DNA of 60,033 nt, counting the filler, from Catajapyx aquilonaris (lineage: Eukaryota): NCBI GenBank assembly GCA_000934665.2. It is 2 parts of 2 records of this genome, joined end to end, with 100 filler letters (N's around TTAATTAATTAA, not from the genome) between each part and the next. Parts side by side here need not be neighbours in the genome. Positions count along the whole stretch, not along the records: positions 30,130 to 60,033 come from JYFJ02004719.1; 1 more part is not named here. One strand, 5' to 3'. Under the pieces are notes generated by a model. The model did no database searches and was not told where the DNA came from. It was given only the letters and a program-made list of their open reading frames with translations. This document shows, one piece after another, positions 1 through 60,033 of the stretch (position 1 is the stretch's first letter; every line of letters starts with the position of its first letter). Made by a program: the position numbers and the translations under genes.

Positions 1-500
1 AGATCAACATTCCCGCGAGTCCGACCACCTTGACGAATTTACAATGCCGCATTTCAGTTTTTTGTCTCCCCTGTAAAATTTTGTCTCATTGACTTATGCC
101 CTTTCCATTCTGGGTCATTCATATGTGATGTCAGTATTGAGAAGGCTTTGAGAAAAGGCTAACTTTCAAGACACGTGTGCACTTCTTCCGATAATGTACC
201 CTGGGAACTTCAGCTAAAGCCATGTCAATGAGATGTCTGTATAAATGCATGCTTGCCATCACAGGAATGCAAAGAATACACTTTCCCACTACTATTTCCA
301 GTTTTGATGAAATTCGGGGTTGGTGATGGAAACAGTGTAGTAGTTGGATGATTACTGTCTGTGACGGCATATAAGATGCAGGGCAATATTTTGAGCAACT
401 TTTTAGGGGGGAAACGAGTGTCTTATATGCCATCGAATACAGTAATTGCTTTCCGTAGATAAAGGAGCAAAGAGTTGTACATTATGTGTATGTCTTTCAG

Positions 501-840
501 CATCTAAGAAGTCATCTGAACCTAAAATGGATATCTTCAGTACTGCCTTGGCATCTGCAGATATCCATCTTGACCCATACCAGTACACAGAGAACAATGC
601 GGCAGGTAATAGTTGCAACTTCCATTTTTTTTACTTTTTAAGAATGAATAACCTCTGTATTTTTCAGATGCAAAAGAAGACGATGGAGAGGCAATTGAAG
701 TAGAAACCGTAACACTAACCACAACAGAGGTATGTTCATGTGAACAGGTTCTTTTAAAGTGACTGATGGTAATTTTTGCTTCTCAGGTGATGGATGAGGA
801 AGAATCTTCAGCAGTGGAGTCAACTGCAGAATCAACCTGA
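501..840 (+). CDS. 3' end (last three coding exons) of an unidentified protein with an acidic C-terminal tail; upstream exons not identified
   Basis: Exons 501-605, 668-729 and 787-840 are joined by short GT-AG introns (62 and 57 nt) with consistent phases (1,0). They read xSKKSSEPKMDIFSTALASADIHLDPYQYTENNAA-DAKEDDGEAIEVETVTLTTTE-VMDEEESSAVESTAEST*. Candidate polyA signals: ATTAAA 941, AATAAA 1386 and 1636. Confidence 0.75.
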
Positions 841-2103
841 TTTTAACTTTTGTTATTAGAGATTTATAATTATTACAAATAGCATCGTCTGACCAGAAGA
901 CAAGCAACAAATCATGTGCTAATTTTATTTACCGGCGATTATTAAAATATTATTTACCTGAGGTGTAGATTGCTTCCAGCGAGGATGCAATGTAGTAATG
1001 ACTACTTCAACTAAAGTTTGCAATAACTTGTAGGGAAGGGGGGGGACTGTCAAAATAAGGACGCAATGAAACAACATTGGCAGGTTTATTAGATTGCACA
1101 GTAACATCTTGTCCTTGATTGTAAAGGTGACATTGCATTTTTTGTGCAGAGAAGTAGTAACTGATACATCACAATCTTGCTTGAGTTTACAATGAAACCA
1201 ATTGAAATGCTCTGTAACATCCAAAATACGCTGTAGAATTTTTGCGGTGCATGTTGTGAATTTGGAGAAAGAACAAAGTATGTGTTTAAATTTACATAAG
1301 AATTTACAGCTTAACTGTCAGAGGAAGAACGAGGGGCATGACATCTGACCCAATGTGTTTAAAACAAAATGTCACTGACACTAAAAATAAAAGTCCCTGA
1401 TAATTTCCAGTACAATTTCCAGGTAATTTTCAGCAATTCCCCCTCCAACTCTTTTTACAGACTGTACAACGGGGTAAAATGTACACACATAACTTATAAG
1501 AAAAATAACAATGATCATAGTGCTATACATAGAGAACTATTGTGTTCACATGAACTGCGGCAAATACAGAAGATGAGGACCGAAAGGCCTGTCATAAATA
1601 CGTGCAAGTTTTTCAAAAAAATGCTTCGAATCCATAATAAATAGGGTAAACTTGATGCTCTTCATGGTATTGCTTTTTCATTGAGACAGTTTGTATAGCA
1701 TCAAAAAACACCGACACACATCTTTCCTAACACCCTATCCATTTTACCTACATCTAAACTCTTCTCGAGACAACAAACTGGCAGTGAGAATGTAAAAGTG
1801 TAGGGCGCAAGTAAAATTTCCTTCTACATTAAAAATGTTTAAATCTTGTTAAAAGGACCATTTGCATCTTTGGCACTCCTCATATTTTGCACAAAAAAAG
1901 TGGTCTGAGGGCTGAGGTCAGCATGTTCTCCTGGAGTTGGGAAGACACGAGTTCAGTCTTCAGGTGTGATGTGTACAGGTTATTTGTTTTGTGCTCCGCT
2001 TGCCCAAAAATGTTGCCATCTTTCCACCCGGCAGGGGACCCCTTCATTATCCACAACATGGCTTACCTCAGACACCAGTCTTTTTTTTCTTTTTTCTTTT
2101 TTT

Positions 2104-2229
2104 TCAAACTGTACTTTGCTGCGTCAGTGTGCTCTTTCCTTGGTAAAAATGCAGCAGTCCGGAAACAGTTATTGAAACCCGGACCAGACTTTTACCTTCC
2201 AGTATGTCTGCTGGAGAACAGAGAAGAAT
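2104..2229 (-). CDS. LRCH: Alternative last coding exon of LRCH (no transmembrane helix, ends -QSTV; isoform about 879 aa)
   Basis: Acceptor tttgcttcactttcag| in phase 0 matches the donor at 4361. It encodes ILLCSPADILEGKSLVRVSITVSGLLHFYQGKSTLTQQSTV*, which aligns with the 3548-3303 exon (EYLCESEDIVEGLRAGPVLLTVLRLV) and completes the last CH-domain helix. It is absent from the ORF track because it is short. Confidence 0.8.
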   Translation of the reverse strand: MLLCSPADILEGKSLVRVSITVSGLLHFYQGKSTLTQQSTV

Positions 2230-3302
2230 CTGAAAGTGAAGCAAAACTATTAGTCACTGGAACGTTCGCATACAGTTATTGGCATCATGTTCTTACTTAC
2301 CATTCCTTTTACAATTACAAAGTAAAACTACATATCCACTAGCAAAATTATGCTGTGGGAAAAAGAAAGTAAAAGTACATATAAATTACACTTGTGTTCT
2401 TCCAACATTTATTTGCACGCCTCGTTAAAAAAGTTCGAAGTCAGTAAAAAAAACTTCACATCAACATAATCTAAATGGCATTGTGTCAAACTAAAATGAC
2501 AAATAATACTGAGGTTAATACTTGGTTCAGCTAATGTGTAAAAACTACCATGGCAGTCGGCAACAAGTTACTGCAACTGTTACAAAGTATAAAGTACAGA
2601 ACACATAAAAACTGGCGCCTCCTTCATGCTGGTTCTCCAGTCCTCCAGTCTCAAACAAGCCTACACATGTACACACATTAGTTATCTCTGCCAACTAAGG
2701 CACATGAACTAAGGGAACTTGATTCCACAAAACGAGTCTCTTTACTCGTCTCAGTACTCGTATACAACTCACATCCACTTTATTTTGGCAACAAGACTAG
2801 TTATGGTCATTAATTCCCTCCAAACTGACTTTGGACACGTCCTTTCCACAATGTAAGGAATGCTTCTGCATTATGTTCTTTCCCTTTGTCTGCAAATGTT
2901 GGCTCCTCTCACTCTCCCAACTTATAGTAGTAATAACACAAGCGATTATGCCAGGAAAGTAATCGCAAAGCTGCCAATGTCTTACGCTAACATATGAGTT
3001 ACTTAAAAATCACATTTTACAGCTACACATTGTAAGCATGTAAGAGTCTGCCTGATATAATTGTCCTTACTTTCCATCACAGATAACAGTTTCAATAGGC
3101 ACCAACATATATCAATCATATAAACAGAGATGTAAAATAGGGACAACTCTCTTCAGGCAACTATACTTAACAATAGAATCTGAACACTACTGACTAGTAG
3201 GGATGGTCGCTCACTTGAACTGACCAGTAATCGTAAGTTTTGACTGAATTATAACGTCTTTTTTCTTTTTCATTTCCATCAATGGAGTGGAAGGCAACTG
3301 TC

Positions 3303-6300
3303 TTAGTCCCCATCAGGCGTGGGAAGAACATAGAGAAGCACACAAGTCCCAACAAAGAAAGCGAGGCACAAGAGTGACATGAGACAGTCTTTGTTTCTAT
3401 TCCTGTTGGCCAGTGGCAGGCCTGGGGAAGCGAATCCGTTTCCGTTTGCGTTCCCTACATCGGCGAATGAAACGAGTCGGAGGACGGTGAGCAACACTGG
3501 CCCTGCCCTCAATCCCTCTACTATATCCTCACTCTCACACAGGTATTCCTGCAACAAGAAATTTTTTTTTTGCAGGCTAGTCAACAACCCAATGGGCTCT
3601 AATCCCCCCTCCAGTGACTCCCCAAACCCCATCCCAAAAGACACTACTCAAGTCTAATCAAGGGGCACTTGGACTTGGGTACATGTACAACTGACAATCC
3701 TTTCACGCCGGAAAAGTGAACGTTGCTGCACTTTTGGGCGTGAAAGGAGCAGGGTTTGGGGGTGAGAACATAGAGAAAATAGTACAGTCCAAGTCACACG
3801 CTGGTATATAAGAAAAGGCCACAAACGAAAGCAGGCATGCATGCCACTAAAATACAAACCGCTTTCCTCCACTGCCCATTCTAATCAATTTGTGAATTGG
3901 TTGAATTTTTTGGGGGCACTTCTTTCATGATTAGAAATTTGAAAACACAAGTGTGACCTCACTTCTTTGACGGGACTTGTTTTTTTTTGAGGGGTCCAAA
4001 TCATTTTGCTTCCTTAAAATCCAATTGGAAGAACACAAGTCCTTCTTATACCAACTCATGCATATCTAAACTCAAAAAAATAAGGTTAAAAAGCACTGCA
4101 ACATAAAACCAACCTCATGCAACACACAGAAGATAACCTGACAGAAGCGCCCTTGCAGATAATGATTAAGCCACTGCAAAGGCACTTGTTACATGTTCTA
4201 CATGAAATAGAGAAGGCAGATCCACTTATGGAACTGAAATTTCACCATGTAACGTAGAGATTTCCGGGGACTAACACACTCGAAAGAAAACACAAAACAC
4301 TGGCCACAACAAGAATTCGTTATTATTATTATTATGCTGTATCAACAAAAGTTAACTGACCTCTTCAACGCCGATTCTTCTGCATGCATCCAAAAAGTTT
4401 TCCACATTCCTCCTGCATTTAGCCATGGTCAGTTTTGGCTAAGGCACAAAAACATGTCAATATGAGTTTATTTCTTGTGATAAGCTGCATCTAGGGAGGT
4501 GGAAAAGGGGCTTACCACAGCAGGTGAGGGTACGTGGATGCTGGCAACTGATCTTGGTCGGACATGGTTTGCAAGGTGGCACAACACCACCCCATCCATG
4601 AGGGCAGCAGCCAGGTCGTTGGGTAAACTCACTTTCAGTCTGAACTCGATGTTCTTAGTGAGAAACAATTTCAACATTGAAAAATTGTTTCATTAGCAAA
4701 AGACAAACAAGTGGTGGGTTTTTCATCCTTTCGCTAGAGTTACGGACACCTACCAACAACTAGTAACAACAGCAACCATCAAGGTTACTCATTAGGACAG
4801 TAGATGCATCCTACTCGTAGCAACTTAGTGAATGGACAAAAAACTCATCCAAGAGATTTAGAGTGAAACCTGTCAATAGCAATGCTTACTTCAAAAAATA
4901 TATTTCAGAATAAATTAGTTTCCATTTATGTTATAGAAACAGTGAAAGTTTCAAACCAAAGTTCTATAGGCCTAATGGGAAAGTTTTCATGTAGAGAGAT
5001 GTGTACAGATTTCACTCCACTGTTAAATATCCGACATACTTGTCTGAGCAATTCTATCTGTTCCGCTTCTTCCCTTGCCCGCTCAAATTCCCTTCTCATC
5101 GTGAAGTTGGGATTCATTGAGGTCAAGTCAAGGCCACTTCGTTCTGGTGTTAATGAAAAGGGCGACCTCTGACGACCAAGTGTGGCCGAAACAAATGGTG
5201 CTGGTGAATGCCCTTCCCCACTAGAATTTAGTTGGGGTCTGGGCGAGTAGCTGGGGCTAGAGCATGATGGAAGTGATAAGCTGGGGCTAGGACTAGGGGC
5301 TGGGCTGGGACTAGGGTTTGGTACAGGGCTAGGGCTAGGGCTTGGAAATGACTTGTTGTGGGTAAGAGGAGGATGGGAATTTCCATTGGGGAGGCCTTGG
5401 TGTGGGGGAGAAGGTTGTGGGAAGTCTCCATTCATAATGACAGGGGAGTGACTGCTTGGAGGTGGGGTCTCAGGGGAATCTTCCTTTGAGCTGGTCCGCG
5501 ACTGTAAGAGAAAAGTCAGTCCTCTTATTTGAGAGATTTTCCAGTATCACTCGTGTTACAAGCTCAAATCATCAAAAAACGAAAGCAAAGCAAGAGTCTC
5601 CCCAATTGTACATGTGGTCCGTCAACTCTGCTTCAAATAATCATTAGAGATAGTAAATTCAGTAATTATCACAAACACTTCTCATGAAATTAATTCATAG
5701 CCAAATTACGCTACTTCTCAATTGACTTTCTACATTCCTGCAAATCACTAAAAAGGATTCTGCGCACAACTCTCCATGAACAAAACTCACTTTCACATAA
5801 GAAAGAACAGCTTCCTTCTGCACGTTTTTCATTTCCAGTCTTTTTCTTTCCTCTTCCAGCCATCTCTGCAAGAGGTGAGCCTCCTTTCGATGCTGTTGCA
5901 CCATAGCCTTGTGCTTTGCCCTAAACTCCTCTTCCTGCAATGAATACTGGTCACCAGAAAGACCCCCAGAAAGGGTGTTAATTCCAAACTACTGCACCAG
6001 ACACATCAATTCAAATACAATTCTACATTGGGCACATGATGCTCACCGGATTGAAGGTGTTGTTAGTAGCGCTGGGAGGTGACGGGCGGGGATATTGACT
6101 CACATCACCCTTGCCCATTCCAGGAGGTGGGTCTTGTGGAGGTGGTGTGCTGTCTCCAACTGACCTCGAACGATAAGCACTCCCATTCTCCAGAGCTCGT
6201 TGTTGTCTAAGAGCTTCCTTGTATTCCCTGCATAGCAAATAACAAAGTTTTCCACTGTTATTCAGTTGCTCTAACAATTTTCCATCACGTCTTATTCCTG

Positions 6301-9300
6301 TTCCTTGTCAAAATCAGCGAACTGTTTCTCATTACTTTTTTTTTGTGCTTTCCACAACCAGCTCCATTCAACAGCAACATCAGTGCAATCCACTCAAAAA
6401 CATATCTGTATGGTACAAGTCAATAATTGCTCATTTAAAGCAGGATTGAATGTTTTTGAGTAAACTGCAGTGACTTGTGACATCAAACATGTAAGCATGC
6501 AGACAAATGTGACAGTAACAGAACTGTGCTCAGCCTCGGACAGCCGCTTGGATATGATGAAGTTGCTTCTCTCTCAGCCACAAAATAATAATCATTTTGA
6601 AAGCTCTGAAAGCAGAGTGACTCTGACTACACACCTATAAGTTTGAATATGTGCATTTTGTTTCTTGTCTTCTGGGTGGGGTGTAAGGTTTGAAACCAAG
6701 TCAGGGGGTTGGGACATTCCAGCACCATTGGTAAGTACATTGTTTGGTCCCCTTGGGTTGTACCTGAGGCTGAAATAAAAAAGAGAACACACCAAACCAT
6801 GCATAGTAAGCCAGGCTCTAGATAATAAGCTCGCCTTCTGAAGGCAGCAGAATCCAATTTTTGATATTAACATTCCTATTGTCTATGTACCAAGAGTACC
6901 CGTCTAATTTTGATTAGTGAATAGTCATAATATCCTGACAAAGTATAATGGTACTGGCAAAGTATATTTCAAAGTGATGGTGCTATTTTCAACAAGCAAA
7001 TTTTGCCTGAAACAGCAAATTAAGTTTTAAATGCGGGTGAAAAAGTCACATGGAAATTTTACATCAATCGTGCAATCAACATTGAAACAGATGTGACATT
7101 AGTTCATTCCAATTGAAAAACATGTGTAGTAAACATGTATATTATTCTGCAACTCAATCTGCATGCATTGCGGTAGAAAATAAAAAATAAACATTGATAC
7201 AAAAATTGACTGGATCAGGATGGCAAAAAAAACGGCACTTACCTTGCATCTCCAACCTTCATCCCTGTGTCCCTGAGGTGAGCAATTACTTTCTGAGCTG
7301 GCTGCTCATCCAGAGATAGCCTATCCTTGGCCATAGCCTGTAGAAAAACATCAGGGTAAAGGCCATCTTTATTACTTATGTCCACTATTGCAGCATCGTC
7401 TACCTTGGATAATTCATCTTCCAAATTAACACTATTCCCTGGACTGAGTGTGCTGGGAGTGGAAGATCCACTGCAGGTGCCGTTATGGGCATCACTGCTG
7501 ACACTAGTTCTGTGGCTGACAGGAAAGGGTTCCTCCGGTATGTAACACTTTGGACTAGCGAAACGCCTCTGCTCCCTGTGGAGTTCGGCAGCTCTCAGGG
7601 CCAGACGATGAGCTTCCTCTGGATCAGTGATCTGAAATTCAGTATTTCACGTATGAATAGTGGGAACATCTGATAATGACACCCTCATAAAATTACATAC
7701 ATCTCTAAGCTCCTGAGACCATCTTTTGTCACTTCCATCACTTGTACTATAACCGCTGTCAACTGTGTTTCGTTTCCGGTGGGGTTCGGTGGTGATACCA
7801 TTTGAATACCTGCAATTTAAAAAGTTGTCCTTAGGCAAAGAACATGCACACTTAATAAAAGTCATACCTGAGATCTGATGCAGCTTTCCTGTATGATCGT
7901 CTAAATTCGTCATTAAGAACAGCTCTCTTTCTGTCCTCTTGTATGGCCTGCATTTCTAGATACTTGAACACATGGACTCTCCCTCTAGTGCACAACTGCA
8001 ACGGGACATGTGTAATGAGATAACAAAACATTGCATACAATAATTAACTCCATAGCATTAAGATGTACTCACATGTGATGGAGGTGTTGCTAGTGGGTTG
8101 TTTTTTAAATTCAGTTCTACTAAAGTTGTCACATGCCTCAAATCAACCGGGAGACCAGTAATGCGATTCCCACTAATATCCAATTTCACTAAATGTAGGT
8201 TAGCCATCTCTGAAAACAAGAAGCACATTTGTATGCATGAAAAAGAAGTTTCCATCTTATTACAGCAGCTCCTGGATCTCAAGCCAAAACATATGATGAA
8301 GAAAACTGTGCTCTTCATCTTCCGCCAATTATATTACACATCCAGTATGCAGTTAATCATGGTTTAGGCCCCTTGGGATGACACTAATAATCAATCTTCC
8401 CCCTGACATGCAAATTAATGGCAACGACCCCAGGATATAAATGTAAACAAGGGTGGATCCCTAGTAGCCCTGCAGGTGTTCCTCATTCTAATTCCATTAC
8501 GCCTGCTGACATGTACGGGGCATGTTGTACTCCTTTTGAAGTCATAATCTGCTTGCAAAATTAGCCTCAGGTATGACATGAATGTTTCAGAGCTCAATTT
8601 AATTTGTGTTAATGTTACTTAGCATTTTGTTTTTCTTTTATTAGCACTGGGACTACTAAAATACTGTGTATCAACAGACGGCACCAAATGCAACAACCTT
8701 CCTGAACATGGTATTTATGTATTAGGTATAGGCTACTGCTTAATTTTATACTAGTATGTCAATACAATATTCACAACTACTAAATAATTGTACCTTTTAA
8801 ATATTCTTGCCTATAGAGTTCATAGCTCTGGATGCAGACTGGACTAGAGCTAATGTTGCATTAGTGTGGAATTGGTTTTAGATATGCACCGGGGAGTAAT
8901 TCCTTGATAGCATTTCATCCCAACTGCTTAAATTATAGTCCCAATGCATGTAGCCCAACCCGTCACATGAAATAAAATGTCAAATAGTGTATGATTTTCA
9001 GCCATTCATTTGCTTCCATGAAAATTTGATCAAAATGCGCATGGGCTTGTTCCGAACCGATGATTACCTATGTTGATACATAATTCCACAACCATCCGTG
9101 ATGTTGGGAGAAATAAATTAAATGCAAATATTGTATATGCCAAATAATCCCTCCATGCGTGGGGTAGCACTGCAATATCGAGCCAAGAGACATGTTCAAC
9201 AAAGGTGAAAGCTATTGATTTTCTACCCAGCATATAGGTAACAGTGGTGATATGCCCCTCTCTCATATTGGCTGCCATTACTGACGAAGATACACCACTC

Positions 9301-12300
9301 GTTATAAAAGCAAAATATTTCGTACATTACAATATCCTTTAATCCCCCTCCAATATCGGCTACCCCCCCCCCCCCCCCGCGCAATATTGACTCATTACAC
9401 AATGTTTACTATCACACAAAAAATATGCTGACCCAGTAACATTCCGCATGCCCCCAATGCTTTTAACCCGATACCCCCGAAACATTCCGGTGTCCCCTAT
9501 CACAACATCGTAAAAGTACACCATGCAGCAGCACGCTGCTGTACAATTACATCGCGATGTGCTGCCCTCTGTTCCCAGCACGATCGGAGTATCAGTTTTC
9601 CTTCGCTGACTCGATGAGTAATACCGCAATTTCGCAAAATCCTAAGAAAGCAGATCTGCGCAACCTCTCCTGGCAATACAGCATGACGACCCTACCACAC
9701 GGAGTGTAACAAAAAAACCTCAAACTTTCCCAACACCACCATACAAAGGTTGCTTTGTACATGTGTGGTCCTCCAGATATTTTCCTAACTCACTGCACCC
9801 ATGTTTCCATCACTCTCCTTGTACTGTACCTATAGTACTATAATAATCTGATCTGGATGCTGCACCCCAGATAGTATCAAGCGACAAAAACCTTCCGGAA
9901 AACACCTATAAAAATAATATTAGCCCCCAATCGATCCTAGTCAACGACCTCGCCCCCAACCACAAGACCCACTAAAGATTAAGATTGCCCCTCAGAAAAA
10001 GAGGATGAGTTCCCAGCACGAAACTAAATGTGTCGTATGGGGAAGAGGAAGAATCATTAACCTCCCTCTTGGTGTCCATATCCTTACTTCACCCCCCCCC
10101 CCCCCNCGGAAGAGCCGCCATCTATTCCTTCCACTCTCCCTTTTTCCCCCTGGCCTCTCTCTCTCATGTAAGCAAAAGGGAGAGTAGGGGGAAGGCTCCC
10201 CAAAATCAATATGGGCCCCTGAGTATATTCCTCATGTGTGCCTGACCTTCCACAATGTTACACACCACAGCTGCCACTGTACCACTGTTGAAACTCTGTA
10301 AATGAACTGGGTCAACGTCCATGACCCCTATTTGCGGAAGTTGCCACTGCGGCCAATCATAAGGCATAACAATGGCATCACTTCCTGTCTGAAAATGTAA
10401 CAATATATGTCCTATTTGCATCAGCATGTATTCATATATAAAAGGCCAGACTGAGAGCAGGCCCTTGATCCCAGAATGACTCATATGTTATCTCAAAGCC
10501 AGATTTTTACAGCCTTTTGCTGGACCAAACATGACAGCCAATTGATGCAAATGACGTCAAGCGCACCCAATTTCCTGTGTGTGCCACATCACCCATGACA
10601 TGTGGCTCTATAACATGCTAATCCACCCAGGGGCCAATTCACACCAAGTTTTTTGCTGATATTCCCATGCTACAGGTTCCTATAAGATGTGCGTTTTGAG
10701 AAGATCGTCCTTGACAGGTAGTGCCCAAAAGTGGGCCAATCAACCTGACCGGAAGAAGGTGGGGCATGGGAAGATCAGAGAGCCCCCCTCCCCCCCCCCC
10801 CTTCTATGCTGTTATAACTATGTGAAGAAAATGTGGTATTTACCTGGAGGCAACTCCACCAACAAGTTCCTCCGGAGGTTGAGCGACCTCAGGTTCTCCA
10901 AGTGACCGATTTGCGAAGGAAGGTGTGCGATTTCGTTGCAACTCACGTCCAACTCCATCATCCGTGTCATCTTGTCGATCTCTTCCGGCAAACTCACCAG
11001 TTTGTTGTTGCTCACTATGAGCACTTGGAGAGGCAGTTGGCAAAGGGAAATAGGAAGCACATTCAGCTGGTTCCGGCTGAAAAAAAATGGCCAAATTTTG
11101 TTTTTTTTTTAAATCAATTTTGGTATTTTTCATCCTTGCATGATGCAACCCAAATTACAAGGTGATATTTTTTGGTGTCAAAAGTACCTGAGATCCAGAT
11201 GGGTTAGCGAATGAAGGAAAATCACAGTCTCTGGTATGGACCGAATCGTGTTGTGGTACAGATCCAGTCGCTCCAGCGAAGGATAGTCGGTAACTTCTAA
11301 CGGAAGTTCAGTAAAACGGTTCTTGGATAAATCTGTAAAGTAAAGTACAATATTGGAAAGCGATTCGTTTCATGCCCCTAAATTGGGCATCAGAAATGTC
11401 AAGGTCCAACGAATTTACCAAGTGGCGCCACACCACTAGCTGCCATTGACCTCTTTACCGTCACGCCAATTGACCAGAATTGACTCATTGGCAGACCTGC
11501 GCAATTTGGCCCCATCCCAACACCCACAAAACCCCCTGAAGAACCCATCTATTCAAACCTGAACAAAAGGTATCCCCCTAGTATTTTGGCCCTATCCAAC
11601 CATTCCTCTCCAGCCACAATTACAGGCTTTTCCCCCAAGAAAAGCACTCCCCATTCAAGTGCAGCACTAAATCATGATAATGTGTCGAAAGCTACAATAA
11701 ATTCAGCTCTGCTCCGTTAACAATTGCCTCGTTTGTCTTCCGGTAAAACAGGGTGCTTCATAAGTTCGTGTACACTAAAAATTGCGAAACCCCCTCACGT
11801 GTACCTGTGCAAGCGGTATCTATGATGACCGTCCAGAATTATTATTGCAGCTGACAAGTCTGCATTCCAGCCGAAATATTAATATGTTCCTCACGCTGCC
11901 TTGCAACAAAAAAAACACCATGTTTGTGCTTCCTCCACTTGAAGCCCGACCATAGAAGCATCGTTGTTTGTTTCCAACACTTGACCTCTTTTGCGGCAAT
12001 GCCCAGTTGGCATCGCTGCGTGATATGGTGATTCACCCAGGACCGCTCCTGCCCCCCCAAAGGAATACCCCTGGGTAGAAAATCTAGCCCAAAACTATCG
12101 AAGCAGACAGCAAGTGATTCACTGCAGGTACCATAGATGGAAACTCGCCCTAGACCACAGCAAAACCTGAAGTAATTGCCCCTTTCAATGTGGCAAGACG
12201 CCCACTTGGATCGGGCTTTCTGGCCAATGTTCGATAGAATGATCTACGATTTTTTTTTTTGTGTGTCTAAATTACTACGATGAATTGAAAGAAACCCTAC

Positions 12301-15300
12301 CGCGAGCTATTTTCTCATTTCCTTTACATATGTGTTATCTATAAGGATATGCGTTTCTGGTTTGGCCTCCCACGTTTGTATGCTGGAAACGTTATCTTAC
12401 TGAGAGAACCAAGCGTTCGTCGTACGGTATATTATTATGTCAGAGAGTCGCTTAGAGTAAAAACTGACATTACGTAAGCTCAGTAGGAAATGTAGCTTGC
12501 AATTGAGAATTATAATGGCGTCATGTGACCATTTGTGGGACGTGTGGGTGCCATATGCTCGGTGTGAACTTGTCTTGTAGTGTGCCCTAACCGGTAATAC
12601 TTGCTCACATGGACCACGAAAAAAAGGGTCGAAATATTCGTCTGCAATGAAGATTCGAGTGCACAGTGATTCATGTACTAAAAGGTTACTCTTATCTCCT
12701 TGCGCATATGCCATATGTCAAACACGTATTGTAAATAGGTTAAGGATAAAGGCCGGATACACAATCTAAAAGCTGGCAGTATACACTATACAGTCCGGCA
12801 AGACATGAGATGACATCACTTTCAAATTAAAAGCATTGTTATTAATGACGAGTGGACTAAAGTAAACATGGAATTAGCCTAGGCAGGTCATGGTCATGCT
12901 GAAATTACCGGTAATTACTCATAGTGTTATGACAACACCTACTCCTTTACGAGTTACAGACAAATGATGGCTGATTTAACTCCTCAGGAGCCTTGGGGGT
13001 ATCCATCAGCCATTTGCCGTTCACATCTGCTTCGTACATCAAGGTTCATGCGAATTTCACATCATTTTGTACAATACTTCCTTCAGAAATTCCAAACCAC
13101 AGTTGTACCCAGCACTATTCCACTAAAAACGCAGTTATACAACTCCCTCCACATAAAAGTTCCACTACTGCTCAGTGAGCCAGTTGCATACAATTACTGC
13201 CTCGCTGCACCGCTGCATTAGTACAAACCATCTATAACTCACATAGCCTGCACCAAATGTCATGAACCATGCCCTAACATTTCCTCCTAAAAAAATTTGA
13301 CAAGCCCCTCCCTATATTTCACCCCCCAAAAAACTTAAAATTTCCGCCTGACTTCCCCTGAAAATTCACCTTGGTTCCCTCAGACTGACTCTGTATCTTG
13401 GCAGAACAAATGGCGTCTCCGGTTATCTGTCTCCGCAACATCTTGGACGGATATGTCCCCCCCGCCGCCCCCTTAGCCCCTCATGCATGTGTGCCCCCCC
13501 CTCTCACAAAACGATAATCGAGATGCTGGATGCCAAGAAAACTTTCACTTGTTTGGAACGGGGCCAGAGAAGCCTTGGGAAGCGGTCAAGTAAAAGGGTA
13601 TGTGTATGTGTGTGAGGCAATTCCTGACATAATCATTGTTGTGTACAGTGTACGAATGTCTAGCAGGAAGTCAGGCAAATTCAGTGGCATAAGTGTCCCG
13701 ACATTGAAGGCCGTCGCTGGCTATTTTTACTTGGTACCATCCAAAATGGACATGGTAACCTGTGGATTATGGTGGTTCGATATGGCAGTCCGTAAATATC
13801 CCACGATTGAAATTCCATAGAGCGGAACAGGTTGGCACGTGGAAGACAAAAAGCGGGCCATCTAGTCTAGACAGCTCATCCCAAGTTGCATTCTTCAACT
13901 TACTTACAAACTTGATCTATGCAGCATAAGAATTTTTTGGTCTACAGCACAAAATATAGGGAGGGGCACTTTGCAAAAGTGGGGTACAAGGTCGCTGTTC
14001 GCAGGTTCTTTGCAATTTGATTTAGAGGCGATTGTACACCCCCCTTCTCTTGTCGGTTTTGCAATGTCATGTTCAAAACCTACATATCGTGCGATTAAAT
14101 TACAGATATCATGTAATTTTAAAAGGTTGCGGCATATCTGTGTAGTTAGTAAAAACCGACAAGTCTGAAACGTGCAATTGGATTACCGAGGGAACAAAAC
14201 ACATTCAGATATGATGTATTCAGTGTGAAAATTATAGTTAGTGCACATTTATAGGTCAGCATTCTTAGAATTGGACGAGCATTTTCAACTGCGATTAGCA
14301 AATTAAAATGAAAATCAGATTCTACAAGGAAATTCATTAATCTGCAAATGACGTCACCCCTGGTGCCACTGCCATTGACAGTTATGTTAGATGCTGCCAA
14401 CCCCGAAAACGACCATTGAACGAAAAAACCGAGCATTTCGCGGAATGCCCTTTACGAACGGGCATATCGCGAAATGCTCACTTTAAAATGGGAAGAACGC
14501 AAAATTCTCCTTTTCAAACTATCCATTTCGCGAAATGTTCATTTTAAAAAGGGCAAACCCCAAAACGCTCTTTTGAAAAAGGCCAGACCGATTTTCTGGA
14601 CTACACAAAAATGTCAGGACGCGAAATTAGTGCACTAAAAATCCTATCACACTAGACTGAAGCAGAGCATACTATGTCGACGAACAATATTACAATTGCA
14701 GATAAACATCTCGCTTTGTTCAGAACACAATAAGTTCTTAAGAAACACTGGATTGTCACCCCCCCCCCCCCACGAATAATACCAGCTCTCTTTCTCAAAA
14801 ACAAACTCATTATTTTTATCCACACATACATTTTTGGTATTTGACATTTACCCCCAGCCATCCTACCCATTACACAGAAGCATATCTCATTACTCCCCTC
14901 AAAGCACAGTCGACTCCATATCAAGCTGGTGCTTCCCTGAAAAACATTTTGGACCCGCGCCACTCTCCCCGGCTCATTGGCGCGTGTCACCCCAAACCAT
15001 CCTGGCGCAAAGAAGCAGCCATTTCTTCTTCGTATATAAGAAACACGCCCACGCCCTCCCCCTTCCGCTCCACCGCCTCTCATCCCCACCACACCCCCCA
15101 ACAAAAAAAAAGTACCCAAAAAATAAGCATGAAACTCTTGATCCCCCTACCAGATTTTTTTCTTCCTATTCTCCCCCAGCCCCTTCAACCAGATTAAAGT
15201 GCCGCAACTGCAGGAAATGGGGAAAAACTATATAGCTATATCAGTTAGAGATCGCTACTTAATTAACCTTTCAGCCAGTGGCACGTGGAGTGTGTATTTC

Positions 15301-18300
15301 AGATCACCCCACGCACTTGGCAGTGGCACATGCATAACTACTTTATTATCAATGGACTGTCACGTGAGGGGGATGTGTCCTGTCAGATATAGATGGACCC
15401 CCACAGGAAATGCCCTATCTATGCTCTATTTATGTTATGTATGCAACATCAATTTCAGATATGTTTGTCAGGTTGCTGGCTTCAAAGGATCAACAACTCT
15501 ATTCTTCTCAGCACTTCTTCGCAGGCTGCAGCCTGGTAACGTGACTTTGTTGAATAAGTGCCGGGCATCACAAAAACCGCTTTCGAATCATGAATTATTT
15601 ATCCCGAAAATCCTGGGCCACGAGAGAGGAATTCTTCGTTCGGCCTCTGTTTTTTTTACGAGTTTGGCCGAAATTGGACTGTTCCCATCGTACCAAACAC
15701 TGCCATATCGACTGTGTACGAGTTAGTCCAACGCCATAACGAACCGCAAGGGAATATACCATTAGTCAGACGATCAATTTTAATGTCGATATTTACATTA
15801 TATCGTACCGTAGCTTAATGCTAAGTATGCCTACAGCAGTACAGGTAAGGGCATATTTGATGCAAATTTATGGCAGCTGCATAGTTCAAGGCTTACAATG
15901 AAAATGTCAGGGTGGAAAAAAAAACTCGCTATTGACACAACATATTTGCAAACAAAATGCGATTGCATATGTACAAAAATGGCACTTTAAACCCATGTTT
16001 CTCTTGCAACCCAATCTGGACTGTAGCCCACCTAAAGCCCATCAAAAAGAGCTTTGGCAACAGATGCTTCAAAACCCACGACGCACCCCATATGTTCGTC
16101 GCACATGTCGTTCAAGGCACTATTTCGTGATCTTACCCACTGACGTCATCTCCCCGTCAATGACTCACAATAAAAGCCAGTCATCCTTGGCAGCTAATGA
16201 ACACACAAAAAAGCAGGACACGAAAGGCTGCCCCCTTGATCGCGACGCAAGGTCAAGGTGTCCTTACTTCTCAATTATGCACGGCCTTCATTAAAAGCAG
16301 CCATTTTGAATCCTCCAGTGTTTTTCACTTTTGGACCCAACAAATTGGCTAGCATTTCAGCCATTCTATCAAAAAAAGGAAATGGCCGCCACGAGTACAC
16401 CATGAAAGAGAATGATGACTATGGTACGTGTTCCTTTTCCGCATCATTTCTACTGAAGGTGTAACTGTCAGCCAGACAAGATTACAGGAGATTCAGGCCA
16501 TGTTTTTTTAGATCAAAGATCGTCCCCTTTTATGGCAACATGTCTGTTCTAACGGGCTACGCCATCATTTGGATCGTTACGAGTCCCTAACATTTTTTTC
16601 TGGGCGAATCCCTCCATCCCTGGCACGTATTTGATACCATGCACCTTATTAGGCATTGATTTGGAGGGAGCTTCTCCCTTCTGGTGTGGAATTCCAGCAA
16701 AATCGAATCCAAGAGCCCATAAAAACCTGTAAATATTCAAGTTGCAAATGGTGGGTGAAGACATTCCACTCCCAAATTGGCATCCCTGCAAGGTTTCAGT
16801 TATTGACTCAAAGACCCCTTCCAAAATAACGGAAAATTGGGTAGAAAAAAACTGACATCGAACTCGCAGCAAAGTTTGACAGCAACAACTGGAACAGCTA
16901 ATAAAACCGACAGACCCTTCCTCTTTTTCGACAATGCAATTACAGTGTATTTGCTAGTGGATGGCTGCACAACCACAATGAAGCCCCGTTGTCAACCTTC
17001 GGTCCAAGCAAAAATCGCCCACGTCGAACTATAGCTGGGGGTCGCCATGGTGTGGGTAGGTGACCTTAAAAATATTTGTACAGCCGCCATTTGGGAGGTC
17101 CAACCTTGGTCTTGAAGCCCAAAAAAATAAGGGCCATTCACCGCTCGATATTGCCCAAATGCAACGGTATATTTTTCTATACCCATCAATCCAGATCAGG
17201 GTCTCATTAAAGAGTTCATCCTCCAGCAGGAAGCCACCAAATAGAATTGAATACAAAAAGAGCGCCGCTTTTGCCTCTCAGCAATGTGATCTTATCAGGT
17301 CCTGCTTGAGAACTTCATTACGAGCAAATCGAGTGACAACAGTTAAATGGCTGTTTGTGGTCTCCTTACATCCTTTCCTCAGGTTTTATCATGCAGGCGC
17401 CAATAGTCTGAGCCAATGATTGGAGGTTTCAAGTGGATTGTTCGAGATAAAGGGCTTATATCTCTCAGGTCTGCTTAAAATTGGAGTAAAATATGGCTCG
17501 TAAAGTCACCTAAATGTGCGGGCTTACAGCCATTCAAAGAGATGGTATTTGGCAATGAGGCTGGTTAATAGGATGAAATTGGGCGCATCTGAGTGTTCTG
17601 ACTGTGCCCCAGGGAGGGTGATGGTGTACCCATTTGTTTCAACCCAATACAAACGCCCTTTACAACACGCATTGGCTGTAATCAATCGTGAAAATATTTC
17701 CACATACACGTGGAGTGCGAAATTCGCTCAAACACTCTCATTCAACACCGCCAAACTGAACACAAGAACATGCTTGCAACACTCAATAACTATAATTGCA
17801 TTATGCTAGCGTGCCGTCCCAAAGAAAAACACTAAAACTAGTAAGGGTTAAAGTTGCATGCATGCCCTTCACTAATCCCTATACCGAGTCAGGGGGAATT
17901 AGTGCAGGGCATGCACGCGACTTTCACCCTTACTAGTTTTGGACATACGATGTTTCTCCTATACTTTGCATCAATTTAACAATATCCTTCCTACCCCCAT
18001 AAAAATCAACCCTCCTGCTATTAATCACCATAATTTCCCATAGAAAATTAGCAGGAAACCATTCAAAAAAAAATATGCCATCTGGACACTTCCTTGTCCG
18101 TGATTCCATCTGCGTTGTCTGGCCTTTTCCTCTTCCAATTGACAACCCATATCGACCCAACTCCTGGCAAAAGCCCACCCCTTCTGATGAAAAGAGGGGG
18201 TTTCCCTTCTGAAATGGCTCGATTCTGGTAGGGTCTCCCCTAGAGTCCTCCCTAGACATCTCTTTCGCTCCTGCAGACTCTCTCTCTCTGATCCCCCCCC

Positions 18301-21300
18301 AAAGCGTCAAAACCAAACGTTTCTCCCCTATCCCTTTGGATTTACTTTTACTACCAACAATATTTACTTACGAACTTCTTCACGGGAATGTGATTTCCAG
18401 GCGCACAATTCGGTTATGAAAAAATGTTTGCAATATAATAGCAAAGTGGAACGGAAGCATCCCTTATCTGCCTTTCCTTCAGCTAATTAGGGCCCATTCA
18501 AACTCTGGCCCCTCGGTACAAGTCAGTTCCAATCATCATTACTACTCTCCCTTAATTGCCAAAACTTCCGACGGACACGCCGTTTAATGCAGGACCAGCA
18601 TATGCGTGAACCCCCCAACTATTACCCCCGTCACAATTTCATTTGCTTGAAACCAACCAGAGTGCTCACGGAATAATCTATGGCTGCGTGGCAGTAAACT
18701 GCACTTTGCTTAGTTGACTCCAAAATTGAATTAACTGGGGGGTGTAAAAATCTGTGTCTCGCCAACAGATGGGATTCGAGCCAAAGGACTGTGTGCTATT
18801 TCAACTGACAAAGTAAAATATTGGACACACTTTGAAAGTGACAGGTCGTACGATATTATAACACGGAAGTATTGCATCGTCACAGCTACTTCATGCACCG
18901 AAGATTCACCTCAGGTCACGTTTTGACTTTATTACCAGGTAGCAGGCATCCACTGGGCGACCTGGCTCCAGTTCAAAGGGCGGATAATAGGACACAATGT
19001 TTATAACCCCCACCGAATTTATTGCGACGTTTTTGCTTCAAACCGGAACAGATTTTCCTGACTGCCAGCCAAGAAGAATGAATAATCGAAGACCCAACCA
19101 CGTGCATAGCCTAGACCTTTCTGTCTATCGATTTGTCTAGGAACTGTTTTAACTCCTGTTTGCGTGCCCAACCAGGTTTCATAACTCCCGTCCCAAGAAT
19201 TGATCGCTTCCAGACTTTTGACGACGAAAATGTCACCTGCGTGAAAGGTCACCCTGCACTTTTACTGTTATTTAGGGTGTGACCACTTTGATCTAGGTCG
19301 TCCTGCAAGATGAGGCTGACGCTAGTCATATTGGGTGACAGAGTAAAGCATGCTCCCTCAGGTGCAAGTTTAATTACAATCGATTTTTCCAGGGCGACGA
19401 CACCACCTCTGCACCAGATGAGTACTACACACACACACCGTACTATGCTTGAAAAAGGGGGAGACTTTTTCCAATATCATTCATTGCCGTAGTAGAAATC
19501 AATAAAAGCACCGCCATCACGTCATTTGTATATGCACATGTCCTTCGCTTGTGCCAGGTGACATCATGCCAGCCGGACCCAAAACAGCGCATCATTCTCA
19601 TGGGCCTGCCACCGCAGACACCACAACGAAATTATACCCACCCTACCAGATAACCTTATCGCCGTTTCACCAGAGTTGCAAAGCGCGCAATGTGTACCTA
19701 TCTGACACGCAATTCGGTGAATCCTATGTACAAACCAAAATTTGCCGTCCCTTGGCAAAAAAAAATAAAAATACACATGCGTTGTCTATACACTTCCGAT
19801 GTCAAGGACGTGGTAGCGATTAATGTGTCGCGTGGAAAAACCCCATAAACTATAGAAGCCATGTTTTTCCAGTACACGACAGCCCTACAATTTGAGAGCG
19901 TCTGGAAAAAATTTAGTGAAAATGGCTTCAATCCAAATTCAACCTTCCCACGAATTTTCCTTCTACTCCATGGAATTCCCCCCACAATTTCATTGCCTCC
20001 GCTCAATAAATTATGTGTTGATACGAGTCATCATCTTGTGCGTATCCGGCCGAAAAACGGGCTCGCTTTTATTGCATTCCGCTGGAATATTACCCAAAGA
20101 CAGAAAATATATGTGGAGGGGCCAGTAGACGCTTCAAGCCCAAATTACACTGCCATAACGAACACCCAGATATGCCTGAATTATTTCTTAATTTTTTTAA
20201 ATATTTATCTATGCTCTTCCTGCTGAGAGAGCAATTCTGTTAGTTCAGGTGGAATTCCAGGCATGAATATCTCACCCAGTATAATTTATTTTAAACTTAT
20301 GCCGAACCTAAAAGTTCCGGGCACGTGCGCATTTTCCCGGTACGGCCATCCCTATTTTCCACGGTCTTTTCCGCCTGGCTGCCTTGTAAACAAGCAAAAG
20401 CAGGCTATGGGAGGGTTGGAGGACTCTCTCCCAGTAAAGTCCCAGGCTGCTGCAAAACCAGGAGAAATGTCTGCCTCCCCCACCCCCGGTTTCATATCGA
20501 TTTTAAGAAGGTTGGAGCAGACACTACAAACAGGCCATGTTTGGTCGGTCATACCCCTACAAAAATACGCATTATGGACATGTGTCACATAAATCACAGT
20601 CTTATTACTGTATATCCAGGGAGGGCTGTAAAAAAAAACCTCCCTTACTGAGAAGCTGTGGAGAGTCTTTGTCCTCTATTAATAATCTCTTTTGCATGTG
20701 AGTCACAGGTCGTAGGAAAACCAGAGGTTCCCATGGTGCAATCCCATTACTTGGTCCTCATTGTGAAGAGCTGTCACCCCCCCTTCAATGAACCCAGATG
20801 AAATTGACTAACTTCTATTCAAAAGAGGCGCCACAATAATCATCTGAAGTAGACCCACTCCAGATGATTATTGGGGCTCAGGCAAAAACTAGTAATGGTG
20901 CAGGCGAAAATGCGTGTTACTGTAAACATTTTTTTGCCCCAATTTCGTGTTATATCAATCAGGAAGTATGGGCACACAGAAAAAACCCTTAAGAGTTCTT
21001 TTATGGGCTTGATTACTCACATGTTGACTGCTCCAGGTGGAGCAACAAAAAGATGAAGCAAATGTGTGCAATATTAAAAAGGTGGGGACTATTGATTTTG
21101 TCTGAACAGAGGTGATAGCTGGCGAGATGGTGTGAGGGTGGGCCTGAGGGGGACATGGCCAGAGGGTCGGGTTTGGGGTGGGTGAATGAGGGAGAGGAGG
21201 CTTGTTCTGCATGGGTTGACATGTCCTGGTAACTGCAAAATGCACTCTGGTTTTTTTGGGGGGGGAGGCCCTTTCCGTAGGTTCAAATGCAATGGCATAT

Positions 21301-22936
21301 CAGGCGTGTTTAGTAAATGGTCTGATGAATAATGGTTGTTTCCTATATTAAAAATTCAGGTCACAGGAAGTGTGCTGTTCATCCTGAGTGCGCAGGGACT
21401 TTCATAATACTGACTTTATCCAGTGTGGTATAGCATTGAGTGTAAAAAACAAAAATAACAAGGCCATCAGTGAATGTCCAACACTTTGCACCTACACCTT
21501 TATTTGTACCTTCACAATGAAATCAAACTTTCAAATGCACAAACCTACAGGCACTAGTATACAATTTCCTGCACACCATTTTGCTGATTATTGTTATAAA
21601 GTACATGAGGAAAATCCTCCCTAAGAGGCTTACTTGATATTCAACGTGTGCTCACAATGTTAAGCCTACCTGCCATAAAACGTTATTGTCTGCTCATTTT
21701 CAACTATGATTGAAGCAGTGACATCAGAATTGTTGACAATCGTTGTAGCCAGTTGTGACATCACTATTATGTTCTCCGGTTGCTTTAGGTTACAGCATTT
21801 TCTTGAATGACAGCACAAAATGACTGGTTGCAAAGCAATGGCGCTTTGTTACTTACATAATGAATCATGCATTTCCATATAACATGCTCCCGACAATATC
21901 ACCCTGCAGTTGATTGTGACTGGCTGCATAGTACAAAAAGTAACCAAGGTCCTCGCATGTGCATGGAGTTTTATTTGCGTGCGTTGGACAGAATGTATCA
22001 GGACTGTACCAAAGGTTTGACGCCCTACATCTTGTCTAGTAAATAATCGACACCAATAAAACTGACAAAGTAGATCATTTGCAAACAATCAGCAATAACG
22101 ACAATGAAATTCCGCCAGTCGAAACTACATTGATAAAATCAAGCCTCAGGCCATTGTATCAGTCATACTACTGCAAGTGGAGGATATTCGACTCCCAGAT
22201 TGGCTGCAAAAGTAAGGATTGTTACAATGGCTACTGACTGTTGAGTAGACCACATATATTACAGGCTAGCTTTTTTCCATCATTGTTAAGCGGGTGTGCA
22301 AACTTCAAAGCAGCATATGCAAATTGCATTCCCACCTGGCCTGGGTAATGTGATTTCAGCACACCAAATCTGTAACAAGCCAGTCATTTCATTCATACCC
22401 ACGGCCATAATCAGGCCCATTAAGTACCCGAAACAGGTATCGAACCACAACAAGAGGTTATTCACCCATGACAATAAGGCAAAACTTGTCAAGTTCCCCA
22501 GGCAGGTGGAGTGCATTACCAACTCTCTTTCTCTTTCTCTTTCTGCGGCGCCAATGTCTCAGAGGTAAACATCGATAAGATAACCCCAAAGCAGGATGGC
22601 GGACATATTCCCCCTCATCAGTGTATGAAACGTACCGGCGGCCACGGTGTCGCTGAGGTTATACTTGACGGCAACCTTTGGGAAGTCCTTGAGCTTCCTC
22701 CCGCTGAGCTTGAGCTCCCCGCTGAGCTGCGCGTCTTCCAGGATCCTCTCCAGGGATCGGGTGAGCTGCCCTCCGCCGCCTCCTCCATTCCCGGCCTGTG
22801 GATGGGCGTGGGGGACAGAGGCCGGGCACGGGAGCACGGCCGAGGATAGGGTGGAGGACGAGCCCAGGATGCTGGAGGAGGCGGACGTGGACCCGGACAC
22901 CGTGCCTCCCCGGCTCCCTAGCACCACCGAGGCCAT
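3303..22936 (-). CDS. LRCH: Leucine-rich repeat and calponin homology domain-containing protein (LRCH family), transmembrane-tail isoform, about 919 aa
   Basis: Exons (-): 22936-22636, 11332-11188, 11076-10844, 8209-8073, 7995-7868, 7809-7701, 7631-7404, 7337-7243, 6769-6635, 6227-6047, 5934-5791, 5501-5040, 4653-4516, 4438-4361, 3548-3303. All introns are GT-AG and phase-consistent (2760 nt including stop). N-terminal LTRSLERILEDAQLSGELKLSGRKLKDFP is followed by LRRs (DLSKNRFTELP, LDVSCNEIAHLP, LDISGNRITGLP). The middle contains VDSGYSTSDG and HIQTYREYKEALRQQR. The C-terminal CH domain reads LPNDLAAALMDGVVLCHLANHVRPRSVASIHVPSPAVPKLTMAKCRRNVENFLDACRRIGV and is followed by a hydrophobic C-terminal helix. 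Confidence 0.95.
5270..5345 (-). repeat. Coding Ser-Pro low-complexity repeat in LRCH exon 12
   Basis: Degenerate 6-bp units (CCTAGC/CCCAGC on -) encode PSPSPSPVPNPSPSPAPSPSPSLS. Confidence 0.8.
14401..14590. repeat. Degenerate ~30-bp minisatellite with a palindromic CATTTCGCGAAATG core, in LRCH intron 1
   Basis: About 6 units at ~30-bp spacing, e.g. gagcatttcgcggaatgccc, ggcatatcgcgaaatgctca, atccatttcgcgaaatgttc, gggcaaaccccaaaacgctc. Confidence 0.6.
17834..17940. repeat. 107-bp imperfect palindrome (foldback/MITE-like) in LRCH intron 1
   Basis: Left arm aaaactagtaagggttaaagttgcatgcatgcccttcactaatccc. Reverse complement of the right arm is aaaactagtaagggtgaaagtcgcgtgcatgccctgcactaattccc. 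The loop is short. Confidence 0.85.
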
Positions 22937-23150
22937 CGGCCCCTTCCAGGAGGCAGCCAGAGCCCGGCTACTCCAGCGACCACTCTGCCCGCATTAGGAC
23001 TCGAATGCTACTACGGGAGAGCGGGCAGGACCGCACTCGACCACACTTGGCTGCGGAATGGTGCCCCTTCCCGTTCACAGATCGGCCGAGTGGCGGCGCG
23101 CGGGAGGGAAACACTGACGTCACTGGGGGTGTGTCCGAATCGTGCGCGGT
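22937..23150 (-). promoter_or_regulatory. GC/CpG-rich promoter and 5'UTR of LRCH, containing a CRE-like TGACGTCA (23115-23122)
   Basis: CpG-rich segment immediately upstream of the LRCH ATG, with a perfect palindromic TGACGTCA. No TATA box was seen. Confidence 0.55.
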
Positions 23151-23310
23151 ACAAACAAACAAACAAACAAATAACTAACAACAAATCTGTCTGTCAGTGT
23201 ATTTGATAAACCTACATTTTCACCAGCCAGCTAACAGTGCCTGGATTACAAGAATCACAGCTCATGGACATCGTGACCAGATTTACTTAAAACCTAACGA
23301 ATGTTCAAGA

Positions 23311-27780
<4,470 letters not shown>

Positions 27781-28060
27781 TGTCTTTTCCTTTTTAGGTC
27801 CGGTTATGGTCTGGTTCCACTCGAAAGGACCACACGAGAGACGGAGCGATGGCGAATAGCACCAGGCGGTACCGGCCACCGGGTGACGTCAGAGTGGGGA
27901 CGAGCCACCTGTCGGAGGGGGAAGGGAAGCTCCAGAAAATAAAAGGTACGGGAAGCTGCAGGACCAGGGAAACTCATGCCAGGGGAGGATAACGAAGACA
28001 GGTCTGCACTAGGAGGTCGCAAGGCCTTCGACGTCGGATCAGGCGGGGGATTACAAAAGC
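27781..28060 (-). promoter_or_regulatory. GC-rich promoter and 5'UTR of GFM1, containing a CRE-like TGACGTCA (27884-27891)
   Basis: CpG-rich island directly upstream of the GFM1 ATG, with TGACGTCA about 105 bp upstream of the ATG. Confidence 0.5.
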
Positions 28061-28868
28061 GGTGGGACAAGATGACAAACAACACCAATGATAGCGTAAG
28101 AATCGGGGTTTCTTATCTTACTTGATGACTTTCTTTGATCATGTCAACTAGGCCTTGTCAAGAGCTAGGCCTTGTCCAAAGGGCCTCTGTGGAACTTTAA
28201 TTACCAGTACCAAGAGCTAGCCAGTACACATGTACGGTACACTTGCAGCAAGTAGCCGTCAATATTTGCAACAATCACAGTCATTTTAATGAAAGTGAAT
28301 TGTAGTTGTCAACTGCTTTTGTTGTGCAGGGACCGGGTCAGGTAGCACGTTTGTCATTATCTTTTACAGCGGAATGATACATCAGTTGCCTTCTCAGCAC
28401 TTTGGCAAAGTCACCTCATGCGATGATTAAAGCTATGTATAGAGTTTAGTTTTAGGATATAAGGTCCTTCAAAACTTTAATTTTGCCAAATGAATCATTA
28501 ATGATATATTGTTTTTGGGCAACTAATTATTCTTATGCTGATGCTTTGGTTGTTTGATATATCATCAAAGAAACATCCATAAAGAAAATTACATTTTGTG
28601 CTGGACATTTATTACACACCTAAGAACTATATGGCCTGAACTTCGCTTTGAGTAGATTATGAAGATTAATATCCTGCTGGAAAATTCGATCCCTGAATTA
28701 AGGTTCAAAGATGAGTCTTCATTTCACAAGAAAGTTAGCTATTATGACGTACTACGGTACAAGAGAATTACTTATCACATTATTTATATAATGACGATCC
28801 CAGTCCCCTCACGGTGACATATCATGATACTATTGCTATCCGGTTTGTGATAAAAATGCTACTGGCAG

Positions 28869-28906
28869 TATAAAGAGGCGGACACCAAAAAGTATCATCC
28901 TCAGTG
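28869..28906 (+). promoter_or_regulatory. TATA box and initiator-like core promoter of the group-7-allergen-like gene
   Basis: TATAAA at 28869-28874 and arthropod Inr-like TCAGT at 28901-28905, about 30 nt upstream of ATG 28931. Confidence 0.65.
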
Positions 28907-28930
28907 TTGTACTACAATCACAATCTTACA

Positions 28931-30029
28931 ATGGGATCAAGTTGGCTTACATTTGCACTTCTGGCTGCTTTTGTGGCTCTAGGTGAGTAGTTACGCGGTT
29001 ACTATTGCTCGCATTTGTTACCAGTGGATCTTTTTCCGCAGCATTTGGACAGAATGGATTTCCAAAGGAGAAATTTATGTACAAACAGGTAACAACATTT
29101 ACTTACATTTATATAGCAAACACTGTAAAATAGCTGAATGATTGGTGATCGGTTTACTGTAGAAGATGAGGCAACTAAAGCCATGTGTGAACAACAAACC
29201 TAAATCATAGACGAATAGTTGAGTAGTTTCTCTATGAAGTGATTTTTCAATGATATTTTATCTACTGACAATACGAAAAAAAAATTATGCCTTGAGACCA
29301 GACAACCCAGGCACATTAGACAGTTATGATAGCTAGTATTTCAATGTAAAATATGTAATTATTAATGATGTAATTTGCAGATGCCCTCTGAGAATGGAGT
29401 TGAAATGTACGAGTTAACTGACGAACAAGACACTCCAGATGCCAATGCATATATGGATGAAGTGTATGCCAAGGCAAAGGAATACATGGACAAGACTGGA
29501 CTCAATGAAGTACCACTTCCAGACAAACTCCTGACGTTCAAGTAAGAATGCCTTTACTTTGTACTTTGATTGAGAAGCTAGAAAATACTCGTGTTGTTAT
29601 TTTTCAGTAAAACGATCTTTGGAAAAGTATTCAAGGGCAAGTTTGGTCTGGAGAACGGATTCATTCGAGGTTTGGATTCCATCCATCGCACAGGAAACTG
29701 CAGCATCAAGACTGACGGAAATGACATATACATTACCGCAATTTCTGGGATTACAAATACTAAATTGGGATATTCAACTATTCTGCAAGTCAATAGCGAG
29801 AGCTTGAGGGGCAGTGTAGCTGGGACAGTGGATCAAGCTTCAGCACGCAACGATGTAATTACACTTTATTGACATTACAAGAGTGATGCACTAGGCATTA
29901 CCATGGAATGGCCATGACCACTGCAAACTGTAACGATGTAAATACTCACAATTATGTTTCAGCTGTATGTTTACGATCGCAAAAATGTCACGCTGATATA
30001 TTTTCATTTGTTGGAGATTGGAAATATCA
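28931..30029 (+). CDS. Secreted group-7 mite allergen (Der p 7)-like lipid-binding protein (TULIP fold); 3' end lost in the assembly gap
   Basis: Exons 28931-28982, 29042-29088, 29381-29541, 29608-29854 and 29963-30029 (runs into the gap); GT-AG and phase-consistent. Signal peptide MGSSWLTFALLAAFVALAFG|Q. NEVPLPDKLLTFNKTIFGKVFKGKFGLENGFIRGLDSIHRTGNCSIK resembles, from memory, the Der p 7 segment DPMKVPD...FERHIG...KGELDMRN..VRGLKQMKRVGDANVK. Confidence 0.8.
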
Positions 30030-30129
30030 NNNNNNNNNNNNNNNNNNNNNNNNNNNNNNNNNNNNNNNNNNNNTTAATTAATTAANNNNNNNNNNNNNNN
30101 NNNNNNNNNNNNNNNNNNNNNNNNNNNNN
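30030..30129. other. Artificial assembly linker N44-TTAATTAATTAA-N44
   Basis: Exactly 100 nt and symmetric. The central 12-mer (30074-30085) puts stop codons in all six frames. Confidence 0.9.
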
Positions 30130-30427
30130 TGTTATGTTGGCTCTCTTTTCTTTTTTGAAAAGAACCAACATGTATAGAGATCTATAACCGTTGCATTTTA
30201 AAAATATACTCGTAGCGTTTTGTTTCTCTTGTTACACTCTATTGAAATTTTATAGTCGCTACTGTAATAAATGCTCAAGTAATAAGATAATTAATTAATT
30301 AATTAATTATCTCATTTTTTTAAAAAAATAAAAAATAAAAAAACACACGTTTTGTTCAGTTAACGTTGGGGGTGGGGTGGCCTTGCCTGCCCTCCCCTAC
30401 AACGTCACAGGTGCTTGGCGCAGTATA

Positions 30428-30482
30428 GCCATTGCTGCTGTTGCGCCATTAAACCATTAATCAATCAATCAATCAATCAATC
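30428..30482 (+). mobile_element. 3' end of a non-LTR retroelement/SINE with an (AATC)n tail; related copy at 32886-32930
   Basis: gccattgctgctgttgcgccattaaaccatt(aatc)6 matches gccactggtgctgttgcgcaatttaaagcctat(aatc)3 at 32886-32930. Confidence 0.55.
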
Positions 30483-31164
30483 ACATATGTGAAGGACATA
30501 TAGTTGTGGAAATGGTAAGCGGAATATTTAGTAGGGTAGGTCAGACAGGCTGCCAAGTTGCTGATGGTGTTTCTGGTACGTCCCAACGCAACGGTTCCAG
30601 GTCTGGTTGTTCGGGTGCCCCTCGGTATCTGCGTCGTCCTGGTCCCAGAGGATTTGTTTCAAGGCTGATACGGTTACGGCCGCACATATGGCGACAGGCT
30701 GATGCACGTGACGGATGCTTGTAGTCTGATGGTGCGATTAACCACCTGCAATCAGGTATATGAAAGGTACCCCTGCAACTTCATCCTTGCATAATATATG
30801 CACTGGCGTTTTGTAGTGTTGCCAAATTGTGCCAGATGTTCCCGTCTATTACAATGGACAGTTATCAACATTTTTTTAAAAAATTTGTTTTACCCCGTGA
30901 TATGCCTACGTACATAGACCCACCATCCATTTTCTTGTTTTATTTTTCTTTCCTCCAGTGCAAGGGGACAGGATAGGGATAATGAGGGGGCGACACTGGC
31001 CCAAGTGCAATTTCTCAAGTTGGGGGTCATGTGCAGTCCCTCGAGGGGCCCGTTAGCCAAGATGACCCCTTGTATCAAGTGACTATCCGTCATAGGGAAA
31101 TGTCGTGATGTTGATGATGATGACCTCATGAGAAAATTAGTACACGGAATGGGGTAGTACATAC

Positions 31165-31799
31165 ATCTGAGAAGAAAAATGATCTGCAAGCTCTCAGATG
31201 TTCATATGGTACAAAACTAACAGTTCTTGGACCAAGTGTCATCTTGGACGAAAATCCTGTCGGACAAAATGTTTTTTAATGGAAATGGTGCGATACCAAC
31301 CTGCGAGATGGGAGACGACGGAATCTGCGCCTCCAATATTAGGGTAATCGTATTGTTGGGACATATGTCGTCCGCAACAATCCTTTTCAGAAACAGTTGG
31401 TGGGAAATGAAAGCATCCCAGCCATGGCGGCAGACCTCTGTGAACTCAATAATTCTTAAAAAATTGGCGCCCTATACATCTGGCTGTAATCAGCAGTACG
31501 TGGATTTGCTGCTGTTAATTGTGACATTCATCCACTCCATGTGTTGGATGGGCGGGTCGACAGTGGTGGCCTCGTATGTAATGTAAATTGACACTTGTCG
31601 TTATGGTAGTTTATTTCTTCTCGGAAGTTTTCGGCCAATGCTGCATGTTGATGGTCCATTTCCCTGGTATACCTTCTGCTCGGAAGGGTGGTGACCTCAT
31701 CACCGATTGCAAGTTGTGTACGTCGAAGCTGGAGTCGAATTGGTCTATTACCCAAGTGTATTTCAGCAGTGCCCTCGTCTTGATTGTTGAATTTGCCAT
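31165..31799 (-). pseudogene. MATH-domain (SPOP/roadkill-like MATH-BTB) pseudogene, copy 1
   Basis: MANSTIKTRALLKYTWVIDQFDSSF...MRSPPFRAEGIPGKWTINM has the MATH signature (YxWxIxxF, SPxF, W). Downstream are HGWDAFIS and NTITLILEA. The frame is broken by deletions, frameshifts and stops. Confidence 0.7.
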
Positions 31800-32029
31800 A
31801 CCTTAAAATGACGTTTGGAATATTATTTAGAGTGTATGTGATTCTGGCTAAACTCAAGTTTTACTTCCTTGTTAATTATACACCTTCCTGGCAGGTCGAC
31901 GACCTAGAGCAAAAAGGACTAGTGAGGGGTCACCCCCCCCCCCTCAAACCCATAATATATGCCACTCGATTTTTTTCTTCATTTCACTGCAAATTAGGCA
32001 TACAATATTGTGTTTGGAGCAGTTAATAT

Positions 32030-32310
32030 AATGGCTATCAAAAGTATTGGCCATGTAAGCAATATCGGGTGGTGTCTTTTATTAGTGGCTATACTGAGTT
32101 ATTTTAAGCAGTTTGGAGTAGTTCCTCTTAGTGGTTATGAAAGTATTAGTCTGGAATAATTCCTGTGTACAGTAGTTGGTATGAAAGCATGAAAGGTTTT
32201 TTGAAGCAGTTTGTAGTGGTTACTGCAATAGGCTATATCGAATGCATTGGCTATTTTAAGCAGATTGGAGTAGTTAGTGTGGTGGTTATCACAATATATT
32301 GGCTATTTTT
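32030..32310. repeat. Degenerate ~50-bp tandem repeat; partial copy at about 37310-37509
   Basis: Recurring motif ggctattttaagcagtttggagtagtt...agtggttat. Confidence 0.55.
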
Positions 32311-35300
32311 GGACTCCTTTCAAAAATCCATCAGTGACGGCATGAATGTGCAAATAAATTTCGCAACACAGTCACGCCTTAAGGGCCTGGCAACATTTCA
32401 TTGCAAAAAAACAACAACAATTCACTCGTCACTCTTATCTATAATCATCAATCTTACCCACGCTTCAACAGATGACATCCACACTCCCATCTGGAACCCT
32501 TTTCTTCATCTCGCAACCATTCCAGATCAACGTGGAAACTTCGCAACATTGCTACATTTGCGATCTCAGCCGGGTTTGCCAGCGTTGTTCATCTTCTGAA
32601 ATTCAGACGCAATTATCAATAAATTGCAATATAATGTGTTTGTAATGTGCATCATTCCAAAGGGCAGTCCATCAGTTTTGAAGTGGATGGTTCCATGGAT
32701 GGTGGATTGCTGTCATACCAAAAAAGACAATGTCTATACTTTGTAGTCAGACCCCATTTTCCTTCTACCTTCTGAGTTCTGACATCCCCACTGATCACAC
32801 ATAAATCTTTAACTTTGTCTCACCGAAGCTGGCTTGAGTCGCACATGACTTGCACAACATAACTTATAGTTTCTGGTGAACGGTGGCCACTGGTGCTGTT
32901 GCGCAATTTAAAGCCTATAATCAATCAATCCTCTTACCTGGACTTTTTGCCTTGTATACGTACGGTGCATATGTAGCTCTTAACTATAGGATGGCAATTG
33001 CGACTCGCCAGCATCAGATGCTTGTGGTTTATGGAGGTCACAATACTGATTGCAAAAACATTCATAAGACAGCGTCAACCACCATCCTGCTAGGTATTCT
33101 CCATTTATTGAGATTCCACTCTTAACTGAAATATTCACGTCAAATGACATGGTAATGACCAATTCCTTGCATCTGAAATGGATTTGAAAAGGGCGGAATA
33201 ATATCATTAGCCATTTTCAATCAAATCTCAGCCTGCTCAGCGAACTTCTATGTTCACCATACTTTATTTTTAGAATGTTCACCTCAATGATGGAGCACAT
33301 TTTATATTGTATATTTGTGACAGAGCTGGTGTTTCCCTGGCCCAACGGCTGATCCTTTTTACCCTATAGATACCACCTATTCAAAGCAGATCTGTTTGTA
33401 TGTTCAGAAGTTGGAGGTGTCAGTGGCATATCAGGATACCCGCCCTTTCATGGAATTCAGACCTTTCAGCATCAGCATTCCCCCATGTGAATCACGTAAG
33501 TCACACACTACAGGCGTAGCTATTGATGACTTGATATGCACACTACCATGGAAGCATAATGTGTCCCATTACCAACCATCAGTCAATAATTATATGTACA
33601 TATAATTTTTATCGTGAATTGATACTACTTCATGCTTTAATATCGTCGTTGGCGAAGTACAGTATAGAGTTGCATGTACTGATAGCTACTAAATGTCGCG
33701 GTTTGAGAGGTGTGTCTATAACGCTTCCCTCCTGTAGTGGATCAAGTTTATTTCCCCATGTTTGTGGTATGTGTGATCATTCAGAATATTTTCTGTTGCT
33801 TTTAACATTAGTTGCAACATGAAATCGGTTGTTCCTCGTTCACCTCACTGCATCTTTGTCCTAAAGCTGCAATTCAGGAGTGTGAATGTTTGAGCTGCTA
33901 ATAAGAGGATGTTTAGATAACTATATACGTGATCACATGATTTTTGACCCCATTCATGGAATGTAGATCCAATTTTCATTGCACTAACTTTATTCAGTAT
34001 TATTTAGCTGCATTCATTGCAAATGATTTAACAATGTGTATTTAAAAGATGGCGCATATTGTGCACCTGGGCTGCGACAGAGCTCCATATTGCGGCAGTG
34101 TAGCATTGCAGGAACATATGAGCGATAAATATATTCCTTGAATAACCATTTAACACACGTGCGTAAGGATACACAAAATAAGATAAGGGTAGTAATAACA
34201 CCGTGAGCAGTCACATACTCCGTGTGAAAATAATCCGTGGAGAAATATGTGGATATAGTAGTGCTCTTGGTGGCTGCATATTGCAAATTGTAACGGTTGT
34301 TCTCATTTGCATCAATAGTTTTGTATTTGGTTGCAGGATGAGATTCCTTTATTGCGTCTCGTTTCCTATGTACTAAGGCTGTGTCGAGCTGATAATAGGC
34401 GGCCTATGCTGGGCAGAGGGTGTTTTCAATGACCAAGGTCTTCTCATCACAATGCGTTCTTATGGTATTTTATCTCATTCATGCGATTCAAATGTATGTT
34501 CCACTTAATCAAGTGCTAACTTGGCTAAAATCATCGTACGTGGTTTGAAAATGTGCATCTAAATTATGGAATACATTGTGCACCTGCTGGTCAGCGATTG
34601 GGCGCTTCGGCGGAACATACTGTGTAAGGAATAAATTACTTGGAAACCCGCATCGTATACAAGTGTAAGGTAGTAAATAATTATGAAACAATATATCATT
34701 GATAAAAACATCTGAAATTGGGGAAATTTGTGCGCAACGTGCCAGTAGTGCTCGTAAGTCTTGGAAGGAGATGATTCAGGATTCTGGGGATCTGAGCGTC
34801 CGCCCCAGCATCATCATTTATGGCTAATCTGCCTGCCTGATCGCCTGCTGCCATTATCCCGGCAATGTAGTTGAACTAATATTGAATATAGGTCTGTTGC
34901 TTAAACCAATACGAGTGCATGATGAGATGATGTGACGCAGGGCCTTAATGGCAGGGTCGTCGTATCTCTGACACTGCATCGTCCATTTAAGGAATTCTAT
35001 TTTGCAGTAATGTCAGAATATGCTCAGAAGAAATCTGGCATTTTGACTACAACTGGTATTAGACATTTTATGCTAACCTTCAGGTAGTCGCTTGGCATGT
35101 GAATTTTTTGATGGCTGCTTGTTTGTCGTTATATTGTTTGTGTTAGGCAATTCAAAACTATTTTAAATAAGTATAGTGCCTACGTGCGACAGAAACTTGG
35201 TTTATCATTTCTTCTATCCGCTCACAAATTTGCATTTTTCCTTATGGATTGATTTGTACACTTTCGCCGTCAGTGTTCAATGATGGAAAACGTAACTAAT

Positions 35301-36346
35301 GTTCATATTCAGGAGCAGATTTTTGCTGCGTAATTTATATATCATAATCATCCCGAAACGCGTCTGGATCTGCAATCGGGCGCGGATGCGAGAGCGGAAG
35401 CTGGAAACGGATTCGGAAGCGAACGGGTGGTCCGTCTTTGGCGGACCATGAAAGGGACTTAGAGTGATGATATAGGCCCCGTTAATATCTGACTAAGTGT
35501 ATTTCCTACAATGGGTTGATATATTTGTAAGTTAATATGTTCCTCGGGGGCGGCAGGGGCAGAGGATGGCAGTAATTTTGTCCGATGTTTCTGGGAGAGC
35601 CGTACAGTATATCACATTTGTATATTTTGTTCAGACTTTGACTTGTTGTGCCATGATGTGATATACTAGACATGTGTTCTGCACAGATTGTTTAACCGAA
35701 AGTTTTAAAACTGTTAACTATTTTGTGCCTTTTGTGAGAAAGTTTTGAAAAATTGACTTGGACATCTGAAATAGTCATTGGATACCTTACTTAAATGATC
35801 TAAATTGAATTAATTGTTCTTGAGTCGTGTTATGGTTTATTTAGCTGCTGCTGCCCTGGAAGGCATTCCCGCGAAATAGTGGCATGGCATTTCTTCTTTA
35901 TCTACTGGTTTTAATTATGCCAGCTTTTTTTTTGTATACGAATTTTTACTATAGGAGGGATCCAGGTGCGATGGTTGTCTTAACATATTGCCAGTAACAT
36001 CAGCCAATTATACATTTATAGACGTACTTAAGTAATATGCAGAAAGATTTCAGTGACGTCAAAGGAAACTCAGAAGTGTTTCTCTTACGACAGCGGGGGT
36101 GTCCAGCCACCGACAGCCGCCACCCAGATATGCAATTCATCTCTTCACACTCTGTATGTACTGTACGTCATTGCACACCGCAGGTATCCTTAACGCTCAG
36201 GTGCAGTATGTACTTACAGAAGATGGTGTCTGTTAGGGAGTAGCAATTCCGACGCTGGTTCAAGGGAGAGAGCTTTTCACCCGCCCAGTACAAGTACACA
36301 ACATGTACACATTAAATTAGTATGTGTTGGGTTGCCAGTGCGAATG

Positions 36347-37001
36347 ATCTGAGAAGAAAAATGATCTGCAAGCTCTCAGATGTTCATATGCTACAAACCT
36401 AAGCAGTTCTTGGACCAAGTGACATTTTGGACGAAAATGCTGTCGGACAAAATGTTTTTTTTTTTTTTTTTTTGGAAATGGTGCGATACCAACCTGCGAG
36501 ATGGGAGACGACGGAAACTGCGCCTCCAATATTAGGGTAATCGTATTGTTTGGACATATGTCGTCCGCAATCCTTTCCAGAAACAATTGGTGGGAAATGA
36601 AAGCACCCCAGCCATGGCGACAGATCTCTGTGAACTCAATAATTCTTACAAAAAATGGCGCCCTATACATCTGGCTGTAATCAGCAGTACGTGGATTTGC
36701 TGCTGTTAATTGTGATATTCATCCACTCCATGTGTTGGATGGGCGGGTCGACAGTGGTGGCCTCGTATGTAATGTAAATTGACGAAATTGACACTTGTCG
36801 TTCTGGTAGTTTGTTCTTCAGCTCGGAAGTTTTCGGCCAATGCTGCATGTTGATGGTCCATTTCCCTGGTATACCTTCTGCTCGGAAGGGTGGTGACCTC
36901 ATCACCGATTGCCAGTTGTGTACGTCGAAGCTGGAGTCGAATTGGTCTATTACCCAAGTGTATTTCAGCAGTGCCCTCGTCTTGATTGTTGAATTTGCCA
37001 T
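36347..37001 (-). pseudogene. MATH-domain (SPOP/roadkill-like MATH-BTB) pseudogene, copy 2
   Basis: ORFs 37001-36681 and 36670-36317 are two frames of one MATH domain (YTWVIDQF, SPPFRAEG, HGWGAFISHQLF, ICPNNTITLILEA). They are followed by RPKCHLVQEL...FFSD, resembling the MATH-to-BTB linker. There is a frameshift between the ORFs, and an unrelated repeat truncates the copy at 36346. Confidence 0.72.
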
Positions 37002-37620
37002 ACCTTATAATGAAGTTTGGAATATTATTTAGCGCGCGCGTGATTCTGGCTAAACTCAAGTTTTACTGGCGTATTTGTCAATTATACACCTTCCTGGCAG
37101 GTCGCTCGACGACCTAGAGCAAAAAGGACTAGGGTGGGGTAACTCCCCTTTTATCCATCATATCGGTCCATCCCACAGACAATTAGCCCATTCCAATGCA
37201 GCTAGGACAGTTCAAAAACAACAATAATCGCCAGAATATATGCCACCCCCCTTTTTTTCTCCATTTCACTGAAAATTAGGCATACAAAATTGCATTTGGA
37301 GCAGTTAATATAATGGCTATCAAAAGTGTTGGCCATGTAAGCAATATCGGGTGGTGTCTTTTATTAGTGGCTGCAACGTACTGAGTTATTTTAAGCAGTT
37401 TGGAGTAGTTCCTCTTAGTGGTTCTGAAAGTATTACAGCCTGGAGTAGTTGCTTTGTACAGTAGTTGGTATGAAAAGGTTTTTTGAAGCAGTTTGTAGTG
37501 GTTACTGCATACACGGAATTTTGTGCTGTGTAAAATAGTTGACTTTTGATGTAAAATCTCATTAAATATTGTTGGTATCAGGCTGCCTTAGTTTTCGTCA
37601 CCATCTACATGCCACTTACC

Positions 37621-37771
37621 GCCCCCCGATGGTATCTCCACCTTATCGTGGTGGTGGGGTTTGCGTTTCTCCCATGACCCCAAGAGCTATGCCGGCGGTA
37701 GCTTCGTCTACTGGTAGGGCCACCCAAGCCGGACAGGTCTTTGGGATAGGAGACAGACTAAGAGAGATGCC
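37621..37771 (+). ncRNA. HDV-like (nested double-pseudoknot) self-cleaving ribozyme, predicted
   Basis: P1 37621-37627/37653-37659 (imperfect). P2 GGTATCTC 37631-37638/GAGATGCC 37764-37771. P3 ACC/GGT (37640-37642/37650-37652). 7-nt L3 TTATCGT. Branched P4 (TCTCC/GGAGA, CCCAA/TTGGG, CCGGC/GCCGG, GGTAG/CTACT). J4/2 GACTAAG carries the candidate catalytic C37758. Confidence 0.7.
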
Positions 37772-37888
37772 AGTCTTTCCTCTCTTCTTTTTCCTCTTCG
37801 TTTCTCCCTCCATCTGTCCCACCTTTGCTTCTTCTTACAGCCAGATAGCCACAGTTGCTTTGGCTTCTTCCAAATAAACCAAACCAAA
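37621..37888 (+). mobile_element. 268-bp non-autonomous retroelement (SINE-like) with an RTE-type ribozyme head, AATAAA and an (AAACC)n tail
   Basis: TSD CCACTTACC at 37612-37620 and 37889-37897. The head CCACCTTATCGTGGTGGTGGGGTTTGCG...GAGCTATGCCGG...GGTAGGGCCACCCAAG..GGACAGGTC resembles, from memory, RTE-clade (BovB/Rex3) 5' ends. The body is pyrimidine-rich, with no retroelement ORF. Confidence 0.85.
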
Positions 37889-38394
37889 CCACTTACCGCT
37901 ATCTGGAGAAGTGACACCTAATTACTTTATGCAAAATATCTTCATATTACCGGCCTCATGTTCCGAGAAGGTCACACATAATGTCTTGGGTTCATTGAAT
38001 CTGACGATTATGCGGAAGGAGGGCTTTTTTGATACTGTATTACGTACGTATAATAATAATATTGTTGAAGTCAATAATGTTGTATTCTTGAAAAATATCG
38101 GCCTTCGTTGACATCGTTGTTGCCATCATGATGTAAGAGGCGAAGGCTGGGGTACTTCTTTGTCTTGCATCTGTTGGCGTCATGAGCATGACATAATGTT
38201 GGTATATGAATTGGTAGGGAGGGTTTCAGGTAACTTCTCATGGACACATTCCGCTGCATTGTGACAGGTATTTCCATTTGAACAGTTCCCATCATTGTGT
38301 GAATAGCAACATTCCTAGCGTATGTCTACATAAGAATATGTGAAGAAGCCCTACCATTTCTAGTAAATGCTTTTGGTGAAATATTTTACTGTTC

Positions 38395-38536
38395 TGTATA
38401 TGATAGGCTCAAAACCCGAAAACGGCCAGTGCCCGGGAAAAAACTACCACCCCTAGGCCTGGCATTTTGAAGGCGACCCGACCTAGGTATGGTCGTTTTT
38501 TTCGGCCCTTTTCGGGGTTTGAGCCTAACATATACA
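38395..38536. mobile_element. 142-bp foldback/MITE element
   Basis: Outer arms tgtatatgataggctcaaaacccgaaaacggcc / ggcccttttcggggtttgagcctaacatataca. Inner arms gaaaaaactaccacccctagg / cctaggtatggtcgtttttttc. A paralogous flank lacking the element lies at about 39011-39066. Confidence 0.8.
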
Positions 38537-41500
38537 CCCTGTATAGCGGGATAAATATGTACAGGGAATGAAGGGAATCGTTAATAATAATAATAGAGAA
38601 TATTTCGTATTATTTGTCATCAAAAATTCGATCTTAACGGTTGATTACGTTTGTATGAGTTGTTTTTGAAGGTGAAATTCTATTATGGCCAAAGTAGTAG
38701 TCTATTCCACAGCCAGTCTTCCTCTTTAGCCGGAGGTCCTGTTGTCGCTCGATGTCCTCTTTCTCCAGCTTGTGAGGTCAACAGCTATTATAGACTGTCA
38801 TCCTCCTTTGTTCTAGGATTCCATGGAATGCCACAATCATACCGTGTTGCTGCCTTCTTTCTGATGGATCCATCTGATGCAGGCCATAGTGTTTTCCAGC
38901 TCCGTGCTGAAGACATCATTTTCCGCTGCAGATGTTGCCTTCATGACTCGAAATGCTGGGAACTATCTTGTCTTCCGTTTGTCTTCACCAGCGGGCAAAT
39001 AACATTACGAGGTAAATGCCTTTGGTGAAATATTATGTTGTATAGGAGACCCTAGCGGGTAAATGTTAGTGCCATTCACATAACCTATAAATAAATAGTA
39101 CGGATACATGAACTAGTGGTAATTGAAGTGACATAAATATGTTACCAAGTGGTGATAATAATTTGATGTCGATGATTACTTCCTAAGGTTGTTTGCTCCT
39201 ATAATAGTTTAATTGTGCACTGTATCAGGAAGCCCGTGTTTTATAACCTGACATTTGTCGTGTTGTCTTTTATTCGTGATGTCTAAAATCAATATTGGGA
39301 GGTCTTTTGGTGCCCTCTCCACAACCTCTGCAGCTGTACTTGTACGAGTAGCTGTTGGCGTTTTAGGGCGAGGCTGGGATCTAACTGTAACTGATTGGAG
39401 AGTGCTTGGTCAGTCTCAAAGTCGCACAAGTGGATGGTCCCTATAGGCAGGTTTTGTCATTACGCAGAAAGTCACTATAGAGAATGATTTGTGGTAGGTG
39501 GAAGTAATGACTGAACGTGTCCCGGCTCTAGAACAAATCTAATTAGATTTGCCAATATTCAGCATATCTTATGTTTGTTATTAGCCTACTGTTTCCATTG
39601 GTTGCAGGAAGAAATCGGTCGGCTTCATTACCTTTGTGCCTTTATTCCGTAACGGTATTGCAATTCAAGTAGAGCTGAATATTGTAGTCATAATAAGCGG
39701 CCCACCGGCGGAGGGTGTTTTGGTACACCCTGGCCTTCTCAATACAACGTGATCATATAATACTGTATCTGATCTCATTAATTTCATGCGATTCAACAGC
39801 AATTTATGTTTTGTGCGCATTGCGATAGAGCATCCTATTTTGCGGCAGTGAATCTTTGGCGTAACACAAATGCAATGATGCAGACTCCTCACATCAAGCC
39901 GGCCATAACTCGACGGTCCTATGGAAGTGTTCAGAAAATTATCATAATTTGTTGGCCTGTGAGAGATGTGCAATTTCAAGGTCATTGCTCGTCACATGGA
40001 ACTTTTTCTCTGTACAATCTGTCGCGTTTGGCCATTGAACATTGTCGAAACCTTTTTGCTCGTCTGTGGTGGAGCCTTTTCCCCAATCTCAATGGGGTTT
40101 GTTTAATATGACGCTACGAATTATGTAACTTATTCATAATTTTCGTAAAATGTTGTGGATGGTGGCCAAGACTTGTGCCCATGAATTCAGTGATGTGAGA
40201 TCAAAGCACCAAACGCTGAACTACTACGACCGTTGTATAATCTTATTTGTCACATCATTATGTTGTCGGTCTTTGTCATCACGGTAGTACAGGTTGTCCT
40301 GCTTCTGTATCGGTTTGTTATGCTTCTGTGGAATGTGTGTGGCGAAGGTGTGAACGTCGCATATGTACGGGGGTGATTGGTTTGCTGAACGTGGCAGACT
40401 TCGTGCGAAATATCTTCATGTTACCTGCTTTGTGTGAATAAAATTTTCTGGTCGTCAAGTGTCCTGGGTTCATTTGCAGATTTGGCAGAAGTATGGCCTT
40501 TTTAGGATTATAATTAGTGACGTCAATAATAATTATATTCTGGGAAAATGGCGATGATCTGACTAATCATGAAGGTATAATAGCTTCTATCACTCGGTGA
40601 ATTAGAATAACCTCGCCTTATCAGTGTCATAGTTGTTCTATGACTTAGACTGGGCGTGCGAGCATACTTATATGGAATCCCGTGCCCTTGAATGACGCTG
40701 ACTTCTTATTCTGTAGGCATCTTACTTTGTCATATTTTATAAAGTGAGGGTCACTTCCTTTGCAGCCTTGTTTCGCAAGATGTAATGTAATTTATTCGTG
40801 CAAATGTTGTCGCAGAGCAAACTGAAGCGAAACTAAAATACGTGTGCCATTTTTCCGTGCCCATTATGTAGTTGTGTTTGGTTGGTCAGGTTTTCTGGTA
40901 TCGGCTAGATTACTGATTTGCAATTAGAAATACTGCACAACCGTTTGTACGCGGTAGATGTCGTGGGCCATAACTCGATGGTGCTCCATGGGTGTTCAGT
41001 TATTTTCTCACACTCTCTTCCGTCTGTGTAATGTGTGTCCTCCTTCCTTGCGGGCAATGGTTAGCCTCGTCGAATATTTTCCCCGCACAACCTGCCCTAT
41101 TTGGCCGTTGACCACATATTGTGCTTTGCAGGAATGGACCGTTACAAATAATATCAGCGTACAATATTCGTACATATGATGAAGGCTCAGAGTATCAATC
41201 TACCTGGGAGAAGAAAAGGAAATGATCGAATATTTTATTATATTGCAATTTATTTACGGCGCTCTACATCATTATTTAGGAGAAGCGACAGTGGGTCATC
41301 AACAAAAAATTAAGAAACAAGGCACCATTGATATAGAAAGAAATCTGAAATATGGAATATCTCCACTCTGAAGGGATCCGCTATGTCACGTCTTATGGAT
41401 TCATGAATTGGCTTTTTCCATTTGGCAATAATGATATTTCCTGCACTATTATGAAAAGCTTTGGCTTCCTGCAGAACGAATGTCTTATCTGCGAGCCAAG

Positions 41501-41635
41501 TGTCTCTTCGCCAGATTTAGACTTTGAACTTTTTTTGACGCAAAATTTCGGCATCATGATATTGTGCAAGGTAATTATGTAAGAAATTTGAAACTCGGTC
41601 TGTGGAGCAATCCTCTTTCACAGGACTCTCTTTCA

Positions 41636-41783
41636 CGGACAGGTCTTTGGGATAGGAGACAGACTAAGAGAGATGCCAGTCTTTCCTCTTTTTTTCCCCC
41701 TCTTCGTTTCTCTCTCCCATCTGTCCCACCTTTAAATCTTCTATAGCCAGATAGCCACAGTTTCTCTTCCTAATAAACCAAAC
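41636..41783 (+). mobile_element. 5'-truncated copy of the 37621-37888 retroelement
   Basis: Aligns to 37730-37888 (cggacaggtctttgggataggagacagactaagagagatgccagtctttcctct ... aataaaccaaac). Flanked by CAATCCT at 41608-41614 and 41784-41790. Confidence 0.85.
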
Positions 41784-44700
41784 CAATCCTGTTTGGGATG
41801 GGGATAATAATAATAGTGTCTTATATTTGTCATTAAAAATCCAATCTTACCGGTTGATTTTTGTTCGTATGCTTTGTTTTTGAAGGTGCTCATTCCATTC
41901 TGATCAGAGTAGGTATCTTCCCGTCCGGTAGTAGGCTATTTTTCATCCACTGCGTTGGTGGTGTATAATATTCCCATCAGTACTGCATGTCAGTTCGTAC
42001 TATTTGTAGACGTACATGAGTAACATGCAGAATATGCATTAATTTGCCAGTGTATTTTCTCTTTGTCAACCTGTGTCAAAGTGGCCATTAATTTAGACTA
42101 TTCATCTTTCTTCCCTGCTGGACACGTCTAGTGAATTTTACACATTACGATATTCGTGGTGTGTCCTGTCAGGAATCCTCAGCTTCAAACGAGACCCATT
42201 CCACTTATAGTGTGGCATGTAAACATGTGGTCAACTAGTATAAACCAGTACAGTGCAATGTTCCTCTGGCATAAATGATATTTAAAAAGGGCGAAAGTCG
42301 CAAAATGCACTCACAATACCGACATACCCACCGCGCCTGTCATAAGTCGATAATGCTCTGGAAGTGTTCAGCAATTATTATTATTCATCATAATTTCTTA
42401 GCCTGTGAGAGGTGCACTTTCAAGGTAATTGCTCGTCATGTCGAACTTTACTCCGTTCAATCTGTCGCGTGTGACCATTGATCAAACCTCTTTGCTCGTC
42501 TGTGGTGGATATTATGGGCTACTGTAATATGACGCTATGAATAATTATTATACTGTATACTCGTATGATTGTATTGTCAGTTGCATGCATGTAAACCTCA
42601 ACTAAATTAGGTTTGGTGAGATAAGCCAGGAAAAATAGTCATCACTGCAAATGGGGTTCTTGGCTGCAGTCATACATCCTCATCCTTCCATCTGTAAGTT
42701 ATTTGTATCCTGGTAGCATAAATTATATGAAGTTGTTTTGTGTATGTACTTCTGTGTATGTAATTTGGACCAATAGCCGTCCTCAGTAGAGTCGCTCACT
42801 TGCTCGACCTTCCTGCTATGACGCCATTCAGGTGATTCTCTGCCTTCAGAATGACATTTTGGTCATGGCACTTCTAAGTGATACATTATAATAATATGAC
42901 TCCTTTCCATTCATGGGGTACAATATAACATGGCTAGCCATTGCACTACTACAACTTGAAGGAACCTTTTTATTAATAACAACTGCATACCAACCGCTCA
43001 TTCTTCAACAATTCGCAACGTTAGGACAATGCAGCAATGCATCCCATTACATTCTGCAGGTACTGTTACTACTGTACCTCATTTCACGCTCAGGCGTAGT
43101 ATGTATGTGTATCATCGTTCTGGCGGTGGCATTCTGGCGCTGGCTCAAGGGAAAGAGCCTCGCACCTCGCCCAGTACAAGTACAGAGAACATTAGTTAGT
43201 ATGCGTTGCGGGTGTCAGTGCGAATGATGAGTTGACAAGCATCACTTTGCTGGGTTGAATTAAGTCCTTGGCTAGGTCGCCGCATGGTGGGGTCGGGGAG
43301 GAAGTCCACATGAGCGACTTTATATCTGCATTGTTCAAAGGAAGATTATGTTTTTGTTTAGTCTAAAAAACACTGCTGGGTTTTGTACTGTCATTAATGT
43401 CGAAGAGATTAATTTTGATTTAATGTACATATACATGTACATGTTACAGATTTAATGGGGCCGAATGTGTCTTTTTCCTGGGCTGGTGAGCGTGTAAAGT
43501 CCGTGTGTGACCTTTTTAAAGTTGTTCTCCAGGGCCCACCCAAAGTGCTGCGTGAATAAATACATATTGACTATTTTAAGTAGCCAATTCCTACTTGCGA
43601 CTGTTACTTGGCTTATTGTATTCAGTTTTCTCAAAATAGCCAATTCTCGTTGGGGCAGACATGTGTCTGGTTTATCAGCCAAGTAGTTTGATCTATTGTC
43701 AATATCCGTCTCAATCCGTTTTCCAGAAGCTGCAGTTCTCGTGGGATGGACCATCAAGAGGACCAGTCTCATCTATAAGTGATTTTCTGGGAGAGTTTCT
43801 GGGAATACATCCATCAAACGAATATTTCAATGATAATGATTTGTGTCTCGTTTGTGAGATTTCATAGTTTCAATTGAATAGTCGTCAGCTGCTTTGGGTA
43901 TTAAAACTCTAGATGACTGCCTGATGCCAGGCGCTTTCATGTTAGATTGGTGATGTTAGTATACTTCTGTGCAACCTTTATTTACCTGGAAGGCATTCCC
44001 CCCAAAAATAGTGGCAAGACATTTCTTCTTTATAAACTGGTTTAAATTCTGCCAGCTTTTTTGTATATGAGTTTATACCATATAGGAAGGATACATATTC
44101 TAGGTGCTTTGGTTGTCTATCAGCCAATAATTATACTTGTAGCCCTTGGATAGGTCGCCTTATGGTCTAGTCTTTGAGGAAGTCCCTCTTGAGAGACTTG
44201 ATGTAGCTGTCTGTATTGTTCAAAGGAAGAGGTCATATTCTCCCTTTGTTTAGTCTATAATACAATGATACATTGCTAGATTTTGTACAAATAGATTTAT
44301 TTGGATATGTACTGTACAAAATATGAATTGCAAATCTTGGAGATCCATTAGCTGCTTCTTGCATGTTGTAAGTGAAACAGGAATGGGTTGTATATCATAA
44401 CTTCGTATAAGGTGTGTTGTGCTTATTCGTTACACAGTGCAGTCTCTATGAAATGACCCCTTAACCATATTGTCTTCAACTTGATGTGTTGGTAATAATA
44501 ACAATAAACCATCCTTTCAAGTTATAGGCATGTGGTGTTTTCAATACCACAACTGTAGGAGTGATCATCACAACGTGATCTTATGATTTCTGATCTCATT
44601 ATATTCCTGCCATTCAAATGCAATTTACGTTGCACTTAATCCAGTTCGAACTACGCTACAATATACAGTATTATCGTACCCTGTTTGACAATGGGCATTT

Positions 44701-45825
44701 ACGTAAATAACGGAACACATCGTGCACCTACCTACTCGTCATTATTTACATGTCGTGGTTGCTACTTGGGGCCTGTCACCTGTAATGATGAGAATGCCGT
44801 CGCTCTCTGCAATACACGGTTATATCAGTTTGTAGAGGATGTTGGTTGATATATGAAATCCAAACACCCAGTAGCATGCTGCGAATAATAGTGCCCTACC
44901 TAGTGTCGATTATTGTAGGATAATTGTAAGCCTCTGCCTGCAGTTATACCGCTTGGTTATGTATAGGTGATGGTGCATGGTAGTGACTAAAGGTGCTACT
45001 TTTCAGACTGTCATTCAGTAATGTAACTTATTCATAATTTTCGTAAAATTTTGTGGATGCTGGCCAAGACTTGTGTCCTTGAATTTAGTGATGTGAGATC
45101 AATGCACCAAACTCGCAATTATACTACTACCGTTGTGTTACCATGTTGAAATATCTCGCATAGTCGCATTATTTAACCTTCGCAGGTTGTTGTCCTGCTT
45201 CCCTTTCGGTTGGTTATGTTCTGGAAGATGTCTGTGGCGAAGGTGTGAACGTCGCATATGTACGAGGGGTCTGCTGAATTTGGCACAGAGACCTATACCA
45301 TATGTGGCAGTGCTTCATGCCAAATATCTTCATGTTACCGGCCTAGTGTGGATAAATTTTTATCGTCGTCAAGTGTCCTGGGTGTAAATGTGCAGATTTG
45401 GAAGAAGTATGGCTTTTTTAGGATCATAATTAGTGTGACGTCAATAATAATTATATCCCGGGAAAATGGCAATGATTTGACTAATCATAAAGGTATAATA
45501 GCTTATCATAATAGTTTTTGTCTTGGCTGCAGTGAGTGTGAAGGAAACATTTCTGCTCCTGCAGGCATCCTCTGTCTCACAGCTTACAGCTTCGATGGAA
45601 TAGTCGTCAGCTGCTTGGGATCAGTTTCATGATTATGTATTGTATGCCAGGCGCTTTCATGCAACCTTTCCTGTTCATCAGTTAGATTGGTGATGTGGAG
45701 TAGACTTCTGTGCAACCTTTATTTGGCTGCTGTCCTGGAAGGCATTCCCCAAATAGTGTCTGTCTTCTTTATCAACTGGTTTAAATTCTTCCAGATTTTT
45801 TTTTTTTTGTATAGGAGTTTATACT

Positions 45826-45916
45826 TATTCGGAATTTATTTGACCGACCATGCCCATAAGGCCCAACAGCCAATTCATTCAACATTAACATAATTAATAC
45901 AAAGTAAAAACATCCA
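45826..45916 (-). mobile_element. 91-bp severely 5'-truncated retro-insertion
   Basis: 11-bp TSD GAGTTTATACT (45815-45825, 45917-45927), with AATAAA near the 3' end on -. The paralogous blocks at about 35930 and 44065 lack the insert. Confidence 0.65.
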
Positions 45917-47236
45917 GAGTTTATACTGTAGGAAGGATCCATATTCCAGGTGCGTTGGTTGTCAGATTGCCAGTAACATCAGCTAATATTTATAGATGTT
46001 CATAAGTAATATGCGGTCTCAAAAGTGTGTCCAGTGTATCATAAGTACTGGATACGGCCTGCTACGGATATCATCACTATGGTTGTCGTCGTAGCTTGCC
46101 AGCTTGTTGCATTACGTTCTGGTTGTTGCATTTCACGCTTGTTTGCAGGCCCATTCTGCCTGTTTTGGGTTTTTGCTGGGTATTTAACTTTTGCTTCATG
46201 TCGTTTACGCCACCCTTTGATAGGCATGTTGAATTGGCTCCTAGTTTAACAATTATTGGGTCTTAGCCCTGTAATATTATAAAGTATGTAGTGAGGTGAC
46301 TAATAGGCTGCAGCTTGGTTATGAATAGTTTTGAGCAAAAATATATATATACAGTATATGCATTTTTAACAGTTTTTAGTTTTTTGCGGCATTTTGACGA
46401 GGAATTTGGCATACCGTATGTTGTGTATATGGCAGGAATACACCTCGCATACATACATCATTTATCATGTACAGCTTATAGATATACGATGAGCTGTTGC
46501 CAACTCCTACAAATTACGCAAGTTTTTCTTGTATCGTGGTAGAATATTCATCCTCAGGCCAGCCACTTATTTGTGCCCGTCCTTATGAGCCACATATATA
46601 TGCGGTGGCATTTTGGGCGTGAAATTGTTGAGCTCCAAGTAATAAGTAATAAGGCAACGGCTTTTTGATACCCGGTTTCATGAAATATTGCACTATCGTC
46701 TTAGTCTTCATGAAATAAGTTGACTCTACATATCACATACTGCTGTCCTGATTTTTAAAAAAAATCATGCAGTGTTTTTTTGTGGAAAATATGTTCACGT
46801 TACGCGGGTGGAAAGGATAGCTAACTTGGTTCAGGTAGAACATGAATCCATGCATATGTCGGTAGTCATTATTATCATTGCTGGTTTGTAGGGGCGTAGT
46901 TTTAATACTGTTGTGCCTATAAATTTCAAAGCTGCAATATATTCAACTACGAAAATTGATCATTCTGCCGAAAATGTGAAATAGATTGCAGTTCACAAGT
47001 GACTCACTCTTTCACCTTACGCATCCATTTCAATGGTAAAGGCAAAATCGATGCCTGCTGCATTTCCGTCCCTATGCCCCTAATCATGTCCGAGAATGAG
47101 GGTTGTAGGTGCAGGACCGAAACGCGTAAACCATATTGGAGCATTATTTTGTGTGTACGTTGCTGCCCTTGGTTTATATCACTTGACCGTCAGGTATAGT
47201 TTAATGAAATGGCGTAGTGCTGCGTGCTCATAATAC

Positions 47237-48191
47237 TTTTTTATTTTATTTATTTTATTTTCATTACCCCAGAAGGGCTTTATGCAGCCATATGGGGGAG
47301 ACAAGTCCAGTAGACACATATATTCAAACTGGGGTAGATATGATTTTACAGTAGGTTTATACGGTTGTTTACATTGTGCAGAAAATTTTGTAAGTTATAG
47401 TAGTTGACACCCGCTACATTGCTGTAAGTTTTGGCTTGGGGCTGGCGGGAAAGAATACAGAAACAAAAACCGGGGCGTGGAAAAAAAACGGGCATTCGTA
47501 AATAATATGGTAAAGAACAAAAGATACGTGAAAGTTAGAAAACGTACAGTCCTGATCTGCAGTGATCGCTATATAGTTTGGGCCAGTCTTTATATAAGTG
47601 GAAGCGTTTTTAAGTCGAACAATAGAAAGCGGAAGTTTGGTGGACAAATATGTAGAATTATTTTCACCATTGCAGTAAACGGGCTTATAATCCAGATACC
47701 TTGTTGTTCGTTGTAACTTTTCATAGGTAGTCGTTCAGTCAGAATATTTTTTAGACAGCTGGTTATATCAATGAAGTCATGGGTATCGAGGGTTTCATTC
47801 ACCAAAGACAATTGCCTCTGAACATATACCGGCCAAGAGATTCTCTTGTTATAAGCTACCGTTAAAATTAAGTTTCTGTTCCAAGCTGTGTTCAGAAGCG
47901 ATTGACTTGGTGCACACTTTATCTTTCTAAGGTATCCCACAAGCAATTTCGTCAATATGACTTGGAGTGGTTCGACTTTGATTTCCAGTCGTATAAAATA
48001 TCCCGCAGTTGTTTTCGGTAGCCCCCCCCCAAAAAAAAGAGGAAAAAATTTAAAATTGTCTCTATTTCATCGTAGTAGCCAAGTGCCCAGATCGGAGAAG
48101 CATACGAAATCATTGGTACAATTTTTGAGTAATAAAGCTTTAAGGCAAGTTTCTGGTCAGTGATTTTGAACTTCGGCAATATGGGCCCGAG
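47237..48191 (-). mobile_element. 5'-truncated, degenerate non-LTR retrotransposon (LINE ORF2 C-terminus and 3'UTR; RTE-X-like)
   Basis: 16-bp TSD TGCGTGCTCATAATAC (47221-47236, 48192-48207) and an (AAAAT)n-like tail. Frameshifted peptides KLYYSKIVPMISYASPIWA...EIETILNFF, LPKTTAGYFIRLE and IKTG...CTFSN...HIIYECPFF match the post-RT region and a decayed CCHC knuckle. Confidence 0.85.
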
Positions 48192-51100
48192 TGCGTGCTC
48201 ATAATACGCGACGAAGTGGTGCTACTGCTGGTTGGTATGTGTTTTTAGGACGGATATTCACCTTTTCCTGCTGGCCTTTCACAATTTTAATTACCTGCAA
48301 TTATTACACATCATTCACGTGTCTCTCAATTAAGATATTGATGATAATGGTGCTTGTGATATGTTCACATCATGTGGCGGAGGACATATGGTCAGTAAGA
48401 AGTCCTCACCGTTCGTAGTGGCAGTGATGTGTTAGCAATACTTCGTGAACCAGAAGAAGTGGCGCACGTTCTGGATGTTGGAACGTATGAACTCACGTAA
48501 TTAATATCTAACGGTTCCACTCATTATGTGTACAAGTGATTTCTCATTGACGTTGCCACGTCAAGGTATATTGGCATGGGCTGACGAAGGCCACCCTGAC
48601 CGCACAGTTGAAGCATTCAAATTTCATCTGCTTAACGGTTGATTTTCGCTCGCTCGTGTGATTTTGAAGATGGTCATTCCATTCTGACGTACGTGTCATC
48701 TTCCCTTCCGGTATAGTAGGATATTTCACAGCTCGAGTTCCGGTCTCCGGTTTCGGACTCTCTTGACTTATTTTCTTTTAAGTTGATTTCGCACTACTGT
48801 TGTTACAGTACGTCGAGTTACGAGGTTTCTCTTAACCTTCATTTATATTTTGTATTCTCTTACCTTAGTAAGAAGTGTAAATCTGGTGCGAGTTAGTGAT
48901 CATGTGTTATGTACACTACGTTAATGAAGTACAGCTTATGACGATTTCCAGGTTGCTGGAAGTATAAGTGTGTTATATTGGGTATTCATGGTTCCTTTTG
49001 CAGGAAGTTATTCAGTTCATTTCACCACAAGTCGTCAGCTGGGGCAAACCCCTTTTTGATTTTGTTCATCCGAACCCTCTATCCACTGAGTCTATTTCTT
49101 TGCCCTTGAGTTGGATTCACCAAGTGTTGAACTTCTCGGACTCGGACAGTAAGATTGAAGAACGGTGGTTATCGATTTCGTTAATTTCTTTGAAATATTC
49201 TTGTGTTATATTATTTTATGTGAAGTACTGGCATTGAATAAGGTGCTGTTTGTGAAGGTTTATTTTTGGTTCATTGGTATTATTTGATGATGTCAATTAA
49301 AGAATGTATATAACTTTTATCAATACATTTGTTTAACTCTTAATTCAATCCGCTGTTCATTCATTTGAGAACCCTTTTTACACTGTGCGATTTTACGCCG
49401 TGTGACAAGACTGTCATAATCGCTGACACTTATTGTCACGCTCGACTGATTGTCGCAATTAGACAGATCATCCTGACAATTATTGCACGATGAAGCAAAG
49501 TAAAGATGACGAAGCTGAGAGTATCGATTTATTGGCCCCACAACTTTTCATCCCTTCCCATACTGTGACGTGTGTGCATCATAGTGCATGCAAGATAGTG
49601 ACAAGGTTACCGTAAGTGTACTGACCTCGTCTCTAGCCTTATCACTCGTGGCAGCCATGTTATGTGCGGTGCTGCTGTGTCTACTTCATCCACGAGCTGG
49701 ACTGGTTCTGGTGTCGTCCGCCTGAAAATGTTGTGGTCCTCTTGTTCTTTCCCACCATCAAGATACAGCGTTATGCCATCTCCATTCGACCAGGTCCCCT
49801 TCGCATGTCGAGGTAAAAAAATAAGATTTCTGCCGACTTGTGCTGCATAAGCAGGAAAAATATAGAAGTACAGTCAGAGAAGAGTAAGCCCAAGCCCCTT
49901 ACCTCACCTCACCGCAGCTGCTATTTTCCTAAAGAAGACACGTTGTATTTTATGGATGTAGTCTTATATTCTACTGCCTGTGCAGCGGATTGGCTGATTC
50001 GAATTTGAATTGATAAGCCATGTGTACAAGATGTATATGTGTATGATCTGCTACAATATATACCGCACGGCCAATAAACGGGGTAGTTGATGGTGGCTGT
50101 GAATACAGAGTAGGCACATCGCATTTGTGGGATGAGGGACGGAGACCCAAGTCTATGTCCCCTTTCTAAATGTTTCATAAGGGACTGTTTCGCATCCGAC
50201 CAGGAGTGGCACTTATATTTGTTACCACAGCCAGCGTTAAAGAACCAAAGTACAAATCCACTAGCTGCTCTGCTTCGTATAATGCAGGGAAGATTTAAAG
50301 TTTCTTCTCTTTTTTTGGTCACTCGTTATAAAGAGAGTTTTAATTCATGTGTACTTTGCATGAAAACATTTGCTCATAAAATATTTGCTATTCTTTTTCG
50401 TTCTAATCTGGCGCATTCATTACGCGAAAACAATCAGCTAATTTGAGCCAGGCCAAGTTGCTTCGCCAAGTTATGAAATGTCTCTATGTGCACCTCTTCA
50501 CTGGGAAATTGATTACTTCTGAATTGGATGGTTTTTTACTTGCAAGAGTGGTTTGATCGTGGACAGCAGGATTACTATTGCGGAGTGGATATGTCAGTTC
50601 ATTTATGACGTCTCTTCTCTACTACCCCAATGGTTGTGCTTTGAGTACCGAGTTTGTAATAGCACATACGACTTGATGTTTATCTCCAAATGTGAGCCTC
50701 TCTCCTTTGAATTACATATGAGTGTTTCTGAACCTCTTGAAGGAGAGATGGAATAGTGCTAGTACTTTTCGCAAGGCGTATTTTGGACATATAAACGTCC
50801 TGGTTTCTATGAGTGCGGCACAAGGCCACTACTGCCATCCGAAGTATTGTCTGGCCGAGTCCGCCCTCCCGTAACTTCTGTTTTGCCTCGTCCTCGCCCA
50901 CCTCCTCCGCCGCTGTATTGTATTTCAGGAAAATGGCGATGATCTGGTCATCTAGCCAATATAATAATAGTGATTGTAATTGATTGTAATAGTAAATACT
51001 GTGTAAGTCTCATTTTCATTGGGGCACAATATACCATGGTTAATAAGCATTGCAATACTATAAGTTGAAGGAACATTTTCATTAATAACTGTATACCAAC

Positions 51101-53897
51101 CAGTCATTCTTCAACAATTTGCCACTATGCGCCTCTCTTAAGACAGCCGGGCCCACCCAGCAGACATTCAATGTATCCCATTACACTCCGCAGGTACTGT
51201 ACGTCATTCACGCTCAGGCGTAGCATGTATGAGTGTCATCAGTTTCCCAGTTCAGGCGCTGGCTCAAGGGAGGGAGCCTCTCAACCCGCCCAGTACAAGT
51301 ACAGAGAATGTACACATAATTTAGTATGCGTTGCGGGTGTCAGTGCGAATGATGAGTTGACAAGCATCACTTTGCTGGATTGAATTAAGTCCTTGGCTAG
51401 GTCGCTTCATGGTCGGGTATAGGGGAGGAAGTCCCCCTGAGCGACCTATTCGTATTGTCCAAAGGGAGATTCTGCTTTCGTTAGTCTGGAAAACACTGAT
51501 TGGTTTTGTACTGTCATAAATGTCGATTTGATGTATAAATTCATATTGACTATTTTAACTACTGTAGCTAATGCCTACTTGCGACAGTTACTTGGCTTAT
51601 TGTATACAGTGTCTCAAAATAGCATATTTTCTTGTTGAGGGAGACACGTGTCCGGTTTATCAGCCAAGTAGGATGACCTCTGGTCAATATCTTTCTCCAT
51701 CGTTGGGGAGCCTCTTTGGGGAACACCACCACCATGTTATGGAATATTGTCAGTCCCATTCTCTTAATTGCATTCAAAAAGAAATTATGTCCATTAAAAG
51801 TTAATTATTAAGGATTGCAAAAGGCAAAAGCTATTTTGTCACGTGGGGAGACACTGCAGGATTTGAGCGCGTGGTATACAGAAATACGGACGTACATAAT
51901 AATTGTGGCCTGTAATTATCGTACAGCACTACTGTACATCGGAAGAGGGAAAACGTTAACAAGTTAATCTTTGGCATGTTATATTGCGATATATGGTTCT
52001 GTATCGTATATTTCAGGAGTGTCGCAATTGCAAGTGTCTATGTGAAAATCAAATTTGCTATCATGATGGTTTCTGGAAGCGCCTGGGACACTGCCTCCTC
52101 GTCCAGCGGATGGTCGTCTGGTGGGATTCACCCGGATTCACCGATTCGGATTTCGTCGTTGTCTTAATCTGGGAGCCAAGTGTCTCGGCGCCGGATTTGG
52201 AATTTTTAAACTTATTTTGTTACAACATTTCATCGCAATTGTACGTATAAGGTAGGCCCCAAATTATGTACTTGAAATTGAATCGAGCAACAAAAGTTTG
52301 ATTGGCATAATGTCCGGCCAATCGGTCACAAGAAATTGCTTCTCTCATGTCGTTTGGAGGACTCAAGACGACTCATGATCATGATGAGGTTTTGATCATG
52401 AGCCATGAAGGTTGCATCTCAGCTTCATCTGATTCGTAGTGAGCTGGTTGTTATCCAGTAGCTCTGTAGTGATTGTCTCCTCCTATAACCAGGATAGGTA
52501 TCTGATCAATCTACGATCCTCTGTTGTTGGGCATTACACGAATCTGATCTTATTATATATTCATGGAAATCGTATTTACCTTCAATTTTTTTACTTCACT
52601 TAAACGAGTATGAACTTGGCTATGATCAACACACATCATTTAATAATGATAGCTTTAATGGCGGAACATGCTGTTCCTCACTAACAGCCTGTCCAGCAAT
52701 GTAGCTGTGACGAGACATGACACGGCTTAATGAGTCATGTGTTGTGGTAGTTAATGTAGTGGTAGCTTAATGCACATACGGTCTATAACAAAAATGCATG
52801 TTATATTCAGTGTGATATAGGCAACTTCTCTCAATCACCATACTGATGTCGCTCCTGCAATATATTCAATACGCTATGCAGTTATGAACGTTCGAGAATT
52901 ATTATCCCCCGTCGTCATTCACACTGATGTTGTCATATAGATTGGATACCTTACTTAAATTATTTAAATTAAATTAAATGCTCTTGAGTTGTGTTACGGT
53001 TTGCTTCCGTTTTCCGTTTCCGTGTTCCGGTTTTAGTCCGACTCGAAGTATACTTATGGAATCCCATGTCCTTGAGTGACGCTGCCTTCTTATTCTGGAG
53101 GGCATCCTATTTTGTCATCATATATTCTATTTCCATGCCGCCTGCAAGCACTCCGGTTCAACTCCCCTTTTTGCCAGTGTGAAGTGTTGGTTCCATTTTT
53201 AGGGACCAATTTGGGGCTGCATATCATACAGTATATCACATTTCGCAGGAAATTGCTTACTCCGGGCAGGACACCGTCAATTTATTATGAATGTTTGATC
53301 TTGAGCCATGATGGTTGTGCTCAATTGGTTCTACAGTGATTGTCTCCTTGTATATAAGCAGGATAGGAAGTAATGTGACTGATCTGAGCTGGTTGTTTTC
53401 CGGTAGCTATGCAGTGATTGTCTCCTTTTATAACCAGGAAACCACTGACGTAATTAATGTTCTTCTTGTATCCTGGTAGAATATTCATCCTCAGGGCAAC
53501 CACTTATTTGTGCCCGTCCTTCTGAGTCATACTGCGTCTCTTCTCTAGCTTTCTGCAGAGTGGCATTTTGGGCATGAAACTGTTGAGCACCAAATAATAA
53601 GTCATAATTAGTAGTAAGAGAACGACTTTTTGATACCAGGTTTCATGAAATATTACACTACCATATCATCTTAGGACGGCATCTCTCGTGAACCTTTCGT
53701 GAACCATTGCCATCCAGGCATCCACCTCAGCACCACATCAATACCCTCGTGAATCAAATCCACTTCATCCGGTATCTGCAATTCTAATAGCCGCATCTCC
53801 TCTAGAGCATCCATAGAGATCCATTAAGTGGAATTTTAATTTTCAGCTTTCATCCGTTTTGCTTTTGTAGCAACAATTGAGTCCTAATGTGCTCGTC

Positions 53898-53943
53898 GTT
53901 TTTTGTCCTCACTATGGTTTTTGTCCTCACTATGGTTTTTGTC
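53898..53943. repeat. 18-bp tandem repeat (about 2.5 copies)
   Basis: (tttttgtcctcactatgg)2 followed by tttttgtc. Confidence 0.8.
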
Positions 53944-56900
53944 GTTTCGTATAGGGAAAATGTTCAGAAAATTCAACAAGAACTAATATTGTGTTGCGCA
54001 ATTCTTCTTGGGTCTCGGAGGATATCTCGATTCCTCTAGGTTCTAAAGCTGGGATACTGCAGGTAAATATTTGAGCTGATCACAGGCGGCCTATGAGCAT
54101 ATAGAGAGTGTTTTCAATGACCATCAAGGTCTTCTTATCATACCGTGATCTTATTATATCCGGGTTCATTAATGCTTTCTACGAGTAATGCAATTTACGT
54201 TACACTTGCTGAACTTATCGACTTATAAATCCTCAACGCACAATATCGTACCTTGGGTTAAAGAACCAAAGTACAAATCCACCAGCTGCTGTGGGCTTCA
54301 TATAATGCAGGTAAGATTAAAGTTTCGGCTCTTTTTCTTTCACTCGTTATAAAGGAGTTTGAATTCATATAAGTTACTTTGCATGAAAACATTTGCATAT
54401 TAAATATGTGACATTTTCTTTCGTTCTAATCTGGCGCATTCATTACGCGAAAACAATCAGCTAATTTGAACCAGGATGATATTGCTTGTCCAAGTTATGT
54501 CAAACGGCGCGTGTGTGCTACATTCTAGACAGTTTATGATGATTGTATCCTCTATACTACCTGCTACTACCATAACGGTTGTGCTTTGAGTACCGAGTTT
54601 GTATAGAGAATACGACTGGATGTTTAGCTCCAAATGTGAGCCTCTCTCCTTTGAATTACATATGAGTGTTTCTGAACCTCTTGAAGGAGAGATGGAATAG
54701 TGCCAGTACTTGTCACAACGCGTATTTTGTGCTTGTTGTCGTCAACATTTCTTTGCAATGGAGCTAAGGCTGAAGACTAGCATCATATGATAGCGAATAT
54801 TCCGGAGACTTTTGGAGTTGACGTGTCCAACTATAAGTTTTTCTCTTTCTTCAGTGTTATGTTGGTGTTGCATTACTCGGACTGGATTATCATGCTAACA
54901 GTACGGTATATGACTTCTGTACTACTTGTTGACATTACTACTCTGACTAACTCTCTTCATGCAGGAGACATTCAAAGCATATGAACTATGGGTATATATC
55001 ATCACGTTATCATCATATATTTAAAGTGGTATAAAGAGAAAGCATGTCTTCCAAACAGTAAGATCCACTGCGTCTGATTCTTGGATTTAGACGGAGCATA
55101 CACCAAAAATATGTAATAACTAATAATTATAATTATTTAAGAGCGCCCTGGCTTGGGAACCTCCCATCCCATCCCATCCCCCCCCCCTAAAAGGCGGGGT
55201 AATACAAAAATACTAATAATATTACCTTATGGAAAGTGATATTTTATTAACGGCGCGGTGGTGTTGGTTAATCCCGAGTGGCACCTTGTCTATAATAGCT
55301 GACTAACTGAACCTTCCCTGCGTATTGTTATGCCAAATCAATTGCATGGAGACAACACGTCAGTCATGCGAAGGTGGCAGCCTGTGTTCAACCCACCTTC
55401 CGGGATGGACTTCTGAATATTGCATTTGGCAAATTACGAAATTCCGGCGGTGTAAGTGTAAAGATTCCACATACACTTTGTGGTTATTCGGGAGGCAAGG
55501 TATGGTGTCACTGACGATACTGTCCTAATCGAATATTGAGTGGACCATATTCATGATAAAGTTACTATAGTCATGAAGTTTACATGTACAGAGTAATGCC
55601 ATACTGCATTAGTGATACAGCGGGCAATTAAATTTGAGTTTGTTGCTTCAATTTTTACACACGTTAACCATAATGTCAGCAATTTTTGCTCTGAAGCATT
55701 GAGGGGGAAATGATTTAATTCAAGTTGTCATCTACAGAATGACAAATACAACTCCCAACAGTCCGTGCTGGTCGAGCATTACTTACTTACCTTCTACTGC
55801 TCTTGATGCAGGCTGTCTCTATGGTACTTCTGTATTCCTAGATTTCTGGGCACGCGGACGTCTTTGAGCTGGCAGACCTACCTTTCGAAACTTCTGAGCT
55901 GGATGCGTTCTACGCACATTCATAGGAATTAGATGAACTTGGAGTCAGTGGTGTGAGATCATAGCAGTGTATTCATTCCCAGCTATTCTTCCTATTGTTC
56001 AATCTGTTTAGTCGCATTATGGCTTCCCTTACGCACATCGTGGTTGATCGCTGGTTGTCCACCTTCCCTGTTATTTAGTTAGTTAGTTTTATTATGCGGA
56101 ATATATGTGTCGCAAAAGTGTGAACGTCGCAGAGTGCTGGAGGGGATGGGTCTGCTGCATATGGCTCAGACCACCTCCGTAAGGAGCAGCTCTTCAAGCC
56201 AACTGTTGAGGAAGAAATAAGGGCTGAGCCAACAAACCTTGTTGAAGATCCCACAGCCCAATAAACTCCGCTCTTTACTAACACCTTGTGGATGTAAATT
56301 GTATGGAGGTCAAATATCTTGGGTGCATTGCATCTGCCAATTTGACGGAAGGTTGGCTTTTTTTTGTAAAATTGGTGACCCCATTAACACATTGTATTGT
56401 ATTCCTGGAAAATGGTGATGATGTGTTCATCTAGCCAATCTTACAATAGTGATTGTCATAGTAAGTATAATTTATTTGTGTCATTCTTTTGGGACAGTTC
56501 TTAAATTGGCCTGTAATTGGCGTATGTCACTACATGGGAAGAGGGAAAACGTTAACAAGGTAATCTTTGGCACGCGATACAAGGATCTGTATTGTATATT
56601 TCACCAGTGTCACAATATATTGTAAGTGTCTAGGTGAAATTTCTGTTCTGACACCTCAATACCCCTATGTCCTAAAACTGTAATATTATTCAGGCAGAGT
56701 TTGAACTGATAATAGAGTTTGTTTTGATATGTACGTTGTCACATGATTTCTGATCCCATTCATGGAATGCAAATGCAATATGTGGTATATGCGAGTTTAA
56801 CCCAGTGCAGTGCTCTTCTTCTAAAGAACATAATATTATGCACTTAGTCAGCACTGGCATAAATTGTAAGCCTCTATGCTCATCTGTGGAAGCCATAACC

Positions 56901-59900
56901 TGAAAACAACGACAGTGTTACTTATAAAGCAGTAATTAGGATAGGAGCCCCCTCCACTTCCACCATCTTCCAATCCCCCTAAAGTGTAAACAATCATTAC
57001 GGGGCTGCAACCATCAAGGTGGAGCCATTGTGACCATCCCGTCATTTGCCAGTAGTTAAGATTTAATGTTTTTTCTTCCTCTTTTCCATTATTTGTCATT
57101 AGTTGTATCTTGACATTCAACATGCGCATTCTGATTGGTGGGATTGGTAACAAAATCATCTGCACTGTGGTTTCGCCGCCATTCACCATGTACAGTACGT
57201 CTCCAATATGAAGGGATCCGCCATGTCGCATCTCTTGAGTCATGGTGGTTGCATCTCGGCCTTATCTGAGCTAGTTGTTGTCCATTAACTCTGTATTGCA
57301 GATTGTTTTCTCTTATATAACCAGGATAGGTAACTGATCAATCTACGATCCCTGTTGTTGGTCATTACATGAATATGATTTTATCTGATCCCATTCATGG
57401 GATCCTATTATTTAGCTTCAATTTTTTACTTCACTTAAAAGAGTATGAACTTGTCCACGGTCAACACATATCATTTAAGAATGTTAGCTTTAATGGCGGA
57501 ACACGCTGTACCCTGGCTGGACCTGATCAGATTACGAATCTAACATACAGTCTCTGCTTGTCCAGCAATGTAGCGCTGACATTACATGACACGGTTTGAA
57601 CGGCCAGCTAAAGAGTGTGGTGGTTAAGCCAGGGATTATATTGAAGCCCCGGAGAACAATAGCACACCCACCCTTCCGCCATCTAACCCCCACTTCCGCT
57701 GCCATCTGGTTCCACTCTCGACTCCAACCACGGACTGGCTCAAACTTTCCGTGTGAATGTTTCGTCAGAGACGCGTTCGGAATGTCCTGACCTGTAGCGG
57801 TGACGTCAGTGGTGGATGTTTAGTCACCGGGTGAGCCCTCACTCCGACCAAAAAACACGCGCTGTGTTACCTGCCCGGGACCCGACCAATTCGTGCAGAA
57901 GGCGTTCATGGGGCGCAGCTCCACCGCCTCGCAAAGCGAGTCAGTATTATATGATTCTTGCTGAGCACAGTATAAAAATGCACGCAATAAATATATGTGT
58001 TACTCTATTTATATTCAGATTAAAATCGTACAAACCATATAATGTGGTCACGACTGGCTGTGATATGGGAAACATTCGCATAAGGCTTGAAATGCAAGAA
58101 TGTATATAGCAATAACATGATTTTACAGGCGATGCCTCAGGATAATAATCGGGAAATGAGTTTGCGTAATAATTATGCGTCTAGAAGATACCAGCTAGAT
58201 TATGACGACCAAATGCAAAGGTGTTTGTTAGTATTTGGTGTGGAAAATATGTTCACGTTACGGAGGTGGAAAGGATAGCTAACTTGGTTGAGGTAGACCA
58301 CATCACGTGGCGGCGGCAGGACATGGGTTAAATCCTCGTAGCTTAGCAGGTGTTGACAATACTTCATGAACCAGATGATTTGACACACGTTCTGGATGTT
58401 GGAGCTTAGATGAACTCACGTCATTAATATATTTGACGGTCATACTCATTATGTGTACAAGTGATTTCGCATCGTGGAGTGGACGTACGCCACGTTCTCG
58501 TCATTTTGTGACTATGATAAAATGGAAGCTGCGTCGCATGTATGCCAAACGTCAGTCTTCTGCGGATAATTTTCAGGTCGAAAAGGTGTCGGTTAAATAA
58601 GGAATGTTGCATACAAACGTACAAATTTTGCAACCTGATGATATTATATTCATTCTAATTATTATCGAAAGAGACGATGTTAATGTGAAATAGGAGCACA
58701 ATAAAACCACATATAAATGGCCCAAAACCTACGTCAAAATGTCCTGATGTCCACTGAACCGTCCATATAAGGTTATGGAAATGTATTTTGCAGTAATGTC
58801 AGAAGATGCTCGGAAGAAATTCGGCAATTTGACTACCACTTGTTATAAAACTTTTATACCAACATTCGCATCGTGTCTTGACGAATGTGTTTTGTGACGT
58901 TGTTGTTCGTGTTTGTCGTTATTTTTGTTTGTGTTGGGAAATTCGAGATGATTTTAACCCTTTGACGCTGGTTCCTGCTGGTTTTTGAACTGGGAGCGCT
59001 ATAGAGTTTGCACAAAAATGGCGCAGTTTGAGGCTCAAACTGCTACCACCTCGTGGAAGGGTGCTCAACTTCCATGGCGTATGATAATCATTTTTTCCGC
59101 CTCCCGAGTATTATTCCATCTCTCAAATTGGCATTCCCCCCTCTTTTTGGTTGATTTTTAGACTTTCACTGTCACTATTCAATGATGGAAAACATGACTA
59201 ACGGGCATAATCAGTGGCAGAGTTTTTCAGTGTAATTAATTTCTCGTCATCACACCGAAGCACATCTGGATCTGTAAATTGTTGGATCACTGTCCGTTCT
59301 AGTGAATGTTAGTAATTTGTTATACCCTCGCCGACGGCACCGGTAGTATAGCAGGGTATTTTGTTCCCTCATTGCTGAATACCCTTGGCATGAATATATT
59401 GACCTAATGGGTGCAGAACATATTGCTTCGCCAAGGGGAGCCCGAAATAAGTTGCTTTCAGCCCCATTGAAATCTGGTTGACCATCGTCGAGTGGACATT
59501 GAATACGTTACGTCTGACATTGTGTCCAATATGACAGAGTGCTTAAAATATGTTTCCTTATTAAAATGTGTTTAATATTAGTGTTGAGGTGCTGGGGAAG
59601 ATGTATGTTCTTGAAATCAATGCTTGAGTTCCGTGCACCTGAACTATTCCGTCTGTTGTAGAAGTTTTTGCGTCACATTATGTATCTCATTCCTTGTCAT
59701 CCTGTACGCCTTATTCTACCTGATAGAAATTGTCGCTAGCAAGATGGGAAGAATCAATTCGCTGCAGCGTACGTCTCCCTTCTTGCCTACTCCAGTAGGT
59801 ATGGGTGCCATCCGGATGGAAAGTACTGTACAACCTGTCTTGTTTGGCCATTGAAGGTAAGAATGTGGTTCCGGATTAACCCTTTGCTGCCTACGGCCAT

Positions 59901-60033
59901 CATATGATTTCCGAGCTTGCATTGCTGGAGGGCCTACGGCCATCATATGATGTCCGAAGATTTGCCCTGCCAACTTGGGTCATTTTTCAACGCAAAAAAT
60001 TTCAACCTCACCGATTTTCTTGAAATTCGGTGC

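What the first reader, a model, noticed from the sequence alone, without database searches (positions are those of the whole stretch)
37612..37899. Ribozyme-headed short retroelement: a 268-bp SINE-like element that begins at the predicted cleavage site of an HDV-like ribozyme
Seen in sequence: a 9-bp TSD (CCACTTACC) brackets a non-coding element ending in AATAAA and (AAACC)n. Its first ~150 nt fit the HDV/CPEB3 double-pseudoknot order: P1 GCCCCCC, P2 GGTATCTC, P3 ACC, L3 UUAUCGU, P3' GGU, P1' GGUGGGG, UU, a large branched P4, J4/2 GACUAAG and P2' GAGAUGCC. G1 of P1 coincides with the 5' boundary set by the TSD. No Pol III A/B boxes were seen. Established: HDV-like ribozymes process the 5' ends of R2 and RTE-clade non-LTR elements, and R2-derived short internally deleted elements keep them. 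Inference: this is a promoter-less non-autonomous family that cuts itself out of host read-through transcripts and borrows an autonomous LINE's machinery, and it may be undescribed in this lineage. L3 has A at the P1.1 position opposite U, where I recall G-C in BovB-like heads, which would be a covariation. P1 in this copy has a C-U mismatch (and G1-G or G1-U depending on register), so this copy may be slow or inactive.
Basis: partly seen in the sequence, partly recalled or inferred. Interest (0 to 1): 0.88.

Follow-up and report, generated by a model that had tools for sequence, protein, structure and literature searches.

The report
Ribozyme-headed short retroelement in arthropod
This is one copy of a very abundant short jumping element whose first 150 bases fit the fold of a hepatitis-delta-type self-cutting RNA starting exactly at the element's first base, a design already known from a few other retroelements, and actual self-cutting remains untested.

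Summary
A 268-bp non-coding element (37621-37888) lies between exact 9-bp direct repeats and ends in AATAAA plus (AAACC)n.

It is a real repeat family. A 5'-truncated copy lies at 41636-41789. About 1,200 contigs per DNA run lie on it, at summed depth roughly 1,000 times or more the single-copy flank.

The HDV-like fold is unlikely to be chance. A descriptor built on published core features hit 7 starts in 120,066 positions, and this was the only one with P2 longer than 6 bp. Shuffles anchored at the 5' end matched 4 of 20,000 times, and 0 of 20,000 with P2 of 8 bp or more.

Against it:
- Rfam gives no hit.
- P1.1 is a single A-U pair.
- P1 has a C-U mismatch.
- J4/2 has two extra bases.
- No covariation or cleavage data could be obtained.

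Ribozyme-headed non-autonomous non-LTR elements are already described (R2 SIDEs, NARTc/SIDER). I rate this a new member of a known kind, of moderate interest. A by-sequence look-up of earlier scan notes found nothing.

The parts
37612..37620 (+). 5' target-site duplication CCACTTACC. The exact match extends 2 nt into the element (GC), which looks like microhomology.
37621..37888 (+). 268-bp non-coding, non-autonomous non-LTR (SIDE/SINE-like) element
   Evidence: Depth of laid contigs rises from 0 left of 37613 and falls to the single-copy level right of about 37898.
37621..37627 (+). P1 5' strand GCCCCCC. The predicted cleavage is 5' of G37621. Six of 7 positions pair with 37654-37660 (G37621-U37660 wobble, C37626-U37655 mismatch).
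37628..37630 (+). J1/2 (GAU). U37630 can add a ninth P2 pair with A37772.
37631..37638 (+). P2 5' strand GGUAUCUC, 8 bp with 37764-37771 (one U-G)
   Evidence: Also present in the unconstrained MFE fold.
37639..37642 (+). P3 5' strand CACC
37643..37649 (+). L3 UUAUCGU. U at position 1 and C, G at positions 5 and 6, as in the published HDV descriptor. A37645 is the only P1.1 partner.
37650..37653 (+). P3 3' strand GGUG
37654..37660 (+). P1 3' strand GUGGGGU
37661..37662 (+). P1.1 3' positions UU. U37661 pairs with A37645. U37662 faces U37644 (mismatch).
   Evidence: Sequence read against the descriptor.
37663..37756 (+). Large branched P4 domain (94 nt)
   Evidence: Most common family variants here keep the predicted pairs.
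37757..37763 (+). J4/2 ACUAAGA with the candidate catalytic C37758 (CUAA), followed by two extra bases GA before P2'
37764..37771 (+). P2 3' strand GAGAUGCC. G37769 is A in about 54-66% of laid depth in X1-X3, turning U-G into U-A.
37788..37792 (+). Internal TTTTT run on the sense strand (7 T in the second copy). It would act as a Pol III terminator.
37839..37865 (+). Hairpin just upstream of the tail, a candidate recognition element for the partner reverse transcriptase (inferred)
   Evidence: MFE -10 kcal/mol, z -1.15, not significant. One search shows loose ends at 37839, suggesting the last ~50 nt are shared with other sequences.
37873..37878 (+). AATAAA, also present in the second copy
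37879..37890 (+). Simple-repeat tail CC(AAACC)2. The last CC overlaps the 3' target-site duplication.
   Evidence: One search shows loose ends behind 37880, 37890 and 37891.
37889..37897 (+). 3' target-site duplication CCACTTACC
41636..41789 (+). Second copy, 5'-truncated inside P4. It is 86% identical over element positions 119-279 of the query 37612-37899 and has the same J4/2-P2' and AATAAACCAAACC end.

Best explanation
This is one inserted copy of a high-copy, promoter-less, non-autonomous non-LTR retroelement of the SIDE type. It consists of a ribozyme head joined to a LINE-type 3' end, in an arthropod genome.

Proposed mechanism (steps 1, 3 and 4 are inferred, not shown):
1. Source copies are transcribed as part of longer host or read-through transcripts (inferred).
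2. The first ~151 nt fold into an HDV-like nested double pseudoknot: P1 37621-27/37654-60, P2 37631-38/37764-71, P3 37639-42/37650-53, a one-pair P1.1 (A37645-U37661) and a large P4. The fold as a fit to the sequence is shown. Its formation in RNA is inferred.
3. C37758 in J4/2 acts as the general acid. The RNA cuts itself 5' of G37621, which creates the element's exact 5' end (inferred by analogy).
4. A partner LINE's reverse transcriptase then recognises the 3' hairpin and the (AAACC)n tail and copies the RNA into a nicked target by target-primed reverse transcription. This gives the 9-bp target-site duplication, microhomologies at both junctions and frequent 5' truncation. The insertion hallmarks are shown. 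The partner is inferred.

This particular copy carries a C-U mismatch in P1 and may itself cut poorly.
For: Element type:
- Exact 9-bp (11-bp with GC) duplication, AATAAA and an (AAACC)n tail.
- A 5'-truncated second copy in the window.
- 1,177, 1,293 and 1,215 contigs of three DNA runs of one sample, and 55 contigs of a run from a second study, lie on the element.
- In X1 the summed word depth is about 49,000-53,000 over the head (37639-37664) and about 88,000 over 37743-37768, against 26.8 on the right flank. The tool warns that this is not a copy number.
- No Pfam domain in 43 ORFs of 60 aa or more within 33-43 kb.

Fold:
- All helices are present. P2, P3 and P4 also appear in the unconstrained MFE fold.
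- Positions match the published descriptor (G1-Y, L3 U19..C23 G24, J4/2 C..RA; PMC6326823 section 16): G37621-U37660, U37643, C37647, G37648, C37758, A37760, A37761.
- Window scan with that descriptor: 7 start positions at 5 loci in 120,066 positions on both strands. Only this locus has P2 longer than 6 bp (9 bp).
- 20,000 dinucleotide-preserving shuffles of 37621-37795, anchored at offsets 0-2: 4 hits, and 0 with P2 of 8 bp or more.

5' end:
- Loose ends of other copies read an A-run followed by GCCCAT or GCACAT before 37627 (1-3 contigs). These copies also begin with GC at the position of 37621, so the GC belongs to the element.

Family variation (with the pairing):
- Of 7 positions in predicted pairs with variants at 5% or more in at least one of X1-X3, 6 keep a standard pair: 37674 A>G, 37702 C>T, 37722 A>G, 37729 C>T, 37730 C>T, 37769 G>A.
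- No variant row is listed for 37626-37673 or 37747-37768.

Precedent:
- Active L1Tc ribozymes have a single-pair P1.1 (PMC3185411, passages).
- One quarter of R2 ribozymes have 1-2 P1 mismatches (PMC3774820, section 16).

Against Pol III:
- Internal TTTTT.
- No tRNA or other small-RNA match.
Against: - No Rfam HDV/CPEB3/drz family reaches even E=10 on 2.5 kb or on 191 nt, and there is no gathering-level hit in the window.
- The MFE of the head is no better than shuffles (z -0.14).
- The published descriptor's two G-C pairs of P1.1 are not met (one A-U plus a U-U mismatch).
- J4/2 reads CUAA rather than CRRA and has two extra bases before P2'.
- P1 has a C-U mismatch, and the C-run/G-run allows several registers.
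- My descriptor tolerances (P3 3-4 bp, L3 6-9 nt, one P1 mismatch, a 7-nt window for CNRA) were set after seeing the candidate, so the p-values are optimistic.
- The looser descriptor hits 91 starts in the window.
- The pair-preserving pattern is weak evidence. The structure was predicted from this same sequence, C>T and A>G always preserve pairs, and 6 of 7 is not significant.
- The absence of variant rows in the core may partly reflect lower and clipped coverage at the 5' end. Four rows of that table were not shown.
- Depth in the first bins (3,200-3,500 at 37613-37625, 27,500-29,600 at 37626-37638) is lower than a uniform 5' end at 37621 would give. This may be an artefact of contigs breaking at repeat edges.
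- No RNA data, no cleavage assay, no partner LINE.
Confidence: 0.7

Rival explanations
1. Ordinary short retroelement whose HDV-like fold is a coincidence. On this reading the 5' end is a transcription start (internal Pol II or atypical Pol III promoter) and nothing is cleaved.
For: - No Rfam hit.
- MFE not better than shuffles.
- The loose descriptor is common (91 starts in 120 kb).
- The C-run/G-run makes P1 easy to draw in several registers.
- P1.1 and J4/2 deviate from the published descriptor.
- A weak A-box-like match with 2 mismatches lies at 37644.
Against: - The literature-based descriptor hits this 5' end and only 4 other loci in 120,066 positions, all of which have P2 of 5-6 bp.
- 0-4 of 20,000 anchored shuffles match.
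- An internal T5 run would stop Pol III.
- The best B-box match has 3 mismatches.
- No small-RNA-derived head.
Confidence: 0.13
2. The head descends from a real HDV-like ribozyme (for example from the 5' UTR of a parent LINE), but the family as amplified no longer needs or performs cleavage. On this reading the structure is kept for another role, such as binding the partner's protein or RNA stability, or is simply young and undecayed.
For: - The weak P1.1 (one A-U), the P1 mismatch and the longer J4/2 in this copy could lower activity.
- No variant is listed at these sites, so they may be family-wide.
- Many laid contigs are 95% or more alike (598 of 1,177 in X1), so conservation of the core may only reflect youth.
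- The R2 protein is reported to bind a pseudoknot within its ribozyme region (review PMC6765202, passage).
Against: - The element's first base coincides with G1 of P1 here, and other copies also begin with GC at that position. That is what cleavage predicts.
- Active ribozymes with a one-pair P1.1 and with P1 mismatches are documented.
Confidence: 0.12
3. Canonical Pol III SINE with an unrecognised small-RNA-derived head.
For: - Short, very abundant, with a LINE-like tail.
- A weak A-box-like string at 37644.
Against: - No tRNA, 5S, 7SL or snRNA match.
- No B box with 2 or fewer mismatches in the element.
- T5 (T7 in copy 2) in the middle of the sense strand.
Confidence: 0.05

Closest known systems
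R2 SIDEs and R2/R1 hybrid SIDEs of Drosophila (Eickbush and Eickbush 2012, PMC3414825; abstract and passages read)
   Same: - Short internally deleted non-LTR elements.
[quoted passage not shown]
- They are not Pol III transcribed and are processed out of a co-transcript.
   Different: - SIDEs sit at fixed sites in 28S rDNA, are low in copy number and ride on Pol I transcripts.
- This family is dispersed (random-looking target, 9-bp duplication), has summed depth about 1,000 times or more the single-copy level, and has an (AAACC)n tail.
- No parent LINE is known here.
NARTc/RIME/SIDER elements with the L1Tc ribozyme (Pr77) in trypanosomatids (PMC3185411, PMC4035085; passages read)
   Same: - Dispersed, abundant non-autonomous relatives of a LINE.
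- They carry an HDV-like ribozyme in their first bases that cleaves at +1.
- P1.1 is only one base pair.
   Different: - The host is a protist with polycistronic transcription.
- The same 77 nt also act as a promoter.
- The ribozyme is compact (77 nt), not about 151 nt with a 94-nt P4.
- No sequence relation was tested.
[quoted passage not shown]
   Same: - Promoter-less non-LTR elements released from co-transcripts by a 5' HDV-like ribozyme.
- The review notes hundreds of copies with conserved downstream and varying upstream sequence. It also says some non-autonomous SINEs use hammerhead or HDV-like ribozymes.
   Different: - Those are mostly autonomous LINEs or unclassified copies.
- Whether this family derives from an RTE-type LINE is unknown.
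- None of the Rfam drz/HDV/CPEB3 models matches it.
Published HDV ribozyme descriptor (PMC6326823, section 16) and the R2 ribozyme consensus (PMC3774820, section 16)
   Same: - Order of helices.
- G1-Y first pair.
- 7-position P1.
- L3 with U at position 1 and CG at positions 5-6.
- C..AA in J4/2.
- P2 of 5 bp or more.
   Different: - P1.1 is A-U plus a U-U mismatch instead of two G-C pairs.
- The second J4/2 base is U, not R.
- There are two extra bases before P2'.
- P3 can be 4 bp.
- P1 has one mismatch.

Membership tests
HDV-like self-cleaving ribozymes | Nested double pseudoknot in the order P1-J1/2-P2-P3-L3-P3'-P1'-P1.1-P4-J4/2-P2', with the cleavage site at the first base of P1 | tested here: met
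   Significance.
HDV-like self-cleaving ribozymes | G1-Y first pair of P1 and a P1 of about 7 bp | tested here: met
   G37621-U37660, with 6 of 7 positions paired (C37626-U37655 mismatch). [quoted passage not shown]
   L3 UUAUCGU has U37643, C37647 and G37648 at positions 1, 5 and 6.
HDV-like self-cleaving ribozymes | P1.1 of two G-C pairs between L3 and the bases after P1' | tested here: not met
   Only A37645-U37661 pairs. U37644 faces U37662. One-pair P1.1 is documented in active L1Tc ribozymes and in CPEB3/HDV modelling.
HDV-like self-cleaving ribozymes | J4/2 with catalytic C followed by R-R-A directly before P2' | tested here: inconclusive
   C37758-U-A-A, then G-A before P2'. The C and the two A are present. 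The second base is U, and the joint is 2 nt longer than the descriptor.
HDV-like self-cleaving ribozymes | Match to a curated covariance model (Rfam HDV, CPEB3, drz families) | tested here: not met
   No such hit at E up to 10 and none at gathering level. These models do not encode the pseudoknots or a 94-nt P4.
HDV-like self-cleaving ribozymes | Compensatory changes in P1-P4 among relatives | tested here: inconclusive
   Only unlinked variant frequencies were available. Six of 7 common variants in predicted pairs keep pairing. No aligned copies could be fetched.
HDV-like self-cleaving ribozymes | Mg2+-dependent self-scission that depends on the J4/2 cytosine | not testable with these tools
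   This is a bench assay. No RNA run was listed for this DNA.
Non-autonomous non-LTR retroelement (SIDE/SINE-like) | Target-site duplication, 3' simple-repeat or A-rich tail, 5'-truncated copies, many dispersed copies, no ORF | tested here: met
Non-autonomous non-LTR retroelement (SIDE/SINE-like) | Shares its 3' end with an autonomous partner LINE | not testable with these tools
   No genome is held and no RT domain is in the window. The only hint is loose ends at 37839, where other sequences join the last ~50 nt.
Canonical SINE (Pol III transcribed) | Head derived from tRNA, 5S or 7SL with an internal A/B-box promoter and no internal T-run terminator | tested here: not met
   No small-RNA match. 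Best A box has 2 mismatches and best B box has 3. TTTTT lies at 37788-37792.

The most novel reading that the evidence does not exclude
A dispersed SIDE-type family, with depth about 1,000 times or more the single-copy level, has colonised an arthropod genome using an active HDV-like ribozyme with an unusual core: a one-pair A-U P1.1, a lengthened J4/2 and a 94-nt branched P4. The genome would then carry on the order of a thousand self-cleaving sites. Sense-oriented copies in introns and UTRs could cut host transcripts. That would make it one of the most abundant ribozyme families known in an animal and a natural test set for the sequence limits of the HDV core.
Probability: 0.3. Interest if true: 0.6.

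Novelty: new member of a known kind. Interest (0 to 1): 0.45.

Why it matters
If the head cleaves, it would explain how an abundant promoter-less short element gets a precise 5' end without Pol III. It would extend the SIDE design from a few rDNA-bound fly elements and trypanosome NARTc/SIDER to a dispersed high-copy family in an arthropod. It would also supply many natural variants of an HDV-like core with a weak P1.1. It may further matter for annotation, since such elements are neither classical SINEs nor LINE fragments, and for host RNA processing wherever copies lie in the sense orientation in transcripts.

Tried and rejected
- **Whole-genome search:** no genome is held for this window.
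- **Public contig scans for other copies:** four scans with three patterns taken from the head, the J4/2-P2' block and the start of P4 found nothing in metagenome contigs or genome contigs. Two further scans of viral contigs also found nothing.
- **Earlier scan notes:** look-ups by sequence, place and words gave nothing on this family.
- **Sequencing runs:** no RNA holder was listed. All four runs laid were contigs, so starts, strands and RNA ends could not be read. The left flank 37561-37612 had no cover in any run, which proves nothing.
- **Empty-site paralogue:** the upstream repeat (36347-37509 versus 31165-32227) ends about 100 bp before the insertion, so no empty site is available.
- **Rfam at permissive thresholds:** only chance-level hits (ilvH, mir-766, chrB-a, SOX2OT).
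- **CpG argument:** three CpGs in the head have no variant rows, while five elsewhere do. I dropped this. Most of those rows pass the 5% threshold only in the low-depth run X5, which barely covers the head.
- **Core versus non-core count of variants at 5% or more:** 1 in 53 nt against about 13 in 210 nt. This is not significant.
- **Primary papers:** Ruminski 2011 and Webb 2009 are not held.
- **A paper search for an (AAACC)n-tailed LINE** gave nothing useful.
Full report
**What is in the sequence.** CCACTTACC occurs at 37612-37620 and again at 37889-37897. The match continues through GC on both sides, giving 11 exact bases, so the duplication alone leaves the 5' edge open by 2 nt. Between the repeats lie 268 bp (37621-37888) with no recognisable coding content. 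No Pfam family was found in 43 stop-to-stop ORFs of 60 aa or more between 33 and 43 kb. None was found in this neighbourhood among 43 ORFs of 110 aa or more across the whole window either. The element ends in AATAAA (37873-37878) followed by CC AAACC AAACC. The last CC doubles as the first two bases of the 3' duplication, the kind of tail/target microhomology expected from target-primed reverse transcription.

**It is a real, abundant repeat family.**
- A second copy lies at 41636-41789. It is 86% identical, truncated at its 5' end inside the proposed P4, and has the same AATAAACCAAACC end.
- No whole genome is held, so I laid public contigs on 37561-37950. In three DNA runs of one sample, 1,177, 1,293 and 1,215 contigs lie on the element. 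In a run of a second study, 55 do.
- In X1 the summed word depth is about 49,000-53,000 over 37639-37664 and about 88,000 over 37743-37768, against 26.8 on the right flank. The tool warns that this sum is not a copy number. It still points to roughly 1,000 or more copies, about half of them reaching the head.
- Of the 1,177 X1 contigs, 255 are 99% or more alike, 343 are 95-99%, 361 are 90-95% and 218 are below 90%.
- Depth is zero left of 37613 and single-copy right of about 37898, which fits the edges set by the duplication.
- Loose ends behind 37880, 37890 and 37891 (9-15 contigs each) place the family's 3' end in the tail.
- Loose ends before 37627 (1-3 contigs) read an A-run followed by GCCCAT or GCACAT. 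Those copies also begin with GC at the position of G37621, so the GC belongs to the element and not to the duplication.

**The proposed fold.** In the register with the canonical G-U first pair, the segments are as follows.

| Segment | Coordinates | Note |
|---|---|---|
| P1 | 37621-27 with 37654-60 | 6 of 7 paired; C37626-U37655 mismatch near the top |
| J1/2 | 37628-30 | |
| P2 | 37631-38 with 37764-71 | 8 bp; a ninth pair U37630-A37772 is possible |
| P3 | 37639-42 with 37650-53 | |
| L3 | 37643-49 | UUAUCGU |
| P1.1 | A37645-U37661 | only one pair; U37644 faces U37662 |
| P4 | 37663-37756 | 94 nt, branched |
| J4/2 | 37757-63 | ACUAAGA, with C37758 |

P2, P3 and P4 appear in the unconstrained MFE fold. 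Forcing the nested part costs 4.6 kcal/mol (-49.2 against -53.8). The P1 duplex alone is worth -8.6 kcal/mol, so the pseudoknot is competitive.

**Comparison with published requirements.** A published HDV descriptor fixes G1-Y35, two G-C pairs of P1.1, U19, C23 and G24 in L3, and C-R-R-A in J4/2 (PMC6326823, section 16).
- Met here: G1-U; U, C and G at L3 positions 1, 5 and 6; and the catalytic C followed two bases later by A-A.
- Not met: the two G-C pairs of P1.1; the purine after the C (it is U); and J4/2 carries two extra bases before P2'.
- R2 ribozymes have a P1 of 6-7 bp with 1-2 mismatches at the top in about a quarter of elements, and a P2 of at least 5 bp (PMC3774820, section 16).
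- The fast L1Tc ribozyme has a P1.1 of a single pair (PMC3185411, passages).
- The deviations therefore lower confidence in activity but are not disqualifying.

**Is it more than chance?**
- A loose descriptor (P1 6 of 7 or better, P2 of 8 bp or more, P3 3-4 bp, L3 6-9 nt, CNRA near P2') hits 91 start positions on the two strands of the window. Topology alone is cheap.
- Adding the literature features (G1-Y, L3 U...CG) and relaxing P2 to 5 bp or more leaves 7 starts at 5 loci in 120,066 positions. This locus has a 9-bp P2 and the others have 5-6 bp.
- In 20,000 dinucleotide-preserving shuffles of 37621-37795, allowing starts at offsets 0-2, the loose descriptor matched 37 times. The literature descriptor matched 4 times, and 0 times with P2 of 8 bp or more.
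- The start of the hit coincides with an element edge defined independently by the duplication and the depth profile.
- My tolerances were chosen after seeing the candidate, so these figures are optimistic. Even a hundred-fold correction leaves the coincidence unlikely.

**Evidence against.**
- Rfam gives no HDV, CPEB3 or drz hit at E up to 10 on 2.5 kb or on 191 nt, and nothing at gathering level in the whole window. These models carry no pseudoknot and no long P4.
- The head's MFE is ordinary (z -0.14).

**Family variation (pairing).**
- Seven positions in predicted pairs have variants at 5% or more in at least one of X1-X3. Six of them keep a standard pair:
  - 37674 A>G opposite U37747
  - 37702 C>T opposite G37719
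  - 37722 A>G opposite U37699
  - 37729 C>T opposite G37695
  - 37730 C>T opposite G37694
  - 37769 G>A opposite U37633 (about 54-66% of depth; turns the U-G of P2 into U-A)
- 37731 G>A (2-6%) breaks a pair unless it travels with 37693 C>T, its partner. Linkage cannot be seen.
- No variant row is listed for 37626-37673 or 37747-37768.
- This is only suggestive. The structure was predicted from this sequence, C>T and A>G always preserve pairs, 6 of 7 is not significant, four rows were not shown, and the extreme 5' end is poorly covered. Depth there is 3,200-3,500 at 37613-37625 and 27,500-29,600 at 37626-37638, probably because contigs break at repeat edges.
- A loose-end consensus at 37678 (12-13 contigs in each of X1-X3, 2 in X5; agreement about 0.6) suggests a subfamily with a different P1'/P3' strand. 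That gives a concrete covariation test, but I could not see its 5' half.

**Transcription.** No tRNA or other small-RNA head is detected. The best A-box and B-box matches have 2 and 3 mismatches. A TTTTT run (37788-37792; seven T in copy 2) would terminate Pol III inside the element. This fits a promoter-less element carried on longer transcripts, as proposed for RTE and Baggins elements (review PMC6765202, passages). The hairpin at 37839-37865 just before the tail (not significant on its own), together with loose ends at 37839, hints at a 3' module shared with other sequences, possibly the partner LINE. No RT domain is in the window.

**What is known already.** R2 SIDEs and R2/R1 SIDEs consist of an HDV-like ribozyme plus a LINE 3' end. 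They are not Pol III transcribed and are cut from a co-transcript (PMC3414825). NARTc and SIDER carry the L1Tc ribozyme (PMC3185411, PMC4035085). A review states that hundreds of intergenic HDV-like copies with conserved downstream sequence exist, and that some SINEs use hammerhead or HDV-like ribozymes (PMC6765202). My paper searches showed no description of a dispersed arthropod family of this build. The primary survey papers (Webb 2009, Ruminski 2011) were not readable and may contain one.

**Verdict.** The element is almost certainly a non-autonomous non-LTR retroelement. Its head is probably (about 0.7) a genuine HDV-like ribozyme that sets the 5' end, although this copy may be impaired. 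Cleavage, covariation, uniform 5' ends and the partner LINE remain open. It is a new member of a known kind.

Noticed in passing
window 36347-37509 and 31165-32227: A repeat of about 1.1 kb in two pieces (805 bp at 91% identity and 286 bp at 89%) occurs twice, 5.2 kb apart. One copy ends about 100 bp upstream of the insertion. It holds open frames without any Pfam match, so it is probably another mobile element.
   Followed up: partly
window 24126-26742, minus strand: Exons of an elongation-factor-G-like GTPase gene (Pfam GTP_EFTU, EFG_III, EFG_IV; E about 1e-22 each). It was the only clear host gene found among the ORFs scanned.
   Followed up: no
window 37776-37840: The element's 3' half is a long pyrimidine tract ending in TTACAG, which resembles a 3' splice acceptor. 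The frame 37566-37877 is open for 103 codons with no Pfam match. Sense copies in introns might be exonised.
   Followed up: no
window 40123-40586 vs 45021-45504; 39898-40073 vs 42335-42509; 38584-38697 vs 41804-41912: Several other diverged repeat pairs (77-79% identity) surround both copies of the element, so the region is repeat-rich. The last pair lies just downstream of the second copy.
   Followed up: no
window 53900-53943: A perfect 18-bp tandem repeat (2.4 copies). It lies next to one of the weak chance hits of my HDV descriptor (53867/53870, P2 only 6 bp).
   Followed up: no
window 37561-37612: The left flank of the insertion had no contig cover in any of the four runs, while the right flank had single-copy depth in X1-X3. 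I have no explanation. The tool notes that a filter drops some records.
   Followed up: no
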